This document shows positions 1 to 64,000 of a stretch of 64,000 nucleotides of DNA, in pieces. This stretch comes from Promethearchaeota archaeon. GTDB lineage: Archaea; Asgardarchaeota; Lokiarchaeia; Sigyniarchaeales; SOKP01. Position 1 is the first letter of the stretch; the number at the start of each line of letters is the position of its first letter. The notes below the pieces were generated by a model, which saw only the letters and a list, made by a program, of their open reading frames with translations, made no database searches and was not told where the DNA came from. Where the stretch lies: contig JAHPZJ010000020.1 in the NCBI GenBank assembly GCA_019058245.1, positions 9,986 to 73,985 of the forward strand, read 5' to 3'. The position numbers were made by a program, and so were the translations under genes.

Positions 1-1
1 T

Positions 2-196
2 ATAACGAAAAAAGATGTTGAAGAGGTGAAAGATATCTTTACCAAAACAAATGCTTTGATGATCGCTGACCACCTAGCAAAGAATTTGGGTGAACAAGCT
101 AGAAGTCAATTAAAGAACATATACCCTGATTTAAATAAAGCACAGAAGGTGTTTTTTAATATATTCTCTGATTTTGTTTATTTAAGAGAATTTTAA
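2..196 (+). CDS. 3' end of a CDS cut by the window edge; the last ~64 aa weakly resemble the C-terminus of a trans-polyprenyl diphosphate synthase
   Basis: The frame is open from nt 2 to TAA at 194-196 (ITKKDVEEVKDIF...NLGEQARSQLKNIYPDLNKAQKVFFNIFSDFVYLREF). The helical C-terminal pattern is typical of polyprenyl synthases. The diagnostic DDxxD motifs would lie outside the window. Confidence 0.35.
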   Translation: MTKKDVEEVKDIFTKTNALMIADHLAKNLGEQARSQLKNIYPDLNKAQKVFFNIFSDFVYLREF

Positions 197-213
197 ATTT
201 ACAATACCAATAA

Positions 214-810
214 TCACACAACTACACAGGAAACATGTCGTTTTTTCAACATTAGATTATTCAAATTTTTAAAAACCTCTAAAACATTATAATTCTTTAA
301 AGCTGAAGTTCTTTTAAAACCATTAAGATTTTTGTTTTTTAAAAACTCGAATATTAATTTATTACTCACGATTTCTGAATCTGGAATACTATTAATTAAA
401 TCACTTTTACTTCCGACAAGAATTATAGGAATATTCTTATTAACTGCATTTTCAATTATTATATTATACCAAAACTCTAATTGATTAAATGAGCTATAAT
501 TAACTGAATCAAATACTAATAATGCTCCATTAGCTCCCTCTATAAATTTAGGGATTAATGGTGCAAATCTTTCTTGACCCCCAAAATCAAAGATTGAATT
601 TACAATATAATTTTCTTTTAATGTATCTGGATTTTTTTTTAGATTAACTTTTAGATAAACTGAATGAAAATTAATTCCGATTGTAGGTGAGGTATCAAAA
701 TTAAATGAATTGAAACAATAGCGATTAAATAAACTAGTTTTACCAACTGAACTAGCTCCACATATTACTGTTTTAAAGTTATATAATACGTCTCCCTGAA
801 TATAGCTCAT
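214..810 (-). CDS. Rab/Ras-like small GTPase with a C-terminal CaaX-like box (CVVV)
   Basis: G1 GASSVGKTS, G2 PTIG, G3 DFGGQE, G4 SKSD (variant of NKxD) and G5 TSALK are present. The 198-aa protein ends in HVSCVVV-stop. Confidence 0.85.
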   Translation of the reverse strand: MSYIQGDVLYNFKTVICGASSVGKTSLFNRYCFNSFNFDTSPTIGINFHSVYLKVNLKKNPDTLKENYIVNSIFDFGGQERFAPLIPKFIEGANGALLVFDSVNYSSFNQLEFWYNIIIENAVNKNIPIILVGSKSDLINSIPDSEIVSNKLIFEFLKNKNLNGFKRTSALKNYNVLEVFKNLNNLMLKKRHVSCVVV

Positions 811-1083
811 TGATTTTCATTCTCATTATTATTTAGATAGTAATTTCTTCCTATGATTTTTATTAAAGAAATATTAGTTGAAATGAATTAGATGAAAAAA
901 TTGTAAGAAGTTTAAATATTTTGCCTGAATTGCTTTTAATATTTAACCTTTTTAATACTATTAGATTTCATATAATTTAACATTGTTATTTTATAATAAT
1001 AACATCTAAAAATTTCTTTTCCTTTAATATAATAGTAATTAGGATTGAAAAAATTATACAATAATAAATTTTAATGAATTTTT

Positions 1084-1992
1084 ATGACTATTAAAATACC
1101 TGCTGATCACATTGTAATTAGACCTCCAGTAGAAGCCTATTCCGTATTAATACCAGTAACAGGTGGGTGTTCATGGAATAAATGTAGATTTTGTGGGACT
1201 TATAAAGGTGTTTATGGAGTTACTCAAGATTATTCAATACGATCTTTAGAAGATGTCAAAAAAGATATCGATAACTTTGCTAAAACTAATTATCATGGTT
1301 TTCCTGTATTTTTGGCTGGAGGAAATCCTACATCTGCTCCAACAGAATATTTAGTTGAAATTATTAAATATGTTAGAGTAAAACTAAAAAATGTTCCTCG
1401 AATCAGTTGTTATGCTAAAGCGTTGGATATTCTAAGAAAGACGGATGAAGAATTAAAATCATTGGCAAATGCTGGATTAAATATTGTCTATATGGGATTA
1501 GAAAGTGGTTCAAATACTATATTAAGAATTATGAAAAAAGGAACTAATGCGGAATCATTTATTAAAGCAGGGAAAAGAATTTTAAAAGCAGGAATTAAAT
1601 TATCATTATATATTATTTTAGGATTAGGAAGTTATAAGTATTCAGAAGAACATGTAAAAGAAACAGCCAGAATATTAACTGAAATAAATCCAACCATTTT
1701 TAGATTCCGAACCTTAAATATTTTACAAGGTACTCCTCTTTGGGATGAATGGAACTCCGGACAGTTTCAATTATTAAATCCTATAGAAAATTTAAAAGAA
1801 GAAAGGGAAATAATTGCTAATTTAGGTGAAAATGTCACTTCTCAAGTCTTTAACGACCATATTTCAAATTATTGCGCAATTGAATCTGCCAATATTAAAG
1901 AAGATAAAGAAATATTCCTCAAGACTTTAGATGCATATATAAATGACCCAAAAATTCAGAATTTGCCGAGAAAAAATTTACAACGTATGTAA
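1084..1992 (+). CDS. Radical SAM domain protein
   Basis: A Cys triad GGCSWNKCRFCG sits near the N-terminus, with a downstream GGNP and a YMGLESGS (Elp3-like TIM barrel) pattern. The cluster spacing is Cx4Cx2C rather than Cx3Cx2C. Confidence 0.75.
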   Translation: MTIKIPADHIVIRPPVEAYSVLIPVTGGCSWNKCRFCGTYKGVYGVTQDYSIRSLEDVKKDIDNFAKTNYHGFPVFLAGGNPTSAPTEYLVEIIKYVRVKLKNVPRISCYAKALDILRKTDEELKSLANAGLNIVYMGLESGSNTILRIMKKGTNAESFIKAGKRILKAGIKLSLYIILGLGSYKYSEEHVKETARILTEINPTIFRFRTLNILQGTPLWDEWNSGQFQLLNPIENLKEEREIIANLGENVTSQVFNDHISNYCAIESANIKEDKEIFLKTLDAYINDPKIQNLPRKNLQRM

Positions 1993-2016
1993 GGATTGAA
2001 ACAAAATAAGGTTCAC

Positions 2017-3078
2017 TTATAAATCAACTAACATTTCTATTCTTTTAATGTATTTACTATAGTCTGATATTGCACCTAATACATAATTATAAATTTTATA
2101 AATCTGAGCATACCCATTCACATTTTCTAATTTAGATTTATTTTTTTCCAAATCCAATTTTATCTTTTCTAATGTTTTTATCCATTTTGTCATTCTAAAG
2201 ATAATATACCTTGCAAATCTAAGTAAAATTAATGAATCAGCACAATATGTAATTTTACCTTTATCTGAAGTATGCGCGTTATAAATAAGTTCATTCTCCA
2301 AGAGGTAATTTACTTCTTCAGATATCTTCCCTACTGATAGTCCTGTAGAATCCTTCAGAGTTTCTTGAGTGAGATATTTCCTAGTCATAAAATACCCTAA
2401 AATTTTTATAAACATAGGATCTCGGGAAGAAAACATTGGTGAACCCACAAGTTCATTGATAATATCATCTTCAATTACATAGACTTCAGAATCATATTTT
2501 ATCTCTATGACTTCTACTTTTTCATTTTTTAACCGCTCAAATGACTTTGAAGAATACTTGTTTTGAATCTTTTCAACCAAGATATCATTAGAATTAAAAA
2601 TCTTTTTATAGATTTCAAAACTATCGATTAATTCTTCAATTCTTAATGAAAGTTGTGTCGCTCCTCTTTTCGATTGTTTAATTAGCTCCTGTAACTCTTT
2701 TTTTTTATTTTTTAAGAATTTTTCCAATAAACCTATATTTTTTATTGCAAAATCAATCGCTTCAGTTGTAAGAACATTAAGCTCACCAGAAAAAGAATAC
2801 TCAAATGTATGAGTACCTTCAATACGTTGTTTTATAAAATATCCTGTACTAGCCATAACTGATAAATATGTCGAAATTGTTCCCATTGAAAATCCTGTCA
2901 GTTCTTTTAACTCTTTTTGAGTTAACTTCTCATGAATAAACAAATAACAAGCAATAGTTGCTACTTTAGGGTTTACTCTTTTGCTGCTACTAATATTTAA
3001 AATAATTTCTACAAGTTTTTCTTCATATTTATATAGGTCATCCTCAAAAAGATGACTTTTTTCCTCTTCTTCGTTCAT
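2017..3078 (-). CDS. Putative transcriptional regulator with two winged-helix (MarR/TrmB-like) modules separated by a coiled coil
   Basis: Two HTH-like segments are present: LTQKELKELTGFSMGTISTYLSVMASTGYF and LTQETLKDSTGLSVGKISEEVNYLLENELIY. No enzyme motifs were seen. Confidence 0.5.
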   Translation of the reverse strand: MNEEEEKSHLFEDDLYKYEEKLVEIILNISSSKRVNPKVATIACYLFIHEKLTQKELKELTGFSMGTISTYLSVMASTGYFIKQRIEGTHTFEYSFSGELNVLTTEAIDFAIKNIGLLEKFLKNKKKELQELIKQSKRGATQLSLRIEELIDSFEIYKKIFNSNDILVEKIQNKYSSKSFERLKNEKVEVIEIKYDSEVYVIEDDIINELVGSPMFSSRDPMFIKILGYFMTRKYLTQETLKDSTGLSVGKISEEVNYLLENELIYNAHTSDKGKITYCADSLILLRFARYIIFRMTKWIKTLEKIKLDLEKNKSKLENVNGYAQIYKIYNYVLGAISDYSKYIKRIEMLVDL

Positions 3079-3752
3079 ATATTAATTCATATAATTGAAT
3101 TTGTTTTATTTTAGTTTTAATATCAAATTGATAATAAAATATAGTTAAAGGTTTGTTAAAAAATAATTATTTATTATATCTTGATTAATATATATCTTTA
3201 CATATTTTTATACTTTTTTATAAATTTCAAAGAATATGAAACCAGAAAATCCACTTAATTTAACCTTTTTTAAGTGAAATTAATTTTTTGATATAATAAT
3301 AAAATAAAAGACATTTGGATTTTTCATTCTATGGAGCAGCACTATATTTTTAAAATATTATTGGAGAACCTAGATTTTATACAATCTCGTGTTAATTGAG
3401 CAACCAGAGAACTATGACAATTATAATGATCTAAATGGACTGATTGGCGCTTCAATAACCTGCTGGGATTTAATTAATCTCCAAGTAAAAGCTTCATATG
3501 GGCATTATAACGATGATTGGGTATACATATGGTTATAATAACCTTTTTTTTTAAATAAAAGATATTAAATTAAGTTTCGAAATTTGTGAAAACATTTAAA
3601 TAGTTTAGTTTTTCTATATATATTAGCATTCTTAAAATTTGAAAAAACTGAATACAAAATCTTAAATTTTAGGTATGTCTAATTTAACAATATATATAAG
3701 AAAAATTTATCAATATTTTAATCAAATGAATAATAATTAGGAGTAAATAATT

Positions 3753-4667
3753 ATGTCTAAAGAAATAGTTATTCAAACCCGGAATTTAACAAAATATTAT
3801 GGGAAATCACGTGGTATTGAACAATTAAATCTTGAAATATTTAAAGGAGAAATATTTGGTCTTCTTGGACCTAATGGTGCGGGTAAAACAACAACCTGTA
3901 GACTCCTTCTTGATTTAATTCGAAAGACCTCAGGTGAAGCAAAAGTTTTTGGTCTTGATACTCACTCTCATTCGATTGAAATCCGTCAACGTTCTGCTTA
4001 CCTACCTGGTGAATTAGGTTTGTTTCAAGAAAAAACTGCTAGGAGAAACCTCCAATATCTTCTTGGACTTTATGAAAATCATATTCCAATTAGACGAATT
4101 GAGGAACTAGCAGAAATATTTGGATTAAACCTTGACAGAAAAGTTAAAGAACTCAGTAAGGGGAATAAACAAAAAGTTGGGATAATTTTAGCATTAGCCC
4201 CTAACGTAGATCTTCTCATCTTAGATGAACCTACATCTGGACTAGATCCTCTAATTACAGCTGAATTCTATAAAATCCTTTATAAACAGCAAGAAGAGAC
4301 ACATTCAACTGTATTACTTAGTTCACACTTACTTAATGAAGTTGAAAAAGTAGCTCATCGTGTTGGTATCATAAGAGAAGGATCAATAGTGGAGGTAGCG
4401 ACAATAAAGCAACTTAAACGTATGGCAATGAAAGAGATAAAGGTTGAATTTGCCTCTAAAGTAGAATTACAGAATTTTAATGATAAAATATCTTCAAAAT
4501 TAATGAAACCTCCAATTATAGATGAAAATCACACTTCAATTATGATAAATCGTGAAGAATTAAAAAATATATTAAACCTACTTTCAAAATTTGAAATCTT
4601 TGATATTGAAATTACCAGCCCTGCCCTGGAGGATATATTTTTAAAATATTATGAGGTGGCATCATAA
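3753..4667 (+). CDS. ABC transporter ATP-binding protein
   Basis: Walker A GPNGAGKTT, ABC signature LSKGNKQKV and Walker B LLILDEPTSGLD are present. The stop codon abuts the ATG of the next gene. Confidence 0.9.
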   Translation: MSKEIVIQTRNLTKYYGKSRGIEQLNLEIFKGEIFGLLGPNGAGKTTTCRLLLDLIRKTSGEAKVFGLDTHSHSIEIRQRSAYLPGELGLFQEKTARRNLQYLLGLYENHIPIRRIEELAEIFGLNLDRKVKELSKGNKQKVGIILALAPNVDLLILDEPTSGLDPLITAEFYKILYKQQEETHSTVLLSSHLLNEVEKVAHRVGIIREGSIVEVATIKQLKRMAMKEIKVEFASKVELQNFNDKISSKLMKPPIIDENHTSIMINREELKNILNLLSKFEIFDIEITSPALEDIFLKYYEVAS

Positions 4668-5489
4668 ATGAAACGATTTTTTAGCACTATTAAGGAGTTA
4701 ATATTAGAAAAAAAATTTATGATTCTAATATTAGGTGGAGTAATTGGGTTATTAAGCTTTTATATAATAGTAATTATAGGTGATATGAATATTCAGGAAT
4801 TGCAAGAAATATTCAGCGCATTTCCTGAAGGATTTTTGGAATTTTTTGGAGATTTGGAGGTTTTAGCTAACCCTTATGGATTTTGGTCATTGGAAATGTT
4901 GAGTTTCATTTGGTTATATGCAGGGATATATCTAATTTTTTTGGCTAGTTCTCTCTTATCTCATGATGTTGAAGACAAATCGATCGATCTTTCACTCTCT
5001 AAGCCAATTTCTCGGTATAATTACCTTGGGAGTAAGATTGCATTCCTTTATATATTTATTATCTCAACAATTGGCATTTTCTTTTTAATAACGATAGGAA
5101 GTGTTGTTGCTTCTCCAGTATTCAGAACAGAAGGAATCTATCTTGAAAGATTTTTTGCAACCTTTTTTTCTGTTGTTCTCTTTCTCGGAGTGCTAGCAAT
5201 GGTATCTAAATTTATATCGACAATTTTCTTAAGTACCAAAAAGTCATTAGCACTAGGTATAATGGTCTTATTTATAATGTATTTTCTCGGTGAATTTTAT
5301 GTGTATATGGATGAAGCAATACAGGACATAAAATATATTTCAATATTCTATTACTTTAATCCTACTGATTATATGGTAATGGCAGACGCTTCTATATTTA
5401 CTAGAGATATTGTGATATTAGGGGTAATCAATATTATTCTTATTGTAGGTAGTCTACTTATTTTTAACAGGAAAGATATCCCAAATTAA
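4668..5489 (+). CDS. ABC-2 type transporter permease
   Basis: The protein has about 6 hydrophobic helices. It appears translationally coupled to the upstream ABC ATPase (TAAATG junction). Confidence 0.7.
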   Translation: MKRFFSTIKELILEKKFMILILGGVIGLLSFYIIVIIGDMNIQELQEIFSAFPEGFLEFFGDLEVLANPYGFWSLEMLSFIWLYAGIYLIFLASSLLSHDVEDKSIDLSLSKPISRYNYLGSKIAFLYIFIISTIGIFFLITIGSVVASPVFRTEGIYLERFFATFFSVVLFLGVLAMVSKFISTIFLSTKKSLALGIMVLFIMYFLGEFYVYMDEAIQDIKYISIFYYFNPTDYMVMADASIFTRDIVILGVINIILIVGSLLIFNRKDIPN

Positions 5490-5497
5490 TTTCTATA

Positions 5498-5507
5498 TTT
5501 TTTTTTT
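5498..5507 (+). terminator. Oligo-T tract (T10), candidate archaeal terminator after the ABC operon
   Basis: A run of 10 T begins 9 nt after the permease stop codon. Oligo-T is the established archaeal termination signal. Confidence 0.45.
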
Positions 5508-5595
5508 GGATCTTCTTAAAGTTTTATTATACCTTTCTATCTAGAGAATCTCATCAAAATAACTTAAATAAAAACTTTTACTTTATTATAACCAT

Positions 5596-5766
5596 TTAAT
5601 TTCTGAAGCTCTTCTCCATTCCCCTCAAAATTTCTTTTAATTTCAAGAAATTGTATTCATTCGTACCACAAAATTCTTTTTCTCGATATTTATGGATACT
5701 AAGAAATAATTTATCTTTAGTTTTGGCGTGATAATCTTTCTCTATGCAATTGGTCAATTCTGGCAT
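5596..5766 (-). CDS. Possible small protein (56 aa), hypothetical
   Basis: I translated an ATG-to-TAA ORF by hand (MPELTNCIEKDYHAKTKDKLFLSIHKYREKEFCGTNEYNFLKLKEILRGMEKSFRN). It lies in an otherwise empty 620-nt gap and is below the length cut-off of the ORF track. Confidence 0.25.
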   Translation of the reverse strand: MPELTNCIEKDYHAKTKDKLFLSIHKYREKEFCGTNEYNFLKLKEILRGMEKSFRN

Positions 5767-6113
5767 AGTTTTGGAGAGAGTGTGGAAAGTATAAAATACA
5801 TATTTTTTTTTATTACTCTGATATTTTAAATCTACTTATAAATAGTAATTGGGATGTTGTTCGATTAAAATTATATTTCTCTCAAATTATTCTGTTGGAT
5901 TAACTATTTTATCGGTAATTCTTTTTAAAAAAAGGGATATCCCTGTATAATAATCCTAAATTATCTTTTTTTCTTTTTTTATTTGTTCGAAATTAATCGT
6001 TCAATACGAAAAATTTAAAAGTTCGAATATCCTTTATATTAAAATTTATATATGTTACAATAAGAATATAATCAACTCAAGATTATATTAGATCTTTAAC
6101 GAGGTTAATAAAA

Positions 6114-7586
6114 ATGTCAAATTTCAGAGAAAAAATTCACTCGAAAGAACTTATCGCAACATTTGATGACGTATTAGTGCTTCCGGGTTTCACTGACTTT
6201 TCTCCAAGTGAAGTAGATATTTCCTCCAGTTTAGGGCCATACCATCTAAATCTTCCTATCATGTCATCTGCTATGGATACAGTAACAGAAGAATTAATGG
6301 CAATTAACATGGCTTTACATGGAGGTTTAGGAGTCATACATCGCAATTGTTCTTATGAAAGACAATTAGAAATGGTTAGAATTGTGAAACGTGCTCGATC
6401 ATTTGTGATTGATGATGAACACGTAGCAACTATTAATCCTAGTGCTAGAGTTGCTAAGGCAAAATTTATGATGGAAAACTATAATATTAGTGGTATTGTG
6501 GTGGTAAATGAAGATAAAAAAGTATGTGGTATTATTACAAAGCGTGACATTCCCTTTTTTGAACAAGATATAAAAAATGGAGCAGTAAAAGACTATATGA
6601 CAAAAGACGTAATTTCTATCAAACCAGGTGCCTCAAGGGAAGAAGCATTGAAAATTTTATATGAATCACGCAAGGAAAAATTACCTATTATTGACAATGA
6701 TGGTTATCTAAAAGGCTTAATCACAAAAAAAGATCTTGCACCAGAATTTCCATTCGCAACTAAAGATGAAGAAGGTCATTTATTATGCGCATTAGCAATC
6801 TCTCCTAAATTTCCTGAATCATCACAAGCTCAGAATATATTAAAAGAGATTGAAAAATATGTTGATATTTTCTTTATTGATGTAGCTGATTTTTATAAGA
6901 AGGACGATATTGTGGGTACATCAAAACTTATGAAATTCTTAGAATCTAATTTTGTCTTAGGGAATATTGGAACGTATCAAGCAGCTGAATATATCATTTC
7001 CAAATGTGATTTTGTTGAAGAGCAATTTATTGGATTAAAGGTGGGAATGGGTTCTGGATCGATATGTACAACCTCGATTCAAACAGGAGTAGGATCTCCA
7101 ACTCTATTTGCAACGGCTCAAGTTGCTGATGCAATATCAGATCATAATCCAAAATTATCTTTGATTGCAGATGGAGGGTTTAGTAAACCAGGAGATTTAC
7201 CAAAATCGTTTGCCGCTGGTGCTGATTTAATAATGTCTGGGCATTTCTTTGCAGGTACTGATGAATCTCCAGGCTTTATTGATACTATAGCAGGAAGAAA
7301 AGTAAAAGTGTATCGAGGTATGGGCAGTAAAGAAGCAAGAACATTTGGTTATGTCTCAGATCGTTACACTGAAGGATCAAAAGTCTTAACTGAGGGTGTT
7401 TCTAATTATGTACCTTATGTAGGAGATGTAGCGGGAGTTTTGGCCACTTTAAAAGAAGGACTTTCGAATGGAATGATTTATGCAGGATCAAAAACTATTA
7501 AAGATATGAAACAAGCTCAATTGGGTATAGTTTCTATTGTTGGACAAAGAGAAACCCAACCTCATGATCTTATTGGAAAATTTTAA
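6114..7586 (+). CDS. guaB: IMP dehydrogenase with CBS pair
   Basis: N-terminal FDDVLVLPG, an internal CBS pair, the catalytic loop GMGSGSICTT and the C-terminal YRGMGS are all present. Confidence 0.9.
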   Translation: MSNFREKIHSKELIATFDDVLVLPGFTDFSPSEVDISSSLGPYHLNLPIMSSAMDTVTEELMAINMALHGGLGVIHRNCSYERQLEMVRIVKRARSFVIDDEHVATINPSARVAKAKFMMENYNISGIVVVNEDKKVCGIITKRDIPFFEQDIKNGAVKDYMTKDVISIKPGASREEALKILYESRKEKLPIIDNDGYLKGLITKKDLAPEFPFATKDEEGHLLCALAISPKFPESSQAQNILKEIEKYVDIFFIDVADFYKKDDIVGTSKLMKFLESNFVLGNIGTYQAAEYIISKCDFVEEQFIGLKVGMGSGSICTTSIQTGVGSPTLFATAQVADAISDHNPKLSLIADGGFSKPGDLPKSFAAGADLIMSGHFFAGTDESPGFIDTIAGRKVKVYRGMGSKEARTFGYVSDRYTEGSKVLTEGVSNYVPYVGDVAGVLATLKEGLSNGMIYAGSKTIKDMKQAQLGIVSIVGQRETQPHDLIGKF

Positions 7587-7765
7587 ATTCTAAAATTACA
7601 AAAAGGGTCAATATAATTTATAGACTAACCATAAGGTGTTAAATCTTAAAGGATTAGACCAACTCTTACTTATTAAGGTTTAATTAATTAAGTTTTAACT
7701 ATAGTAAACTTTTCTTTATTACTAACATTTTTATATATAGAGAAAATAATTCAAAATGAATTTTT

Positions 7766-9370
7766 ATGAAAACGATAAAAAGAGCAATTATTAGCGTTTA
7801 TGATAAGAGTGGAATTATAGAATTCGCGAAAGTATTACAGAATGAATTTAGGATTGAAATATTATCAACTGGAGGTACCGGAAGCCTTTTAGAAAAGAAT
7901 GGAATTAAACATACTAAAATTTCTGAGTTTACTAATTCACCTGAAATGTTTGAGGGGAGAATTAAAACTTTACACCCTAAAATAGAAGGGGGAATATTAT
8001 TTCGAAGGGGTTTACAGAGTGATATTGATGATGCTGATAAATATAATATTAAACCAATTGATATGGTTGTGTGTAATTTATATCAATTCAAAGAAGCAAT
8101 TGAGAAACCAGGAATAGCTCTTGATGATGCTTTGGAACTAATAGATATTGGAGGACCAACGATGATTCGTTCGGCTGCAAAGAATTTTCCAGATGTTATA
8201 GTGATTCCAAGTCCAGAATATTATAATGAGATAATTGATGAACTTAGGAAAAATAAAGGTGCTATTACTGAAGGAACTCGAATAATTCTCGCACAAGATG
8301 TTTTCGCTATTATGGCTGACTATAATGCAGCTATTGCTAGTTATCTACAAAAAGTATATAATCCAAATGCTTTTTTCCCCCATACAATGATAAAAGTATA
8401 TGAAAAAGTACAAGATTGTAGATATGGTGAGAATTGGGATCAAAAAGCAGCTTATTACAAAGATACTCTTAGTACACATGGTCTTCACAATCTAAAACAA
8501 ATCAGTGGAAAAGAGATCTCTTTCAACAACTACTTAGACATTGATTCTTGTATGCAAATTCTCTTAGATTTTGGCACTGAAAATTACACAACGGCAATAT
8601 TAAAGCATACTAGTCCTAATGGTATAGCAATTGATAAAAATGACCAATTAATGTCAGTAAAAAAAGCATTTAGCACAGATCCTTTATCTGCTTTTGGAGG
8701 AATCTGGGGAATTAATAAAAAATTATCAAAGGAAGTTGCTGATTTCATAGTTAACAAAGAAAAAATATTTTTAGAAGTTATAATGGCTCCTTCTTTTGAG
8801 GATAAAGCCTTAGAAATATTAAAACAAAAAAAAAATATGATTATTATTGAATATGGAGATTTTCTTAGTAATAGAAACGATATATATAAAAATTTCGAAA
8901 TTAGAAGTGTATTAGGTGGAATTATTGCACAAGAATATGACAGTAAGCCTATTATTAAAGAATGGAATGTCGTAAGCAAGAAAAAGGTGACTGATATTGA
9001 AAAAGAAGCTTTAATTTTTGCTTATAAAGTTTCAAAATGGGCTAAGTCAAATTCAGCGTGCTTTGCTCAGATTCATGATGATGGCTTTTATACAATTGGA
9101 ATCGGTGCCGGACAACAAAGTCGAGTTCATGTAGTCAAATTGGCAATCCAGAAAGCCATTGAATTTGGTCATAAAGATAATTTGAAAAATTCTGTAATGG
9201 GGACAGATTCTTTCTTTCCATTTCCTGATGGCTTAGAGGTTGCTGTTGAAGCTGGAGCAACAGCAATTATAAATCCGGGGGGTTCCATTAGAGATGATGA
9301 AGTGATTGAGCGTGCAGACGAATTAAATTGTGCTTTGGTATTTTGTGGTAAAAGAGTCTTTCGTCACTAG
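7766..9370 (+). CDS. purH: Bifunctional AICAR formyltransferase / IMP cyclohydrolase
   Basis: The MGS-like N-terminus reads AIISVYDKSGIIEFAKVL...LSTGGTGSLL...GRIKTLHPKIEGGIL. The AICARFT C-terminus ends GGSIRDDEVI...FCGKRVFRH. Confidence 0.9.
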   Translation: MKTIKRAIISVYDKSGIIEFAKVLQNEFRIEILSTGGTGSLLEKNGIKHTKISEFTNSPEMFEGRIKTLHPKIEGGILFRRGLQSDIDDADKYNIKPIDMVVCNLYQFKEAIEKPGIALDDALELIDIGGPTMIRSAAKNFPDVIVIPSPEYYNEIIDELRKNKGAITEGTRIILAQDVFAIMADYNAAIASYLQKVYNPNAFFPHTMIKVYEKVQDCRYGENWDQKAAYYKDTLSTHGLHNLKQISGKEISFNNYLDIDSCMQILLDFGTENYTTAILKHTSPNGIAIDKNDQLMSVKKAFSTDPLSAFGGIWGINKKLSKEVADFIVNKEKIFLEVIMAPSFEDKALEILKQKKNMIIIEYGDFLSNRNDIYKNFEIRSVLGGIIAQEYDSKPIIKEWNVVSKKKVTDIEKEALIFAYKVSKWAKSNSACFAQIHDDGFYTIGIGAGQQSRVHVVKLAIQKAIEFGHKDNLKNSVMGTDSFFPFPDGLEVAVEAGATAIINPGGSIRDDEVIERADELNCALVFCGKRVFRH

Positions 9371-9739
9371 GAATTTAAATCATTACTATAATTACAAAGA
9401 AAGTGTAATTTATATTGCTATATAATTATCTAGATAATAATACACATCTTAATTAATGCATTTATTGTATATTAAAATTTCCATCACTTTAGCTCCTGAA
9501 TAAGGAGCCTATTATTTTCATTTACTATTAGGAACAGCCTACCAACATAATTTGAAAAAAAGGTGCTCCCCGTTATAATATGTTTCTGTTTAATATAGAA
9601 TTTGTTATAAAAAAAACTATATATATTAATGAAAACTAACTAAATATACTCAAGATTTTAAATTTAACTTTTTAAATGAATAATTTAAATGAGGAGAGTA
9701 TATCTTATCATATCTTTATAAGGCGGAGCTCTTTTAAAA

Positions 9740-10039
9740 ATGGATTTTTTTCATAGCAATCTTAAAGAAACACTTGATGCGATAAATAAATTAATAGATA
9801 ATAATATCAACATTGTAAATACTAAAAGAATTAGACGGTGTAACAACATTAAATCTTCAAACCGATCTAAGATCAATTTCATTTGGAGAGCTTTAAAATA
9901 TCTTGAAGAAGAAGGAATATTAACCCCAAATGGAATAACAAATCCTAAAACCTATAAAATAACGACTAATGAAAAGATTGATATTAATAAAATACTTTCC
10001 CAAATTGAGAAGAATAAAAAAAAATCTATCTTAGTTTAG
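9740..10039 (+). CDS. Hypothetical small basic protein, possibly winged-helix
   Basis: This is a 99-aa ORF with no recognisable motif. Its 3' end overlaps the convergent 908-aa gene by 9 nt. Confidence 0.4.
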   Translation: MDFFHSNLKETLDAINKLIDNNINIVNTKRIRRCNNIKSSNRSKINFIWRALKYLEEEGILTPNGITNPKTYKITTNEKIDINKILSQIEKNKKKSILV

Positions 10040-12757
10040 ATGCAAATCTGTTAAATATTCATCTAATTTGATTTTAGATTCCTTATCATCTGGATTATTA
10101 ACCAGCCGTTTTTGATAAAATATTATGTTTGGATATTTCAATTCCATTTTATTAAAAATTTTTATCCATTTATTAAAGTTATCTAAAAGTACCAGAATTT
10201 CGGGATCTTCTTCTAAAGATAAAATTTCTTCTTTTTTTTCTTTTGAAAGGCCTGTTTTATATTTCTTTATACTAATTCCTTGATCTCTTAGCAGTCTATT
10301 ATTAGTTTTTCTAATAAATGCTTCTAAACTATTTCTCCAATTCACATGTTTTTCAATTATTTTATCTAAAATATCTTGAATGATTTTTATCTCTTGTGGA
10401 AAAATTGTCTCTTGTTCCTTAGTAAGGATTTTTTTTATTATCTTAAATTCAGTTTCAAGCTTCTGAATATAATTGTTAACCATCTTTTCAAATTCAAACA
10501 GAACAGTATTATAATCTTTAGCAAAGATCACTTCATCACTAGAAAAAGTCAGAGTTTCTTCATCAAATGAACCTTTTAACCTTTTATTTTTTACCAATTC
10601 ATCAAATATTTCCTTCATAAATTCAATCTCAGCTTGATTTAATTCCTTTCCATAAAACAAATCATGAAAAGAAAAGAGAAGACTATTTTCCAGCATCAAA
10701 TTACGAATTCCACGTTCGGTATAAAAAAGAATTTCTCCATCAATTTCATTAAAAATTCCCTTTAATTTTCCGTCTGCTATTAAGTCTTGAATTAATCCCT
10801 CAACTAAATTTGAAGTGATATCATAGTTTCCTAATGATATATATTCATTAGATTTGGATTTATCAATCAACATATATTTTATATCATTCTTAGCCTCTTC
10901 TATTTTCTGTGGATGAAAAATTAATTGATCCACCTTTTTGAAATAAGAAATACCTAATCCATCAATAAATTTCAGAAAACCTTCTGGTTCCATTCCAGTT
11001 TTTTCAATATAATCATTAATGTTAATTTTATCTTTTAGTTTTATTTCTGCCCCGATTGATTGTAAGTTTTCATCAATTTTAGTTAAAATATGTTTTTTAT
11101 CAATATTTAGTTCCATTGATATTTTGTTAATTTGCTTTATTTTTTTCTCTTCATCAGAAATCGTTGAGAGCTCATTAATTTTATCATTAATATATTTAGA
11201 ATAGTAAAAAATCTCTTTCTTATTATTCCAAATACCACTTCTATAATCGACTAATTGATCAAATACGTCTAAAAGTAAAAGTTCTCCAATATTTAACTTT
11301 TCTGATATTGTGGAAATGTCAAAATAACCAATAATTTTTGAATTTTGGACTTCATTTTTTATTTTTTGAGATCCTAGATTGGTTAACCATTGTGTACCTT
11401 TACGAAAATTTGATAAATATTCTCTTGGTAAATTTTTTATTATTCTTATGAAATCTTCATCATTTAAAATTTGACGATATGACTTTAAATCTACAATACT
11501 TTCCTTAGCTGCTTCTAAATTAATTTGATTTTGAATATTTTTTAATGAAATGATTGTTTCTTGATCTACACATCTTAGGAATACATCCTTCATAGATTTT
11601 GAGATATTTTTAATTATTTTATTAATGGATTCTTGAGGTAGGAAGTTGAATTTGCCTAAATTGATAGAACCATTTAGTTGTAATTCTTCCATAAATTGTG
11701 AATTAAGGTAGCTATATGAATAAAAGAATCCAATATTAGAATAATATCCATTAATGATTTTTAATTGGATTAAAGTTTTTATAAATAATTTTAACTCTGA
11801 ATCATTCTCAATAACTTGAGAAAATGTAGAATATATTTTTTCATCCGATATTTTCTTATCTCGTTCAAAAAAAGTTTTTAATTTGTCTTTTTCTAGTTCA
11901 TATACATAAGTTGCCTTTTCTCTTGTTATTATATAAAAATATACTTTTTTTTCCTTTATAGGAGATTTAGAAATTTTTTTAACATATTCTTTAATACTTA
12001 TCCCTAATTCCTTTGAGATTGATGTAAAATTATGTTTTTTCATCAAAAAGTAGTTATTTAATAACTTTTTTATGTCCTTGGTTTCATGGTTTTCTAAATC
12101 GATATCCTTATATAATGGAAAAAACTTTTTCAACAGTTCAATTAATTTTATATAAATTTTTGATGTTTTTTTGTCTTCAAATGAAGTAATTAAGGATTCG
12201 GAAATGAACCTAAAATTGTATAATTGATCAAATTCTAAATCATTACAAAAATCAAGAAAATTTAACAATGAAAGGATATTTTCATATTTACTTTCTGTTA
12301 GTAGACTTTTTAGAATAATATCTAAATTAGAGTTTACCAGATTTGGATTTTTTTTAAATAACTCCTGTAAAAAGAAATGTACATTATTTCTAGTATCTTC
12401 AGATTTATCTTGAAGAAATTTAATAAATTCATGAAAATAATTATCAAAATATTTTGAATTAGCAAGCATCGCAAATCCAATAACGATGATTGAATTAATT
12501 TTTAACTTTTTCTTTTCTGAATGAAGAAAAACCTCAATTTTTTGTATTAATGATTCAGGAATAATTTCTATTTTATTTTCTGCTAGAATTGACATAATAT
12601 ATGTAATTGGGATTGAATAATTATTATCCTCCAATAAGGTTTCTAACTCATTCATTACTTTTGAGATTTTTTGGACTTTATTTTTGTTTAAATGTTTATT
12701 CAGTTTTTCTACTTTATCAAGGATCAAATTATCCTTAAAATCTTGAAGATTAAACAT
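10031..12757 (-). CDS. Large (908 aa) protein: HEAT/ARM-like N-terminus followed by an array of winged-helix (PCI/UFL1-like) modules
   Basis: The ORF is long and uninterrupted. The N-terminal ~180 aa form a helical repeat. Recurring modules have the form ISxxLxI...L..L...G.I.G..D......F, for example LIQDLIADGKLKGIFNEIDGEILFYT and IFDELVKNKRLKGSFDEETLTFSS. Confidence 0.7.
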   Translation of the reverse strand: MFNLQDFKDNLILDKVEKLNKHLNKNKVQKISKVMNELETLLEDNNYSIPITYIMSILAENKIEIIPESLIQKIEVFLHSEKKKLKINSIIVIGFAMLANSKYFDNYFHEFIKFLQDKSEDTRNNVHFFLQELFKKNPNLVNSNLDIILKSLLTESKYENILSLLNFLDFCNDLEFDQLYNFRFISESLITSFEDKKTSKIYIKLIELLKKFFPLYKDIDLENHETKDIKKLLNNYFLMKKHNFTSISKELGISIKEYVKKISKSPIKEKKVYFYIITREKATYVYELEKDKLKTFFERDKKISDEKIYSTFSQVIENDSELKLFIKTLIQLKIINGYYSNIGFFYSYSYLNSQFMEELQLNGSINLGKFNFLPQESINKIIKNISKSMKDVFLRCVDQETIISLKNIQNQINLEAAKESIVDLKSYRQILNDEDFIRIIKNLPREYLSNFRKGTQWLTNLGSQKIKNEVQNSKIIGYFDISTISEKLNIGELLLLDVFDQLVDYRSGIWNNKKEIFYYSKYINDKINELSTISDEEKKIKQINKISMELNIDKKHILTKIDENLQSIGAEIKLKDKININDYIEKTGMEPEGFLKFIDGLGISYFKKVDQLIFHPQKIEEAKNDIKYMLIDKSKSNEYISLGNYDITSNLVEGLIQDLIADGKLKGIFNEIDGEILFYTERGIRNLMLENSLLFSFHDLFYGKELNQAEIEFMKEIFDELVKNKRLKGSFDEETLTFSSDEVIFAKDYNTVLFEFEKMVNNYIQKLETEFKIIKKILTKEQETIFPQEIKIIQDILDKIIEKHVNWRNSLEAFIRKTNNRLLRDQGISIKKYKTGLSKEKKEEILSLEEDPEILVLLDNFNKWIKIFNKMELKYPNIIFYQKRLVNNPDDKESKIKLDEYLTDLHLN

Positions 12758-12776
12758 CGCTTAAGTAAAAGAGGTT

Positions 12777-13502
12777 TTAATCCAATAAGAATTTTTTGAA
12801 TTCTTTAATTTCTAAAATCTTTTTAATATCTTGAAGCAGTAATGTTGGACCAGAATTTTCTAATCCTTTATTTGTCCCATGACCTGAAAGTAAAGCAATA
12901 CTCTTAATCTGAGCATTCTTAGCGCACTCAATATCAGCTGGGAGATCACCAACATAATATACATTTTTTTTATTTATTGAATAATTATGGTTTTTCTTAA
13001 TTTTGTTTAAAGCTATCATTATAGGATATGGACTAGGTTTTCTAAAAGGTGTATCATCACGCGAAACATAAAGAGAAAAATATTTATTTAAATTTAATTT
13101 CTGACGAAAGAGATCTAATCTTCTCTTACTAGTATTAGATACTATTCCTAAGATAAAATTATTCTTTTTAAGCTTGATTAGCACTTCCTTTAAATTAGGT
13201 TTTAGACTTTCATACTTCTCATATTTGGGATACATACGTCTAAATTTAAAAAAAAACATGTTTCTCCTTAAAATACTTGGAATAATATGTTGAAATACCT
13301 TATTAATTCTATAAAAAGCCACCAATTTATTTTTTGAATCTGATTCTTCAAAAAGCCTTGCCAAATCAATAAGTCTTAAATTTTTTGTATTTTGCCACTT
13401 ATAAAATTTCTTTCTTAAATAATGCAATGCTGTATATTCAAGAGATTTCTGAGTAATAATTACACCATCAAAATCAAAAAGAATTATTGGTGGAAATGTC
13501 AT
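12777..13502 (-). CDS. HAD-superfamily hydrolase (subfamily IA, phosphatase-like)
   Basis: Motif I ILFDFDGVI, motif II VSNTS and motif III/IV YYVGDLPADIECAKNA are present. Confidence 0.8.
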   Translation of the reverse strand: MTFPPIILFDFDGVIITQKSLEYTALHYLRKKFYKWQNTKNLRLIDLARLFEESDSKNKLVAFYRINKVFQHIIPSILRRNMFFFKFRRMYPKYEKYESLKPNLKEVLIKLKKNNFILGIVSNTSKRRLDLFRQKLNLNKYFSLYVSRDDTPFRKPSPYPIMIALNKIKKNHNYSINKKNVYYVGDLPADIECAKNAQIKSIALLSGHGTNKGLENSGPTLLLQDIKKILEIKEFKKFLLD

Positions 13503-13602
13503 AAGTGTGTTAAAAAGTACACTTTTACACTTAAATTTATCTTTATAGAAATACTTCCAAAAGAATAAAAATTAAAAAAAAATAAAAAAATTACTTCATA
13601 TT

Positions 13603-14265
13603 TTAAGAGTCTATTTCGTCTGGCTCTACACTAACATGGGAGAGTAACCAATCAAGTTGTTTTTCCTTTTTATTGATATTAAGCACTGTATTAAGGATCA
13701 TGACTTCATCAGCTTTTCCTGGCATTATTGTAAGGCTCCCAGCGCGTAGCATAAAGAATTCAAATACATCAGGAATCTCTTTTCTGAATCGTAAGCTTTT
13801 TACTGGAAATCTCTCAGCTGAGCTAAAGATCCCAGTTTTATGGAAAATCTCATTCATTTCGATTTTATAATATTCAAATCTAGTACTAATTACTACAATT
13901 CCTAATATTAAAAACAAGATTAGTGTCATAACCATATAAAATTCCCATGGTAAAGCTAAATCAATACTTATTCCTGTAAGATCTACAGTGTAATTTGGTA
14001 GAACCAAGAAAACAAGAAGCAGAATGACAATAACAATAGCTAATATTAGTACAAAGAATTTAGTAGAGGAGAAATCAAAAGCAGTAACAAATATATTCAC
14101 AAAGAAAACTATGAACCAGATATACCCCAGTACATTACTAGGGTCAATAAATGCTTGGATCAGCCATAAAACGAAACTTGTTATCAGTAAAGGCCAAAAG
14201 AAAATTATTTTAGGATAACTTCTTATGAATATCTCATTTGGATAGTTAGGTTTTTTTTCAGACAT
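13603..14265 (-). CDS. Integral membrane protein, possible membrane-flanked PH-like (bPH) domain
   Basis: Four hydrophobic helices are followed by a ~80-aa soluble C-terminal domain. There are no catalytic motifs. Confidence 0.55.
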   Translation of the reverse strand: MSEKKPNYPNEIFIRSYPKIIFFWPLLITSFVLWLIQAFIDPSNVLGYIWFIVFFVNIFVTAFDFSSTKFFVLILAIVIVILLLVFLVLPNYTVDLTGISIDLALPWEFYMVMTLILFLILGIVVISTRFEYYKIEMNEIFHKTGIFSSAERFPVKSLRFRKEIPDVFEFFMLRAGSLTIMPGKADEVMILNTVLNINKKEKQLDWLLSHVSVEPDEIDS

Positions 14266-14706
14266 AAGTTTTCACATTTATAGAATTTTTATTTAAATAG
14301 GATTATAAAAATAATAGATAGATGTGTTATTTAAATATTAGTGTCTTATCGATTACCTTAAAAATTAAATGTTATGGTTATATCTTTATGTGATTTAAAG
14401 TTTTTTTTAGAAGAAAAAACTATTTAATAAATAAATTTTATATATCCACCTTTTTTTAAAATTTTTAAGAATATTCTTAATTTTATAGTTAGTTCGTATT
14501 AATATATCTAAAGCGATTCATTTGAAAAAAGTAAAAGGAGCGATATTAATAACGGTTATAAAAGGAATTGGGACCGAATTTATTGAATTATGTCTTGATA
14601 AAAAAGTAGATTGTGTATATCTAGATAGATTATGGAAAGGAGAAGGTTGGACTAAAGTGAGATATTCATGGGCTTCATGAATTATATTAATGTTAGCGAA
14701 TGGAAT

Positions 14707-15456
14707 TTAGTAAAATGAACTCATGGATTTTATCATTCTATAAGACAAAGCTACTTGTTGATTACCTTTATCACTGATCCCCATATGACCAGGAAGTAAA
14801 TACTTTACATCTAAATCATTTACTTTTTCAATTGAATTAATTAATGTACTTAAAGATCCACCAGGAAAATCATATCTTCCAAAATTTCCACCAGTGAATA
14901 CAAGATCTCCTGGAATTAAAATCTTCTTATTTGAGTCATAATAACAAATTGACCCCAATGAATGACCTGGTGTATAAAGGATTTGAAATGTGAATTCAGA
15001 TGTAATTTCAATTTCTTTTGAATTATTAAGATCATTTACATTCAAAGGGAAAATTTCAATTCCAAATAAATCAAGATTTATACCCAAGATATCTGGACAG
15101 ATTTGAGACTTATTACCTGCTTTTAGTATTTTAGCTGTTTCTCCGTAAGCATAAATTTCAGGAGGCTTATTTTTTAATGCTTTTAATAATGGATATAAAC
15201 CTAAAACATGATCTATATGTTCGTGAGTTAAAAACACTTTCGTAATATTCTGATAATCAAGGTTAAATTTTTCCATACCTTTAAATAAACCATTAATGGA
15301 AAGACCATTGCCTGTGTCGAATAACGCAAGTTTATGATTAATGGAATCTTTAATAATATATTGGTTGCAATCTAACATTTGATTTTCAGCAAAATAATAA
15401 AGGTTTTTAATCACTTCTTTACACTTCTTTTCAGATTCTCTACTAGAAAAAAACAT
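14707..15456 (-). CDS. MBL-fold metallo-hydrolase
   Basis: The HxHxDH motif reads THEHIDHVLG. Downstream TPGHSLGS and LPGH metal ligands are present. Confidence 0.85.
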   Translation of the reverse strand: MFFSSRESEKKCKEVIKNLYYFAENQMLDCNQYIIKDSINHKLALFDTGNGLSINGLFKGMEKFNLDYQNITKVFLTHEHIDHVLGLYPLLKALKNKPPEIYAYGETAKILKAGNKSQICPDILGINLDLFGIEIFPLNVNDLNNSKEIEITSEFTFQILYTPGHSLGSICYYDSNKKILIPGDLVFTGGNFGRYDFPGGSLSTLINSIEKVNDLDVKYLLPGHMGISDKGNQQVALSYRMIKSMSSFY

Positions 15457-15565
15457 AATGGATATTTAGGTTAAAATTTTAAAAAGATAAAATAAGCTTA
15501 ATTTTAATGTTTTTCTTTTCTATACTATAAAATTATTAAAAAAATTAAAAATAAATTATAATATT

Positions 15566-15946
15566 ATGAAAAATCAACCCAATATTGAAGGATTAAAATC
15601 GAAAATAAAATTTGGAATAAAATTTTGGCTAGAATTTGAAGGTAAGAGTATATTGGGTTCAGGTTGGGCAGAGTTACTAAAGAATATTGAAAAGAATGAA
15701 GAAGGTTCATTAACTCAGGCAGCAAAGGAGTGTAGTTATTCCTATAAATATGCATGGAATATTTTAAAGAGAATTGAGAGAAGAACTGGTAATCCAATAG
15801 TAATAACTGGTAAAGGAGGTAGTGGGGGAGGTGGCTGGGTAAAATTAAATGAATGGGGGAAGTTTCTATTAAATGTCTATCAACAATATCTAGAAGAAAT
15901 CAAAAAAATTGAAAAATCACTTTCAGAAAAGATGATAAACATCTAA
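15566..15946 (+). CDS. ModE N-terminal-like winged-helix DNA-binding protein
   Basis: The sequence GSLTQAAKECSYSYKYAWNILKRIERRTGNPIVITGKGGSGGGG matches the HTH plus glycine-loop pattern of the ModE/LysR-like HTH_1 domain. Confidence 0.6.
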   Translation: MKNQPNIEGLKSKIKFGIKFWLEFEGKSILGSGWAELLKNIEKNEEGSLTQAAKECSYSYKYAWNILKRIERRTGNPIVITGKGGSGGGGWVKLNEWGKFLLNVYQQYLEEIKKIEKSLSEKMINI

Positions 15947-16037
15947 TAAATACATTTTAATTTCAATACTGATTATTTTCAGTAAGGAAATTAGAAAGTA
16001 TGTCTATTTAAAATGCTTTAGAGGAAAGATTCAAAAT

Positions 16038-16463
16038 ATGGAAGACCGCTTAAAAGAGTTTAGTGAAATAAAAGTATCAAGTATTATGATAAATGATCCA
16101 CTTTTTACATATCCAAACGAAAAAATCAGTGCTACTGAGCTTCTTATGATAAGGAAAAATATTAGTGGCCTTCCTGTGGTTAAAGATCGGAATAATAAGC
16201 AATTAATTGGAATCATCACTCAAAGAGATATACGATTAGCTAGATTTGCGATGAGTCTTGATTCTCCCAATACATTAGTTAAGGATTTAATGACTTTGGA
16301 TCCATTTGTTGTTAGAAAAAATGATACTCTAATGTATATAATAGAGATGATGTTTGGGAAAAAAATACAAAGATTACCTGTTGTAAATGAAAATAATGAA
16401 TTAATTGGTTTGGTTATGCAAAATGAGATAATGCAAAAACTTCTTGAATATATGAAAAAATAA
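16038..16463 (+). CDS. CBS-pair domain protein
   Basis: Two CBS repeats are present (ISGLPVVKDRNNKQLIGIITQRDI and IQRLPVVNENNELIGLVMQNEI). Confidence 0.85.
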   Translation: MEDRLKEFSEIKVSSIMINDPLFTYPNEKISATELLMIRKNISGLPVVKDRNNKQLIGIITQRDIRLARFAMSLDSPNTLVKDLMTLDPFVVRKNDTLMYIIEMMFGKKIQRLPVVNENNELIGLVMQNEIMQKLLEYMKK

Positions 16464-16565
16464 GTGAAAATTTTAAATGAATTAAGTTTACTAAGAAAAT
16501 ATAAAAAATATAAATTTTGGATTATTAATAAGATAAATATTACAAATCTAAATTATTGAAAAAAA

Positions 16566-18089
16566 ATGGCACTACCCCTACCTGGAACCCCAATTATCAT
16601 TGATATTGGCTCAGCATATGTAAAAATTGGATTTTCTGGAGAACCAAGTCCTAGATATGTTTTTCCTTGCATCACTGGGACAGAAAAATATAAATCTATA
16701 ATGGTTGATGTGAGTGCTCGAAGCATCTACGTAGGTAATGACGTATCTCGAATGCGTGGTGTACTTAAAATAAACCATCCATTAAGTCGTGGTGAAATTA
16801 TGGACTGGGATAGTTATTATGAGATCTTAAATTATATTTTCTATTCATTGCTTAGAATTGATAACCTTTCCCAGTATCCTGTATTCTATTGTGAACCTCC
16901 TTTTATGCTTAAAGATACTAAAGAGTATATAGGGCGTGTATTTTTTGAAACTCATCGAGTTGGGAGTTTGGTGATGATGTCAACACCATTACTTTCTTTA
17001 TTTAGCGTTGGATTGACGACAGGATTAGTTATTGAAAGTGGAGAAGGAATGACTTGGATAGTCCCAATAATTAATGGGCAAATTGTTCAGCATGCGGTTC
17101 AGAAAATTCCAATTGCAGGAATTGATGTGAATCAAAACTTGAAAGGTCTCTTAATGAGAGAAGGAGTAAGTATTTCTTCTAGTGCTGCAGATGAAATAAT
17201 CCAAGAGATAAAAGAAAAAAACTGTTATTTTGCCTTGGATCCAAATATACCTCCCAAAGCGGGAGAAATGTTTAGTGTTCCTATGCCTGACGGAACAAAA
17301 ATAAATGTTCCTACTTATATTCTTTATCAAGCTCCAGAAGTTTTATTTAATCCAGGTATGTTAGGTTCTGGAAATATAATGAATATCCCTCAAGCTGTTA
17401 TAGCGAGTTTGCGTGTAATTGATAATAATTATTGGCATGAATTGCTTTCACATATAGTTTTTGCCGGAGGAAATCTATCTTACAGTGGTTTTCAAGAACG
17501 GTTCGAGTCTGAATTAGATCCTCTCTTACCTCAATTAGGTCCAATTCCTAAACCAGTAGCCCCGCTCTCTGCAGTTAAGAGTGAACTAATTAAACTTCAA
17601 AGTGTTGAAATCTCTAAAAAGAATGAAGACACATGTCCAAAATGTGGTGCATTTATTAATCTTGATGATGGGAAAAAAGTATGTCCCTCCTGTGGTGAAT
17701 TATTAATTTTACCAGAAATAAAAATAGGAACATTAAATACAAATGGACAAAAAAAAGTAGAAGAAGGTAAATGTCCATATTGCAAAAAAGAACTTCCTGA
17801 TATGGATTCGCTTTTTTGTCCATATTGTGGAAAACCAATTGAATCTCTAAAACAAACGATATTACCAGAAAAAGAAATAGAGAAAACAGCAGCACAAGAA
17901 TTTTCAGAATTTATGGAATCTGCTAATAAAGTACTAAAATTTTTTGTTCCTGACAATCTTCAGTATGCTGCTTTTAATGGTGCAGCAATACTAGGAAGTT
18001 TACCTTCATTCCAGCAACTTTTTATAACACATGACCAGTTTATAACGAATCCTAATCTTTTATATCGAGATATAAGTGAAATCCTTTAG
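16566..18089 (+). CDS. Actin-family protein (actin/Arp-like) with a ~130-aa insertion containing two CxxC...CxxC zinc ribbons
   Basis: It aligns by eye with eukaryotic actin over the whole fold: IIIDIGSAYVKIGFSGEPSPRYVFPCITG, YVGNDV..RG, TTGLVIESGEGMTWIVPIINGQ, IKEKNCYFALDP, FAGGNLSYSGFQERF and AAFNGAAILGSLPSFQQLFITHDQF. The insertion reads CPKCGAFINLDDGKKVCPSCG ... CPYCKKELPDMDSLFCPYCG. Confidence 0.85.
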   Translation: MALPLPGTPIIIDIGSAYVKIGFSGEPSPRYVFPCITGTEKYKSIMVDVSARSIYVGNDVSRMRGVLKINHPLSRGEIMDWDSYYEILNYIFYSLLRIDNLSQYPVFYCEPPFMLKDTKEYIGRVFFETHRVGSLVMMSTPLLSLFSVGLTTGLVIESGEGMTWIVPIINGQIVQHAVQKIPIAGIDVNQNLKGLLMREGVSISSSAADEIIQEIKEKNCYFALDPNIPPKAGEMFSVPMPDGTKINVPTYILYQAPEVLFNPGMLGSGNIMNIPQAVIASLRVIDNNYWHELLSHIVFAGGNLSYSGFQERFESELDPLLPQLGPIPKPVAPLSAVKSELIKLQSVEISKKNEDTCPKCGAFINLDDGKKVCPSCGELLILPEIKIGTLNTNGQKKVEEGKCPYCKKELPDMDSLFCPYCGKPIESLKQTILPEKEIEKTAAQEFSEFMESANKVLKFFVPDNLQYAAFNGAAILGSLPSFQQLFITHDQFITNPNLLYRDISEIL

Positions 18090-18246
18090 TTAAACAACAA
18101 AAAACTCTTAGTCTTTAAATAATTTCAAGACTAAATTATAAAAAATTGAAAATATACTTTATTTAGATTGAACATATAGTTAATTTTTAATTTCAAGATA
18201 GATTTAAACAATTAAAATTTAACATTTCAGATTTAGGTATCATTAA

Positions 18247-19344
18247 ATGAAGTATAAATATCGGAATATAATTACCGTATTTTTTTTATTATTAATAACT
18301 TTGAATTTAGTTCCGAGTGTACTAGGAAAGACACGTGGATCTTATTTAGTTAGTTTTATTAAAAATAATGAAATTGAAGGTATTGGCTTTACTAACGCAA
18401 ATGATGGTAATGCTTTGATTTCTTATGAAGCAACAGCACATGCGTTAGAGATATTAGATGATTATGGAACTAATCCCCATAAAATTGACACTCTCCAAGA
18501 TAATCTTGAAGATAAAATAAGAGATATGTTTAGTATAAATCAAGTTAATTTATTTGATTTATATTGTTTAATGAAATCATTAGATATCTTAGAACATGAA
18601 ATTGATTTTAATTTAAGAAGTGAGATTTATAAGTATTTAAATGAAACTGAACAAATTGAGGGTGGATTTTCTTTCTCAAACAGCTCTAGCATAGCAAGTT
18701 TAACTTCTACATATTATGTTATTCAACTATATTCATTAATCAATGAACCTATTGATAATCTTACAGTTCATAAAAATTGGATTCTATCTTGTTATAATAC
18801 AGATGGAGGATATGGAGGAAATCAAAGCCTATCTTCTAATTTGCTCAATACTTATTTTGTAGTTTCACTATTAGATGAATTTTGGAACATTACTAATCTA
18901 GTTGACATCAACCAAACAATATCCTATATAAAATCGTTTTATGTTAATAATTCAGCAGATATTGATAATTACGGAGGATATTTACCAGATGATTCAACAC
19001 AATATGCGATGTTAAGTAGTTCGTATTTTTGTGTGAAATCACTGTCTTTAATAGATCCTGGCGAAATAAATAAGGATTCAACAATTTCATGGTTATTAAC
19101 ACTTCAAAATTTTGAAGACGGGGGATTTTCAGATAATACTGAAGGTGATAATCAAAAGAAATCATCAGTAATAGCTTCATATTTTGCTTTTAAAATCCTA
19201 AAAATACTGAATCCTTCCCTCTCTAGTTTAAGTAATGATATATGGATGGTGGAGTTTAATTATTGGATTTTAGTTATAATTCTCATATGTATAGTAGTTG
19301 TTATTGGTATAATAGTATTCATCTGGCGAAAAAAAAGATTATAA
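18247..19344 (+). CDS. Prenyltransferase / squalene-oxidase (alpha-alpha toroid) repeat protein with signal peptide and C-terminal membrane anchor
   Basis: The N-terminus is hydrophobic (ITVFFLLLITLNLVPSVLG). Four repeats are present: EGGFSFSNSS, DGGYGGNQS, YGGYLPDDS and DGGFSDNTEG. The C-terminal TM ends WILVIILICIVVVIGIIVFIWRKKRL. Confidence 0.7.
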   Translation: MKYKYRNIITVFFLLLITLNLVPSVLGKTRGSYLVSFIKNNEIEGIGFTNANDGNALISYEATAHALEILDDYGTNPHKIDTLQDNLEDKIRDMFSINQVNLFDLYCLMKSLDILEHEIDFNLRSEIYKYLNETEQIEGGFSFSNSSSIASLTSTYYVIQLYSLINEPIDNLTVHKNWILSCYNTDGGYGGNQSLSSNLLNTYFVVSLLDEFWNITNLVDINQTISYIKSFYVNNSADIDNYGGYLPDDSTQYAMLSSSYFCVKSLSLIDPGEINKDSTISWLLTLQNFEDGGFSDNTEGDNQKKSSVIASYFAFKILKILNPSLSSLSNDIWMVEFNYWILVIILICIVVVIGIIVFIWRKKRL

Positions 19345-19444
19345 AGCTATTCTATTCTTAATTATTATTATATTGATTTAAGTATTTGATATCAATAATA
19401 TATCTAATTTCTATATTATTATCAAATAAATCATAAAGATAATT

Positions 19445-20308
19445 ATGGAAGATAAAATATTAGACGGAAAAAAATTAGCATATGAGTTAAATGCTGAACT
19501 TAAAGAAAAAATTTCAAAGGCTGTAAAAAAGACAGGTATTATACCAAAATTAATAACGATTTTAGTAGGTAAAGATAGTGCTTCAAAAACTTACGTTAAT
19601 ATCAAGCAAAAAACATGTCAAGAAATAGGAATAGATTCTAAAATAATAGAACTGGATGAAAACATATCAAAGGAACAATTAAGGGATGAAATAAGTAAAC
19701 TTAACAATGATCCTACTACTCATGCTATACTTCTACAATTACCTTTACCTAAAAAATTAAGAGAATATACTCCAGATTTTCTGGAACAAATATCATCGTC
19801 AAAAGATGCTGATGGTTTACATCCCTTTAATCGTGGAAAACTTTTTGATTACAATGAAGAATTAGCTGCTTGTACTCCCAAAGGGATAATAAAATTATTA
19901 GAACATTATGATATTGAAATTAAGGGAAAAGATGTAGTTATAATAAATCGATCAAATTTAGTTGGAAAACCCTTGATTTTTATGTTGCTAAAAAGAAATG
20001 CAACAGTTACAATCTGTCATACCTCAACAAAAGATATTAATGAATACATCCGAAAAGCAGATATCTTGATAACTGCTGTTAGACAACCAAATTTTATAAC
20101 TAAAGACAAAATTAAGGAGGGGGTAATTATAATAGATGTTAGTACAAATCGTGTTGAAGGAAAATTATGTGGTGATGTAGATTTTGAAAATGTTTTAGAA
20201 AAATGTCAAAAAATAACCCCCGTTCCTGGTGGAATAGGACCAATGACAGTGGCAATGCTTTGTGATAATACTTTCACAGCCTATAAGAAACAGGTAAATA
20301 TTTCTTAA
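19445..20308 (+). CDS. folD: Bifunctional methylene-THF dehydrogenase / methenyl-THF cyclohydrolase
   Basis: ILVGKDSASKTYVNIKQK, LLQLPLP, DADGLHPFN, VIINRSNLVGKPL and VPGGIGPMTVAML are present. Confidence 0.9.
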   Translation: MEDKILDGKKLAYELNAELKEKISKAVKKTGIIPKLITILVGKDSASKTYVNIKQKTCQEIGIDSKIIELDENISKEQLRDEISKLNNDPTTHAILLQLPLPKKLREYTPDFLEQISSSKDADGLHPFNRGKLFDYNEELAACTPKGIIKLLEHYDIEIKGKDVVIINRSNLVGKPLIFMLLKRNATVTICHTSTKDINEYIRKADILITAVRQPNFITKDKIKEGVIIIDVSTNRVEGKLCGDVDFENVLEKCQKITPVPGGIGPMTVAMLCDNTFTAYKKQVNIS

Positions 20309-20494
20309 TATAAATATAATTTTTAAATCTAAATTTAAATTTAACTTAAAATATTAGTATTTCAGATAAAAAATAGTTAAACATATATTAGATAAAGGGT
20401 AAAAAGAAAGAAATATAAAGTTTGATTATTACTATAAAAAACATATTCTAATTAATTAAATATTTTTGAATCAGTAAACAAATCCTTTTGAAAG

Positions 20495-20950
20495 ATGGCA
20501 ATTTTAGAAATTGGTATTAATCTCGGCATGAGAAATTTAGTTGAAATTAAATATTATTCATCTTCGGATAATGTCTTGGATCCAAATTTGCGTGCTGGTT
20601 TCCTAACAGCTCTAGAATCCTTCACATCAGAGGTATTCGGCGATGATATAAATGTAATCAGCCTTGCGAGTTTTAAATTAGTTTGTTATTGCGAAATGAT
20701 TACTTTACCTAGTGATGATTTAAATAATAAACAACCCTTATTATCATATGCCATAATTGAAAAAGGAACAGATGCCTCAGTAGTAAAACAACAGTTGAGT
20801 CAAATTATCTCATACTTTCTCAATCGTTATCCCTTAAATGATATTTTTTCAAAAAAACCTAAATATTTTCGACAATTTGAGAGTAGAATTAATGAGATTT
20901 TAGGAGATTTAAGATTAAAAACTGAGGATAGATTTCGTTCTTTATTTTAA
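20495..20950 (+). CDS. Longin/roadblock-like (SNARE-like fold) small protein
   Basis: It is 151 aa with a beta-beta-alpha-beta-beta-beta-alpha pattern, and the helix reads LRAGFLTALESFTSEVFG. It aligns with the ORF at 54181. The fold assignment rests on pattern only. Confidence 0.5.
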   Translation: MAILEIGINLGMRNLVEIKYYSSSDNVLDPNLRAGFLTALESFTSEVFGDDINVISLASFKLVCYCEMITLPSDDLNNKQPLLSYAIIEKGTDASVVKQQLSQIISYFLNRYPLNDIFSKKPKYFRQFESRINEILGDLRLKTEDRFRSLF

Positions 20951-20972
20951 ATTAATCCTGTAGTGTTTTAAG

Positions 20973-22166
20973 TTGAGTTCTAATTTACCACCTTTAGCTA
21001 AAGCGAAATATCAAGAGTATTTAGATGCTGGAGCTTTAGAAGATAGGATAAAAAAGTTAGAGGAATTTCTATCCTTAGTTCCTAAGCATAAAGCAACAGA
21101 AAAGATTGTTGCCCTTAATAAATCACGCTTAGCTAAGATGAAGCGTGAACTAGAAGATCGTAAATTAAAACAAAAAAGTACTCAGAAAATTGTTAGTCCT
21201 TTTTCAATAAAAAAAGAAGGAATACAAGTAATATTAATTAGTAGCTTCCAAACACCAGGGGCAGGAAAAACTTCAATCCTAAACTACCTAACAGGCGCAG
21301 CAAAAGAGAACATTGGAAAATTTACAGCACTACCAGAAATTGGAATATATAAATATCAGAAGATCCGGTTTCAAATAGTAGAAATGCCCGCTATTATGGA
21401 AGGCGCTTCTGATGGTGTAGGAAATGGAAAGGAAATACTTTCACAACTTAGAGCAGCAGATTTATTATGTTTATGCATAGATTTATCAAGAAATATAGAA
21501 GACCAGATGAATTTATTATTGTCTGAATTATCAAAGGCTGATATTCGAATAAATGAATCACCGCCCCCTTTAACAATTGAAAAAACGGGTGCCAACAAGG
21601 TTCAGGTTCTTTATCTCACTAAAGAAGCTAAAAATGTTGAAGGACTAGGAGATTTTACAGATCAAATAAAAGAATTAGTTTATGAAAATGGGATTCGTAA
21701 TGGGATTGTAAAAGTTTATGGTCAGATTACTCTTGATGATATTGTGGATGCATTAACTCCTTCCGTTGTATATAAAAAAGTAATATTGTTAGGAACTAAA
21801 GGAGATCTATCTCATACTCAAGATATTTTTGAAAGCTTAAAAGAAAACTATAAAGATATGTTTCCTATAATTATTGGTACAAGCTATATGAAAGAAAAAC
21901 TTCCTAAAGATTTTGGTGAAATCATATTAAAATTCTTAAATAAAATCAGGATATACACTATGAGTAGTGGAATTATTGCTCAACAACCATTAATAATGGA
22001 TGAGAATTCTACTATTAAAGATGTAGCTTTAAAAGTTCATAGAAGTTTTTTTGAATCATTCGAACATGCAATAGTTATACGGGAAGGAGAACGACAGAAA
22101 CGTAAGAAAGTTGGTCTAGATTATATTCTAAAAGATCTTGATGTAGTAGAAATACATATAACCTAA
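20973..22166 (+). CDS. DRG/Rbg-like Obg-family GTPase with C-terminal TGS domain; divergent G motifs
   Basis: It has an N-terminal helical region (ALNKSRLAKMKRELE), a P-loop PGAGKTS, G4 TKGD and a C-terminal TGS-like IRIYTMSS...VHRSFFESFEHAIV...LKDLDVVEI. G3 reads VEMPAI instead of DxPG. The start codon is TTG. Confidence 0.75.
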   Translation: MSSNLPPLAKAKYQEYLDAGALEDRIKKLEEFLSLVPKHKATEKIVALNKSRLAKMKRELEDRKLKQKSTQKIVSPFSIKKEGIQVILISSFQTPGAGKTSILNYLTGAAKENIGKFTALPEIGIYKYQKIRFQIVEMPAIMEGASDGVGNGKEILSQLRAADLLCLCIDLSRNIEDQMNLLLSELSKADIRINESPPPLTIEKTGANKVQVLYLTKEAKNVEGLGDFTDQIKELVYENGIRNGIVKVYGQITLDDIVDALTPSVVYKKVILLGTKGDLSHTQDIFESLKENYKDMFPIIIGTSYMKEKLPKDFGEIILKFLNKIRIYTMSSGIIAQQPLIMDENSTIKDVALKVHRSFFESFEHAIVIREGERQKRKKVGLDYILKDLDVVEIHIT

Positions 22167-24868
22167 TATTTGATCTTCTCTATTAAGTTTGGTATCTCTA
22201 AAATCTCTTTCCTGTAATCACTATCTAAATTAGCTAAACCATCACCAATATTTTTAACACTTTCTAAACTGTAAATTAACTCCTCGAGGTATGTTATAAG
22301 ATCTCCTTTAAAGACTAATATCTTATATTCTTTAATCAAATAGTTAGAAATTTCTTCAATTGTCATTTTATCTTTAACTCGTAAATTTAATATTAATTTT
22401 TCCAAACTTAATCGTCCACAATCGCAATATGGATTATCCTTACAGGTACAATTAAATATATCACTTGTTAATTTCATAATAAAGTCAATAAAATCACGTG
22501 AAAATGTTTTTCTTTTTTTTACATAATCAGCATTCATCAATGATAATACACTAGCACTGAATAAATTGTTGGAAAAATATTTCATATTAACATTTTTTGA
22601 TAAATCGGCAACTAAATCTTTAGATAAATAAACATTTCTAAGATTTTCTAAGTCTAAAGCAATATCTAAAGGATTCTTAATTTTATCTTGCATTACTTTA
22701 ATTATCTCAAGACTTTTTTCAACAGATAAAAAGGAATTGGCAATTGCTCTTCCTAAACGAGTGTTTTTTAATTTTAAGTCTTCTCTAATTCGCACTAATT
22801 TAAAGGACAATAATTTCTTCAAAATCGCCTCTAGGTCAAAATAATTATTGATTAAATTATCATAAAATTTAAAGATGATTTCCTTTGAAATCCATTCATT
22901 AAACATAGCAATAAATGCAAGAATTTCTGTTTGTGACTTATCTTCATTAGGAATAAGTTCATAATCCTTGATCTTTCCATTTAAAAGTTTAATCGCAATA
23001 TTTTCTTCTGTAATTTTCATTTTGGGAGAATAAACTTTTCCAGGCTCAACAAGTATATAGGCTAAACCTTTCTCATGCTTTTTTAATCTTCCCGATCTTC
23101 CAATCATTTGTTCAAATTCAGCAACTGTTAACCACTTTATACCCATTGCTAAAGACTCAAAAATAACTTGACTTGCGGGAAGATCAACTCCTGCAGCTAA
23201 AGCAGCAGTTGCAACTACTCCCATTATTTGCTGAGATTGAAAATTTTCTTCAATTTTTTTTCTTTCTTCGTTTGTTAATCCAGAATGATAAGCAACTACT
23301 GGAAGATTTCTGTGTTGCAAATATAAGGATATTGATTCACACTTTTTACGAGTATTTGTGAATACTATTGATTGACCTTTGAATCCATAAATGGATTTTT
23401 TAGAAAAGGCAGCTTTAATTAAGTTAGAAATATATTTTTGTTTTTGAGTTTCATTCAGACACATTAATAAATGACGTTCGACCGGGACTGGGCGATTATC
23501 ATACCTAATTAATTCACAGTTTAGTTTTTTTGCTAATAATTTTGGTTCTCCTAATGTTGCACTCAAATATAGAAACTGGGAATTAAATTGCGTTTTTAAC
23601 CGGGATATTAAACCATCTAATATAAATCCTCGCTCTTGATCTATCAACGTTTGAATTTCATCGATAATAATTGTCCCAATATTTCCTAAAAGCGCTATAT
23701 TCCCACTTCTTAAAATATAATCAATTGCCTCATAAGTTGCAATAATCACATGAGCATTAACTAAATCTTTAATATTGTTTTCCTCTTTTTTTCCAAATAA
23801 AGACTCTCCAACTCTTTTTATTACCTTCAAATTAATTGATTTATATTTTTCTTTAAATTCTTCTGTTCTTATATTGGCCAAAGCCACAATCGGTACTAAG
23901 TATAACATCTTAGCGTTTCTCTGATTTAAAACTTTTGATATTCCCGCTAATTCACCTACTAATGTTTTACCTCCACTTGTAGGGGCCATTATTAATTGAT
24001 TAGTATGTTCTGATAATAACCCTTTTTCTATAGAAATTGCTTGTATTGGTAATAAAGTAGTTAAATTTAGCTCTTTCATTATCTTTTTAAACACTGTAGG
24101 AATATTCAGATTGTCAATTTTTTGATTAAGATATTTTTTATTGATTGAAGGTGTCTTTTCAACATCATAGAGCGTTATTTCACGGTCTTTTACAGGATTA
24201 AAATCGGTCTTAAAAGCATCTAATATTTTTTTGACATCTTTAAATTTAAGAATCATATGCATTAGAAAATTCTTTAACTTAGGACTGATTTTCTCTTTAG
24301 AAATCATCCCTGTCAATTTTATTCTGTTCACAACAATATCATAAGAGCATTCGGAACAGATAATTTGATTTTTTAAAGATTTAATTTGATTGTTCTTATT
24401 TAGTAATGTAAACTTATTTTTATCTAAACATGAATCACAAATAGTTAAATTGATGATTTTCTCTGTATCAAATTGAAAACTGTTCAACATCTCTTTAACT
24501 GGTAATATATCTTCAGATCTGGTTTGGTTTGAAAATGCAATAAATTTATTCTTATCTGAAACCATAAATTTCTTAAGTAAACGTGGATCAACTGGTTTTG
24601 AGTTTCCATTATTCTCAATTTTATTAAAATAAAGTGGTCTCATCTTGTTTTTAAAATCTAACCCAAAAATTACCGTACCTTTAAAGAATGGTTCATTTAC
24701 ATATGTAAATTTGAATTTTTTTTTCTTGAATGATTTAAGGTAAAAGAAATTAATATTAAAAAGTAATTCTTTTCTATGCTCACGATTTCTATCCAAAACA
24801 ATGAAAAAATTTCTTAAAGGAACACTCAATTTGAATCCATTAGTGGATAATAATAAATTAGTATGCAA
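22163..24868 (-). CDS. Superfamily-2 (Ski2/Hel308-like) DEAD/DEAH-box helicase with an N-terminal ~290-aa extension
   Basis: Motif I MAPTSGGKT, motif II IIDEIQ, motif III LSAT and motif VI QMIGRSGR are present. The N-terminal region has CDSC...CSEC and the C-terminal region has CTCKDNPYCDCG. Confidence 0.85.
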   Translation of the reverse strand: MHTNLLLSTNGFKLSVPLRNFFIVLDRNREHRKELLFNINFFYLKSFKKKKFKFTYVNEPFFKGTVIFGLDFKNKMRPLYFNKIENNGNSKPVDPRLLKKFMVSDKNKFIAFSNQTRSEDILPVKEMLNSFQFDTEKIINLTICDSCLDKNKFTLLNKNNQIKSLKNQIICSECSYDIVVNRIKLTGMISKEKISPKLKNFLMHMILKFKDVKKILDAFKTDFNPVKDREITLYDVEKTPSINKKYLNQKIDNLNIPTVFKKIMKELNLTTLLPIQAISIEKGLLSEHTNQLIMAPTSGGKTLVGELAGISKVLNQRNAKMLYLVPIVALANIRTEEFKEKYKSINLKVIKRVGESLFGKKEENNIKDLVNAHVIIATYEAIDYILRSGNIALLGNIGTIIIDEIQTLIDQERGFILDGLISRLKTQFNSQFLYLSATLGEPKLLAKKLNCELIRYDNRPVPVERHLLMCLNETQKQKYISNLIKAAFSKKSIYGFKGQSIVFTNTRKKCESISLYLQHRNLPVVAYHSGLTNEERKKIEENFQSQQIMGVVATAALAAGVDLPASQVIFESLAMGIKWLTVAEFEQMIGRSGRLKKHEKGLAYILVEPGKVYSPKMKITEENIAIKLLNGKIKDYELIPNEDKSQTEILAFIAMFNEWISKEIIFKFYDNLINNYFDLEAILKKLLSFKLVRIREDLKLKNTRLGRAIANSFLSVEKSLEIIKVMQDKIKNPLDIALDLENLRNVYLSKDLVADLSKNVNMKYFSNNLFSASVLSLMNADYVKKRKTFSRDFIDFIMKLTSDIFNCTCKDNPYCDCGRLSLEKLILNLRVKDKMTIEEISNYLIKEYKILVFKGDLITYLEELIYSLESVKNIGDGLANLDSDYRKEILEIPNLIEKIKY

Positions 24869-24955
24869 CTCAACAATTCAATTTTTCTATATTAAAAAAA
24901 CTAAAATCATTTAAGTAAGGATTTAGATTTAGGTAAATAAAAAATAAATTAAAAA

Positions 24956-25117
24956 TTAGAAACCAAAAACTTGTTTAATTTTATCATAGACTTCTTTTAT
25001 TTGCCTAAGTTTTGTCTCATCTCCTTGATTCATAAAATGGGTAATCCAATCAGCTAGACCATTATTTTTAATCCATTCAAGAAAATATTCAACAGATTGG
25101 CGTTCTTCAGCAGACAT
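24956..25117 (-). CDS. Possible small protein (53 aa), hypothetical
   Basis: I translated an ATG-to-TAA ORF by hand (MSAEERQSVEYFLEWIKNNGLADWITHFMNQGDETKLRQIKEVYDKIKQVFGF). Its composition looks like a real helical protein. It is below the ORF-track cut-off. Confidence 0.3.
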   Translation of the reverse strand: MSAEERQSVEYFLEWIKNNGLADWITHFMNQGDETKLRQIKEVYDKIKQVFGF

Positions 25118-25268
25118 TTTTTCTTTTACTTTTCTCTTATATTTATTTTTATTTTTAATTTTCTACCTATATAAAGATTATAAATTATTCTATTTTATAT
25201 TTTTATAATTCCAAATCAATTTAATTTTACATATAAAATATAAAAATAAATTTTTGAAATGATATAAT

Positions 25269-26225
25269 ATGTCGGTAAGAATTAAAACTCCAAATTTAGA
25301 TGAAATTTTTGAGAAATGGAAACAGAAAGCAGTAAGAACAGACAAAAAAAAGATGGAAAAGCAATTTGGAACAAAAGGAGCAGTTTTTTCTTTAGATGCT
25401 GTAAGTGCAGCGGAATATGTTAAGGATACAATGAAAGAAGCAGCTATTTATTTCGCTGTGAAAAAATCTCTTGGTCCCGCCCCCAAAGGCAAAGAAGAAA
25501 ATTTAGTGCTTGCTCCAAAAGTAAGTAGAGAGCAATATTATTCCTTCAAAGGAGCAGGTAATATAAATAAAGAAAATTGGAAAAGTAATGATATGGTACC
25601 TCACTATGAATCAATTCAAGCGGTCCCTTGCAAGAATTGTAAGGGGAAGGGGTATATGGAGAATAAATGCAAAACTTGTAAAGGAACTGGAAAAATTGAG
25701 GAAACACTTACAGTATTAGTTGGAGAAGAGCAAAAGAAGGAAAAGAAAATCTTTTCATATCCCTGTGGTGCCTGTTATGGAACTGGCAATAGACAAGAAC
25801 CATGCAAAGAATGTGGGGGGCATAAAAATATGTATAAATACGAGGTTCTCCCTGTTCCTTTCAAAACGGTAATTACTGGAGTTCCTATATTGCATAGTAG
25901 TGCTCAAACAAGATATGAGAAGCAAATCGGTGATGATCTTCATAAAATGATTGAAGATGTCGAAGGGATTAGATTTAGTGACTTTAAAGAATTAGAGTCG
26001 AAAGTTGAGCCTTCCTTAGGATATATGAATAAAAATATTAGTAAAACTGTTGGAGCTGCTAGAAGTGATTATAGGACTTATGAGAAAGATAAAGATGCTC
26101 AAATAACATCTCAAATTTACTTATTTCCAATGATTCAGATGTTCTGTGAGACTAAACGTGGAAGCAAGTTTGAAATTTATTCCCTTGGCTCTGGTAATAA
26201 ATTTATGATTTATTCAAACTTTTAA
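25269..26225 (+). CDS. Protein with a DnaJ-type cysteine-rich (CxxCxGxG x4) zinc-finger domain, otherwise uncharacterised
   Basis: Four repeats are present: CKNCKGKG, CKTCKGTG, CGACYGTG and CKECGGHK. There is no J domain. Confidence 0.6.
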   Translation: MSVRIKTPNLDEIFEKWKQKAVRTDKKKMEKQFGTKGAVFSLDAVSAAEYVKDTMKEAAIYFAVKKSLGPAPKGKEENLVLAPKVSREQYYSFKGAGNINKENWKSNDMVPHYESIQAVPCKNCKGKGYMENKCKTCKGTGKIEETLTVLVGEEQKKEKKIFSYPCGACYGTGNRQEPCKECGGHKNMYKYEVLPVPFKTVITGVPILHSSAQTRYEKQIGDDLHKMIEDVEGIRFSDFKELESKVEPSLGYMNKNISKTVGAARSDYRTYEKDKDAQITSQIYLFPMIQMFCETKRGSKFEIYSLGSGNKFMIYSNF

Positions 26226-26229
26226 ATTA

Positions 26230-26289
26230 TTTTTTTTAATTTAAATTACAAAAAATATTTCATTATACTGGAACCTCTCTTTTTTTTTT
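26230..26289 (+). terminator. Two oligo-T tracts (T8 and T10), candidate terminators
   Basis: T8 at 26230-26237 begins 5 nt after the stop codon, and T10 lies at 26280-26289. Confidence 0.4.
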
Positions 26290-26466
26290 GAATTTTTTAA
26301 AAATTACTGATAATGAGATTGTAATTCTAGTAAATACAAATAAAATAAACAAACTGTAAAAATACATTCTTATCATGAAATATATTTAAAACATATAAAG
26401 ATTTAAAAATAAAGGAGGATAGGTTACATATAAGTTTAAACTTATATATCTCAAAGTAGTGATAAT

Positions 26467-27117
26467 TTGCAGGAAGAAAGTAAAATAAAAAAAATTAAAA
26501 AATCCTATAAACCTAAAAATCTAATAGGATATCTCATACCAAATAATGTAATATCTATTTCAATTATTGGTATCTTTGCGGCATTAATTTGCATATTAAC
26601 AATGATAATTTCAATACCAATTCCAGCAACACAGGGCTTTATTAATATTGGAGATGCTGGTGTTATGTTTACAGGATTAATCTTTGGTCCTTTCATAGGA
26701 GGATTATCAGGTGGTATTGGTTCTGCTTTAGCAGATATTTTTCTGGGTTATACTATATACGCACCAGCTACATTAATTATTAAAGGATTAGAAGGATTAA
26801 TAATAGGGATAATTGCGAATCCTAGGAAAAATTATACAAAATTAAATTATCGAGATATTTTAGCGATTATAATTGGAGGGTTAATTATGGTATTTGGATA
26901 TTTTATTTATGAGATTATACTCTGGGGATTTGCAATTGCATTGTTTGAAGTAATTTTAAATGGGATTATACAATTTGGCCTTGCTGGTGTAATTTCTCTA
27001 ATTTTAGTATTAGTAGCTCGAAAAAACATTATTCAAAATTTTCCTCAAGTATTTGATAAGATATTTAAAATTGAAGAATTAGAAGAAATTGAGAATAGGA
27101 ATTTTAAAGAAGGGTAA
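26467..27117 (+). CDS. ECF-transporter S (substrate-binding) component-like membrane protein
   Basis: INIGDAGVMFTGLIFGPFIGGLSGGIGSALADIFLGY...LIIKGLEGLIIG matches the ECF S-component (riboflavin-type family) pattern. It has 5-6 TM helices and a TTG start. Confidence 0.7.
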   Translation: MQEESKIKKIKKSYKPKNLIGYLIPNNVISISIIGIFAALICILTMIISIPIPATQGFINIGDAGVMFTGLIFGPFIGGLSGGIGSALADIFLGYTIYAPATLIIKGLEGLIIGIIANPRKNYTKLNYRDILAIIIGGLIMVFGYFIYEIILWGFAIALFEVILNGIIQFGLAGVISLILVLVARKNIIQNFPQVFDKIFKIEELEEIENRNFKEG

Positions 27118-28555
27118 TTAACACATCCAAAGCATCTAATACTCGCTTTCCGCTATTAGTTATAAAATATAAAACATTCTTTCCTTCCTTTTTTCTTGAT
27201 ATTAAACCCTTTATTTCCAATTCTTTCAAATGCTGATAAATAGCAGCTAAGCTTATCGTGCCCATAGTTTCTTTAATATCTGTTCCGGTTATACCTTTAA
27301 TACTCGAAAGTGAGATTTGAGAAAGTATTTTTAACTTAGTAATGATGATAGAACCTTTTCCTGTAGTTTTGGTTTGGGATGAAATTGCTTCTAAAATATA
27401 GGGGGCTTTTAAACCACTTCCTGTAATGAGACACACAACAGAGTCTTTAGATTCAAACGTTTGTTTTTGTTCTAATAATTGAATAGCAGCAAGAGTTAAA
27501 GCTGAAGAAGGCTCTGCAAATATTCCCTCATCCCTTATAAGTTGCTCAATTGAAGGGAATATAAAATTTTCAGGAATAGCAATTACAGTTCCTTTACTAT
27601 CTTTTATACACTTAATTGCTAAATTTTTATATAACGGTTTTTGTACTAAGATACCTAATGCCATTGATTTAATATTTTTTGGAGATTCTTTTTTATGTTT
27701 ATGATTATTAAAAAAATCGTTTATAATCGGAGATGACGATTGAGATTGAACACCTATTAATTTTGGAATATCTTTAATAATTTCAATTTCTTTTAATTCA
27801 TTAAAACCTTTCCAAAGACTTACTAGAAGTTCTCCACTTCCCATTGGAATTATTATCCAATTGGGTAATTCAATCTGATTAATGATTTCATAAGCGATGG
27901 TTTTTTGTGCTTCTAGAGTTAGAGGATTTAATTCTGGGGTACATTGATAATAATCATTTAATTCATTATTATCTATTACATAATCGATAGCGTCATCAAC
28001 AGTATTTCCAATAGTTTTTAAATCAGAATCATATGCTATAATTTGAGCCTTTTTTCCCAAATCAATTTCATTAGGAATAATATTCAAACATTCTATTCTC
28101 TCAAGAGAAGAATATGCTGCAATTGAAGCACCTTGATTTCCATTCGACGCACAAACTATTTTATTAAAATCCCAACTCCTCGCATGTGATACTAATAATG
28201 CCGCTGCCCGATCCTTAAATGAATTCGTTGGATTTTTCGTTTCATCTTTAAAAAATAAATTTTTTATATTCAATTTTTCACTAAAACTTTTTGAAGCTCT
28301 ACAAGGAGTTCCTCCTTCTCCTAAAGATATGATAAAATCTTTTTTTATTGAAGGAAATGTGAAATTATAATCCCAGAAATTATTATTAATCTTAATTTTA
28401 GAAAATTTATCTTTAAACTTTTCAAGTTTGCATTCAAACCATAAAAATCCTCCACATTCAGGACACTTATGTTGGATTGAGCGGAATTCAGATTTTTTGC
28501 CGCATTCAATACAAGTTAGAGTTAGTGGATTTTTTATAATGGGATTACCTCTCAA
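27104..28555 (-). CDS. Threonine-synthase-like PLP enzyme with N-terminal zinc ribbon and C-terminal winged-helix domain
   Basis: It has CIECGK...CPECGG, the PLP-lysine motif FKDETKNPTNSFKDRAA and GNQGASIAAY. The C-terminal ~80 aa read ISLAAIYQHLKELEIKGLISRKKEGKNVLYFITNSGKRVL (ArsR/PadR-like wHTH). Confidence 0.8.
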   Translation of the reverse strand: MRGNPIIKNPLTLTCIECGKKSEFRSIQHKCPECGGFLWFECKLEKFKDKFSKIKINNNFWDYNFTFPSIKKDFIISLGEGGTPCRASKSFSEKLNIKNLFFKDETKNPTNSFKDRAAALLVSHARSWDFNKIVCASNGNQGASIAAYSSLERIECLNIIPNEIDLGKKAQIIAYDSDLKTIGNTVDDAIDYVIDNNELNDYYQCTPELNPLTLEAQKTIAYEIINQIELPNWIIIPMGSGELLVSLWKGFNELKEIEIIKDIPKLIGVQSQSSSPIINDFFNNHKHKKESPKNIKSMALGILVQKPLYKNLAIKCIKDSKGTVIAIPENFIFPSIEQLIRDEGIFAEPSSALTLAAIQLLEQKQTFESKDSVVCLITGSGLKAPYILEAISSQTKTTGKGSIIITKLKILSQISLSSIKGITGTDIKETMGTISLAAIYQHLKELEIKGLISRKKEGKNVLYFITNSGKRVLDALDVLITLL

Positions 28556-28741
28556 ATAGAAATTTATGTTTATTTACTTATTATTTGTTTTTTCTTATTA
28601 TTAAGTTCTTTTAGCAAATTTTCTATTTTCGCCAGAGAATATTATAGATTTTTGATAGTATAATTTTACGAAGTATCGTAAATCTTAAATTCAATATAGA
28701 ATTAAAAAACTCGATTAATATTTTTATCAAAGTGATTAGAA

Positions 28742-29497
28742 ATTCTTCTATGGGTAATATTATTTAGTATTTTGGGCAGTATTGGAGCGATAGTTTTGGC
28801 TATTGGTTTTATAAGTTTAAATAAAAATTCTCAAAAATCACTAGTTACATGTTTGGTAGCATATGCAACAGGGACTTTACTAGCAGCCGCATCTCTAGGA
28901 ATGATCCCTACGGCAATCTCAAAAGCAGGAGAAGCAATACAATTAATTATGGCATTTTTTTTAGGAGCACTTATGTTTTTCTTTATTCTTGAGAAATTGA
29001 TAATTTGGCGGCATTGTCACGATAAAGATTGTATTGTAACTGGTGAAGCTACAGGACCAATTATTCTTATTGGAGATGCATTTCATAATTTTGTAGATGG
29101 TATTGTTATTGCCGCCTCGTTTTTAACAAGTTTTACTTTTGGGATAGCTATTAGTCTTTCTGTTATTGCGCATGAAGTTCCTCAGGAAATAGGAGATTTA
29201 GCAATTCTCATTGATAAGAATTATTCAAAAAAGAAAGCATTCTTATATAATACTTTTTCAGGATTAAGCACTATACCAGCAGCAATAATAGGATATTTCA
29301 TATTAGATATAATTTCTATGGCGATTCCTTATGTTCTTATAATTTCAGCCGCAAGTTTTATTTACATTGCATTATCCGATTTAACACCAGAACTTCATCA
29401 AAAATTAGGATTAAAGCATAGCGTAAGGCAGTTGATTTTAATTTTTGCAGGAATAATTACTATGATATTGATATTTATGCTAAAATCCATACTATAG
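28742..29497 (+). CDS. ZIP-family divalent metal transporter (ZupT-like), paralog 1; the start codon is uncertain (ATT aligned with the paralog ATG, first canonical start TTG at 28772)
   Basis: HNFVDGIVIA and HEVPQEIGD motifs are present. The frame is open from the TGA at 28733. ILLWVILFSILGSIGA aligns with MLIWIILFSILGSVGA of the downstream paralog. Confidence 0.8.
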   Translation: MLLWVILFSILGSIGAIVLAIGFISLNKNSQKSLVTCLVAYATGTLLAAASLGMIPTAISKAGEAIQLIMAFFLGALMFFFILEKLIIWRHCHDKDCIVTGEATGPIILIGDAFHNFVDGIVIAASFLTSFTFGIAISLSVIAHEVPQEIGDLAILIDKNYSKKKAFLYNTFSGLSTIPAAIIGYFILDIISMAIPYVLIISAASFIYIALSDLTPELHQKLGLKHSVRQLILIFAGIITMILIFMLKSIL

Positions 29498-29519
29498 GGA
29501 AAAGGGGAGATAATTCAAG

Positions 29520-30275
29520 ATGTTGATATGGATTATTTTATTTAGTATATTAGGAAGTGTTGGTGCCCTAACTATTGCTGGAGTTTTTGTATTTTTGGGA
29601 GTTAATTATCAAAAAACACTTATCCCTATCCTTATTGCTTTTGCAACGGGGGTATTATTAGCAGTTGCTTTTTTAGGTTTAATTCCAGAAGCGATTGAAG
29701 AAGTTGGAGAACCTCATTTAATTATGCCTTTCATATTAGGAGGAATCCTGTTTTTCTTTTTAATGGAAAAGATGGTGATATGGAGGAATTGTCGTGATAA
29801 AACATGTAAAGTGCACTCTCATGCTTCTGGAGCAATTGTTCTTGTGGGTGATTCTTTCCATAACTTTACAGATGGGATTGTAATAGCTGCATCATTTTTA
29901 GCTGGACTAAATCTTGGAGTTGTTGCGGGACTGACGATTATAATTCATGAAATATCTCAGGAAACTGCAGATTTTGGTATACTTCTGCATTCAGGATATT
30001 CAAAGAAAAAAGCTTTTTTGTACAATACTATCTCAAGTTTAACAACTATCCCGGCTTCTATTATCTCATTTTTCATATTAGATTCTCTTGAATTTGTTAT
30101 TCCATTTTTATTGGCAATTTCTGCTGCTAGTTTCATTTATATAGCTCTTTCAGATTTAACTCCTGATCTCCATAAAAATTCAGATTTTAAATATATTATC
30201 CGTCAATTAGTAACAATTCTAATAGGAATACTATTGATGACCCTGATATTATCGTTAGGAGGGCATCATAATTAA
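29520..30275 (+). CDS. ZIP-family divalent metal transporter (ZupT-like), paralog 2
   Basis: HNFTDGIVIA and HEISQETADFG motifs are present. It is collinear with paralog 1 along its full length. Confidence 0.85.
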   Translation: MLIWIILFSILGSVGALTIAGVFVFLGVNYQKTLIPILIAFATGVLLAVAFLGLIPEAIEEVGEPHLIMPFILGGILFFFLMEKMVIWRNCRDKTCKVHSHASGAIVLVGDSFHNFTDGIVIAASFLAGLNLGVVAGLTIIIHEISQETADFGILLHSGYSKKKAFLYNTISSLTTIPASIISFFILDSLEFVIPFLLAISAASFIYIALSDLTPDLHKNSDFKYIIRQLVTILIGILLMTLILSLGGHHN

Positions 30276-30294
30276 AATTTAAAAGGATTATCGC

Positions 30295-30723
30295 ATGTTA
30301 GATATCGATTATATAGTATTAAAAAAGTTATATAAATATGGTCCTCTGAAAGTGGGAGAATTAGCAAAGAACCTTAAATCTCCTCATTCAACTATTGGTA
30401 GTTGTATAAAACGATTAGAAAAAAAAGGATATGTTGTATATAACAGATATAAATCAGTGTATTTATCGGAGAAAGGGAAAGATCTCACCATTGAGTTAAA
30501 GCGTCATTCACATCTTCTTGAATTGCTATTAGTTAATGAGCTTGAAATAGAAGCAGAGAAAGCTCATAATGAGTGCGAAAAATTCAATTTACTTTTTTCA
30601 TGTGAAATAATAAACAAAATTTGTGAAAGATATGGCCATCCAAAAAAATGTCCCTGTGGAGAAGAGATACTAAACTCTATAGACTGTTTTTGTGAAGAAA
30701 AAAATAATAGTTCACTTAATTAA
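30295..30723 (+). CDS. DtxR/MntR-family metal-dependent transcriptional regulator with a Cys-rich tail
   Basis: The wHTH reads LKVGELAKNLKSPHSTIGSCIKRLEKKGYV, and LSEKGKDL...RHSHLLELLL is typical of DtxR. The C-terminus reads HPKKCPCGEEILNSIDCFCEE. Confidence 0.75.
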   Translation: MLDIDYIVLKKLYKYGPLKVGELAKNLKSPHSTIGSCIKRLEKKGYVVYNRYKSVYLSEKGKDLTIELKRHSHLLELLLVNELEIEAEKAHNECEKFNLLFSCEIINKICERYGHPKKCPCGEEILNSIDCFCEEKNNSSLN

Positions 30724-31188
30724 TTTATTAGAAGCAAATGCTATCACAATTATTCCATAAAAATAATGATGGCTACTCATATTTGATTTACTGGAATGAA
30801 TAATTTGGCATTCATAACTTAATAAACTATCTTTAATTGTTGGTACTTTTATATTAATACCTGGAATAGTTTGAATACCTGCTTTTTTGAATTTATCAAC
30901 ATTTCTTCCAGAATAAGATCCAGCAATATCTATTGCGTCATAGATTTTATCTGAGGGAATATTTACAGAAAATTCATTCACACCCTCAGTGAGACATTCA
31001 TATGTATATCGTGTATATGCTACTTGCGCCCTGATAACAATATTCCCTTGAAATTCTTCAATAGTTTTCCAATCTAGAGCCATAACATTTGGTTTTCCAT
31101 TTTTATCCATTGATACCATTAATCCCGTATTTCTTTTGAAATACTCAATATAATCATAGGGATCAATTTCTTTCCTATTGTTAGACAT
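30712..31188 (-). CDS. Flavin-reductase-like (FMN-binding split-barrel) protein
   Basis: Size and the pattern GKPNVMALDWKT...FSVNIP are consistent with the flavin reductase-like domain family. Confidence 0.55.
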   Translation of the reverse strand: MSNNRKEIDPYDYIEYFKRNTGLMVSMDKNGKPNVMALDWKTIEEFQGNIVIRAQVAYTRYTYECLTEGVNEFSVNIPSDKIYDAIDIAGSYSGRNVDKFKKAGIQTIPGINIKVPTIKDSLLSYECQIIHSSKSNMSSHHYFYGIIVIAFASNKLIK

Positions 31189-31241
31189 TTTCTTACATTT
31201 ACTTTTTAATTCTAATAAAAATTTTCAAAATACTTTAAATA

Positions 31242-32078
31242 TTATGGAAGACCCGCTCCAGGTACATCAACTTTAACATATTCTATCTTTCCATTTGTTC
31301 TTTCTTGAGTTGAAGTACAAATAAAGAGGATATCTCTATCTTGACCACCTAACATACAAGCAAAAGCATCTGTATTGACGTTAACTTTATCAGTTATTTT
31401 ACCACCTTCTAGAACACGTACAGCGCTACTATAATTAGGCGTAGCTACCCAAATTGCCCCCTCAGCATCTAAACATATACCATCTGGTGGCAATGATTTG
31501 AGATCTGCCCAAACTCTTCGATTCGTTAAAGAACTATCATCATTTATGTCAAAGGCTGTTAGTCGATATGCATAAGTTTCTGCCACTATAAGTGTTTTAT
31601 CATCTGGGGTAATTATCATTCCATTCGGGAATTTCATATTATCCGCAACAATCTTGGCATCTCCTTGGGGAGATACAAGAATTACTTCAGCGGGTTCAAA
31701 TAATTTATTATTAATATAATCAAAACCAAAATTTCCTACATAGGCTCTACCTTCTTTATCTACAACCATATCATTTATTGGGAATGATATAAGTTTGCTT
31801 AAATCGGCTAATTCAGTAAGACCATCTGGATCAAGACGTAGTAAACGACGATTTTCCATTGAAACTATTAATAAATGTCCATCTGGAAGCCATCCTAACC
31901 CAGAAGGGCGATTTGGTATCTCTGTTATTATTTCTGGATTACCATTTAGATCAACAGCAGTTACCTTACGTGACCTCATATCAGAAAACCAAAGCCTCTC
32001 CTCATGCCAACGAGGACCCTCTGGAAACTTTAATCCTTCTAAAAGTACTTTTGTCTCTAAATATTCCAATTTTCTCAC
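31242..32078 (-). CDS. SMP-30 / gluconolactonase / LRE-like beta-propeller protein
   Basis: FPEGPRWHEERLWFSDM, PSGLGWLPDG, INDMVVDKEGRAYVGNFG, FPNGMIITPD and PDGICLDAEGAIWVA are present. Confidence 0.8.
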   Translation of the reverse strand: MRKLEYLETKVLLEGLKFPEGPRWHEERLWFSDMRSRKVTAVDLNGNPEIITEIPNRPSGLGWLPDGHLLIVSMENRRLLRLDPDGLTELADLSKLISFPINDMVVDKEGRAYVGNFGFDYINNKLFEPAEVILVSPQGDAKIVADNMKFPNGMIITPDDKTLIVAETYAYRLTAFDINDDSSLTNRRVWADLKSLPPDGICLDAEGAIWVATPNYSSAVRVLEGGKITDKVNVNTDAFACMLGGQDRDILFICTSTQERTNGKIEYVKVDVPGAGLP

Positions 32079-32394
32079 AAATTTCGATTATGTTTTAAAT
32101 TTTTTAGTATAAATTATTTTTTCTTATACGCTTAAATATGCATCTTCCTAATCATCGTCAGTGGCAATATTTTCAGATCATTCATGGCATCAGACCTCAG
32201 GATAACCGATATCAAAATTATCTCCCTCTAAATCACCATATAATATGATTCTATAATAAAATTAAACTCTATCATCATGTTTACTAATTATTTTGAAATT
32301 AATTATATTATTTTACTTATATTCATTTTTAATCGGAAGATTTGTTTAAAATATAATAAAATAAGGCAAAAAATAATATAAGTATTGCATAAAA

Positions 32395-33432
32395 TTATGC
32401 AATACAGCTACTTGCATCCCTTAATCTTTTTTCAGCATCATTTACGATCTCATCAATAATATTTTGAGCATTATTAATTGAATTAATTAAACCAATACTT
32501 TGACCCAAAAGAACAGCTCCATCAATTGTATTTCCCTCATAAGTCATTTCATAATGCTTTTGATCTTCCATTGCCATTTCAGGGGTAATTTGTGCTTCTA
32601 ATGACATTTTTTCTTCTTTGCTGGATACAACACTATGATGCAAAGAATATTCATTTTTCCAGAGCCGAATTGGACCAAGAACTCCAGTAACCCATATAGT
32701 ATCATCTGCTTTTGCTGAAGGTGTGATATTTTTATATTTATCATGGAATTCACTTTCATTTGAAGCGATAAATCTCGATCCCATAGCGATAGCACCAGCA
32801 CCCATAGCTAGCGCTGAAGCTAAACCCTCTCCAGTAGCAAAACCACCACATGCTATTATCGGAACGTTTGAATGTTTTCGTGTAACTTGCTGTAATAGAA
32901 CTAATGTACTGATTTTTTCATAACTCTGATGTCCTCCTCCTTCCCAACCAGTAGCAACAACTCCATCAACTCCCGATTCTATACATTTATCAGCAAGCCA
33001 TAAAGCAGGAGCAACATGAAAATGCTTAATATTAGATCCGCTTTCCTTTAATTTTATATAGTTTTTAGTTTTTGGCAATGTTCTAGGGGAGCCAGCACTA
33101 GTTAATGCATACACACATTGTTCCTTTATTTTTGGTTTATTCATAATAAATTCTGAAATCCCTCGACAGAGCCTTGGTGCATCAAGTTGCAATCTTGAAG
33201 TTCTTATATTAAATCCAAAAGGCTTATCTGTGTGTTCTACTACGTATTCCATATCCTTCTTCATTTCTTCTAGACTATTTTTTCCAAATAAATTTGTATG
33301 GCTTAGAACTCCCAATCCACCAGCCTCTGAAACTGCTACTGTCAATTCTTTTGTGTAGAAAGGACCCATAGGTGCTGCAATAATTGGATGTTTGATGCCT
33401 AATAATTCAGTTATATTTGTTCTTAATACCAT
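32395..33432 (-). CDS. Nitronate monooxygenase / FabK-like FMN oxidoreductase (NMO family), paralog A
   Basis: ITELLGIKHPIIAAPMG, GWEGGGH, ACGGFATGEGLASALAMGAGAIAMGSRF are present. Confidence 0.85.
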   Translation of the reverse strand: MVLRTNITELLGIKHPIIAAPMGPFYTKELTVAVSEAGGLGVLSHTNLFGKNSLEEMKKDMEYVVEHTDKPFGFNIRTSRLQLDAPRLCRGISEFIMNKPKIKEQCVYALTSAGSPRTLPKTKNYIKLKESGSNIKHFHVAPALWLADKCIESGVDGVVATGWEGGGHQSYEKISTLVLLQQVTRKHSNVPIIACGGFATGEGLASALAMGAGAIAMGSRFIASNESEFHDKYKNITPSAKADDTIWVTGVLGPIRLWKNEYSLHHSVVSSKEEKMSLEAQITPEMAMEDQKHYEMTYEGNTIDGAVLLGQSIGLINSINNAQNIIDEIVNDAEKRLRDASSCIA

Positions 33433-33840
33433 TTTCCTGTACTTTTCTAATTCTTATTAAATATATTTCTTACTTGTAATATTGATAAAGAAAAATAAGA
33501 AAATAATATAAAATTATCAATTTCGAACCGATAATATAGAAAATTTTTTTTTGAAAAAATTTCTTACAACAATGTTTTAACGTTATTGAAAGAGATCTTT
33601 CAAGATTTATTTAATTTTAATAATATTAGATTATTTAATATAGTTATATAAATTTAAAAAATTCCCAGATTAATAATCCAAAAGTTTATGGGATTTATTC
33701 GAAACGATATTAATAAATAGTAGAAAAATAACTTTAAATATTAGTTTCTTTTTGATTTTATAGAATAAGTATCAATAATTTAATCTTTTACAATAATTTA
33801 TTAAATAAATAAAAAAATCTAAAGTACTCTAGATGAGGAG

Positions 33841-34854
33841 ATAAAGTTTAATATTAAACTAGTTGTTTGTGGTGAAGGAAAAGTTGGGAAAACTTCAATA
33901 ATAGATGCTTTTTTAGGTAATGAAGTTCCTGAACAATACTTACCAACAATCGGTAATGTCACTAATAAAAAAGAATATTTATTAAAGGAGAATGGTAAAT
34001 CACTTAAAATTTTGATATCGATATGGGATTTAGGTGGTCAAAGATCTTTCAATCCATTTAATCCTTCAATATATACTAATACAGATATTGCTATTTTAGT
34101 TTTTGATTTAACTAGACCAGAAGAGACTTTAAAAAATTTAAAGAGAGAATTCTTAAAAAATTTAAATCAAAATTCTGAAGATTTCTTATTACTTTATGTT
34201 GGAAATAAAATAGATCTACTTGAAAAAGATAATTCTTTAAAAATGGCAATTCAAGAGTTCTTTACTCAAAATGATCATCTAATGCTAACATCCGCCAAAA
34301 CAGGAGAAAATGTTGCTGATTGTTTTGAATTGTTATTATCAACTTATTTAAGAAAAGAGGAAATTTTAAATCCAGATCTAATTCTTGATAATCCCTCTAG
34401 TGTGTTTCATAATCTCATTGGCAAGGATGAGGAGAAATTAAAAAATAAACTTATTAAAATAACTGAGATTGAGTCAGTCCTAGAAAAAATAAAACCGATA
34501 CCAAAAACAGTAAAAGAAGAGAAAGTTATTGAGGAAGAAGCGAAGGAAGATAAAGAAGTAAAATATTATGAATTTCTTAGAAAAGAATTAGATCAAAATG
34601 AATTACAAAGATTAGAAGTACTAGATCGTTTTTTAATAAGTTTATCAGAATTAGATGATACAATAAAACATATTAAAAAATCAAAAACCACATCCGTGAT
34701 TGGACTAATTGATGATTTAAAGAAAATTTTAATAAATGCTAAGAAAGAATTTAAAAAGAATGCTAATTTAATGATAAAATTAAATTCAGAAGAATTTGAA
34801 TTAATAAAGGTTATCTCCAAGTTTGATGAAGAACAATCTTTACTAAACCAATAA
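33841..34854 (+). CDS. Rab/Ras-like small GTPase with a ~170-aa coiled-coil C-terminal extension; the 5' end is uncertain (no canonical start upstream of the P-loop)
   Basis: My hand translation of the frame upstream of the track ORF (34012) gives IKFNIKLVVCGEGKVGKTSIIDAFLGNEVPEQYLPTIGNV. After that come WDLGGQ, GNKIDL and TSAKTGENV. An in-frame TAA lies at 33820-33822. Confidence 0.8.
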   Translation: MKFNIKLVVCGEGKVGKTSIIDAFLGNEVPEQYLPTIGNVTNKKEYLLKENGKSLKILISIWDLGGQRSFNPFNPSIYTNTDIAILVFDLTRPEETLKNLKREFLKNLNQNSEDFLLLYVGNKIDLLEKDNSLKMAIQEFFTQNDHLMLTSAKTGENVADCFELLLSTYLRKEEILNPDLILDNPSSVFHNLIGKDEEKLKNKLIKITEIESVLEKIKPIPKTVKEEKVIEEEAKEDKEVKYYEFLRKELDQNELQRLEVLDRFLISLSELDDTIKHIKKSKTTSVIGLIDDLKKILINAKKEFKKNANLMIKLNSEEFELIKVISKFDEEQSLLNQ

Positions 34855-34921
34855 TAATCATGTGTTTAAAGGTTAAAACAAATAAAATTTAACAAACCAT
34901 TATCATTACAAAGTGTATAAA

Positions 34922-35794
34922 ATGCCCGAAGAAGTATCTCTAAAAGATTTTCAAAAATTAAAGGATCAATTTAATAAATTTGAACAAAAATTTAGTGATT
35001 TATTTAAAAAATCTGAACAAAAATCAACTGACCAATTTAATGATATTGAGAAGAAATTAACAGTTCAGGTTGATGATATAAAAAAATATTCAACCGAAAA
35101 TATTAGCAAATTAGAACAAAAAGTAAAGGACGATTATACATCATTAGCTCAAAATATAGATGATCTAGAAGAAAAAATAGATACAAAAATTGAAACTCTA
35201 GCAAATACGGTTGGAAAAGAATTAAATGAAAAGTTTGCAAGTTTAGAACTAAAAATTGAGGGAATCCATAAATTATTAAATTCCGAAATTGAAAAAAAAA
35301 TCAAAAATATTGACCAACAATTGAATGTCTATGTAAGTAGTCTCAAAAGCGATTTAAAAACTATAAATGATGACCTAAAAAAAAATAAGGGAGAATTTTC
35401 TACTAGCTTAAAAACTGTAAAAAAAGATATTAAAGCGAAGGAAGAAGGGCTTTCAGATATGATTAAAAGTTTTGATAAAAAAAATATAGAATTTAAGAAA
35501 GAGATTAAACCTGTTATTGAAAACCTTAAAAGACAGCAAGATTTAGTCAAAATTACTGTTGATATACTGAAAAATCAGATTTATGAGAGTGCTAAAGAAT
35601 GGATTAATGACGAAATAAAATTAGCTTGTAAGGGTAAAGAAAAAGAAATTTTGATGAATTTATGGATTGATGAGATGAAAGAAATTATTGCAAACATAGA
35701 TAAATTAAAGGAAATGCATCCTAAAGAATTAAAACTTCATATAAATGAGATTTCAAGCACTATTGAATCATTTAAAGAGAAGTTTATAAAATAA
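34922..35794 (+). CDS. Coiled-coil protein, hypothetical
   Basis: The sequence is K/E/D-rich with heptad-like periodicity throughout. The ATG at 34922 is preferred over the GTG at 34913. It lies 60 nt downstream of the coiled-coil GTPase on the same strand. Confidence 0.6.
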   Translation: MPEEVSLKDFQKLKDQFNKFEQKFSDLFKKSEQKSTDQFNDIEKKLTVQVDDIKKYSTENISKLEQKVKDDYTSLAQNIDDLEEKIDTKIETLANTVGKELNEKFASLELKIEGIHKLLNSEIEKKIKNIDQQLNVYVSSLKSDLKTINDDLKKNKGEFSTSLKTVKKDIKAKEEGLSDMIKSFDKKNIEFKKEIKPVIENLKRQQDLVKITVDILKNQIYESAKEWINDEIKLACKGKEKEILMNLWIDEMKEIIANIDKLKEMHPKELKLHINEISSTIESFKEKFIK

Positions 35795-35906
35795 ATCTTT
35801 TTTTAACTTATTTTAACAATAAGATAATTTTGAATACTAAGAAAATCTTTTTTAAACATTTAATTAGAACTTTTTAATTATAAAATAACTTGAAATAATT
35901 TCAAAA

Positions 35907-36893
35907 ATGTGTCCTGATATTATATCTTTAGGAGAGTTATTAGTTGATATAATACGCACCGAAAAAGATACACCCCATAAAGAAATTGGAGCAATTTATA
36001 GAGGTCCCTTTCCAAGTGGAGCACCAGCAAATTATGTTAATTCAGCAGCTCGAATGGGATCGACTTTTTCATTAAAAACGGGATTTATTGGAGTAATAGG
36101 AGATGACGAATTCGGAAAATGTATTATTGAAAAATTACAAAAGGATAATGTAGATATTTCTCAAATTAGAGTATTAAAAGGATTAACTACTGGAATTGCA
36201 TTCAATCAATATAATTCAGATGGTTCTCGTAAATTTATCTTTGCAAAGGGAGCAGCTGGAAAAATATCCCCTGAAGATATTAATATGGATTATATAAAGA
36301 ATGCAAAAAATCTTCATATTACAGGAAGTGCTCTTTACATTAGTAAAACATCCTGTAAAGCATGTTATAAAGCTGTAAATCTAGCAAAATCAATAAATCC
36401 AGATATAATAATCTCATTTGATCCAAATTTAAGATTGGAAATGCTTAGTTTAGAAGAGATACTAAAAATCAGTAAACCTATTTTGGAAACTACAAGTATT
36501 TTACTTCCAAGTAAAGAAGAAGCTGAAATGCTTGCAGGAATTAATGATTTTAAAATTGCATGTCGTAAACTACTTGCAATGGGGCCTAAAATCATTATTT
36601 TAAAACAAGGAAGAGAGGGATGTACTATTTTCACCAAAGATAACCAAAAAGGATTAAAAGTCGAAAGTTTTAAAGTTATTGAAAGAGATCCTACTGGGGC
36701 TGGAGATGCTTTTGGGGGTGCATTCATTGTAGGTTTTTTAGCAGGTTGGGATTTGGAAAAAGCGGCTTTGTTTGCAAATGCAGTAGGCGCATTAAAAGTT
36801 GAAACTATTGGTCCAATGCCTGATACTTCATATGAAGATGTAATAAATTTCATGAAAATAAAGAAAATTAAAGATGTCAATAAGTTCGGCTAA
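35907..36893 (+). CDS. PfkB-family carbohydrate/nucleoside kinase
   Basis: It has the N-terminal GELLVD and the PfkB signature DPTGAGDAFGGAF. Confidence 0.85.
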   Translation: MCPDIISLGELLVDIIRTEKDTPHKEIGAIYRGPFPSGAPANYVNSAARMGSTFSLKTGFIGVIGDDEFGKCIIEKLQKDNVDISQIRVLKGLTTGIAFNQYNSDGSRKFIFAKGAAGKISPEDINMDYIKNAKNLHITGSALYISKTSCKACYKAVNLAKSINPDIIISFDPNLRLEMLSLEEILKISKPILETTSILLPSKEEAEMLAGINDFKIACRKLLAMGPKIIILKQGREGCTIFTKDNQKGLKVESFKVIERDPTGAGDAFGGAFIVGFLAGWDLEKAALFANAVGALKVETIGPMPDTSYEDVINFMKIKKIKDVNKFG

Positions 36894-37800
36894 GTCAATA
36901 CAAAAAAGGACACTTGAATTCTGTCATAGCATAAAGGACTGGGAAATAAATATACGACTATTTGAAAGCATCAATAGATTTCTTAAAAAAGAATATAATT
37001 TGATACCAGATAAAGAACGTGTTGGTAAAGGTGTAAAATATATTTCTAATCACGTGGCTAAAGGTGTTTTTCAAAACTTATTCAATCAAGAAAAAATTGA
37101 TAGAGAATTCATTATTGAATTTATAGAAACTGGATTTAATTATGGAGAAAATATAGAAAGCCAAATAATTCAGCTTTTTGCATTACATATTATTGCTGAA
37201 TTCATATCATTATTTCCTAATGATTTTGAGAAAATGCTTCCCTTAATAAAAAAATACGCTTGTCATAGAAATTGGATCGTTAGAGAGACAATCGCTGATT
37301 CAATATTAGCAGGCCTTAAAAAAAAGATGGATATTACTCTCAGTTTTTTAAATAAATGGGCTAAAAGCAGTAATGAAAATCTCAGAAGACTAGTCTCAGA
37401 AAGCCTTAGGCCCCATTCTTCTATAAAATGGCTCAGAGATCCTACAAAAAATGATAAAATCTTAGATATTCTTACGATATTAAGAAGTGATCCATCTCTT
37501 TATGTAAGGAAATCTGTGGGAAATAATCTTAAAGATCTATCAAAATATATGCCTGAAAAAATCCTTAATTTATTAGAATCTTGGATAAAAAAAGCACAGA
37601 TTATAGTTCATGATGAATTAGCATCTGAACTTGGGCTTAACCAGGTAGAAAAAAGATTAATATGGACAATGAAGCATGCGATGAGATGGATAAAAAATAA
37701 AAATCCAGAATATCACTCCCACCTTGAAAAAATATTGGGGAAAAACTATATATTATTTTATGATGAAAAGAAAAATAGATTTGCAAAACCTATAAAATAA
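36874..37800 (+). CDS. HEAT-like repeat protein of the DNA alkylation repair (AlkD-like) family
   Basis: Repeats are present: NWIVRETIADSIL, NENLRRLVSESLRP and PSLYVRKSVGNNLKDLSK. It overlaps the upstream kinase gene by 20 nt. Confidence 0.6.
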   Translation: MSISSAKSIQKRTLEFCHSIKDWEINIRLFESINRFLKKEYNLIPDKERVGKGVKYISNHVAKGVFQNLFNQEKIDREFIIEFIETGFNYGENIESQIIQLFALHIIAEFISLFPNDFEKMLPLIKKYACHRNWIVRETIADSILAGLKKKMDITLSFLNKWAKSSNENLRRLVSESLRPHSSIKWLRDPTKNDKILDILTILRSDPSLYVRKSVGNNLKDLSKYMPEKILNLLESWIKKAQIIVHDELASELGLNQVEKRLIWTMKHAMRWIKNKNPEYHSHLEKILGKNYILFYDEKKNRFAKPIK

Positions 37801-38210
37801 ATTAAAATGAGGAGAGACTAGAATGTCTGTTCAAACGCGAATCATTGATAAAGTTTAACCGATATCGTTCAATCCGGTCAAAAGACACAATAACCCTATG
37901 TTTGGAAACAAAATGATTCAAAAAATTACAAATTACTACTGAAAACATTTTCATTTATAAAGTTATCCATTTATTTGGTCCTATTCCATAAAAAAAAAAG
38001 AGTAAATATTAACATTTAAATATCTGAACTTTCTCTATTTCTTAAGAACCAAATATGATGAGCAAAATAATGTTTAATTATATCAACATCTATTTGAACA
38101 AAAAAAATTTTGCAATAAAATTAAATATTGCAAAAATTAATTAAATTTTCATATTCTAATTCTATATGAGGTATAAATTATCATAATCTTATAATGATAA
38201 ATCCAATATA

Positions 38211-39665
38211 ATGACGAACGAATTTAAAGGAGAAGAAAAAGAAACAAAATCGGAAAAGGAAACTGATAGAGTAGATAAAGAATTCTTATCTAAAGCTAAG
38301 AATTCAAGAGATTTGATTGATAAAACATTAAGAAAATTTGAGAATAGTATCGAAGATATATCAGAAACTATTACAAACGGAGAAATAGCAACAGAAAAAG
38401 AGATTGAAAAGAAAGCAAAAGAAAAATTTGACGAAGAGACAAAAGAAGCAAGAGAGAAGTTAGAAAATATTTTAAAAAAAATAGATGATAAAGAAAAATA
38501 TTTAGCTGCAATTGAAGAGACTACTAAACAACTCGAGGAAAAATATAATCGAAAGACAGAAGAAATGACTAATTTAGAAGAAAGACTAACTATAACTAAA
38601 GAAAGCAAAGATAATTTAGAAGAAGAATATATGGAGCTTTTAAAGAATAATGAACAATTAGTTAAGGCATATGAAACAAGGCAGGTTGACTTAATTGTAC
38701 TTACAGATTCAATAAAAGAAAAAGTAGCAAATCAAGATGAATTACGTACTAAAATTTCAAAACACAATCAAGAAATCCAAGAGAAAGAAGATATCCTGGA
38801 TAAAATAAGAGAAGAATCGGAGGCATTAGAAAAAAAATTAAGAAGTCAAAGAGCTGAAAATGAAACTTTAAAAGTAAGTATTAGCAAAAATAAGATTGAA
38901 TTAGAACATTCCAATTCAGAAATTGAGGCAAAAGAAGAGGAAAAAAACCTATTAACTGAACAAGTTGATAAAAAGGAAAGAAGAATTAAAGAGATAGAAT
39001 CAAAGCTCGAGGAATATAAAGAAGGTTTTCCTGAAATGGAAAAGCAAAGGGAAACGTATGAAGAACTTCTTTCTAAATATAAATTACAGCTATCAGACAA
39101 ACAACAACAAATGATAGAGATTGAATCTCGAATACAAGAATTGAATGATACAGCAAATTCATTAATAGAACAAATAATTTCAAAAGATAATTTGATTGAA
39201 GCAAATGAAAAAAGATTTAATGATTTGAAACTGGATATAGAAACTTCAAATAGGGAATATCTTGAACGAGAAGGAAGATTAGAATCTTTAACTGAAAAAT
39301 TGAAACATGTAGAAGCTGATCATGAAAAATTAAGTAAAGCAAAAGAAGCTATTGAAAACAGCACTAATGATTCTAGAGCGATTCTACAAAAACTCAAAAT
39401 AGAATTAGAAAATCAAGAGAAGGAAATTCGAGATAAGGAAAGTAGAATTCATAGATTAGAGGTGTTATCAGCAATCTATAGAGCATCTAAATTTTTTGGT
39501 GGTATTTTAATTGGAATTGGAATTTTTTTCATAATATGGTCTGTAGGGATATTTTATAGTTTTATTGATTTCGGTGATGCCACAGATTTTATAATGGGTT
39601 CATTATTATTAATAGGAGCCATCTTCTCAATTATCTCAGGCATTTTTCATTTGGAAAAGTCTTGA
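38211..39665 (+). CDS. Long coiled-coil protein with two C-terminal transmembrane helices
   Basis: About 420 aa are E/K/L-rich with heptad periodicity. They are followed by FFGGILIGIGIFFIIWSVGIFYSF and IMGSLLLIGAIFSIISGIF. Confidence 0.7.
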   Translation: MTNEFKGEEKETKSEKETDRVDKEFLSKAKNSRDLIDKTLRKFENSIEDISETITNGEIATEKEIEKKAKEKFDEETKEAREKLENILKKIDDKEKYLAAIEETTKQLEEKYNRKTEEMTNLEERLTITKESKDNLEEEYMELLKNNEQLVKAYETRQVDLIVLTDSIKEKVANQDELRTKISKHNQEIQEKEDILDKIREESEALEKKLRSQRAENETLKVSISKNKIELEHSNSEIEAKEEEKNLLTEQVDKKERRIKEIESKLEEYKEGFPEMEKQRETYEELLSKYKLQLSDKQQQMIEIESRIQELNDTANSLIEQIISKDNLIEANEKRFNDLKLDIETSNREYLEREGRLESLTEKLKHVEADHEKLSKAKEAIENSTNDSRAILQKLKIELENQEKEIRDKESRIHRLEVLSAIYRASKFFGGILIGIGIFFIIWSVGIFYSFIDFGDATDFIMGSLLLIGAIFSIISGIFHLEKS

Positions 39666-39728
39666 TTTTTCGCATTATTAACCCATCTTTCCATCCTTGA
39701 ATCTTAAAATAAAAGTTATCTGTTAAAA

Positions 39729-41624
39729 TTGACTCAAAAAGAAGAAAAGACAGTTCTCCCTACTAGGACTGTAGGATTAATTATTGGGGTTGTTTATGGA
39801 ATTGGTGTTGGTATTGGAGGTTCTATATTTATCCTTTTAGGAAGAGCAATCCACGCAGCTGAATCTGGTGTTTTAATAAGTCTTATTCTGGGTGGTATTT
39901 TAATTTTTATTACAGCTCTGAATTATAGTGAGTTATCAACTAGTTTACCAGTATCTGGGGGTGCTTATAATTTTAGCAAAGAAGCCCTAGGAGGATTCTT
40001 AGCTTTTATAATTGGTTTTTTTTTATGGATTGCAAATATTGCAACCTTTTCATTTTCTGCTCAAGCCTTTTTTGATATATTTGAAGCTTTTTTCCCCTTT
40101 GAGTATGTTCCAATTATATCTATACTAATAACTATTACACTAATTCTTTTCACTGCTATTGTAGTGTTCAGAACTCATAAATTAGCTTTAAGAACACTTA
40201 TAACACTAACAGTCATCTTGTTAATAATCTTTGGAATTTTTATTTTTTCAGGACTTTTTATTGCTCCTATGAGTAATGTAACGGGATACGATCCAAGTTT
40301 TTTATTTTCTAATATTAACGTTTTAGCTGTTATAATACAGTTTTCATCATTATTTATTTTTTTTACCAGTATTACTTCAAATATTGCCTACTTAAATGCA
40401 GATATAAAAAATCCATCAAAAAATATCCCAAAAACTAACATTTTCGCTATTTTAATAACCTTACTCATTTATTTAGCCATAACAGTTGTAGTTCTTATTA
40501 ATATTGGGTCTATAAAGGGGTCTGAAGATTCTCCTATTTTATTGGCAAAAGTAATGAATAATGTGTTAGGTTTTCCTGGATATATATTAATGGGAATAGC
40601 TGCAGCCATCTCAACTTTTATTGCAATGAATGCAGCATTGGGTTCTGCAGCCGCAGTAATGTTTGCCTTAGCAAGAGATCATTATTTATCAAAAAAATTT
40701 TTAAAAGTAAGTAAAAAAACACAAGTTCCTACCTTAGTAATTATAATCACAACAGCAATAACTATTCTTTTTACAATTTTAGCTATTATGTTTGCAGACA
40801 TTGGATTTACTGCTAACATCACTACATTTATTTATTTTTTTGCATTGGCATTTGTTAATTTTGCTGCTGTAAGTCTAAGATATAAAAGAAAAGAACTAGA
40901 TCGTCCTTTTAAAGCACCATTCTTTCCTTATTTACCGGTTATAATTGGATCTACCTGTTTAATTTTAGCTTTTGTATTGAGTACAACAAATATCAATGCT
41001 GTATTTCTTGGTTTAATTTTTCTATTAATAGGAGTTACGTATTATTTATTAACAATAGCCGATCGTAATTCTATTACTTTAACCTTAGCGGGTTTAAAAT
41101 TTTTTGCTATAATTCTAATTGGTGTTTTTATTTGGGTAATAAATAATCTAAGTATTATAAGTTCCACTATAGATGGATTTACTTCTATTTTTTCTTATGT
41201 CTTATTACGAATATTGATATTTTTTTGTATTTTTACCCTAGGGACTATTTTTTTTGACGTTGTTCCACTCAAAGAAGTAATATATTTTTTTATAAAAAGA
41301 GTCACTAAAGCGGAAGTTGCGATTAATATTGGAATCGGGCAGATAATTGAGTTGAAAAAGAGTAAGGTTAGAATGATTTACTATATAAATAATATTATAG
41401 ATATTATACAAATTTTTGGTTCAGTTTTTATTTTTACTATCATATCACTGATACCATTGGATATTATTTCAATAGAAAGTATTACTTTTGGAAACACTAT
41501 TGTGTCTCAAAAGACATGTGAATTTATTTTTTTAGCGATTTTAGTTTTTCTCGCCACAATTCTTTTATTTAGCGGTTCTAATAGTTTATATTTAAATAGA
41601 GAAACTAAAACTCTTGGTCTTTAA
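39729..41624 (+). CDS. APC-superfamily amino acid/polyamine permease with an extended hydrophobic C-terminus
   Basis: It has a GIGGSIF...LNYSELSTSLPVSGGAYNF pattern and at least 12 TM helices, followed by ~180 additional hydrophobic residues. The start codon is TTG. Confidence 0.8.
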   Translation: MTQKEEKTVLPTRTVGLIIGVVYGIGVGIGGSIFILLGRAIHAAESGVLISLILGGILIFITALNYSELSTSLPVSGGAYNFSKEALGGFLAFIIGFFLWIANIATFSFSAQAFFDIFEAFFPFEYVPIISILITITLILFTAIVVFRTHKLALRTLITLTVILLIIFGIFIFSGLFIAPMSNVTGYDPSFLFSNINVLAVIIQFSSLFIFFTSITSNIAYLNADIKNPSKNIPKTNIFAILITLLIYLAITVVVLINIGSIKGSEDSPILLAKVMNNVLGFPGYILMGIAAAISTFIAMNAALGSAAAVMFALARDHYLSKKFLKVSKKTQVPTLVIIITTAITILFTILAIMFADIGFTANITTFIYFFALAFVNFAAVSLRYKRKELDRPFKAPFFPYLPVIIGSTCLILAFVLSTTNINAVFLGLIFLLIGVTYYLLTIADRNSITLTLAGLKFFAIILIGVFIWVINNLSIISSTIDGFTSIFSYVLLRILIFFCIFTLGTIFFDVVPLKEVIYFFIKRVTKAEVAINIGIGQIIELKKSKVRMIYYINNIIDIIQIFGSVFIFTIISLIPLDIISIESITFGNTIVSQKTCEFIFLAILVFLATILLFSGSNSLYLNRETKTLGL

Positions 41625-41640
41625 AGGATTTAAATTTAAA

Positions 41641-42378
41641 ATGTATCTTTACCCAAAAATAAATCTCCATATTCATTCGAATTATTCTGATGGAAAACAA
41701 ACAATCAATCAAATTGTTAAAAGAGCATTGAACTTAGGTTTAGATTATATTGCAATTACAGATCATTTTACTAACTCATGGAAATCTTGGGTCTCTACTC
41801 TAAGTAATCATGAAATGATCTCGAACTATTTAGTAGAAATATCACAAACTCAAAGATATTTAAAAAAAAATGATAGACAATTGAAACTTCTAAAAGGAAT
41901 TGAACTAGATTTAGGAAGTTCTGAACAATTCATTAAAAAATTTATTCAAATTGATAAATACGATTTAGTATTATTTGAATATCTTCAAAGTTATGAATCA
42001 ATTGCGTTTTTGAAAAATATTATTAATTTTTGGAAAAAATCAATAGAAAATTTAAATAATTTTCCAATTTTGGGACTCGCACATTTTGATCCGTCTTTTT
42101 TTATTTCGGGAAATCTTGATACTTTTATGAATTTTCTGAAAGATTATTATATTTATTTTGAATTCAATTCTAGCTATCCTTCATTTTATTCTCCTCAATA
42201 CATAATTTTTTTTGAAAAACTTAAAGAGTATAACATCCCAGTTGGAATTGGGTGTGATTCTCATAATCTTTCCAATTTAAATGATATTGAAGAACCATTT
42301 GAAATGATAGTTTATTATAATCTTGAGAATAATCTTGATATTCTAATAAAAACTCTAAAGACTAAAAAATTAGTTTGA
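41641..42378 (+). CDS. PHP-domain (histidinol-phosphatase-like) metal-dependent phosphoesterase
   Basis: INLHIHSNYSDG, IAITDH, GLAHFD and GCDSH metal-ligand motifs are present. The ATG at 41641 is preferred over the TTG at 41614. Confidence 0.7.
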   Translation: MYLYPKINLHIHSNYSDGKQTINQIVKRALNLGLDYIAITDHFTNSWKSWVSTLSNHEMISNYLVEISQTQRYLKKNDRQLKLLKGIELDLGSSEQFIKKFIQIDKYDLVLFEYLQSYESIAFLKNIINFWKKSIENLNNFPILGLAHFDPSFFISGNLDTFMNFLKDYYIYFEFNSSYPSFYSPQYIIFFEKLKEYNIPVGIGCDSHNLSNLNDIEEPFEMIVYYNLENNLDILIKTLKTKKLV

Positions 42379-42392
42379 ATTATGAATAACTC

Positions 42393-42794
42393 TTATCTAT
42401 CATAATTATTTTTATAAATATAATTAAGAAAAAGTTTGAAAGCCTTTTCAAAAGCAATATCAATAATTATCTCACTTTTGTCTTTTGGGTGATTTAACAT
42501 AGTTTTCAGTATTTTATTTTCAATAGAAAACATCTCTTTAATAGCATTCAGTCTTTTTCCAATAGGTAATTCTCTAACATATGCTATAGTCTTATTATTT
42601 CTAATTTGCCACTCTCTTATAGCATTCCAAGTTATGGCTTTTGTAATAGAATTTGAAAGCATTATATTTTGACTTAAAAATCTCGAGATTTCATTGATAA
42701 TTTTGGTTTCTTCTATTGTAGGTTTTACTTTTTCATATACTTCTTCAGTGTCCTTTAAAGCTTCTAAATTAAAATTAATATTATAAGATAACAT
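42393..42794 (-). CDS. Hypothetical protein (133 aa)
   Basis: The call rests on the ORF alone. No motif was recognised. Confidence 0.4.
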   Translation of the reverse strand: MLSYNINFNLEALKDTEEVYEKVKPTIEETKIINEISRFLSQNIMLSNSITKAITWNAIREWQIRNNKTIAYVRELPIGKRLNAIKEMFSIENKILKTMLNHPKDKSEIIIDIAFEKAFKLFLNYIYKNNYDR

Positions 42795-43149
42795 TGTCCT
42801 TAACCTCTGCTAAATAAATTGAGATATCAAAAAATTCTTATATAACCTAATTATTGATCAAGAATATATAAGTTTTAATATTGCTTGATATCTTTATTGA
42901 TACCTAATATATCTTGATTGAGTATCTAAAAATAATTTTATAAAATACATGTTTTTTCGGATTTGGAAAATAGGACACTCTCAAAATCTGGAGAATTATA
43001 AAAAAATTGAGATTTGATAATTGTAATTTCAGATTTATTTTTGCGAATTCAAGTATAAATTTTTCCCATTCATTAGAAATAAAGAATACGTTATTTTTAT
43101 TCAGAAATTAGTTTGTATTATAAAAATCTTTTTAAATTTTTTTTTTTTA

Positions 43150-43911
43150 ATGTTTTTTATGGATTTAGAAGAAAAAATTGATTTAGCCGCTCAATGGATA
43201 GCTGAATCAGAAAGGTTAGTAGTTTTTACAGGTGCTGGATGTTCAACAGCTAGTGGATTACCTGATTATAGGGGTCCAGATGGCGTTTGGACTAGACGAG
43301 ATAAGGGACTTCCTCCTCCAAAAAGCCCTCCTTGGGATCAAGTTAAACCTAATCCTAACCATTATCTAATTGTGGAGTTAATGGAAATGGGAAAGTTAAA
43401 TTATCTAATATCGCAAAATGTAGATGGACTTCATGCTAAATCAGGGATCCCTTTTGATATGCTCAGTGAACTCCACGGTAATTTATACTTCATGAAGTGT
43501 TTGTCATGTAATAAAAAGATGTTATTCGAAAAAGCAGGTTGGGATAAAGAAAAATGGGGTAAAGGATATAGAACACTACCAGTTCAAGAGGGACAACCTT
43601 CATGTCCTCATTGTGGGGGAAGATTAATATCAAGTATAGTAAATTTCGGAGATCCCTTACCTTATGATGAACTTGAAGAATCCATAAAACGATCTCAAAA
43701 AGCGGATACTTTTTTTGTAATAGGGTCATCCTTAGTAGTTACTCCCGCTGCAAATATGCCGGGGATTGCAAAACAAAATGGTGCAAAATTAATCATTTTG
43801 AATAAAGGTGACACACCTTATGATCATGTAGCGGATATAAAATTTGATAATTTGATTGAAGATATTTTACCTCCAATTATGGAAAAAGTAAAGAAACTAA
43901 TAAAGAATTAG
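43150..43911 (+). CDS. NAD-dependent protein deacylase, Sir2 (sirtuin) family
   Basis: GAGCSTASGLPDYRGPDG, QNVDGLH, ELHGN and the zinc site CLSCNK...CPHCGG are present. An alternative start ATG lies at 43159. Confidence 0.9.
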   Translation: MFFMDLEEKIDLAAQWIAESERLVVFTGAGCSTASGLPDYRGPDGVWTRRDKGLPPPKSPPWDQVKPNPNHYLIVELMEMGKLNYLISQNVDGLHAKSGIPFDMLSELHGNLYFMKCLSCNKKMLFEKAGWDKEKWGKGYRTLPVQEGQPSCPHCGGRLISSIVNFGDPLPYDELEESIKRSQKADTFFVIGSSLVVTPAANMPGIAKQNGAKLIILNKGDTPYDHVADIKFDNLIEDILPPIMEKVKKLIKN

Positions 43912-43929
43912 TAAAATCTTTAGTTATTG

Positions 43930-45570
43930 TTATTTAAGTCTAGCATAAATTTCTCTATTATCATTTAATTTCGTTAATAACTTTTTTGCTTCCTTATTTG
44001 ATAGCGAAAGAGAAATATCACTATTACGGCTTAAAGACCCTGTAAAAATCAGATGATTATCTGCAAAAATTTCAATATTTTGGCTTGCATATTTCGGATT
44101 AGCTTTAATGATGATTTTTTGTTTTTTTACTTCAACATCCAAATGAATTTTTTTTTCCTTTTTCATTCCACTAGAAGGTACCACTTTTCCCCTTGAAGGG
44201 TATTTAGAACTGATAGGATTCACCACAACATCATTTCCAAAATTATAAATCTCGAATTCTAAACGATCACTTTCAAAATCTCTAACTTCTACAACAGGTC
44301 TAGCTAAATCCTTATCTCTAAAACCATGAGGTACCTTAACAGTCATTCTTAATATTAAAACACTCGAAATATCTCCACCTTGGATAAAAATTATCGTATC
44401 AATAATAGATGAGAGCATTCCAAGCTCGATTCGACCAATAAATCTTTGAATGGCATCAATAGCAGATGATGAATGCACCACACCAACCATTCCAACACCA
44501 GATAATCGAAAATCAGCATAAACTTCAAAATCTCTTGTTGTTCTTACTTCGTCAAAAATGGTAAAATCTGGTCTTACTAGTAAAAGTATATCCGCTGAAT
44601 TTTCGATATTACCCTCAAGTTTTGTATATTGAGTGATTTCGGGTCTAACTTGTAAGTCTCTCACACTTTCAAGTGTTTTAACCACTTTATCATGTTCTAA
44701 ATAGAAATTAGCTAATGCGGCAGAAAATGTTGATTTACCTGCACCTGGAGAACCAGATACTAATATTCCTTCAGCTTTTTCAATTCTTTTTCTGAGCCGA
44801 CTATCAATAGAATAATCATCTAAGGTTAAACTAACTAAAGGTCTAACAGCAGTAATTTCAACATCACTAGAGAAGGGAGGACGTGTTATAACGATTCGAA
44901 ATTCCCTCATTTGAGCAACAACAGCTCCTTCTTTTTCAATTTCAATAAAAGAATGTTTATCTTCTCTTGTAACTTCTACAATCTCCATTGCTATATCTTC
45001 AATCAATTCATTTGAGATTAAGTCTTCTTTAATTTTGTGTAATCTCCAATTTCCTGGAGATCCCTTTTTAGCATAAGGAGGATTATTTCGCTTGAGATGA
45101 ACACTCATAGTCTCATCATCAAAATATTCAAATAATTTTAGAGAAAGCATTTCTTCTTCTTTTACTGCTCTTTTTTCCCAAGCAAATAATACTTCTAAAC
45201 CCTCAAATACACCAACATCTCCTTGTATTCTGTCTGCTGTTATTAGAATCGCATTATTCTTACGAGCTTCCTCTCTAATCAATGCATCAAGTTCACCACC
45301 TTGAGCTAGCTTTATTTCTTCTCTCGTTGGGCGTCTTCCTACAATAAGTAATTCAACTTTTTTATCATCATGAAGTTTTCGCAATTCTTTTAATACATTT
45401 AGTCCAAAAAATCCAATTTCTTTTTGCACATTTGTTCGATATTCAACTTCAGCAATAACGATATTACATATGATAATTTCTGGTTTTTCTCCCAATTCTC
45501 CATCTTCGATTAAATTAAGGATTTGACCATTAAAAATAATCGATGTATCACATAAAAATTTGTCTTGCAT
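43930..45570 (-). CDS. PIN domain + PilT-like ATPase + KH-like domain protein (archaeal COG1855-type)
   Basis: It has an N-terminal PIN-like acidic pattern (CDTS...EVEY...TADR), Walker A GSPGAGKST and Walker B ILLVRPDFTIFDE. The C-terminus is basic and beta-rich. Confidence 0.8.
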   Translation of the reverse strand: MQDKFLCDTSIIFNGQILNLIEDGELGEKPEIIICNIVIAEVEYRTNVQKEIGFFGLNVLKELRKLHDDKKVELLIVGRRPTREEIKLAQGGELDALIREEARKNNAILITADRIQGDVGVFEGLEVLFAWEKRAVKEEEMLSLKLFEYFDDETMSVHLKRNNPPYAKKGSPGNWRLHKIKEDLISNELIEDIAMEIVEVTREDKHSFIEIEKEGAVVAQMREFRIVITRPPFSSDVEITAVRPLVSLTLDDYSIDSRLRKRIEKAEGILVSGSPGAGKSTFSAALANFYLEHDKVVKTLESVRDLQVRPEITQYTKLEGNIENSADILLLVRPDFTIFDEVRTTRDFEVYADFRLSGVGMVGVVHSSSAIDAIQRFIGRIELGMLSSIIDTIIFIQGGDISSVLILRMTVKVPHGFRDKDLARPVVEVRDFESDRLEFEIYNFGNDVVVNPISSKYPSRGKVVPSSGMKKEKKIHLDVEVKKQKIIIKANPKYASQNIEIFADNHLIFTGSLSRNSDISLSLSNKEAKKLLTKLNDNREIYARLK

Positions 45571-45832
45571 GATGTCGTTTATTACTTTTTGATATATATA
45601 ATAATTATTTGTATAAAGCTTCTATTTGTTAAGGATATATACAATAATGAAGCTTAATATTTATTATTGGAGTGTATCCAGATGTCTTTTCTTTTCTAAA
45701 TAAAATTTATAAGAAAAGTAATTTAAATTAAATGATAACCAGTTATATTTATCTGTTTATTAGATTACAAAAAATAAGAGCTTTAAATATTCTAAAATTG
45801 AAGATTACAATAATATTTTCGTGAATTTAAAT

Positions 45833-48304
45833 ATGAGTCAAGAAATGCTATTTGAAAAAGATGGACGCTCTTTGGAAGATTTATTTATCAAAGAAGATAA
45901 TTATACGTTCTTGGTAGGGGCAGGAGTGTCAATGAATGCTCCTTCTAGTTTACCATCTGCAGTCAAAATTGTTAATAATCTAATTTCCCTCTGTGCTCCA
46001 GAAGAAGAAGTGCAAGAATTGCAAAATCTTGATGATTTGCGCTATGAATGGTTAGTAGAAGCAATTCAAGAACATATTGATAAAGAGTTTAAGTTTTTAG
46101 ATTTTTTTGACTATAAAACTACACCTAATTTACTCCATATTTTTTTGGCTAAACAAATTAAAAAAGGAAATTATGTACTTACTACTAATTTTGATTACAT
46201 GATAGAATATGCACTCAAGAGAGTTATTCTTGAGAGTGATCACTCAAAAATCATTCCAATAATCACTAAAGAAGATTTTATCAAATATCCGGATCCTCAA
46301 TCGCTTATTGATGAAGGTAAGTATCCTCTATATAAAATTCATGGAGCAAAAAAGAATTTAATAACTAAAGAAGATACGGCAGATTCCTTGGTGACTACAC
46401 AGCGAGCTTTAGGAAAACATCGCGTTGAGGGTGAAACCTTTTCTGTAGAAACATTTAAAAAACCAGCAATTCATAGTCTACTAAAAAATCGAAGTTTAAC
46501 AGTAATGGGCTACTCTGGAAGCGATGATTTTGATATAGGACCAATCTTAAAAGAAATACCTGATCTTAAAAGGCTGATCTGGATCAACCATTCATTCACT
46601 GAAATTCCTACTATAATTAAAGTGAATAAAGTAAACGATCCCAAAGTATGGGAAAATGAACTTAAGGTTGATCAATTCCTTGCTGAAATCCGATCTGACG
46701 TGAATTTTGAAGTAATTAAAGTTCAAGGCAATACCCATGACTTAGTGGAGAAAATTCTATGGCCCTCATTTTTCCCTAATATTCCTATACCTTCACTTAG
46801 CACGTCTGGAGATGATATAAAATTTGAAGATTGGATAAAACCTCATTATTCTTATGTTGATCTTGCACAAAAATATTTATTTGCATGTTATGTTTTCAGT
46901 GAATCCCAAAAAAATGATTCATTACAACGTTGCGCTGAGAAGGCTTTAACTATTGAGTCAATCAAGTCAAATGAAACTCATAGTGCATATTTACTATCAA
47001 TGATAGCTCTTGCTCATGTTTCAAAATTTAATTATCAAAAAGCTGCAGAATATTACCTGCAAGCCTTAGAAAAATTTAAACAAACAAATAATTATGAAGA
47101 AACTGCAAGGATTTTGATAAGTTTAGCCATGATATCTGATGCCATGGGTCGAGATGACCTTACTCAACAATATGCTGACCAAGTTTTGCCAATTGCTCAA
47201 AGAGAATCCATGCATGTTGGCTTAACTAATTTATATACCACATTAGCAAATAAATACAATAAACAAAGAGATTTTGATAAGGCAATTATGTACTTAGAAA
47301 AATCAAATAAAGAAGCCCAAGAAGCTGGAATCATTATGATAAGAGCAAGAAATTTACAAGGAATGGGATCAATGTACATGAATAAAGGTGAAATTGACAA
47401 AGCTATTTTAAAACTTGAAGAATCACTACGAATTTTTAAAGAATTTAAGAGTGCGATTCCTGATGCTTATATTAATCTCGCATTGATTTATGACCAGCAC
47501 AAAAATGATCCAGCAAAAGCAATTGAATATCTTAAGGAAATTATAAAGATTGCTCATTCATTTAAGGGTCGCACTTTACTGTCTTTAGTACCCTCACTAT
47601 ATACCATTTCTCGTCTCTATTTAAGATTGAATGATAAAGAAAATGCATTTAATTATAGTCTACAAGGAATAAAAACATATAAAAATCCCATTATTCAATA
47701 TAAGGTACAAGAGTTTATCACTAATAACCCTCAACTATTACAAGAAAATACAATGGTCTACATGGAATTAAATAAAATTGCTGCAGAGATATATCTAAAT
47801 GAGAAAAAGGACCATGCAAGTGCTATAAATTGCTTCAGGAATATTATAGAAGCTGCCGAGAAATTTGGTGGCGATGCTCTCGTAACTGTGCCTCCTACTT
47901 GGCTAAATATAGTTCGTATTTATCTACAATCGAATGATCAAGATAATGCTCTCGAACAATGTATACTAGCATTAAGATTTATGGATAGACCTGATGTAGT
48001 TCAAAAAATACAACACATCTCAAAGACAAACATGCAATACAAGATGCAACATGTTCAAACCATAGGGGAATTGTTTGCAATAGCTGCAGAGCTTTATGGG
48101 GTAAAGGGTAATAAGGAAATGGCTTCACAATATCAACAATTATACCAACAAGTTCAGATGAGTATGACACCTATGGGAGGATCACCAATGGACCAGATGT
48201 TTACCCAGGCAATGATGAATGCAAGTGGTACAGATGTATTTAAAAATCTCACAGGAGATAAGAAGAAAAAGAAAGAGAAAAAAAAGAAAAAAAAGAAGAA
48301 ATAA
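45833..48304 (+). CDS. SIR2_2-type (defence-sirtuin-like) domain fused to TPR repeats, with a Q/M-rich segment and polylysine C-terminus
   Basis: The N-terminus has FLVGAGVSMNAPSSLPS, LTTNFDYMIEYAL, LYKIHGA and VMGYSGSDDFDIG. About 400 aa of TPR-like repeats follow (AEYYLQALEKFK, AIMYLEKSNKEAQ, AILKLEESLRIFK, AIEYLKEIIKIA). The tail reads DKKKKKEKKKKKKKK. Confidence 0.75.
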   Translation: MSQEMLFEKDGRSLEDLFIKEDNYTFLVGAGVSMNAPSSLPSAVKIVNNLISLCAPEEEVQELQNLDDLRYEWLVEAIQEHIDKEFKFLDFFDYKTTPNLLHIFLAKQIKKGNYVLTTNFDYMIEYALKRVILESDHSKIIPIITKEDFIKYPDPQSLIDEGKYPLYKIHGAKKNLITKEDTADSLVTTQRALGKHRVEGETFSVETFKKPAIHSLLKNRSLTVMGYSGSDDFDIGPILKEIPDLKRLIWINHSFTEIPTIIKVNKVNDPKVWENELKVDQFLAEIRSDVNFEVIKVQGNTHDLVEKILWPSFFPNIPIPSLSTSGDDIKFEDWIKPHYSYVDLAQKYLFACYVFSESQKNDSLQRCAEKALTIESIKSNETHSAYLLSMIALAHVSKFNYQKAAEYYLQALEKFKQTNNYEETARILISLAMISDAMGRDDLTQQYADQVLPIAQRESMHVGLTNLYTTLANKYNKQRDFDKAIMYLEKSNKEAQEAGIIMIRARNLQGMGSMYMNKGEIDKAILKLEESLRIFKEFKSAIPDAYINLALIYDQHKNDPAKAIEYLKEIIKIAHSFKGRTLLSLVPSLYTISRLYLRLNDKENAFNYSLQGIKTYKNPIIQYKVQEFITNNPQLLQENTMVYMELNKIAAEIYLNEKKDHASAINCFRNIIEAAEKFGGDALVTVPPTWLNIVRIYLQSNDQDNALEQCILALRFMDRPDVVQKIQHISKTNMQYKMQHVQTIGELFAIAAELYGVKGNKEMASQYQQLYQQVQMSMTPMGGSPMDQMFTQAMMNASGTDVFKNLTGDKKKKKEKKKKKKKK

Positions 48305-48714
48305 TTCGATTATGAAAAATCCTGAACTCGCCAAATTGGGTCTTTAAAGTAATGCTTCCATTGAACTTTATTTAAGTTACATTGAACTGATAGAAAATCC
48401 TAAATTTGCAAAATTAATTATTCAAAAAAAGAGTTCTTGCTTTTTTTTATCAATATATTTATCTAATAAAAGAAAATCCATTCAAGAAATACATCCTATT
48501 CCCAAAATTAGCTATCACGCATTTTAAACTCCAAACTTAATCTATTATTTTTATTGTGAATTCTCAATAAAATTTCGTTTTAACCTTGAAAGGTAAATTC
48601 AGTGTCTGTTTTTAGTTAAAATTCTACTAAAATAAATTATTCAGACAATAAAAAAATCGAACTTATAAATCAATAAATTAAAAAAAAGGTTTTGATTAGT
48701 AAAGAATAGGAGAA

Positions 48715-49794
48715 TTATATCACGTAAGATATTGCTGTCTTTAACGCTTTTTCAGCGTCTTTAATAACAGTTTCAATTATATCGGTAACACTCTCGATTT
48801 GGTTTATAATACCAATGCTCTGTCCTAATAACACAGAACCATTCTGCATATCACCTTCATAAGCTGCAAAAGCTGCAATTGAATCTTCTCTTAATTCTTC
48901 GGCAAGTTCTTCTTTTGATATTTCAGCCCTGTGATCATCTTTAATCTTTTCTTCAGCAATTTTTTCTTCTTTAGTCTTTACCAGTCCTTTCTTCATCGCA
49001 TATTTATTCTTCCAGAGTCTAATGGTCCCTAAAGCCCCTGTTCTTACAATAGTATCTTGAGCTTTTGCGGGGGGAACTACATTCTTATAATTTTCATGGA
49101 ATTCACTGTCTTTAGATGCTATAAATCTCGATCCCATAGCAACTCCTCCTGCACCAATAGATAAGGCGGCGGCAAGACCATAACCAGTGGCAAATCCACC
49201 ACACGCAATTTTTGGGATATCTGGATGTTTTTGCTGTACTTGCTGCAGCAATACCAAACCTCCAACTTTTTCATATGATTGGTGTCCCCCACCTTCAAAT
49301 CCAGTTACAACAAGCCCGTCACATCCCGCGGAAACACACTTATCTGCCAACCAGAGTGCCGGGGCAACATGGAAGTGCTTAATCTGTGAATTTTCCCTTA
49401 GTTTCTGGAAATCCTTATTTTGAGGCATTCTTGATGCTGAACCTGCACTAGTGAGCGCATAAAGACATTGCTCTCTCAATTTAGGATTTGCCATTATATG
49501 CTTTGCAGCTCCGGAAATCAACTCTTCACAATCTGGAGTGAGTCTTGAAGTCCTTATATTGAATCCAAAAATCCCCTCTGTATGTTCTACAACATAATCA
49601 AGATTTTTTTTTAATGCAACTAGGGCACTGTCTTCCCTTCCATCCATAGATTGGTTTGCGTGAGAAATCATCCCTAAACCACCCGCCTCTGCGACCGCTA
49701 CAGCCAATTCGGTTGTTCTAAAAGGCCCCATGGCAGCGTTTGCGATCGGGTGCTTAATTCCAAACATTTCGGTAATATTAGTTTTAAATGTCAA
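48715..49794 (-). CDS. Nitronate monooxygenase / FabK-like FMN oxidoreductase (NMO family), paralog B
   Basis: ITEMFGIKHPIANAAMG, GFEGGGH and ACGGFATGYGLAAALSIGAGGVAMGSRF are present. It is collinear with paralog A. Confidence 0.85.
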   Translation of the reverse strand: MTFKTNITEMFGIKHPIANAAMGPFRTTELAVAVAEAGGLGMISHANQSMDGREDSALVALKKNLDYVVEHTEGIFGFNIRTSRLTPDCEELISGAAKHIMANPKLREQCLYALTSAGSASRMPQNKDFQKLRENSQIKHFHVAPALWLADKCVSAGCDGLVVTGFEGGGHQSYEKVGGLVLLQQVQQKHPDIPKIACGGFATGYGLAAALSIGAGGVAMGSRFIASKDSEFHENYKNVVPPAKAQDTIVRTGALGTIRLWKNKYAMKKGLVKTKEEKIAEEKIKDDHRAEISKEELAEELREDSIAAFAAYEGDMQNGSVLLGQSIGIINQIESVTDIIETVIKDAEKALKTAISYVI

Positions 49795-50028
49795 AAAAGT
49801 TCACCTTTTATGATAATTGAATTAGAAACTAAATAAAACTTTCATCATTTGATGATAAACTATAATCTTTTATTCAAACCTTTTTAAATTATTTTCCTAT
49901 AGAATGAAATTAATCCAAATGTATTGAAATTTAAGAAAAATTGCCTTTCTTATATATTTTTCTGAAGTGCTATTCTAAATAGAAAAAATAAATAGAATAA
50001 AGCTCGGGATCTATTTTTAAAATCCTCA

Positions 50029-50631
50029 TTATTCAGCACTTTCTTCCCTATTCAATATTTGGAATTTTTTCACGCTATAATAGATCGGTTTACTTAATCT
50101 ATCAACCGTTGCAACTATTAAATCTTTACGTGAACCCATAGCAACTCTTGACACCTTATCTAAATCTCTTAATTCAATAGGATCCCCTTCAAATACAGGG
50201 AATATTAAAAATTTCGCTGAGTCTTTTTCAAAATCAGCCCCTCTTTTATATACTCGGAAATCTATACCATCTCCATAACCTGTCCGAACAATATATCCTC
50301 TTTTTCTTAAATCCATATAGATTATATATTTCTGCCATAACCTTTCATCGAATTTAGTAAAATATGTTAAAAGACTCTCAAAATCATATAATTTCTTATT
50401 TGAGTCATTATCTTCCCATAATAATATTCGATTCCTTTCACATAATAATAAAACTTCAACGGGATCAATGATTAAAACTTCATGATCATCATTCTTTTTT
50501 ACTTTCGTACCAATATAAGATGTTGAATAAAATTCCTCAAAACCTTTTTTATCTGTAATAACTACTTTATCCTTTTCGATTATTCCTTCTACTTGAATTT
50601 TCTCGACTTTTTCAGTTGAATCTTCTGTCAT
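50029..50631 (-). CDS. endA: tRNA-splicing (intron) endonuclease
   Basis: The N-terminal domain reads IDPVEVLLLCERNRILL. The catalytic domain reads YMDLRKRGYIVRTGYGDGIDFRVYKRG...FLIFPV. Confidence 0.75.
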   Translation of the reverse strand: MTEDSTEKVEKIQVEGIIEKDKVVITDKKGFEEFYSTSYIGTKVKKNDDHEVLIIDPVEVLLLCERNRILLWEDNDSNKKLYDFESLLTYFTKFDERLWQKYIIYMDLRKRGYIVRTGYGDGIDFRVYKRGADFEKDSAKFLIFPVFEGDPIELRDLDKVSRVAMGSRKDLIVATVDRLSKPIYYSVKKFQILNREESAE

Positions 50632-50768
50632 ATAACATTAAATATGAATTTATAATAATTAAAGAATTTATCCTTCAACTTTTCTCTCTTTTAAAATTGA
50701 AAGTATTAAAAAAAATCAAAATTAAATGACTGATTTGATAAACTATTTTATAGTAATTACTTACAAGT

Positions 50769-53006
50769 CTAATCTTTAATAAGCGGAAGTGAGAAATAAA
50801 ATGTACTTCCTTTATCTTTACCCTCAGATTCCATCCATATTTCTCCACCATGGGATTCTACTATTTTTTTTGAAATATATAGCCCTAGACCAGTACCATC
50901 AATTCCTAAATCAAATCCTTGCCCATACCGTTCAATTTTACCAAATTGTTTAAAAATTCTATCTTTTTCATCTTTTGTAAAACCTATTCCATTATCCTTT
51001 ATAGATATAATCACAAATTCCTCTGTTAAATCCGTTTTTATATCAATCCAGCCGCGTGGAGGCGTATATTTTATAGCATTTGACAATAGATTTGAGAGAA
51101 CCTCATGAATTTCTTCCTTTTCAAATCGAGTTATTATGGATTCATGAATTTCTAAATTAATTGAATGTTCACGTTTAACTGCCAAAGGATGCAATTCATT
51201 TGCGCAGTAATTAATCAAAAACGATAAATTTTCTTTTTCAAGTCTAGGTTTTAAATCAGGGGATTCTAATCTAGAAGTGTATAGAAGATCATTGATTATT
51301 TTTTGTAATCTTGCACATCCTTTATCAATTTCCTCTAAATTAGAAATTATCTCAGGCTTTAACTCTTCTGAATGCATAGTTAAAATAAGATCAGTAAAAC
51401 CTTTGATCGAAACGAGTGGCGTTTTTAATTCATGAGACGCTCTACTTAAAAATTCAGATTTAATTCTGTTTATTTCTTTTAATTTTTTTTCCAACTTTTT
51501 ACTTTCAGTTATATCTCTTACAATTGCCCATATTCTATATGGATCGCCCTGCTCATCAAGTAAAATCCAGAATCTGATACTAACTGGTAAGATATCACCA
51601 TTCTTAAGTATAAATTCTTTTTCATAAACTTTGCTTTCACCTTCAGAAAAATGAGTAAATAACATATTATCTTCATGTTCATACCATTTTGGAGGAGTAA
51701 TCTGACGATTATGAAGATCTAAAACCTCTTCTCTTGAGTATCCGATCATTTTAAGAAATGCTTCATTAACCTCAATAAAACGACCTTCCATATCTGTAGA
51801 ATAAATTCCATCTGTACTTGATTCAAATAAAGTTCTATATTTGTTTTCTGATTCTTTCAGTTTCTGTTCTGCAATCTTTTTACTTGTAATATCATTAATA
51901 TAGGCAAAAGAACCTTTATAATTTTGATTTTCGTCTAAAATAGGAGACGCTTTTATTTCAGTATAGATGATATCCCCATTCTTTTTTAAAAATTGGAAAT
52001 CATAAGTTTCTTTAATACCATTTTCTCGTTTTGATCGGTTTCCTTCTATCAATGGTTCCATTGACTCAGGAATGAAAGAAGGAAGATTTTTACCAATCAT
52101 CTCATCTTTAGTATAACCCAGCATTTCACATATTCTTTGATTTACAAATATGGTAATCTCATTTTCATCTAAAGCCCAAACACCCTCTTGTGCATCTTCA
52201 ATTAAACTTCTATATTTCTCTTCTGATTTTCTTAATTTTTGCTCAGTTTCTTTACGTTTAGTAATATCTCTTGAAATTAAGATTGCCCCTCGTGATTCAT
52301 TTTTATCCAATAAGAATTTTCCTTTAAGCTCAATCCATAAATAATGTCCATTCTTGTGTCTCACTCTAAATTCTTCTGACAACTCTCCCTTTAATAATCC
52401 TTTTTTCGTGGATGTAGAAACCTTCTTAAGATCATCTGGATGAGTAAAATCTCTTGGTTTTTTTCCAAGAATTTCCTCCTTTCTGTATCCTAATAAAGAA
52501 TAATAAGCTTTTTCATTGACATAAATATGTTTAAAATCTTGGTCTAATATAGAAATTAGATCATTACTGTTATTCGCAATTAAATTGAATTTTTTTTCAG
52601 TTTCTCTTAAATTTTGTTCTAATTTGTGTTTTTCTGTAACATCAGTAACGGTTCCCTCTATAAGGATCCTATCATTATCTTCTTCTTTAATTAGATGAGA
52701 ATTAATTTGAATATAAATTGGTTCACCCTTTGGAGTTCTTATTTTCGCAACAAAATCTTTAACATATCCATTTTTTGATAATTCATCATGGTAGCATTTT
52801 TGGACTTCAGGATCAGAAAAAAATTGTGATGAATGAGATCCTGTCAGATCTATTAGAGGATCTATCCCTAAAATCTTATTAATTGCTGTATTATGAATCA
52901 GTAACTTCCCCTTAAACAATCCTTTAAAATAACCAATATCTAAATTATTTATTATTTCTTGAAATTTATCTTTAGAAATTACCTCTTCTTCATTATTTAT
53001 ATACAA
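50769..53006 (-). CDS. Multi-PAS sensor histidine kinase
   Basis: About 4 PAS/PAC modules are present (recurrent RDITERK/KRK-type linkers). The HisKA H-box reads SHELKTPL, and the HATPase N and G boxes read LSNAIKYT and DNGIGF...GTGLGLYISKKIVESHGG. Confidence 0.9.
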   Translation of the reverse strand: MYINNEEEVISKDKFQEIINNLDIGYFKGLFKGKLLIHNTAINKILGIDPLIDLTGSHSSQFFSDPEVQKCYHDELSKNGYVKDFVAKIRTPKGEPIYIQINSHLIKEEDNDRILIEGTVTDVTEKHKLEQNLRETEKKFNLIANNSNDLISILDQDFKHIYVNEKAYYSLLGYRKEEILGKKPRDFTHPDDLKKVSTSTKKGLLKGELSEEFRVRHKNGHYLWIELKGKFLLDKNESRGAILISRDITKRKETEQKLRKSEEKYRSLIEDAQEGVWALDENEITIFVNQRICEMLGYTKDEMIGKNLPSFIPESMEPLIEGNRSKRENGIKETYDFQFLKKNGDIIYTEIKASPILDENQNYKGSFAYINDITSKKIAEQKLKESENKYRTLFESSTDGIYSTDMEGRFIEVNEAFLKMIGYSREEVLDLHNRQITPPKWYEHEDNMLFTHFSEGESKVYEKEFILKNGDILPVSIRFWILLDEQGDPYRIWAIVRDITESKKLEKKLKEINRIKSEFLSRASHELKTPLVSIKGFTDLILTMHSEELKPEIISNLEEIDKGCARLQKIINDLLYTSRLESPDLKPRLEKENLSFLINYCANELHPLAVKREHSINLEIHESIITRFEKEEIHEVLSNLLSNAIKYTPPRGWIDIKTDLTEEFVIISIKDNGIGFTKDEKDRIFKQFGKIERYGQGFDLGIDGTGLGLYISKKIVESHGGEIWMESEGKDKGSTFYFSLPLIKD

Positions 53007-53152
53007 ATGTCCTCCTCATCCTTAATGTAAGATATCCTTTTATCAATTGGAATTTATTACTTTTCAATTAATAATAGAGTATTATATTTTAAAGTTTTTC
53101 AATTTACCAAATTTTACAATGAGATTATAAAATACCAAATATTTATGTTGTT

Positions 53153-53722
53153 ATGAAAGAGATGCTTGAGAGACTTTTAATTAAATTAAATGGTGCTACG
53201 AAGGTTGTCTTTATGGGGATTGGTGAAGAAAAGCTTAGAGATGACGCAGTAGGCATACACATAATAAGTGAGCTCTTACCATATTCTAATGAAAAATGTT
53301 TATTTATTAATGCTGGAATTGATCCGATGAGCAGAATTGAAGATGTCATAGATTTTCAAGTATCACATCTTGTTCTTATAGATACATGCACTTTAAATCA
53401 ACCCCCTGGATCAGTTGCTATAATCGAACGAGAAAATATTCAAGAATTGGTGCCAATATCTTCCCATACAATACCTATTCATATTGTTATCGACTTATTG
53501 CTTGAAAAATTTCCTGATCTAAAAGTTTTTATGATAGGAATTGTACCAGAAAGTCTTGAAGGATTTACAGAATTAAGTCTCTATAAAGAACATGAATATT
53601 CCCTTGAGGAGAGAAGTGAAAATGAAGATCTTCCTTTTTTTAAATTAAATCTTACACCAACTATTCAAAAAGTAGCTGATCAACTCATAATTCTCATTAA
53701 AAAGATTATCAAGAAAATATAG
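53153..53722 (+). CDS. Hydrogenase maturation endopeptidase (HycI/HyaD/FrhD-like)
   Basis: VVFMGIGEEKLRDDAVGIHI corresponds to the GxGNxxxxDDGxG pattern. The downstream SSHTIPIHIVIDLL has the conserved His. Confidence 0.65.
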   Translation: MKEMLERLLIKLNGATKVVFMGIGEEKLRDDAVGIHIISELLPYSNEKCLFINAGIDPMSRIEDVIDFQVSHLVLIDTCTLNQPPGSVAIIERENIQELVPISSHTIPIHIVIDLLLEKFPDLKVFMIGIVPESLEGFTELSLYKEHEYSLEERSENEDLPFFKLNLTPTIQKVADQLIILIKKIIKKI

Positions 53723-53726
53723 TAAA

Positions 53727-53927
53727 TTATTCTTTGTTCTCTGAGATATTTGTAATAAAATCAATTATTAATTCAATAGTTCTTTTGATATTTTCTTGGT
53801 CTTTAGGTTTTAAATCGATTTTAAGGTTTTCTAAAAATGCAATGACTTTCTCTGCTTCTTTAAGCTTTCTTAAATAATCAGATCCTTCCTTATTCAAGGA
53901 ACCCCCCCATGCCATTAACATCACCAT
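53727..53927 (-). CDS. Hypothetical small helical protein (66 aa)
   Basis: The call rests on the ORF alone. Confidence 0.3.
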   Translation of the reverse strand: MVMLMAWGGSLNKEGSDYLRKLKEAEKVIAFLENLKIDLKPKDQENIKRTIELIIDFITNISENKE

Positions 53928-54180
53928 TATTATTTATAAATAATTATGATAATGCATACGTATAATTCTATTTAAAACTCATAGTTATCTCTAACATTGA
54001 AAATAAAAATACTCATCTTATGGTTTAGCAAATAATATGCATTTATATATTAGATATGTTCATTAATTAGCAAGGAACTTAGATATATAGACTTGATAAA
54101 TTATTAAATAAAAGTTTAAAAACAAATTCTTCTATTTTTTAGATGAAAATTCTGGACAAGAATATAGTACCCTAATTAAA

Positions 54181-54603
54181 ATGATACAAGAGTTAATGAT
54201 TATTAATCAAGCCGGTCTAGCTTTATTTTATCATAATTTCATTGATAATGAAATGATTGAAGGTGATCAATCCTTAGCAGGCTATTTTGATATGATTTGT
54301 CGATTTACAAAACAAAGTTTTAAAGAAAGTTTGAAAATCTTAGAATTAGACAGTTTTATTTTTTTCTTTTATACTCATAAATCAAATTATCATTTAGTAC
54401 TTAAATGTGAGAATAAATTATTTGATAAAGAATTATTCGAATCTATTTCTGAGAAGATTATTGAGGAATTTATAAAAGAATATAAAGCAATACTACAGGA
54501 TTTTAATGGTGAAATTTCTCATTTTAAACCTTTTTCTAATCAAGTCATTAAAATCCTCAGAAGTCAATATAAAGGTTTTAGGAATGTCCTTTTTGCTGAA
54601 TAA
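54181..54603 (+). CDS. Longin-like (SNARE-like/sigma-adaptin-like fold) small protein
   Basis: MIQELMIINQAGLALFYHNF resembles the first strands of longin, sedlin and sigma-adaptin folds. The following helix reads LAGYFDMICRFTKQSF. It aligns with the ORF at 20495. Confidence 0.55.
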   Translation: MIQELMIINQAGLALFYHNFIDNEMIEGDQSLAGYFDMICRFTKQSFKESLKILELDSFIFFFYTHKSNYHLVLKCENKLFDKELFESISEKIIEEFIKEYKAILQDFNGEISHFKPFSNQVIKILRSQYKGFRNVLFAE

Positions 54604-54787
54604 TCATATTTAAAACCTTTTGTATATACTCCTTTAAATATCACTGATAAATAAATTCAAAAAAAAAACTTTAAAAAAAATCTGGTAATAAAATTTGAGA
54701 ATTTATTAACAGAATGAAATGAAAAGCTATGTTATTTGAAAAGAAAAATTAAAAAAGAAAAGAGAATAAAAAATAACATCAGTTATC

Positions 54788-55420
54788 ATGAGGATCAAAC
54801 CAACAGTCAAAATAGACCCAGATGATGTAGTACGGTATTTATTGTATCAACAGTTCTATTATGGGGATGATCGTATTTATGGACGTACTAAAGATCGATC
54901 TGAGCATATTAAGGGGGCTGGCAAAGCAATAGAAAATTTTTATTCGTTAATTACTGAAATGATAAATTTAATCGATAAGGGAAAAATTCGCCAATATCTG
55001 GAATTTTTTAATGAAAATATTCATAACGTCCCTATTGATGCCATTTTGAATAAATATAGAGAGTATAAAGATGCAATGGGGTCGGAACTTGACCATAAAA
55101 TTACTTTAAATGTGATTATTGGTGATTGTTTAAGTGAAATTCAAACAAAAAGTTTTAACGCTACTATTACGAGTTTAATCGAATTCATTATGGAAAAGAA
55201 ATCCCTAAAGCCCGAAAAAAAATTAGAAGTAAAAAAAAAGATTGAATCATTGTATGGAAAAAGCGATCCTAATATTGGAATGATTTATAGCTTAAGTTTT
55301 ATGGAATTCATAAGTAAAAAGATTCATGATAAATATATCAAAGAAAAATGTGAAAAATTATTAAAAAAATATTCTAAGCAAGTTCTAAAGGCAATAGAAA
55401 AAATTAAGTTTTTAGATTAA
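54788..55420 (+). CDS. Hypothetical helical protein (210 aa)
   Basis: The call rests on the ORF alone. No motif was recognised. Confidence 0.45.
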   Translation: MRIKPTVKIDPDDVVRYLLYQQFYYGDDRIYGRTKDRSEHIKGAGKAIENFYSLITEMINLIDKGKIRQYLEFFNENIHNVPIDAILNKYREYKDAMGSELDHKITLNVIIGDCLSEIQTKSFNATITSLIEFIMEKKSLKPEKKLEVKKKIESLYGKSDPNIGMIYSLSFMEFISKKIHDKYIKEKCEKLLKKYSKQVLKAIEKIKFLD

Positions 55421-55480
55421 TATTTATCAACCAATTTTAATGACTAAACTAATATTTAAGCAAAAAAAAATATTAAAAAA

Positions 55481-55513
55481 AAAGAGAAAAGAGAAGCCGG
55501 CTTTTTTCTCTTT
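55481..55513. terminator. Weak hairpin plus T-rich tract between convergent genes
   Basis: GAGAAG-CCGG-CTTTTTTCTC can form a ~7-bp stem (with G-U pairs), followed by a T run at 55502-55507. Confidence 0.3.
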
Positions 55514-55551
55514 AAACCCCGTGATAAATACGTTTCTCATTAATATTTTAC

Positions 55552-55806
55552 TTAAAATCCACCTGCTTGTGTGGCCATTACTGTGATCACATCTTTTTTT
55601 GGATGGATTCCTATCTTTGCAAACTTTAATTGATCAGGCAATACTTTACCTTTAAAAATGAATTGTATTGCGAGGATTGGATTTAATTTATATTCACGTT
55701 GTACAGTTTTTTTGATCTCTGCGATTGAATTATTAGGATCAAGCTCAATAAGTTTAATTGCTTGATCTGGAGGGACTCCGGTCAGTCTAAATCTATATTG
55801 GGTAAT
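55552..55806 (-). CDS. Ubiquitin-like beta-grasp protein ending in GG-F (not in the ORF track); the start codon is non-canonical or frameshifted
   Basis: My hand translation of the minus strand gives (I/M)TQYRFRLTGVPPDQAIKLIELDPNNSIAEIKKTVQREYKLNPILAIQFIFKGKVLPDQLKFAKIGIHPKKDVITVMATQAGGF-stop. IFKGKVL...GG parallels ubiquitin LIFAGKQL...LRGG. An in-frame TAA lies at 55812-55810, and there is no ATG/GTG/TTG before residue ~57. Confidence 0.65.
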   Translation of the reverse strand: MTQYRFRLTGVPPDQAIKLIELDPNNSIAEIKKTVQREYKLNPILAIQFIFKGKVLPDQLKFAKIGIHPKKDVITVMATQAGGF

Positions 55807-55963
55807 TTTTTATCACACACTTTTTATTATTTATTCAATTAAATTGGTTAGATATAAATTATCAAGATGCAATATTAAGGATTTTTGTTCAACATCCCGA
55901 ACTTTAGTTTAAATATTGAGTAATTCTCTCTTTTTCAACTCTAAACAATTTTTTGAAGTTTTT

Positions 55964-56161
55964 TTAGAATCGAAATGGCTCTGGAGGGGGACCTGGTCTA
56001 TCAGGTGGGCCTGGAGGGTGAATTGGTCCGGGTTTAGGTAATGGTGGAGAAGGAAACCTCCCTATTTTGTGTTCTAAACCTAAAATTCGTTGTTCTATTT
56101 TATCCAACCTTTCTTCAATAACCCTTAACCTCTTTAATATGTTGGGGTCTTCTATTGTCAT
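55964..56161 (-). CDS. Small protein: N-terminal coiled coil plus proline-rich C-terminus
   Basis: The sequence is MTIEDPNILKRLRVIEERLDKIEQRILGLEHKIGRFPSPPLPKPGPIHPPGPPDRPGPPPEPFRF. The coding segment is locally GC-rich within an AT-rich genome. Confidence 0.5.
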   Translation of the reverse strand: MTIEDPNILKRLRVIEERLDKIEQRILGLEHKIGRFPSPPLPKPGPIHPPGPPDRPGPPPEPFRF

Positions 56162-56353
56162 TTTATCACAATAAATTTATTGATTTTTTAATAATTTCCC
56201 AATTTCTAACATTGATTTCCTAATTTTTATAATTTTACTTATAGCTAGAACGTAAATATACTAAATTTATATATATTTGTTTTTCTGTCTTATTTTAGTC
56301 TAAGTCCAGAAAAAAAGTATAATCTTATATATTATTGAATATATAATAGAATT

Positions 56354-57466
56354 ATGGAATCGTGGAATATATCCAAAAAATTAAAGACTGAATTATTAAA
56401 AAAATCTAGTAATATTGAAGATAATAGTAGGAGAATATTATTTATTCTTAGAAATTTAGGACCTCAAAGATTTACTAATATAGTTAAATATTCAAATTTA
56501 AGCAGATCTACTGTTTCTAAATACCTTAATCTTCATAGAAGAAACAAAAATATAGAACAAAGATTAGTAACTGATAAAGTAACAAATAAACAGTATAGAA
56601 GTTATGTTATTACAGATAAAGGAATTGAAAAACTTGGAGAAGCTCCTTTAAAACTTAAAGACGAAATATTTTTTGTTAATGAATTAAAAGAAAATGTTAG
56701 GAAACTTGAAGATCTAATAGATTTTTATAAGGAAATAAATGTTGAAGACAAATTTATAATTCATATTGTAAGGATTATCTCCAAAATAGGAGATAATTTT
56801 TTTGAATTACACCAAGATCGAGATCTTTATTTATCTCTCTTTTACATATTTTATAACTCTATTCTTGGTCAGGGTGCCTTTGCAAAAATTTACTGGCACT
56901 TTGATAAATCTAGTTCACAAAAGTTTGAAGGCTATAAATTAAACTTAGATCAATATTGTGAAGTTTATAATGTTTCAAGAGAAGCAATTAACTATTTAGC
57001 AAGGTCTAAATTGATAAAAAGTGATTATGGTTTTTATTTAATTAAACGTGAAATGAATGATTTCTTTTTCCATGAAGAAGATTTAATAGGGACTACAACT
57101 CTTAGGCTCATTAAAGATAAGTTAATTGACGAAATTATTAATCTTCAAGAAGGCATTTATGATATGATATATGATCTTGACATTATGGCGGAAGATATTG
57201 TTAATCAACTAAAGGAAATGGGTTTAATATGGGATGCTATTCAAGAACATTTTCAATTATTAGTATTAAATTTAATAATTAAGAATACCATAGAGATGGG
57301 ATTTTTAGATATAGAACGAGAAAAATTAATTGAAGGAGTAGCGCAATCTAAAAAATTACTGCAATCAGAAGAAGGAAGACTGATACAAACAACGATTTTA
57401 GAAAGTTCTAACGTTAATTTGAATTATAATATGCTTACATTAGTCCATATTGAGAATAGAATTTAA
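56354..57466 (+). CDS. Winged-helix (ArsR-like) N-terminal domain protein with a large uncharacterised C-terminal domain
   Basis: RILFILRNLGPQRFTNIVKYSNLSRSTVSKYLNLH is present. Confidence 0.5.
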   Translation: MESWNISKKLKTELLKKSSNIEDNSRRILFILRNLGPQRFTNIVKYSNLSRSTVSKYLNLHRRNKNIEQRLVTDKVTNKQYRSYVITDKGIEKLGEAPLKLKDEIFFVNELKENVRKLEDLIDFYKEINVEDKFIIHIVRIISKIGDNFFELHQDRDLYLSLFYIFYNSILGQGAFAKIYWHFDKSSSQKFEGYKLNLDQYCEVYNVSREAINYLARSKLIKSDYGFYLIKREMNDFFFHEEDLIGTTTLRLIKDKLIDEIINLQEGIYDMIYDLDIMAEDIVNQLKEMGLIWDAIQEHFQLLVLNLIIKNTIEMGFLDIEREKLIEGVAQSKKLLQSEEGRLIQTTILESSNVNLNYNMLTLVHIENRI

Positions 57467-57561
57467 TATTATTTTCAAAAATTTTAAAACCATAGGGGTT
57501 CCTATATTGAAAAGCAAATTTTTCTTCAAACTTGGTAATATAATCCAGATCAATTTGATAC

Positions 57562-59172
57562 ATGTTCAAATATCAAGTACTTATATTCTTAGCTATTTTA
57601 TTAACTGTTTCTTATAATTCACTTAGATCACAAATTCATAATAAAGAATTTGAGATCAATAAATATCTTAAATTAAAGCTTGAGAGCGGCAGAACAAATA
57701 TTTACGTGAAGGGACATATATTTCAACAATGTATGTACTTATTGCTCAATATTCCCGTTGATCGAATAGAAGAATATGATGAAATTGAATCTATTGATGA
57801 GGCTGCGGAATCATTAGATAGATCAATGGAAGGAGATCATCATAGGCCATTTAGAAGGATATCTCCTGAAGAGGAATTTCAAGGTCATTGTTCTAATATT
57901 CAAGCATGGGCAGAAAATGGTTATGATACAAGAATTTTGCATCGAAATCTTGCTTTTCCATTATTAAAGAGACTAAGTGAAGTTGGTGATCCTATAGCTA
58001 GAAAAGTATTTTCCGAGGAAATAGCTATTAGACTTGCCAGTAAGCATCCAACTGTTACTCAATATTTAACTCAAAATGGTTATTTAAAATATTTAAGTCC
58101 AGATGAGTTTGAGAGTATTCTCGATGATATAAATCCAAATGTTTTAAATGGACTAATTAACGAACTAAAGCGGTTATTTCAACAAAATCACCAAAGAAAT
58201 ATAATGATTCCAATTAATTACATAGTGAATCAACTAATTGGGAATTTTGGAATTGAACATATTTCTTTACTCACTTCTAAAATCCTAAAAAATATTCCAA
58301 GTAATTTTAGAGAAGTTTTCGTTAAAAATGTCTACTACATTTTAAGATCAAGAAATAATTTTCCATTGATTAAATATCTTAATAAACACTTTAAATATTT
58401 TGATGACTTTAAGTTTGACTATAATTTTATAAAATATGAGGACAAAATTGTAGGTATCTTTAGAAATAATGAGATATATTTAAATAACCAAAATATTCGA
58501 AAAATATCCGGATTAGATGTGATAAACGGAGAATTCGAAGATGTAAAAGAATTAGATTTAAGCAATAATCAAATAACTACTCTAGAAGGAATTGAGTTAT
58601 TTCCAAATATTCGCATACTAAAACTCAATAATAATAAACTAATTGAAATTGAAGGAGATGAGAATCTCAAAAATTTAGAAATGCTATACTTGAGAAATAA
58701 TCAAATAAAAGAAATTATAAATCTTGAGAAGTTTAGTAATCTAAATCTCATTGATTTATCTGACAATCCAACGATAATAAAAATTCCTGAAGTTCTAAAT
58801 AAATTAGGAAATTTGAAGACTGTTAGATTATGGAACTGTAATATTAAGAATTTTTCTAAGTCTACAGAGAAATTCTTTTGGATGAACCAAAACTATAGAT
58901 ATTTCACAGGTTATAATGAAAATGATAAAAGATTTTATGAAAGTAGATACAGAAGAGTAGCCTCATCTGATAATAAACTATATAAACATTTTGTAGAGTG
59001 GATACTAAAAATACAAAATCTAATGGATCAATATAAATTTTCTTATCAAGATATCAATCAATTTAATGAAGAAACCTCAAAAAATGCAATATGGTCGGGA
59101 AGAGTCACCAATGATTTTAAAAAATGGTTAGACGACAAAAAGTACCAAAAGAAAATTACGTTTTTTTTCTAA
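57562..59172 (+). CDS. Leucine-rich repeat protein with an N-terminal signal/anchor sequence
   Basis: The N-terminus reads MFKYQVLIFLAILLTVSY. About 5 LRRs of 22 aa are present (LDLSNNQITTLEGIELFPNIRILKLNNNKLIEIEGDENLKNLEMLYLRNNQIKEI...LIDLSDNP). Confidence 0.8.
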   Translation: MFKYQVLIFLAILLTVSYNSLRSQIHNKEFEINKYLKLKLESGRTNIYVKGHIFQQCMYLLLNIPVDRIEEYDEIESIDEAAESLDRSMEGDHHRPFRRISPEEEFQGHCSNIQAWAENGYDTRILHRNLAFPLLKRLSEVGDPIARKVFSEEIAIRLASKHPTVTQYLTQNGYLKYLSPDEFESILDDINPNVLNGLINELKRLFQQNHQRNIMIPINYIVNQLIGNFGIEHISLLTSKILKNIPSNFREVFVKNVYYILRSRNNFPLIKYLNKHFKYFDDFKFDYNFIKYEDKIVGIFRNNEIYLNNQNIRKISGLDVINGEFEDVKELDLSNNQITTLEGIELFPNIRILKLNNNKLIEIEGDENLKNLEMLYLRNNQIKEIINLEKFSNLNLIDLSDNPTIIKIPEVLNKLGNLKTVRLWNCNIKNFSKSTEKFFWMNQNYRYFTGYNENDKRFYESRYRRVASSDNKLYKHFVEWILKIQNLMDQYKFSYQDINQFNEETSKNAIWSGRVTNDFKKWLDDKKYQKKITFFF

Positions 59173-59267
59173 AAAAGTAATATTATAAGTGCTTATTGAC
59201 ATTCTTGTCAATATACAATGTATATTAAATCATTAAACTTTTTAAAAATATTGTTTTTACTTATATA

Positions 59268-60374
59268 ATGACAGAAGTTGATAATTATGAAATTGTAAGA
59301 CAAAAACTGCAAATTGGAAGAATATTTGCTCCTAAGCATAAAAAAATATATAAATTGATGAAGATCTTCTGGAATGAAGATGAAATTAAAATTCTTACAC
59401 ATTTTAAGAAAATTGGTGGAAAAGTCACATTAAAAGAATTGGAAGAGAAAACTGGTATTCCAGAACAAGAAATAGAAAAAATCCTAGAAAGATCAGTGAC
59501 AAATGGAACTATATTTAAGTCTAATTCTGATTATAGATTACTCCCTCTTTTACCCGGTGTATTTGAATTATATTTCATCAAACGCAAAGATACCGAAGAA
59601 AATCAAAAAAAAGCCGCAGAAATATATCGGTTTATTTTTAAAAATCGAGCACCAGATTTAGAGGATCCTAAGAGTATACGAAAAGGTTTCCGTCCTTTGC
59701 TTCCATATGACTCTGAGGAAAAACTAATAAAAGTCGATGAGTCTTTTGAGGTTGAGAATCAAGTTCTTCCATTTGAGGTTGTTAAAGATATGATTGATAA
59801 AAATGACACTTTTGGGGTAATACCTTGTCAATGTCGGTTGATTGGTGAATATACTGGCGAACCTTGTAAAGTCGCCCCTGCTGAAATGGGATGTTTTGTT
59901 GTTGGGGATTCAGCAAAACGGTGGATCTCTGAAGGTGCGGCAAGAAGCCTAACTAGAGAAGAAGCGATTGAGTTTATTAGAGAAACCGAGAAAAGAGGAC
60001 TTATCCATAATGCAGTCTCGGATACTAGTAAAAGTACAGCACGGTTTATTTGTAATTGTTGTAGTTGTCATTGTGGAGTGCTTCATCCAGCAAAATTATA
60101 TGGCTATAGGGGAGTTGTTGAAACTAATTTTGTTCCTGAATTTGATATGGATCTTTGCACTAAATGTGAAACATGTATGAATAAATGTCAAAGTAATGCA
60201 ATATATCATCTCTGGCCCAGTAAATCGGATTCATCAGACGAGGCAATGAAAGTTAGAGAAGAATTATGCGTGGGATGTGGAGTTTGTGCTGCGAATTGTC
60301 CTAATAATGCAATTAAATTGGTTAAAGTAAAAAATGAACATCCTACTAGATTACCATTAAGTTTCTTATTTTGA
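59268..60374 (+). CDS. 4Fe-4S dicluster domain protein with an additional Cys-rich domain and an N-terminal wHTH-like segment
   Basis: Two ferredoxin motifs are present (CTKCETCMNKCQSNAI and CVGCGVCAANCPNNAI), along with CQCRL...CNCCSCHCG. Confidence 0.75.
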   Translation: MTEVDNYEIVRQKLQIGRIFAPKHKKIYKLMKIFWNEDEIKILTHFKKIGGKVTLKELEEKTGIPEQEIEKILERSVTNGTIFKSNSDYRLLPLLPGVFELYFIKRKDTEENQKKAAEIYRFIFKNRAPDLEDPKSIRKGFRPLLPYDSEEKLIKVDESFEVENQVLPFEVVKDMIDKNDTFGVIPCQCRLIGEYTGEPCKVAPAEMGCFVVGDSAKRWISEGAARSLTREEAIEFIRETEKRGLIHNAVSDTSKSTARFICNCCSCHCGVLHPAKLYGYRGVVETNFVPEFDMDLCTKCETCMNKCQSNAIYHLWPSKSDSSDEAMKVREELCVGCGVCAANCPNNAIKLVKVKNEHPTRLPLSFLF

Positions 60375-60401
60375 ATTAAAATAAACAGAATAACTAGCTT
60401 G

Positions 60402-60414
60402 TTTTTTTTTTTTT
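60402..60414. terminator. T13 tract between convergent genes, candidate terminator
   Basis: A run of 13 T lies 28 nt after the stop codon of the plus-strand gene. It reads as A13 for the convergent nadA. Confidence 0.45.
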
Positions 60415-60435
60415 AATTTATCAAATAAGTTGAAA

Positions 60436-61389
60436 TTAAGAATAATTTAACATTTTATTAATTGGAATTAAGGCTTTTTTTGCTATATCAGAAGGAACCT
60501 TGACCTCAAAAGCTTGGTCATCAAGGTTCTTGAGGATATATTCAATAAGCTCGAGATTATGCTTTTTCATATTATAACAAATCAACTTGTCTTTAACTGA
60601 GTAAAAATTCTTGTTTTGAAAATCTTGAGTTAAGCGTACTCTGAAACCTTCCTCAGTGCCAATAAGAAACTTGTTTTCATCATTAGAACTATTTTTTACC
60701 CTATTATACATTTGTGCAGTTGACCCTACAAAATCTGCTAATTCTCTCACAGCTCTAATACATTCTGGATGAACAAGTAATTTTGTATGAGAGTATTTTT
60801 TTTTTGCTATTTCTATATCTTCTGGTCTAATTTGTGAGTGCACATAACAATGACCTTCTTCGGGCATTTTTATACATTTTATCCCAGATTTTTGTTCTGT
60901 ATAGTCAGCTAAATTTGCATCGGGACCGAATAAAACTGAGGAAACATTAAATTCTTGACTAATTTTTTCGACAATCATAATTGAATTTGATGAAGTGCAA
61001 CAAATATCAGATTCAGCTTTTACAGCTGCTGTTGAATTAACATATACAACAACAGGTAGATCTGGATATTTATTTCTAAATTCCCTAACCATTTCAGGTG
61101 TGAGATAAGCCGCCATAGGACAGCAAGATTCATAATTAGGGATTAAGATATGTTTATCTTGATTTACAATCGATGCAGTTTCAGCCATAAAATCAACCCC
61201 TGCGAATACTATATAATTATTTGCCTTCTTTTTTGCTGTACGAGATAAACCAAGTGAATCTCCTACATAATCCGCGATTTCTTGAATTTCTATTGGTTGA
61301 TAATAATGAGCTAGAATCGTTACATCATTTTCTTTCTTTAAGCCCAAAATATCTTCTTGTAATTGTATTGTATTCATATTAATAGTCAA
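60436..61389 (-). CDS. nadA: Quinolinate synthase
   Basis: ILAHYYQPIEIQEIADYVGDSLGLS, GVDFMAETASI, VVYVNSTAAVKAESDICCTSSN, LVHPEC and FLIGTEEG are present. Confidence 0.9.
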   Translation of the reverse strand: MTINMNTIQLQEDILGLKKENDVTILAHYYQPIEIQEIADYVGDSLGLSRTAKKKANNYIVFAGVDFMAETASIVNQDKHILIPNYESCCPMAAYLTPEMVREFRNKYPDLPVVVYVNSTAAVKAESDICCTSSNSIMIVEKISQEFNVSSVLFGPDANLADYTEQKSGIKCIKMPEEGHCYVHSQIRPEDIEIAKKKYSHTKLLVHPECIRAVRELADFVGSTAQMYNRVKNSSNDENKFLIGTEEGFRVRLTQDFQNKNFYSVKDKLICYNMKKHNLELIEYILKNLDDQAFEVKVPSDIAKKALIPINKMLNYS

Positions 61390-61480
61390 AAAAATAATTA
61401 CATGTAATATGAATAAAAGTTCAAATTAAAATAAGTTATTTTGTAATAAAAAAAAAAATAGAAAAAAAAAATTAATAAAG

Positions 61481-62347
61481 TTATATATTAAAGATTTCTC
61501 TAAATTTGTTCTGATCAACAATATTTGCCGCTAAGATATTAGCCATGGCGCTAATACCTGCTTGATGTCCTTGTTTGTTAAAACCAGCACAGAAATCACC
61601 ACAGACATAAACATTTTTAAATTTATGGATAACCATAAGCTCAAATGTTAAAAGAAAAACTTTTACATTGGTAATTACTCCAAAAACTCCAATTTTCACT
61701 TCTTTATGGGAACTCCCTGCATTTTTAATAACGGTCTCCAGTACATGTTCGAGATCTGTCTCATCGAAGGAACTAAGACTGTTTGAATTTAATATAACGT
61801 TAAATTCATGATGTTTTTGTATTAATTCATCCAAGGGGGATATAAATTTCGCTCCATAAGTACCTTTAATACAATGAGGTCCAAAAAGATCCATTTCACC
61901 CTTTTGTGATTCATCTGTTTGGTCATGCCAATCCCTTAGATGTATGCATTGATATTCAACTCCGCTCATCTCATTTAAATTGGATTCAGATGCTTTTATC
62001 ATTAAATCTCGTATAAATTGGGTTAGTTTATCTCCTTCCCATACTCTTCTAATCTCATCATAATCAACATGAACTCTATGCCTATAATGCTCTAGGATAT
62101 GATGATAAGATAAAGCTCCTCCAATCAATTCACTACTGGCATTATTCTTCAACCATGATATAAATTGATCGATATTTGCATCACTTACATTCCTATTCTG
62201 ATTTAAAAAATACTCCATCCATCTATTTGATACTTGATCATACCCTAATTTTAGCGTATCTTCTGATGTGGGGTGTATATTTAACGGTTCAATAAAGTCA
62301 TTCTGAACCGAACAAGTTATGATAATATTTAATTTTTTATTTTCCAA
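61481..62347 (-). CDS. Isochorismatase/nicotinamidase (PncA)-like protein with an insertion and an apparently substituted nucleophile
   Basis: It has IIITCSVQNDF (DxQNDF-type) and LRDWHD...FGPHCIKGTYGAKF (PncA-like HCxxGTxGA). The expected G-x-x-T-D-Y-C-V position reads GVITNVKV. It overlaps the upstream WD40 gene by 11 nt. Confidence 0.6.
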   Translation of the reverse strand: MENKKLNIIITCSVQNDFIEPLNIHPTSEDTLKLGYDQVSNRWMEYFLNQNRNVSDANIDQFISWLKNNASSELIGGALSYHHILEHYRHRVHVDYDEIRRVWEGDKLTQFIRDLMIKASESNLNEMSGVEYQCIHLRDWHDQTDESQKGEMDLFGPHCIKGTYGAKFISPLDELIQKHHEFNVILNSNSLSSFDETDLEHVLETVIKNAGSSHKEVKIGVFGVITNVKVFLLTFELMVIHKFKNVYVCGDFCAGFNKQGHQAGISAMANILAANIVDQNKFREIFNI

Positions 62348-64000
62348 ATTTTCTTCTCCTCCTTTTTCTCATTTTGTCATCTAATTCTTCTATATCAATC
62401 TCTCTTTTTTTTCCTCTACGAGATTGCACCATTATCATTATGAGAATAATTACAATCAAAATAATTGATGCAACATTCACGATTGATGAAATCATTTCAA
62501 GCATACTAGCATCAAGTTTCATAGATTCTAATCCAGTATAAATGATACCCCAAAAACTCAAAATAAATTCTATAATAATTATTTTAGTAAAGTATTCATC
62601 AATCATTTTACCTAGTTTTGATTTCAAACCTTTTCCTATTTGTATTTTTGTTTTTGGAGTTAATGGATAAATAAAATTCTTTCTAAATGCTTCAAAGATT
62701 TTAGAATCTTCTTCATCACTTGTTGTTGATTCTGAGGGTTCTAAAGTCTCGGTATATTCTACTGTTATTTTCCTTATAAAAATATTAGCAAAATTCTCAA
62801 CGCAATAACCTTCATCAATCTGAAAAGTACAATCGGCATAATAAATATACTCTGGCTCATTCATCTTTTTAAATTTCTTCAAAGAATATGTAGGATTTGT
62901 CAAAATTTGTAGGAAATTTTTTGAATAAGTGAAATCAGAAAAAACTAAAGTATCTTTATCTCCACGATCATCTTCGATATCTATGGAAATATTGTTTATT
63001 AAAGGAATAAAACTGGTTTGAACATTATTTAATACCATTAAAAACCGTATTTGTGTCTGAGAACGATCATCCAAAATGATGTAAGGTATTTCTCCAGTTT
63101 TTGCTGTGATTTCAACAAAATTGGAACCCTCAATCCTTTCATCCATCTCTGAGGTTGTAATATATAACTTAAAACCCCAAGGGATGTCTGGTAGTTTAAA
63201 TATAGAATTTTTTATACTGTGCCAATATGGATCATAATTTTGTTTTGTTCCTAACATATATTCCTTTTGGAATTTTAATTTTGGTTCATATTTCATAAAT
63301 AAAGGTATAAAGAGAGTACCAAGTTCACGCATATTATAATAGTCTATTTTTTGTTCAGTTTTCCCCTCTAACTCAATTTTTCGATTTCTGATTAGGCGTT
63401 TTTTTAAGATATTATATAAATTCTTGAGGGATTCTTCATTTTCTGGACTAGATTTAGAAATCTGCTTTAAATTGTTTCCATAAATCTTTCGATATAACTC
63501 AGGATCTCTTAGTTTAATAAATTTTAATTGTTGAATAAAATGCCATACGCTACCAAAATTACGCAGAATAATAATTTTATTATACTTCGAGATAATGATA
63601 TAACGATTATCAGGTGTTATTTTGATATTCCTTACAAAATCTAATCCCTTTACTTTAACAACTTGACTAAAAACACTTTTGTTTTTTTCATATTCTTCAA
63701 AGTAATGATGCATATCGATACTTCTTATCCAATTAAAATTGGCTAAATCCCAAATTCTAATGGTATTATCTTTAGAAGCAGAAATTAAATAATTATTATC
63801 AGTCTGAACATCAATTGATAAAACAGACTCAGTATGTCCAAGAAGATCTATCTTTTTATGATATTTATTAGTATAATCTTGTTGCCAGATAGTTATTTTT
63901 GTGTCATTAGATGATGATGCAATCATTTTACCATTATTGATGATACTTATATCTGTTACCGCACCATCATGCTCACCAATCAATATTGACTCTTTATTTA
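62337..64000 (-). CDS. WD40-repeat protein with an uncharacterised central domain and C-terminal TM helices; the 5' end is outside the window
   Basis: WD repeats are present (HDGAVTDISI...SSSNDTKITIWQ and GHTESVLSIDV...SASKDNTIRIWDL). The frame stays open to nt 64000. The C-terminal helices read IIIEFILSFWGIIYTGL and VASIILIVIILIMIMV, followed by a basic tail. Confidence 0.8.
   Translation of the reverse strand, partial: NKESILIGEHDGAVTDISIINNGKMIASSSNDTKITIWQQDYTNKYHKKIDLLGHTESVLSIDVQTDNNYLISASKDNTIRIWDLANFNWIRSIDMHHYFEEYEKNKSVFSQVVKVKGLDFVRNIKITPDNRYIIISKYNKIIILRNFGSVWHFIQQLKFIKLRDPELYRKIYGNNLKQISKSSPENEESLKNLYNILKKRLIRNRKIELEGKTEQKIDYYNMRELGTLFIPLFMKYEPKLKFQKEYMLGTKQNYDPYWHSIKNSIFKLPDIPWGFKLYITTSEMDERIEGSNFVEITAKTGEIPYIILDDRSQTQIRFLMVLNNVQTSFIPLINNISIDIEDDRGDKDTLVFSDFTYSKNFLQILTNPTYSLKKFKKMNEPEYIYYADCTFQIDEGYCVENFANIFIRKITVEYTETLEPSESTTSDEEDSKIFEAFRKNFIYPLTPKTKIQIGKGLKSKLGKMIDEYFTKIIIIEFILSFWGIIYTGLESMKLDASMLEMISSIVNVASIILIVIILIMIMVQSRRGKKREIDIEELDDKMRKRRRRKFGK

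What the first reader, a model, noticed from the sequence alone, without database searches (positions are those of the whole stretch)
16566..18089. Actin-fold protein carrying a double zinc-ribbon insertion
The 507-aa product aligns by eye with eukaryotic actin across all subdomains, at roughly one-third identity. Shared blocks include DIGSxxVKxGFxG, YVG...RG, TTGxVxxSGxGxTxxVPI, IKEKxCYxALD and the C-terminal GGSILxSLxxFQQ-type motif.

About 130 residues (nt ~17530-17940) are inserted between the FAGGNLSYSGFQERFESEL block and that C-terminal block. The insertion contains two CxxC-x(11-14)-CxxC zinc ribbons (nt 17634-17831).

Without the insertion the protein is about the size of actin. I do not recognise a metal-binding module grafted into an actin or Arp as a described architecture. 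It could tether filaments to nucleic acid, membrane or a partner.
Basis: partly seen in the sequence, partly recalled or inferred. Interest (0 to 1): 0.7.

Follow-up and report, generated by a model that had tools for sequence, protein, structure and literature searches.

The report
Asgard actin paralogue with zinc-ribbon insert
This is a real, widely conserved Asgard-archaeal actin-related protein with a zinc-ribbon module inserted into one surface loop; it always sits next to a gene for a membrane-anchored surface protein, so it may link the archaeal cytoskeleton to the cell envelope.

Summary
Window 16566-18089 (+) encodes a 507-aa protein. Its core is a complete actin fold (Pfam Actin 218 bits; TM-score about 0.9 to actin; 31-34% identity).

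About 133 residues (aa 324-456) are inserted in the loop equivalent to actin 325-327. The insert contains two C4 zinc ribbons.

It is not a chimera:
- Contigs from two independent studies span both junctions.
- All 86 orthologous loci keep the frame and all eight cysteines.
- The insert is under purifying selection (dN/dS 0.17; core 0.06).

The ribbon-bearing proteins form one clade (100/100 bootstraps on core-only columns). Almost all source names are Asgard. The clade has double-ribbon and single-ribbon subclades, which suggests a single ancient insertion.

Nucleotide-binding residues are kept, but hydrolysis residues are replaced family-wide (Q137T, H161W, D154E). The pointed-end elements (D-loop VMV tip, residues 61-65) are nearly invariant.

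In every clade the next gene downstream is a single-pass surface protein with a prenyltransferase-like toroid ectodomain.

My inference is that this is an ATP-binding, hydrolysis-poor ARP whose ribbon module docks a partner, probably at the membrane. I found no description in the searchable literature. I rate it a new variant of a known kind, interest about 0.6.

The parts
16566..18089 (+). Complete CDS of the zinc-ribbon actin-related protein (ZR-ARP), 507 aa plus stop
   Evidence: Pfam Actin 218 bits; over 120 homologous clusters at 60-99% identity, all about 505 aa
16566..17534 (+). Actin core, N-terminal part (aa 1-323): subdomains 1, 2, 4 and most of 3. Includes phosphate-1 loop D13-G15-S16-K20, D-loop aa 40-54, phosphate-2 loop E157-S-G159-x-G161, W164 (in place of H161), T140 (in place of Q137), adenosine motif G301-G302-N303..Y306, and helix 309-324
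   Evidence: pLDDT mostly above 90
17535..17627 (+). Insert linker 1 (aa 324-354): conserved LPQLGxIPKP motif plus a predicted helix 334-348. Net basic; as constrained as the core (dN/dS 0.07)
17628..17699 (+). Zinc ribbon 1 (aa 355-378): DTCPxCG...CPxCG, with C357, C360, C373, C376 invariant. Net acidic
   Evidence: pLDDT 74-82; dN/dS 0.11
17700..17768 (+). Variable inter-ribbon linker (aa 379-401). Begins with the conserved LPEI(K) motif (P383, E384 invariant); the rest is low-confidence and variable in length
   Evidence: dN/dS 0.33
17769..17837 (+). Zinc ribbon 2 (aa 402-424): CPxC...S-x-FCPYCG, with C403, C406, C418, C421 invariant
   Evidence: pLDDT about 80; dN/dS 0.16
17838..17933 (+). 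Insert linker 2 (aa 425-456): acidic. Contains the amphipathic helix 442-453 (AQEFSEFMESA) with E445 nearly invariant and F446 invariant
   Evidence: dN/dS 0.22
17934..18086 (+). Actin core, C-terminal part (aa 457-507): strand KFFV (equivalent to actin 328-331), Q466 in place of K336, and the subdomain-1 helices with GAAILGSLPSFQQ
18247..19344 (+). Invariant downstream neighbour: a 365-aa single-pass surface protein. N-terminal signal or anchor, prenyltransferase-beta-like alpha/alpha-toroid ectodomain with 7 NxS/T sequons, C-terminal TM helix, and an RKKRL tail
   Evidence: Pfam Prenyltrans 71 bits. Topology conserved in 10 clade representatives. Best PDB matches are farnesyl/geranylgeranyl-transferase beta subunits, E about 2e-5. 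Adjacent on the same strand in 83/84 near loci by tblastn, with the remaining eligible locus L088 (a deep-clade locus) showing it by Pfam; in 7/7 deep-clade loci and 6/6 metagenome loci
15566..15946 (+). Small HTH_1-type winged-helix protein (126 aa). It recurs immediately upstream of the ARP in several deep clades and may be a regulator; membership of the system is uncertain

Best explanation
The gene encodes a member of a conserved clade of actin-related proteins (ZR-ARP); nearly every source name attached to its members is Asgard.

Shown:
- It has a complete actin fold of actin size.
- A single module of about 133 aa is inserted in the subdomain-3 loop between helix 308-320 and strand 328-331 (actin numbering).
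- The module consists of two C4 zinc ribbons on two linkers of about 30 residues each.
- The clade arose once.
- The insert is under purifying selection.

Inferred from residues:
- The protein still binds ATP. D11, G13, S14, K18, G156, G158, K213, E214, G301, G302 and Y306 equivalents are kept.
- It hydrolyses ATP poorly or not at all, because Q137, H161 and D154 are replaced by T, W and E in essentially all members. This points to a structural or adaptor ARP rather than a dynamic polymer.
- Its pointed-end face is nearly invariant (D-loop with the actin-like V-M-V tip; residues 61-65). It therefore probably docks into the barbed-end cleft of another actin-fold subunit, either lokiactin or itself.

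Inferred from position and context:
- In F-actin the host loop lies at the filament periphery, next to K326/K328. The ribbon module should therefore project outward as a docking handle.
- The module is not basic, which fits a protein-binding role.
- The ARP gene is always followed by a gene for a single-pass surface protein, so the handle most likely connects the actin system to the membrane or envelope.
For: Identity:
- Pfam Actin 218 bits, split by the insert.
- The best PDB match is an Asgard (Hodarchaeales strain HC1) actin at 4.6e-67, followed by eukaryotic actins.
- AF2 model pLDDT 83.9 with the core above 90.
- Foldseek TM-score 0.87-0.92 to actins.

Reality and conservation:
- 86/86 loci are intact with four CxxC motifs, and 8/8 cysteines are invariant in 72 distinct sequences.
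- At least 80 species-level genomes carry a full-length orthologue, and 135 encode a relative.
- Independent contigs span both junctions.
- dN/dS is 0.17 for the insert against 0.06 for the core.

Single origin:
- Ribbon-bearing proteins split from insert-free actins in 100/100 bootstraps on core-only columns.
- Both single- and double-ribbon forms exist.

Insert character:
- Net charge is about +1.7, and ZR1 is acidic.
- The only PDB similarity is weak, to Nop10/RpoM-type ribbons.

Gene pair.

Precedent: in Haloferax volcanii CdpC, two zinc ribbons mediate FtsZ1 binding and membrane association, and zinc-site mutants lose function (bioRxiv 10.64898/2026.07.16.738847, read).
Against: - No experiment or co-folding supports any partner.
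- The partner's cytoplasmic parts are only about 5-9 basic residues at each end, a small target for a direct contact.
- Co-transcription is not shown. There is a 157-bp spacer with an 8-bp hairpin after the stop codon.
- No RNA data were found.
- Much of the gene-pair count comes from loci that share overall synteny. The independent evidence is about 13 deep-clade loci.
- The position of the insert relative to the filament rests on established actin structures, not on coordinates of this model, which were not available. The linkers are low-confidence.
- Loss of hydrolysis is inferred from substitutions only.
Confidence: 0.4

Rival explanations
1. It forms its own cytoskeletal filament. The ZR-ARP homopolymerises into an actin-like filament. 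The zinc ribbons decorate the filament surface and mediate bundling or lateral association, with no dedicated membrane role.
For: - The core is the size of actin with almost no other indels.
- The D-loop hydrophobic tip and most target-cleft residues are retained.
- The host loop is peripheral in F-actin, and the roughly 30-residue linkers could keep the module clear of the polymer interface.
Against: - The hydrolysis residues Q137, H161 and D154 are all replaced.
- The barbed-side longitudinal contact segment 283-294 and the lateral plug are less conserved than the core mean: 0.67 and 0.77 against 0.83.
- The insertion sits directly after residues 322-325, which make a longitudinal contact in F-actin (established knowledge).
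Confidence: 0.2
2. It is a filament-end factor. The ZR-ARP binds the barbed end of lokiactin filaments through its pointed-end face, and the insert blocks or gates further subunit addition. It would act as a cap, anchor or nucleation seed, in the manner of Arp2/3 or Arp1/Arp11.
For: - Pointed-end elements are the most conserved surface: residues 61-65 score 1.00 and the D-loop 0.89.
- The barbed-side subdomain-3 segments are less conserved, and the insert lies on that side.
- Hydrolysis-impairing substitutions fit a stable cap.
- In Lokiarchaeum ossiferum, the ARP-like homologues are transcribed at several-fold lower levels than lokiactin (PMC9834061), which fits a sub-stoichiometric role. Whether any of those homologues belongs to this family is not established.
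Against: - The long flexible linkers may not block the barbed end.
- The conservation differences are modest and were not corrected for burial.
- There are no partner subunits comparable to ARPC1-5 in the neighbourhood.
Confidence: 0.2
3. It is a nucleic-acid tether. The zinc ribbons bind DNA or RNA, so the protein links actin-fold assemblies to the chromosome or to RNPs. This would be analogous to nuclear Arps in chromatin remodellers, or to ParM with a built-in adaptor.
For: - Many archaeal zinc ribbons are found in nucleic-acid machinery.
- The weak best PDB similarities are to Nop10 and RNA polymerase subunit M ribbons (E 0.01-0.04).
- IMG labels one homologue 'RPABC4/Spt4'.
- A small HTH protein gene is often upstream.
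Against: - The insert is near neutral, ZR1 is acidic (-2.6) and linker 2 is acidic.
- No neighbouring gene for DNA segregation or chromatin is conserved.
- The only invariant neighbour is a surface protein.
Confidence: 0.12
4. It is an artefact: an assembly chimera, or a decaying gene in which an unrelated zinc-ribbon ORF was fused into an actin gene.
For: None found.
Against: - The frame is uninterrupted in 86/86 loci from many projects.
- Contigs from two separate studies span 16806-18300 and 17325-18208 with one substitution each and no gaps or joints.
- The insert has dN/dS of 0.17.
- The ribbon-bearing proteins are monophyletic.
Confidence: 0.01

Closest known systems
Lokiactin / eukaryotic actin (Pfam PF00022)
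   Same: - Same fold, same size of core, and same nucleotide-binding motifs.
- D-loop of the same length, with the V-M-V tip.
- The best sequence matches are an Asgard actin (PDB 9wc4, from strain HC1) and eukaryotic actins.
   Different: - Only 31-34% identical. An insert-free, canonical-looking 376-aa actin-family protein from a metagenome (P0333, source unnamed) is 70% identical to the Branchiostoma actin-like reference used.
- Carries the 133-aa zinc-ribbon insert.
- The catalytic residues Q137, H161 and D154 are replaced, and K336 is changed to Q.
Eukaryotic actin-related proteins with lineage-specific inserts (Arp3, and Arp4/5/8 of chromatin remodellers)
   Same: - The concept is the same: an actin fold that has lost classical dynamics and gained surface inserts that create new binding functions.
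- Published trees place several Asgard actin homologues among the ARPs (PMC9834061, PMC8850707).
   Different: - No known eukaryotic Arp insert is a zinc ribbon, as far as I know and as far as the searches show.
- Orthology to any named Arp was not established here.
- From memory only, Arp3 and Arp2 carry an insert in the same helix-strand loop (alphaK/beta15). I could not verify this with the tools.
Haloferax volcanii CdpC (dual zinc-ribbon membrane anchor of FtsZ1)
   Same: - It is an archaeal cytoskeleton-associated protein in which two C4/C3H zinc ribbons are required for function.
- One ribbon domain binds the cytoskeletal polymer and the other is in the domain that associates with the membrane.
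- The authors report distant multi-ribbon homologues in Lokiarchaeia (bioRxiv 10.64898/2026.07.16.738847).
   Different: - CdpC is a separate adaptor protein for a tubulin homologue. Here the ribbons are built into the cytoskeletal (actin-fold) protein itself.
- Sequence relationship was not tested.
Bacterial actin-homologue operons with bitopic envelope partners (mreB-mreC-mreD) and FtsA
   Same: - The genomic logic is the same: a cytoplasmic actin-fold gene directly followed by a gene for a single-pass membrane protein whose bulk lies outside the cell.
- FtsA is an actin fold with a rearranged or inserted subdomain that serves as a membrane tether.
- Both points are established knowledge and were not tested here.
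   Different: - The ZR-ARP is not MreB or FtsA: PF06723 scores 14 bits against a cut-off of 27.
- The partner is an alpha/alpha-toroid protein unrelated to MreC.
- The resemblance is by analogy only.

Membership tests
Actin family (Pfam PF00022; actin/ARP fold) | Sequence match above the curated threshold across all four subdomains | tested here: met
   218 bits against a cut-off of 27; matches aa 9-323 plus the C-terminal segment. PDB actins score E 1e-58 to 5e-67.
Actin family (Pfam PF00022; actin/ARP fold) | Actin three-dimensional fold | tested here: met
   AF2 pLDDT 83.9 with the core above 90. Foldseek TM-score 0.87-0.92 normalised to actin chains, E about 1e-34.
Actin family (Pfam PF00022; actin/ARP fold) | Nucleotide-binding motifs (phosphate 1, phosphate 2, adenosine) | tested here: met
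   Equivalents of D11, G13, S14, K18, S155, G156, G158, K213, E214, G301, G302 and Y306 are retained and 94-100% conserved in the family. Actual ATP binding cannot be tested here.
Lokiactin / bona fide actin orthologue | High identity to eukaryotic actin (about 58% is reported for lokiactin, PMC12050087) and no large insert | tested here: not met
   31-34% identity to actins, and a 133-aa insert.
Lokiactin / bona fide actin orthologue | Catalytic residues Q137 and H161 for polymerisation-stimulated ATP hydrolysis | tested here: not met
   Q137 is T (92%), H161 is W (100%) and D154 is E (100%) across the family.
Eukaryotic Arp subfamilies (Arp1/centractin, Arp2, Arp3, Arp4-10) | Phylogenetic grouping with a named Arp subfamily | tested here: inconclusive
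   - All top 60 PDB sequence hits are actins, none is an Arp.
- My tree had no labelled Arps.
- The IMG labels 'centractin' and 'actin-related protein' are automatic.
- Published trees place Asgard paralogues among ARPs, but without reference to this family.
Double zinc ribbon (Pfam PF12773 DZR; PF13248 Zn_ribbon_3) | Two CxxC...CxxC units matching the models above the cut-off | tested here: met
   On the isolated insert, DZR scores 38.5 bits (cut-off 27.3) and Zn_ribbon_3 scores 51.6 bits (cut-off 27). All eight cysteines are invariant in 72 distinct sequences. The AF2 model shows beta-hairpin ribbons at pLDDT 74-82.
Double zinc ribbon (Pfam PF12773 DZR; PF13248 Zn_ribbon_3) | Binding of two zinc ions | not testable with these tools
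   Needs metal analysis of the purified protein.
MreB / crenactin / other prokaryotic actins | Match to the family model above the curated cut-off | tested here: not met
   MreB_Mbl 14.1 bits against 27. Crenactin NF053560 17 bits against 630, and syringactin 22 bits against 300. The NCBI label 'rod shape-determining protein' on some homologues is therefore not supported.
Protein prenyltransferase beta subunit (for the downstream partner) | Alpha/alpha-toroid repeats | tested here: met
   PF00432 scores 71 bits over three stretches. PDB FTase/GGTase beta subunits match at E 2e-5 to 1e-4.
Protein prenyltransferase beta subunit (for the downstream partner) | A cytosolic enzyme paired with an alpha subunit | tested here: not met
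   The partner has a signal or anchor segment, a C-terminal TM helix, 5-12 NxS/T sequons and positive-inside tails, which predict an extracellular domain. No alpha-subunit gene is nearby. It shares the fold repeats but is not shown to be an enzyme.

The most novel reading that the evidence does not exclude
The ZR-ARP and its invariant single-pass surface-protein neighbour form a dedicated cytoskeleton-to-envelope coupling module in Asgard archaea. An actin-fold subunit joins or caps lokiactin filaments and, through its built-in zinc-ribbon handle, anchors them to a transmembrane protein. That protein would be one of the 'complex surface structures' seen on Lokiarchaeum cells. This would be a prokaryotic counterpart of eukaryotic actin-membrane linkage, and a route to how the protrusions are shaped.
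Probability: 0.2. Interest if true: 0.85.

Novelty: new variant of a known kind. Interest (0 to 1): 0.6.

Why it matters
[quoted passage not shown] It is not known how the filaments are regulated or how they connect to the membrane.

Only lokiactin, profilins and gelsolins have been studied. The ARP-like paralogues are uncharacterised.

This finding defines one such paralogue family precisely and provides:
- a diagnostic architecture, an actin fold with a zinc-ribbon module in the 325-327 loop;
- evidence for a single ancient origin;
- a signature of lost hydrolysis;
- an invariant genomic partner that is a surface-exposed membrane protein.

Together these give experimentalists a concrete, testable candidate for an actin-membrane adaptor or filament-end factor. 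The organisms concerned can now be cultured and imaged.

It also shows that decorating the actin fold with binding modules, the strategy of the eukaryotic Arps, is used in archaea with a typically archaeal module.

Tried and rejected
- **L. ossiferum primers.** I matched the published qPCR primers for the four L. ossiferum actin homologues against the window. There was no hit within 5 mismatches, so the window is not that strain.
- **L. ossiferum supplements.** The stored tables list only 'Actin' for two orthologue groups and no accession-level data. I could not decide whether the cultured strains carry a ZR-ARP.
- **First AF2 run.** Run on a shallow family-only alignment, it gave pLDDT 53 and was discarded. 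The second run, with distant and insert-free relatives, was usable.
- **RNA evidence.** No RNA runs hold the gene.
- **ESCRT link.** ESCRT genes lie 2-4 kb upstream in two deep-clade loci. They are absent from the window and from other clades, so I rejected this as a general association.
- **Nucleic-acid binding by charge.** The insert is near neutral.
- **Membrane-targeting helix.** I found no basic amphipathic helix in the insert. The only amphipathic helix is acidic.
- **NCBIfam.** It gave nothing above cut-off for the ARP, the partner, or the neighbouring unknown proteins.
- **PDB search with the insert alone.** Only marginal zinc-ribbon hits.
- **Arp3 alphaK/beta15 insert.** The literature check returned nothing, so that comparison remains a recollection.
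- **Metagenome scan.** It returned only 16 loci. Six had enough downstream sequence to score.
- **Model coordinates.** They were not available in the sandbox, so I could not measure where the insert projects.
Full report
**1. The observation**

Window 16566-18089 (+) is an ATG-initiated ORF of 507 codons. The window is AT-rich (26-32% G+C). Two antisense ORFs lie inside the region (17597-17956 and 17656-17895, minus strand); they are the kind expected by chance in such sequence.

Pfam scores the protein as Actin at 218 bits (cut-off 27), in two stretches that leave out aa 324-456. The excluded stretch scores above the curated cut-offs for Zn_ribbon_3 (47-52 bits) and DZR (33-38 bits).

Against all PDB sequences, the best match is the actin of the cultured Hodarchaeales strain HC1 (9wc4, 4.6e-67). 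Eukaryotic actins follow at about 1e-61. The alignment again breaks at 324 and resumes at 457. MreB, crenactin and syringactin models fall far below threshold.

The ribbons are C357-x2-C360-x12-C373-x2-C376 and C403-x2-C406-x11-C418-x2-C421.

**2. It is a real gene, not a chimera**

A search of 5.8 billion proteins returned 300 proteins at E <= 1e-10. The 120 best that are listed are 60-99% identical and nearly all 502-510 aa (three shorter entries are truncated), and every one combines Actin with zinc-ribbon domains.

A scan of one genome per prokaryotic species found relatives in 135 genomes. The best 80 are all essentially full length at 58-89% identity, and nearly all are titled Promethearchaeota or Promethearchaeia.

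In all 86 loci held at that point the frame is uninterrupted with four CxxC motifs. In 72 distinct sequences all eight cysteines are invariant. I re-checked the 11 loci that my motif filter had dropped, to avoid circularity.

Near-identical DNA occurs in runs from several independent studies. A 47-kb contig from one study matches without a difference. Contigs from a second study span 16806-18300 and 17325-18208, each with one substitution and no gaps or joints.

Segment-wise Nei-Gojobori estimates on 149 orthologue pairs:

| Segment | dN/dS |
|---|---|
| Actin core | 0.06 |
| Whole insert | 0.17 |
| First linker | 0.07 |
| Ribbon 1 | 0.11 |
| Ribbon 2 | 0.16 |
| Second linker | 0.22 |
| Inter-ribbon spacer | 0.33 |

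The insert is therefore maintained by selection.

**3. Anatomy**

A first structure prediction on a shallow alignment was poor (pLDDT 53). A second used 91 sequences, including distant and insert-free relatives. It gave pLDDT 83.9 and pTM 0.74, with the actin core mostly above 90. Foldseek aligns that model to actin chains with TM-scores of 0.87-0.92.

Elements of the insert:
- a conserved LPQLGxIPKP motif;
- a low-confidence helix (334-348);
- ribbon 1 (pLDDT 74-82);
- a disordered, variable spacer;
- ribbon 2 (pLDDT about 80);
- a disordered acidic stretch;
- an amphipathic acidic helix (442-453, AQEFSEFMESA), with E445 nearly invariant and F446 invariant.

The chain then re-enters the fold at strand KFFV. 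I numbered positions through a canonical-looking, insert-free actin-family protein (P0333). On that numbering the insertion lies between actin M325 and I327, in the loop that joins helix 308-320 to strand 328-331 of subdomain 3.

From established F-actin structures, residues 322-325 contribute to the longitudinal contact with subdomain 4 of the next subunit. K326 and K328 lie on the outer surface, where tropomyosin binds. The title of entry 9zbp reflects this. The module therefore emerges at the periphery of a would-be filament, on the barbed-end side of subdomain 3, on two linkers of about 30 residues each.

**4. Functional residues**

Nucleotide-binding positions are retained and 94-100% conserved: D11, G13, S14, K18, S155, G156, G158, K213, E214, G301, G302 and Y306.

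The residues that actin uses for hydrolysis are replaced throughout the family:

| Actin residue | ZR-ARP residue | Share of family |
|---|---|---|
| Q137 | T | 92% |
| H161 | W | 100% |
| D154 | E | 100% |
| K336 | Q | 96% |

I infer ATP binding with weak or no hydrolysis. This is typical of structural ARPs rather than of treadmilling polymers.

Within-family conservation by surface element (core mean 0.83):

| Element | Conservation |
|---|---|
| Residues 61-65 (pointed end) | 1.00 |
| Target cleft | 0.90 |
| D-loop (pointed end) | 0.89 |
| Hydrophobic plug | 0.77 |
| Lateral contacts | 0.76 |
| Barbed-side segment 283-294 | 0.67 |

The D-loop has the same length as in actin and keeps the V-M-V tip. 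This pattern suggests that the protein docks by its pointed face into the barbed-end cleft of another actin-fold subunit. The differences are modest and were not corrected for burial.

**5. Evolution**

An exhaustive search of 1.84 billion cluster representatives and a profile search with the distant members showed a wider clade. It contains further double-ribbon forms (509-626 aa, 36-49% identical to the window protein) and single-ribbon forms (about 480-496 aa). Some of the single-ribbon forms are labelled Sigynarchaeota. In all of them the insert is at the same site.

I built a neighbour-joining tree on 368 core-only columns from 117 sequences. It separates all ribbon-bearing proteins from all insert-free actins in 100 of 100 bootstraps. 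The single-ribbon proteins are mostly one clade beside several double-ribbon clades.

The simplest reading is one ancient insertion into an Asgard actin paralogue, followed by a gain or loss of the second ribbon.

MAG labels are unreliable. Names from different Asgard classes appear on proteins that are 80-89% identical, and one contig is titled Nanopelagicaceae. I therefore do not assign classes.

**6. Genomic context**

In the window and its near relatives there is long-range synteny. The order is: HEAT-like 907-aa protein, HAD, 220-aa membrane protein, MBL, small HTH, CBS, ARP, Prenyltrans-domain protein, FolD, 151-aa protein, DRG-type GTPase, helicase.

The informative comparison is with the deep clades, where the surroundings are rearranged. 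There the one gene that stays directly downstream on the same strand is the Prenyltrans-domain protein:
- 7 of 7 loci sampled from different deep clades;
- 6 of 6 metagenome loci with at least 500 bp of downstream sequence;
- 83 of 84 eligible loci by tblastn, with the single miss (L088, itself one of the deep-clade loci above) annotated as Prenyltrans by Pfam.

By tblastn against the window's neighbours in ten deep-clade loci, the small HTH protein is found immediately upstream in five, FolD in four and a CBS protein in four; Pfam additionally annotates a larger CBS-containing protein downstream in L087. The other neighbours recur only in the closest locus.

The partner has the same topology in all ten representatives examined:
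- a basic N-terminus and a hydrophobic signal or anchor segment;
- an alpha/alpha-toroid domain of roughly 310-335 aa with 5-12 N-glycosylation sequons;
- one C-terminal TM helix;
- a basic tail of about 5-9 residues.

Its repeats match prenyltransferase beta subunits only weakly (E about 2e-5). No alpha subunit is nearby, so it shares the fold but is not a demonstrated enzyme.

Its family is also confined to Asgard assemblies. It evolves faster than the ARP (68% against 85% identity on the same contig), as surface proteins do.

Co-transcription is not shown. The 157-bp spacer begins with an 8-bp hairpin (TTAGTCTT at 18108-18115, AAGACTAA at 18127-18134) and is AT-rich. No RNA runs were available.

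**7. Mechanism**

The best-supported account has three layers.

- *Shown:* a conserved actin-fold protein, found almost exclusively in Asgard-labelled assemblies, with a selected zinc-ribbon module in one surface loop.
- *Inferred from residues:* it binds ATP, hydrolyses it poorly, and keeps an actin-like pointed-end docking surface.
- *Inferred from chemistry and context:* the module is a protein-docking handle rather than a nucleic-acid binder. Its net charge is about +1.7, ribbon 1 is acidic, and no basic amphipathic helix is present. It points away from the fold. The gene is always paired with a surface-exposed membrane protein, so the handle most plausibly connects the actin system to the membrane or envelope.

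A recent preprint gives a precedent in archaea. In Haloferax volcanii CdpC the C-terminal zinc ribbon binds FtsZ1, the N-terminal ribbon domain associates with the membrane, and zinc-site mutations abolish function. The authors also report distant multi-ribbon homologues in Lokiarchaeia.

Lokiarchaeum cells have 'complex surface structures' and no S-layer, and their actin filaments run along the periphery and into the protrusions. This makes such a link biologically sensible.

The weak point is that the partner exposes only a few residues to the cytoplasm.

Three rivals are not excluded and partly overlap with this account: an autonomous filament with surface ribbons, a barbed-end cap or nucleator, and a nucleic-acid tether. 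The artefact hypothesis is excluded.

**8. Comparison with what is known, and novelty**

The protein is a member of the actin family; it meets the fold, sequence and motif criteria. It is not a lokiactin, because it fails on identity, on the insert and on the catalytic residues. It is not MreB or crenactin. Orthology to a named eukaryotic Arp is undetermined.

Published work recognises several ARP-like paralogues in Asgard genomes and five 'asgardactin' clades, but says nothing about inserts.

Ten full-text searches with varied wording found no paper describing an actin or ARP with a zinc ribbon. Subscription-only literature was not searchable. Databases carry only automatic labels such as 'zinc ribbon domain-containing protein', 'actin-related protein', 'centractin' and 'rod shape-determining protein'.

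I therefore rate it a new variant of a known kind. It has a clear and testable functional lead, and I score its interest at about 0.6.

Noticed in passing
window 18247-19344 (+); also L001, L003, L005, L087-L093, L096, L097, L099, L100: An Asgard-restricted family of single-pass surface proteins with a prenyltransferase-beta-like alpha/alpha-toroid ectodomain, many N-glycosylation sequons and a short basic tail. It always follows the ZR-ARP gene. Its own function is unknown; it may be one of the surface structures seen on Lokiarchaeum cells.
   Followed up: partly
window 15566-15946 (+); L090 5547-5942, L092 4541-4927, L093 4465-4794, L096 and L097: A small (109-131 aa) HTH_1-type winged-helix protein lies immediately upstream of the ARP, or of ARP plus CBS, in several otherwise rearranged clades. 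It may be a dedicated regulator.
   Followed up: partly
window 20495-20950 (+) and 20973-22166 (+): A 151-aa protein with no family match is followed by a DRG/Obg-type GTPase (MMR_HSR1 + TGS). The pair is conserved downstream in the near clade (74/78 and 71/75 loci) but not in deep clades.
   Followed up: partly
window 10031-12757 (-): A 907-aa protein has no Pfam hit here, but its orthologue in L005 hits Cnd1 (condensin HEAT repeats). It is conserved upstream in the near clade.
   Followed up: no
window 28772-30723 (+): Two tandem ZIP-family zinc transporter genes are followed by an iron-dependent-repressor/MarR-type metal regulator, about 10 kb from the zinc-ribbon ARP. This is probably coincidental.
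   Followed up: no
window 214-810 (-) and 34012-34854 (+): Ras/Arf-family small GTPase genes, typical Asgard eukaryotic-signature proteins. The second matches only the C-terminal two-thirds of the Ras model from the listed start.
   Followed up: no
window 45821-48304 (+) and 43930-45570 (-): An 827-aa SIR2-like plus TPR protein (an architecture that resembles defence proteins) lies beside a PIN-domain plus secretion-ATPase-like protein.
   Followed up: no
window 17597-17956 (-) and 17656-17895 (-): Two antisense ORFs (119 and 79 aa) lie entirely inside the insert-coding region. Cysteine and motif conservation follows the plus-strand frame, so these are most likely chance ORFs in AT-rich DNA.
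   Followed up: partly
window 18108-18134 (+): An 8-bp perfect inverted repeat (TTAGTCTT ... AAGACTAA, 11-nt loop) starts 19 nt after the ARP stop codon. It could act as a transcript-end or processing hairpin between the ARP and its partner gene.
   Followed up: no
L093 6806-7907: In this deep-clade locus the partner gene is called as two ORFs (176 and 181 aa). This could be a frameshift, an assembly error or a genuine split.
   Followed up: no
L087 2024-4248 and L089 1581-2937: ESCRT genes lie 2-4 kb upstream of the ZR-ARP in two deep clades: Vps4 plus ESCRT-II in L087, and two Snf7 genes in L089. This is not seen in the window or in other clades.
   Followed up: yes
L088 8819-9682 and L089 9196-10035: In the single-ribbon clade, the FolD gene that follows the partner elsewhere is replaced by an MTD gene (methylene-tetrahydromethanopterin dehydrogenase) on the opposite strand. 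A one-carbon-metabolism gene occupies the same place in both arrangements.
   Followed up: no
L007, L011, L015, L041, L068, L076, L077 (record titles): The taxonomic labels of source MAGs are inconsistent. Titles naming Odin-, Hod-, Hermod- and Thorarchaeota appear on orthologues only 58-89% identical to the window protein (for example 89%, 82% and 81% for L007, L011 and L015), and one contig is titled Nanopelagicaceae bacterium. These are probably loose labels or mis-binned contigs.
   Followed up: no

Follow-up and report, generated by a model that had tools for sequence, protein, structure and literature searches.

The window (the whole 64,000-nt stretch of DNA analysed) lies on contig C20 of a 3.09-Mb genome that comprises 31 contigs, is 76% complete and has a GC content of ~28%. 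On its plus strand, a reading frame of 343 codons is open from 33823 to 34851, bounded upstream by an in-frame TAA at 33820-33822 and ending at a TAA stop at 34852-34854. The frame encodes a Ras/Rab-type GTPase domain (33856-34380), which profile searches recognise as Pfam Ras (PF00071, E 2e-26, 93 bits against a cut-off of 21.6) and as TIGR00231 (E 8e-19, 68 bits against 42.5). Motif reading places G1 GEGKVGKTS at 33871-33897, G2 YLPTIG at 33937-33954, G3 WDLGGQ at 34024-34041, G4 GNKID at 34201-34215 and G5 TSAK at 34288-34299, with the GxxxxGK[ST], G2 Thr, DxxGQ, NKxD and SAK patterns all intact. Among solved structures, Ypt51/Rab5 (1ek0, E 3.5e-23) comes closest, ahead of Rab7 and a Thorarchaeota Rab (7ezb). 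The genome holds about 48-64 small-GTPase-like ORFs. Most homologs carry the label Promethearchaeota or Lokiarchaeota, which makes the organism a Loki-type Asgard archaeon.

The remainder of the protein (34381-34854, including the stop codon) is a C-terminal extension of ~165 residues that finds no Pfam match in profile searches. AlphaFold models it as a hairpin of two long helices (residues 232-280 and 286-336 of the protein numbered from ATA 33841; mean pLDDT 82 for the model). The protein ends in ...EEQSLLNQ and carries no C-terminal cysteine for prenylation; the cysteine motif for geranylgeranylation that defines a eukaryote-type Rab proper is therefore absent, and "Rab family" is the label that NCBI attaches to the relatives. 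The sequence is best explained by a working gene for a Rab-like small GTPase that carries a helical extension at its C-terminus. It is followed on the same strand by a coiled-coil gene of 290 aa (34922-35794), for which Pfam yields weak helical-repeat matches only. A gene of 257-290 aa occupies the position directly downstream of the GTPase in the related lineages L022, L023 and L025-L027, and the order of an NMO-type oxidoreductase (minus strand), the GTPase, the 290-aa coiled-coil gene and a PfkB kinase is conserved in relatives.

The unusual feature of the gene is its 5' end. The codons that follow TAA 33820 are AGT ACT CTA GAT GAG GAG ATA AAG TTT AAT ATT AAA CTA GTT GTT TGT GGT, and a codon-by-codon reading finds no in-frame ATG, GTG or TTG between that stop and the TTG at 34012-34014, which sits just before WDLGGQ. 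An earlier note on this DNA had reported that nothing canonical lies between the stop and the P-loop, so that P-loop and switch I are encoded upstream of the first canonical codon. Re-reading bears this out, down to the positions of the TAA, the TTG, G1, G2 and a purine-rich GAGGAG at 33835-33840. The Pfam Ras match begins with the first profile position, at residue 12 counted from the upstream stop (33856), which leaves just 11 codons ahead of the domain. TTG 34012 is the choice of standard gene finders, which give a 280-aa GTPase without P-loop and switch I, and it is not the real start.

The 5' region of the window is identical in three per-run short-read assemblies (Logan; SRR26074220, SRR26074164 and SRR26074226). 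The arrangement recurs in related lineages, as the comparison with orthologs suggested by the earlier note reveals. These relatives are closer than the other orthologs of the genus and share 86% (L022, equivalent to genome G077), 71% (L023/L027, equivalent to G081), 70% (L026) and 72% (L025) protein identity with the window, and all five lineages of this sub-clade keep intact frames of 333-347 codons. L022/G077, L023/L027/G081 and L026 likewise have no in-frame ATG, GTG or TTG before the P-loop, so that in each of them, as in the window, no canonical start precedes an indispensable conserved domain. L025 alone has an ATG. There a GAA codon takes the place of the window's TAA 33820, and the frame runs past it up to an ATG that itself follows straight on a TAA. 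This ATG, for which no ribosome site was found, precedes the equivalent of ATA 33841 by 13 codons. Three independent assemblies agree on the start-less arrangement to the base and related lineages conserve it, so it is not a product of chance.

Orthologs elsewhere in the genus indicate what was replaced. An ortholog is present in 43 of the 53 other genomes of the genus, and its 5' end could be read in 42 (the gene of G001 is cut at a contig end). The codon that stands eight positions before KLVV in orthologs outside the sub-clade is a TTG in 36 genomes, a GTG in two (G084, G090) and a TCG in two (G005, G092). The TTG must be the start, since a TAA directly precedes it in six genomes. The ortholog start is found 7-9 nt behind AGG(C/T)GAT, and as the 16S rRNA of the genus ends in GGATCACCTCCT, the full ribosome-binding site of the orthologs is AGGAGGTGATCC. 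A spliceosome-like reading of the orthologs' "ttttctag" followed by "GCG" was discarded: TAGGCGAT is the ribosome-binding site, and G071 has AGGTG there. The ortholog protein opens with MD(N/G)T-INLK-LVV, and the distance from its start to the P-loop glycine is 12 residues throughout. Canonical starts have been lost twice independently, in this sub-clade and in G005/G092, and the gene is under selection each time. The best explanation of these sequences is that the sub-clade replaced the TTG start of the family by a near-cognate one. Public annotation of the relatives follows three different rules, with NCBI placing the start at the proximal ATT in P0001 (the codon equivalent to ATT 33853), at an ATT immediately behind the stop in P0004/5 and at an ATG in P0003. 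Protein-based scans of genome and metagenome collections for more relatives returned the known relative only.

All five sub-clade lineages share a 24-nt block, GAGGAG ATA AAR TTT AAY ATT AAR, in which the only differences are at 33846 (A/G), 33852 (T/C) and 33858 (A/G); all three are third positions and synonymous. Upstream of the block the sequence diverges, with indels and with stops at different places. The first 8 nt, GAGGAGAT (33835-33842, plus strand), are invariant and form a Shine-Dalgarno element, so that the GAGGAG pointed out in the earlier note proves to be a conserved match to the anti-Shine-Dalgarno tail. The predicted duplex with the 16S tail ...GAUCACCUCCU has a free energy of -7.7 to -8.0 kcal/mol in all lineages, and AGGAG alone on the extreme 16S 3' end is predicted to yield about -5.3 to -6.8 kcal/mol. 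A pattern search retrieved the 16S 3' end from G002, G005 and G006; the Rfam model found no 16S rRNA in G000, G006, G077 or G081. GAG is a minority Glu codon in this genome (20%), yet it is invariant in the element. No other ribosome site was found upstream of the block in any lineage. A DNA-pattern scan returned an unrelated radical-SAM gene.

Further upstream, a 39-nt promoter-like block (33724-33762, plus strand) with a TATA-like TTTAAATA at 33733-33740 is near invariant in all five lineages while its flanks diverge, and a similar block is found in the TTG-type orthologs. From the usual archaeal distance between TATA element and start, transcription would begin near 33762 and give a leader of ~80-90 nt. 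The leader folds no better than shuffled sequences (z -0.03) and has no match to an Rfam family. Two observations bear on the idea of a leaderless transcript beginning at ATA 33841: an A-rich TATA-like sequence lies 24-38 nt upstream of ATA in three lineages and is missing from L025, and the strongly conserved promoter is positioned ~100 nt upstream of ATA.

Near-cognate starts are not confined to this gene. We counted a site as start-like when its frame stayed open for 100 codons or more after it and had a stop no more than 20-25 codons before it, provided that no canonical start intervened. Over the whole genome, start-like sites 7 nt behind GGTG number 22 for ATA, 13 for ATT and 6 for ATC, alongside 17 for ATG, 9 for TTG and 5 for GTG; composition-matched control codons occur once (AAT, TAT), twice (TTT) or never (TTA). 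Across spacings of 6-8 nt, near-cognate codons account for 64 events and six control codons for 14. Near-cognate starts, of which ATA is the commonest, are used in this genome by at least about 50 genes that span 100 codons or more. Among 64 GTPase ORFs, 4-5 have no plausible canonical start, and the four other start-less paralogs show GGTGA-N6-ACG, GGTGA-N6-ATA, GGTGA-N7-ATA and GGGGA-N6-ATT.

Taken with the missing canonical codon, the conserved complement of the 16S 3' tail and the purifying selection described below, which acts in the start-less state, this habit of the genome makes it very probable that the GTPase starts at a near-cognate codon of some kind. The earlier note had named ATA 33841, ATT 33853 and CTA 33829 as possible near-cognate starts, and the first two stand. 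CTA does not survive: it does not count as near-cognate, and L023 has CCA there, although one possible alignment sets it against the TTG of the orthologs. AAG 33844 was also dismissed, being AAA in all relatives. Explanations other than a start at ATT or ATA are improbable even when taken together.

Our favoured candidate is ATT 33853-33855 (plus strand), a choice that, on the sequence, we would call evenly poised. In this scheme, the 30S subunit would bind the conserved GAGGAGAT through the 16S rRNA 3' tail and initiate at ATT 33853, 12 nt after AGGAG, to give a 333-aa protein beginning MKLVVCGEGKVGKTS (MKLVVCGEG...). As the codon is a weak one, output would probably be lower. The spacing is one at which canonical starts work, which holds for ATT and does not hold for ATA. 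ATG genes of the genome have AGGAG at 8-13 nt upstream of the start codon, the commonest distances being 8 and 12 nt (15 genes each), and two ATG genes on contig C8, with GAGGAGAT and GAGGAGAG, start 12 nt after GAGGAG, as ATT 33853 does. With AGGAG set on the extreme 16S tail, the aligned distance to ATT also equals that to the TTG in the 36 TTG-type orthologs. A short N-terminus of this kind occurs in the family, given that the paralog C30:88907 starts MKILLFG from an ATG.

Only two other domain-supported genes have the same GGAG arrangement. The radical-SAM gene reads GGAGA-N12-ATT, with its domain beginning at residue 23 and the next canonical codon at position 49; in G077 the same position holds ACG, while an ATT directly adjoining the ribosome site is replaced by GTC and so is not conserved. 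The L7Ae-family gene reads AGGAGAT-N8-ATT and is conserved in G081. An additional candidate, C8:1116 (ApbA), turned out to be internal coding sequence.

Several observations nevertheless weigh against ATT. The most stable duplex register puts it 2-3 nt beyond the usual range, and canonical starts led by GAGGAG peak at 8-9 nt, with only 6 of ~35 at 11-12 nt. GGAG-type sites exhibit no overall near-cognate enrichment (29 events against 28 for controls). Finally, a start at ATT drops the residues KFNI, which are modelled in strand β1 and align with the conserved INLK of the orthologs.

The principal alternative is initiation at ATA 33841-33843 (plus strand), which would yield a 337-aa protein, MKFNIKLVVCGEG..., and would make GAGGAG the immediate upstream context of the codon rather than a spaced ribosome-binding site. 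We regard this as possible but somewhat doubtful. The ATA is invariant, it is the most frequent near-cognate start of the genome, and ATA AAR TTT AAY varies at synonymous third positions only. These 12 nt differ at 1 of 12 positions between species of 71-86% protein identity; the true spacers of two control genes differ at 2 of 12 and 2 of 8 positions at 93-95% identity. On this pattern of change, the 12 nt before ATT look like coding sequence. KFNI lies within the modelled strand β1 (residues 2-10, pLDDT ~91), and FNIK aligns with INLK, which is certainly translated in the TTG-type orthologs. Against this, ATA is 0 nt from GGAG, a spacing found in no ATG gene of the genome, and ATA or ATT at 0-2 nt from GGAG is no commoner than control codons. 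The radical-SAM gene points the same way, since there the near-cognate codon touching the ribosome site is not conserved and the distal one is. Nor does any lineage have another ribosome site upstream that could serve ATA. If translation does begin at ATA, a near-cognate codon would be selected in a Loki-type Asgard archaeon by its immediate upstream context and not by a spaced Shine-Dalgarno duplex, a proposition that we consider unlikely. Start selection would then resemble the context-dependent selection of eukaryotes, and the invariant 24-nt block would serve specifically for initiation or regulation and so set how much of the GTPase is made.

The first of the remaining explanations is that the gene is a recently inactivated pseudogene that has lost its start codon. 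The TTG of the family is indeed gone, yet the frame is intact in five lineages despite an AT-rich genome, the five G motifs are intact and the initiation block is conserved. Whole-gene dN/dS between the window and L022, both start-less species, is 0.18 (dS 0.34), and other pairs give 0.22-0.33. Over the 52 codons from 33856 to TTG 34012, dN/dS is 0.08-0.37 in nine of ten pairs. Purifying selection upstream of TTG 34012 indicates that the P-loop region is translated, which excludes both the pseudogene reading and the 280-aa product. Decay, which the earlier note had raised as a possible verdict on the gene, is thus opposed by selection in five start-less or related lineages, and we hold it to be very improbable.

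The chance that a missing base, through an assembly or sequencing indel, conceals an in-frame start is slighter still. The genome bin, in 31 contigs, is incomplete, and one extra nucleotide between 33836 and 33841 would bring the ATG at 33833 into frame. The three per-run assemblies agree base for base, however, which, as far as assemblies go, disposes of the error that the earlier note had allowed for, and the relatives have the same frame with no ATG at this site. Equally remote is translation from TTG 34012 to give 280 aa without P-loop and switch I. This TTG is the first canonical codon and is used in two public gene calls, but the 52 codons before it are under purifying selection and encode intact G1 and G2 motifs, and the equivalent codon in P0001/L022 encodes Q and is not a start. 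Moreover, nucleotide binding in the Ras fold requires G1.

Least credible of all is a programmed frameshift, or termination and reinitiation, from the three-codon uORF ATG AGG AGA TAA (33833-33844, plus strand, in the +1 frame), for although its TAA overlaps ATA 33841 as ATAA, its ATG is GAC in L022, TAC in L023/26/27 and CTC in L025, so that it is missing from all four related lineages, which still keep the block, and neither the uORF nor the frame change proposed earlier is part of the mechanism.

The locus matters beyond a single annotation. Gene-finder truncation, together with the three NCBI start rules in the relatives, implies that inventories of Asgard small GTPases hold truncated or inconsistent entries, and these inventories feed arguments on the origin of eukaryotic membrane trafficking. 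The locus also documents start-codon turnover within one orthogroup (TTG in 36 genomes, GTG in two, two losses) under continued selection, which favours the view that the genus tolerates and uses near-cognate starts. What it adds is this orthogroup-level history, in which TTG gave way to a near-cognate codon twice, and a case in which two possible codons make different predictions. The locus further widens the known types of ribosome site and spacing beyond GGTGA-N6.

Compared with eukaryotic Rab5/Ypt51 and Rab7 and the Thorarchaeota Rab (1ek0, 1vg1, 7ezb), the protein shares the G1-G5 motifs and a core that aligns over ~160-170 residues (E 3.5e-23 to 1e-13). It differs in having a helical extension in place of a hypervariable tail, and in its lack of a prenylation cysteine. 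As for initiation, the closest parallel is the GGTG(A) class of the same genome. In both, a canonical start is missing, a sequence matching the 16S tail precedes an ATH codon, the gene is intact and conserved, and gene finders truncate it. That class has a GGTG core and a start 6-8 nt behind it, typically at a sharp 6-7 nt, whereas the site here is GAGGAGAT (GGAG), the codons at 6, 9 and 12 nt from GGAG are TTT, AAT and ATT, and the spacer to ATT is 10-12 nt. In its working the GTPase gene resembles this class, as it does the bacterial infC/cvfC1/ccpN type, yet it is atypical of the GGTG(A) genes.

A counterpart in bacteria is infC of E. coli, where a ribosome-binding site is followed by a near-cognate AUU start and the gene is autoregulated by its own product, IF3. 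The AUU codon and the ribosome site are features in common with the GTPase gene; no autoregulatory logic is evident for a Rab-like GTPase.

In the literature searched, archaeal reviews give AUG, GUG and UUG alone as start codons (PMC7531240), and aIF1 is described as discriminating against non-canonical starts (PMC6237735). The closest experimental counterpart comes from a bacterium. In S. aureus, Ribo-Ret and reporter assays have demonstrated AUU/AUA starts for cvfC1, ccpN, citZ and infC, which lie behind extended Shine-Dalgarno sequences and reach ~10-30% of the AUG level (PMC13009471). The resemblance to these four genes is considerable: a conserved AUU/AUA codon, a strong extended ribosome site, and conservation of codon and site together across species. 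The differences are that initiation there involves bacterial IF3 and here archaeal aIF1/aIF2, that the present case is known from sequence alone, and that a handful of genes is concerned in S. aureus, whereas the GTPase gene is one of at least about 50 in its genome.

The promoter-like block, comprising TTTAAATA and a T-rich stretch, lies about 100 nt 5′ of the start of the Rab-like GTPase gene (33724-33762 in the window) and of its genus orthologs (L002-L017), and it is kept genus-wide despite protein identity of only 50-60%. The ~75-nt leader of the TTG-type species is likewise well conserved. The close homologs from this genus carry NCBI labels of five Asgard phyla (Odin-, Hod-, Hermod-, Thor- and Promethearchaeota), so record names are no reliable guide to taxonomy here.

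One member of the sub-clade, L025 (GCA_964515085.1, 1498-1540), has the arrangement TAA ATG, with the ATG 13 codons 5′ of the ATA in the conserved block and no accompanying ribosome site. This ATG either opens an ancestral N-terminal extension that the other sub-clade members lost (a GAA of the L025 extension aligns with the window TAA at 33820) or is a fortuitous codon favored by gene callers.

Four further small-GTPase paralogs in the genome containing the window (G000), on C13 (minus strand, P-loop at reverse-strand index 442278), C28:265071, C15:76346, and C14:101660, have no canonical start ahead of the P-loop. They feature GGTGA-N6-ACG, GGTGA-N6-ATA, GGTGA-N7-ATA, and GGGGA-N6-ATT. For the L7Ae/L30e-family gene L066 (G000:C26:69764-70132), AGGAGAT-N8 precedes an ATT, and the motif, spacing, and codon are all kept in L068 (G081:C7). 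The next canonical codon is at position 34, where initiation would truncate the L7Ae/L30e domain; the gene appears to be initiated at ATT. In the family-2 glycosyltransferase gene L062 (G000:C13:423912-424718), ATC, ATA, and ATT are positioned 0, 6, and 12 nt after GGGAGG, respectively; the Pfam domain begins at residue 10, numbering from the ATT, and the next canonical start is 105 codons in. Finally, the radical-SAM gene L063 (G000:C7:21105-22157) carries GGAGA-N12 followed by ATT as its apparent start, whereas its ortholog L069 (G077:C31), 95% identical at the protein level, has ACG at the same position. This appears to be an interspecies swap between two near-cognate start codons.

The Rfam archaeal SSU model gives no 16S rRNA match in G000 or in three other genomes (G006, G077, and G081). 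Even so, the single-contig genome G006 contains a 28-nt stretch identical to part of the 16S 3′ region; insertions in the rRNA may explain the missed genes.

The GTPase orthologs L013 (G005:C16) and L046 (G092:C46) constitute a second start-less lineage, which arose independently of that of the window. Both have the sequence TAG GCG ATA TTT ATT TCG GAA at the 5′ end, with TCG at the position occupied by TTG in 36 genomes, and both retain uninterrupted ORFs of 333 aa. An ATT lies one codon 5′ of the TCG and 6 nt after GGCG, which is the usual near-cognate spacing.

Follow-up and report, generated by a model that had tools for sequence, protein, structure and literature searches.

How is a ubiquitin gene translated when its reading frame offers no canonical start codon until far inside the protein? 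The window that we analyzed, a contiguous stretch of 64,000 nucleotides with a GC content of about 28%, is Lokiarchaeial; among its products are a homolog of actin and GTPases of the Ras/Rab type. It also carries the following gene, which is backed by a Pfam match, a fold model and ortholog conservation:

Positions 55552 to 55806, minus strand: ubiquitin-like coding sequence of 84 codons plus a TAA stop.

With an initiator methionine placed at an ATT codon, the translation is (M)TQYRFRLTGVPPDQAIKLIELDPNNSIAEIKKTVQREYKLNPILAIQFIFKGKVLPDQLKFAKIGIHPKKDVITVMATQAGGF. The frame is open through GGT GGA TTT (55563-55555) to the TAA at 55554-55552, and its earliest in-frame ATG, GTG or TTG is the TTG of ...KGKVL..., around residue 56. 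As this first canonical codon lies some 56 codons inside the gene, the mechanical ORF list is empty here. Rereading the minus strand, we found the coordinates of the original prediction to be correct, as was its statement that the gene has no canonical start and is preceded by the TAA at 55812-55810. The gene is a stand-alone ubiquitin of Lokiarchaeia (Promethearchaeota), and its predicted product is a beta-grasp modifier of 83 residues with Gly-Gly at its end, made with one extra C-terminal Phe.

The ubiquitin-like beta-grasp character proposed for the product was borne out at the level of both profile and fold. The Pfam family PF00240 (ubiquitin) matches with 36.7 bits (E=3.5e-9) over profile positions 11-71 of 72, the curated cut-off being 25.4 bits, and the only other families reported in the scan are Rad60-SLD and a spurious PRS2_N. 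Among solved structures, the sequence finds polyubiquitin and the UBL domains of Mdy2/Get5, Rad23 and ubiquilin. An AlphaFold2 model built with 48 homologs (pLDDT 92.5, pTM 0.81) has beta-grasp topology, with strands at 2-8, 17-22, 45-51 and 73-80 and helices at 13-16 and 28-38, i.e. a beta-beta-alpha-beta-beta arrangement with a short additional helix. Searching the PDB with this model by Foldseek gave 412 matches at E<=0.001; the best 50 of these 412 are almost all ubiquitin, SUMO, NEDD8 or ISG15 entries, and the top matches, to ubiquitin, SUMO and the Caldiarchaeum ubiquitin, reach TM scores of 0.75-0.83 (up to 0.83 target-normalised). The gene thus belongs to the ubiquitin family, and its likeness to ubiquitin is beyond chance. 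ThiS, MoaD, SAMP and Urm1 are likewise small beta-grasp proteins that end in GG, and SAMPs are conjugated in archaea. However, no ThiS/MoaD-type or Urm1 profile was reported for the window gene at E<=10 in the Pfam scan, nor is there a ThiF-type E1 among the 50 window ORFs scanned, and we rejected membership in these families for want of a profile match.

The beta-grasp is shared with eukaryotic ubiquitin, NEDD8 and SUMO, with TM scores of 0.76-0.83 to 1ubq, but the Lokiarchaeal protein is only about 20% identical to ubiquitin, has the tail MATQAGG instead of LRLRGG, and is encoded by a single stand-alone gene rather than as polyubiquitin or a fusion to a ribosomal protein. The family is narrow, as only 131 proteins match at E<=0.001 among 1.84 billion library representatives. 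We collected 187 close homologs with 73-98% identity, and all of those that carry a source name stem from Lokiarchaeota/Promethearchaeota metagenome bins. Relatives of the ubiquitin-like domain are also found fused inside large proteins.

Orthologs, comprising 80 loci from a scan of one genome per species and one from a protein look-up, were found in at least 81 other genomes, always at one syntenic locus, among conserved neighbours that include NadA, a 370-residue winged-helix (wHTH) protein, the 65-residue proline-rich p65, HycI and a tRNA-splicing endonuclease. Some relatives carry a 30-nt insert; insert-free forms occur in both DNA and RNA runs. The 82-residue core is identical in 19 of 80 orthologs. 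Over the whole set the mean pS is 0.76 and the mean pN 0.038; for the genes that have ATT at the start (n=41), the mean pS of 0.70 is near saturation at a mean pN of 0.031, and their median dN/dS of 0.012 equals that of the genes starting with ATG. Values of dN/dS are about 0.01-0.05 among the orthologs and about 0.01-0.04 in the ATT lineages, where the ratio of mean pN to mean pS is about 0.04; purifying selection on the latter is thus very strong. Within Lokiarchaeia, the conservation of this paralog matches that of ubiquitin within eukaryotes, which is likewise extreme within its clade.

Where, then, does translation begin? In the region in question the minus strand reads ...AAAAAGTGTGTGATAAAAAATTACCCAATATAGATTT..., which in the ubiquitin frame is GTG TGA TAA AAA ATT ACC CAA TAT AGA TTT. 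Two in-frame stops, TGA at 55815-55813 followed by the TAA at 55812-55810, close the frame upstream, and AAA at 55809-55807 precedes ATT at 55806-55804. The original prediction had offered two ways out: initiation at this ATT, or at the GTG at 55820-55818, which is one base out of the ubiquitin frame and would be brought into it if the run of six A were one of seven. The comparative evidence favours the former. The elements involved are:

Positions 55804 to 55806, minus strand: proposed initiation codon ATT (AUU), aligned with the ATG of orthologs beginning MTQYRF.
Positions 55806 to 55811, minus strand: run of six A, of which 55811-55807 are the five bases of the spacer between Shine-Dalgarno-like (SD-like) element and start, and 55806 is the first base of ATT.
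Positions 55812 to 55820, minus strand: SD-like element GTGTGTGAT, GGGTGTGAT in orthologs, conserved in 28 aligned upstream regions.

Judging from these comparisons, the gene most likely begins at ATT, with a ribosome-binding site in front of it, and dozens of related species share this arrangement. The start column of the alignment (n=82) holds ATT in 43 cases, ATG in 29, ACG in 5, ATA and TTG in 2 each and GTG in 1, so that all of its non-ATG codons are single-base neighbours of ATG. Between this column and the upstream in-frame stop, which in ATT and ACG genes is usually only 1-2 codons away, 38 of the 43 ATT genes and 4 of the 5 ACG genes contain no canonical start; the majority of the ortholog genomes, like the window, have no in-frame ATG, GTG or TTG start. 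The codon usage of the column fits a start better than an ordinary isoleucine: among the 43 ATT/ATA lineages scored it is ATT in 41, ATA in 2 and ATC in none, against 56% ATT, 27% ATA and 17% ATC at ten invariant internal Ile columns of the same lineages (binomial p 7e-9, with related lineages counted as independent). Likewise, all five 'Thr' codons in the column are ACG, the rarest Thr codon (7% in the window ORFs), and both 'Leu' codons are TTG, which accounts for 11% of Leu codons. When the start states are mapped onto a neighbour-joining tree built from two of the syntenic neighbours (51 taxa), at least 9 changes are required. The genes next to it at the same loci mostly keep their ATG at the start column (73/73, 29/29, 45/47, 43/47, 34/38 and 24/29, i.e. 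83-100% of orthologs), and the departure from ATG thus appears to be specific to this gene.

Might the gene simply be dead, a pseudogene that lost its ATG, or an artefact of a homopolymer misassembly? The missing canonical start and the homopolymer that adjoins it would invite such a reading, but we give it almost no credence. Logan contigs from four independent sequencing runs, which belong to two studies and sample sediment and soil, cover positions 55400-56000 of the window at depths of 12-19 with 0 mismatches and 0 gaps. As four independent assemblies reproduce the same sequence, the A6 run is genuine, and a homopolymer error was rejected. The A7 needed for the alternative start at 55820 thus falls away, and the GTGTGA there is part of the conserved SD-like element, not a start. 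A pseudogene was rejected on the basis of dN/dS values and intact frames in 43 species-level ATT lineages, with a pN/pS of about 0.04; moreover, a metatranscriptome contains a relative of the ATT type.

The element that precedes the start appears to compensate for it. Its core, GTGAT at 55816-55812, ends 5 nt before the ATT, and the element as a whole includes the in-frame TGA at 55815-55813, its last base being the T of the TAA at 55812-55810. For duplexes with the 3' end of 16S rRNA, taken as GGAUCACCUCCU, the usual archaeal anti-SD that we assumed and that may not be this genome's own, mean energies are -9.96 kcal/mol for ATT genes, -8.5 for ACG and -8.4 for ATA genes, against -3.8 kcal/mol for ATG genes; random 22-mers of the window and its other ORFs give backgrounds of -3.5 and -3.4 kcal/mol, respectively. 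The difference between ATT and ATG genes has a Mann-Whitney p of 1.6e-11, where related lineages are treated as independent, and in 5-6 contrasts between sisters the SD is stronger on the ATT side. An exception is found in the ACG clade, where one ATG member has an equally strong SD. In the window itself the element is degenerate (AGTGTGTGAT) and, at -5.1 kcal/mol, weaker than the mean of the ATT genes. Among the other window ORFs there is no SD enrichment, and in genomes of Lokiarchaea the SD is not a prevalent feature (PMC7531240). The geometry resembles that of the P. abyssi aEF1A leader GGAGGUGAUUUAAAUG, which is led by an SD and has served in studies of initiation (PMC6237735).

The same stretch could be read as a recoding site. 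Translation would then start at one of the out-of-frame GTGs, at 55820 or 55816, and the frame would be restored by a -1 or +1 slip of the ribosome, or a slip of RNA polymerase, on the A6 run. GTG 55820 with a -1 slip on AAA AAA would yield MCDKKITQYRF, and GTG 55816 with a +1 slip would yield MIKITQYRF, the N-terminus of P0003 in L001. However, the spacer of orthologs is TTAAAA, TAAAAA, TTAACA or TATAAA, and the A run is broken in many ATT orthologs (GATTAACAATT, GATATAAAATT), among them those with TTAACA and TATAAA, which still lack a canonical start; slippage can thus not be the conserved mechanism. The position of GTG 55820 reads G-G-G in most relatives, the GTG inside GTGAT belongs to an SD-like element at a fixed distance from ATT, and neither a conserved upstream ORF nor a stimulatory structure or slow codon is seen. 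Six A are, moreover, short for transcriptional slippage. Recoding is accordingly very unlikely.

A second way to use an upstream GTG is by a start-stop: ribosomes would initiate at the in-frame GTG at 55818-55816, terminate at the adjacent TGA and reinitiate at ATT a few bases on. The window has such an in-frame GTG-TGA, 2 codons ahead of its ATT, and so do most orthologs with GGGTGTGAT and most, though not all, ATT lineages. Yet ATT orthologs with AAGTGAT (L023, L025, L049, L054, L055 and L069) lack the in-frame GTG, L014, L061 and L079 also differ, and the element is better explained as an SD; the final start would in any case still be AUU. We therefore consider reinitiation improbable, and return to direct initiation at an SD-supported AUU.

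Further upstream, two more blocks are conserved:

Positions 55853 to 55863, minus strand: TATA-box-like GATAATTTATA; block GATAATT(A/T)ATA, located some 50 nt before the start codon in 28 orthologs.
Positions 55874 to 55913, minus strand: conserved non-coding block TTTAAACTAAAGTTCGGGATGTTGAACAAAAATCCTTAAT, with near-invariant AAAC, AAGTT and AAAATCCTTA columns, 28 orthologs.

The first is a putative promoter. A scan of the leader and flanks against Rfam found no family, only a sub-threshold chance match, and scans for sigma-70 promoters and intrinsic terminators are uninformative for archaeal sequence. Transcription, which had been named as a point to check, is supported by metatranscriptome contigs that cover the gene; these come from relatives, as none of the RNA runs contained the window's own organism, and they may include DNA carry-over. 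An RNA-Seq cDNA contig of a close relative spans 55574-55828; both the ATT and the spacer are unchanged in it, and the sole difference is at 55819, where GTGTGTGA becomes the consensus GGGTGTGA. Its end at 55828, about 26 nt downstream of the TATA-like block, would be compatible with a leader some 22 nt long.

What is the modifier likely to do once it is made? The original prediction of a diglycine followed by a single residue was confirmed, with homologs ending in GG as well:

Positions 55555 to 55563, minus strand: GGT GGA TTT (Gly-Gly-Phe), C-terminal diglycine plus one extra residue.

All orthologs that lack the 30-nt insert have this GG. Of 80 orthologs, 19 end with it, 56 have one more residue, and 5 have a longer tail, the single residue being variable (I, F, V, A, S, Y, L, N, R, C or K). 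This pattern of a GG with 0-1 freely varying residues is typical of a processed, conjugated modifier. The ubiquitin precursors UBB, UBC and UBI4 likewise end in GG and a removable residue. The window itself, as had been expected from its sequence, contributes no E1 or processing protease: among 50 of its 52 ORFs, all but those at 6114-7586 and 7766-9370, the Pfam scan found no E1 (ThiF), E2 (UQ_con), RING or JAMM domain, and in Lokiarchaeum ossiferum no E1, E2, E3 or protease gene lies within 10 kb. Conjugation of the protein is therefore putative.

The alternative is that the protein is a ubiquitin-like adaptor, similar to Get5/Mdy2 or the UBL of Rad23, that acts by binding partners and is not conjugated. 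It would be in line with the absence of nearby E1 and E2 genes in the 50 scanned ORFs and in L. ossiferum, with the fusion of related domains into large proteins, and with the Mdy2/Get5 UBL being among the best single-sequence PDB matches (E ~7e-5). Against it stand the invariant GG of insert-free forms, followed mostly by 0-1 varying residues (75 of 80 orthologs), and the ubiquitin-system genes reported elsewhere in Lokiarchaeota genomes (PMC9192718). An adaptor role thus has a real but minor chance of being correct, and a conjugatable ubiquitin remains our preferred reading.

Among archaea, a close structural match is the Caldiarchaeum subterraneum ubiquitin (PDB 6fnn; TM 0.75 to 6fnn_C), the precursor of which is trimmed to GG by an Rpn11 homolog (PMC6043591). 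The Caldiarchaeum gene resides in an operon with E1, E2, RING and Rpn11 genes (PMC5654768, PMC6043591), whereas no such enzymes are encoded among the 50 scanned ORFs of the window or in the 10 kb around the L. ossiferum gene. Lokiarchaeota have also been reported with a ubiquitin gene region among the Asgard Ub-ESCRT gene regions (PMC9192718). The ubiquitin of these regions is from the same phylum and Pfam family as the window gene, but the window locus, with NadA, wHTH, p65, the ubiquitin-like gene, HycI and tRNA endonuclease, is not the Ub-ESCRT region.

We thus regard it as likely that the gene encodes a conjugatable ubiquitin of Lokiarchaeia and starts at AUU with the help of an SD, and propose the following mechanism. 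Transcription from a promoter about 50 nt upstream would yield a short leader of roughly 22-27 nt, in which the SD-like GUGAU (GGGUGUGAU in most relatives) would position the small ribosomal subunit so that the initiator Met-tRNA could read the near-cognate AUU 5 nt downstream, a strong SD making up for the weak start codon. The residue after the GG would then be trimmed by a JAMM/Rpn11-type or other protease, and E1-like, E2-like and E3 enzymes encoded elsewhere would conjugate the protein to its targets. In contrast to eukaryotic ubiquitin, most Lokiarchaeal lineages would appear to use AUU or ACG as the start of translation.

Reviews of initiation in archaea name AUG, GUG and UUG as the only start codons, which is the general view, and the use of any other codon is counteracted by aIF1 (PMC7531240, PMC6237735); in ribosome profiling of Haloferax, near-cognate candidate sites were noted and then set aside (PMC7261190). 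Against this background, the pairing of AUU and SD would probably keep the output of the gene low or dependent on start-codon stringency, and hence on aIF1, although any regulatory role is speculative. We offer only tentatively, as an idea that may well be wrong, that Lokiarchaeia deliberately use AUU or ACG for their most conserved ubiquitin, with the SD appearing upon loss of ATG and decaying upon its return, to place this gene under its own translational control via aIF1.

A precedent for such a start is found in bacteria, where infC, encoding IF3, is translated from a conserved near-cognate AUU with an SD, and the use of this codon depends on initiation fidelity. The Lokiarchaeal gene differs in that it belongs to another domain of life with the factors aIF1, aIF1A and aIF2, and in that ubiquitin has no evident autoregulatory logic. 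If the control is indeed linked to aIF1, it would be the archaeal counterpart of the AUU control of infC and of eIF1/eIF5-dependent near-cognate initiation; if just the AUU/ACG initiation is correct, archaea would offer a clear case of near-cognate initiation that has recurred in evolution and in which compensation by the SD is visible.

The gene itself is not new. It had been called unannotated, which holds for mechanical ORF lists, but the GenBank records of relatives do annotate the 84-residue protein, listing MTQYRF...GGV and MTQYRF...GGI as 'ubiquitin-like protein' or 'hypothetical protein', and the gene is known in this sense. In two examples (UCC21358.1 on CP070831.1 and UCD02598.1 on CP070805.1), 84-residue proteins beginning with M, the underlying DNA (our loci L012 and L037, respectively) has ATT at the start column and no canonical start, so annotation already reads the gene from ATT. 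Our literature search found no description of an ATT start on an Asgard ubiquitin or of its compensation by an SD; what appears to be new, as read from the comparison of genomes, is the recurrent, conserved near-cognate start and its pairing with a compensating SD. Because of the non-standard ATT start the gene is missed by ORF finders, and as ORF-based finding fails for most of the species that were compared, surveys that build on ORF calls will under-count it. The annotation of these genomes should thus admit SD-supported ATT, ACG and ATA starts, the more so as Asgard ubiquitin systems bear on models for the origin of eukaryotic protein modification.

Downstream of the gene lies a further conserved element:

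Positions 55475 to 55530, minus strand: conserved 3' region with TATTTATCACGGGGTTT at 55530-55514, a hairpin GAGAAAAAAGCCGGCTTCTCTTTTCTC at 55510-55484 and a T run at 55483-55475.

It is kept in most orthologs of the larger clade, of both ATT and ATG type, and its arrangement suggests that it is probably a 3' UTR and terminator; a consensus terminator scan made no call at this site, but is poorly suited to an archaeon. Its TTTATCAC is complementary to GTGATAAA of the SD, with which it might pair. This 3' element is present in ATG lineages, too, and no covariation between it and the SD was seen. Finally, a Rab-family GTPase gene in the window also lacks a canonical start, and initiation at AUU may thus be more widespread in this lineage.

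Several orthologs of the ubiquitin gene carry a 30-nt in-frame insert, placed between codons I74 and T75, at loci in other genomes:

L063, 10003-10290 (outside the window): ubiquitin ortholog with the 30-nt insert
L081, 1432-1720 (outside the window): ubiquitin ortholog with the 30-nt insert
L085-L091 (outside the window): further ubiquitin orthologs with the 30-nt insert

The translation of the insert is hypervariable (IFENFLLLSE, REFGNPQFCV and RHWSNPLMCE, among others), the remainder of the ubiquitin protein is invariant, and in L063 and L081 an in-frame TAG lies inside the insert. In every case the 30 nucleotides form a 9-bp hairpin, with compensatory changes at seven of the nine pairs, 90% of cells paired, and a covariation score matched by none of 500 shuffles. 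As the insert is present in two sequence clades, a precise gain or loss is suggested. The insert is possibly an intron-like or a mobile structured element; inspection by eye revealed no canonical bulge-helix-bulge motif.

Conservation around the ubiquitin gene also extends to two non-coding elements:

55874-55913 (-): 40-nt block, TTTAAACTAAAGTTCGGGATGTTGAACAAAAATCCTTAAT, upstream of the putative TATA box
55514-55530 (-): conserved 3' element, TATTTATCACGGGGTTT, after the ubiquitin stop codon

The upstream block, perhaps a site bound by a regulator, is kept across 28 orthologous loci and had no match in an Rfam search. Within the 3' element, which is found in some lineages with an ATG start as well, TTTATCAC is complementary to GTGATAAA in the leader, comprising the Shine-Dalgarno-like element and the spacer, and no covariation between these two segments was seen.

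Two further genes of the window have orthologs with ATT at the start, the second of them just upstream of the ubiquitin gene on the same strand:

33826-34854 (+): Rab-family GTPase, like the ubiquitin gene without a canonical start codon
55964-56161 (-): 65-aa coiled-coil and proline-rich protein

The GTPase frame is open from 33826, P-loop included, and its first ATG/GTG/TTG occurs at 34012, codon 63. GenBank annotation begins its orthologs P0250 and P0252 at ATT codons, and the ATT at 33851-33853 of the window, with a GAGGAGAT motif upstream, is aligned with the start of P0250. For the 65-aa protein a Pfam scan returned no match; its gene keeps synteny with that for ubiquitin at 48 loci, and two of its orthologs have ATT at the start column.

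Close relatives of the ubiquitin domain (53-68% identity) are found in the proteins P0121, P0128, P0133, P0134 and P0139; the group comprises one tandem pair, P0121 with 191 aa in all, and copies set within proteins of 450-880 aa.

Elsewhere in the window, two adjoining genes look like a defence or signalling module (43930-48304):

43930-45570 (-): PIN-domain/ATPase protein
45821-48304 (+): SIR2-like/TPR protein, 827 aa

The gene at 16566-18089 (+) encodes a fusion protein, in which an actin homolog (218 bits to Pfam Actin) is followed at the C-terminus by double zinc-ribbon domains.
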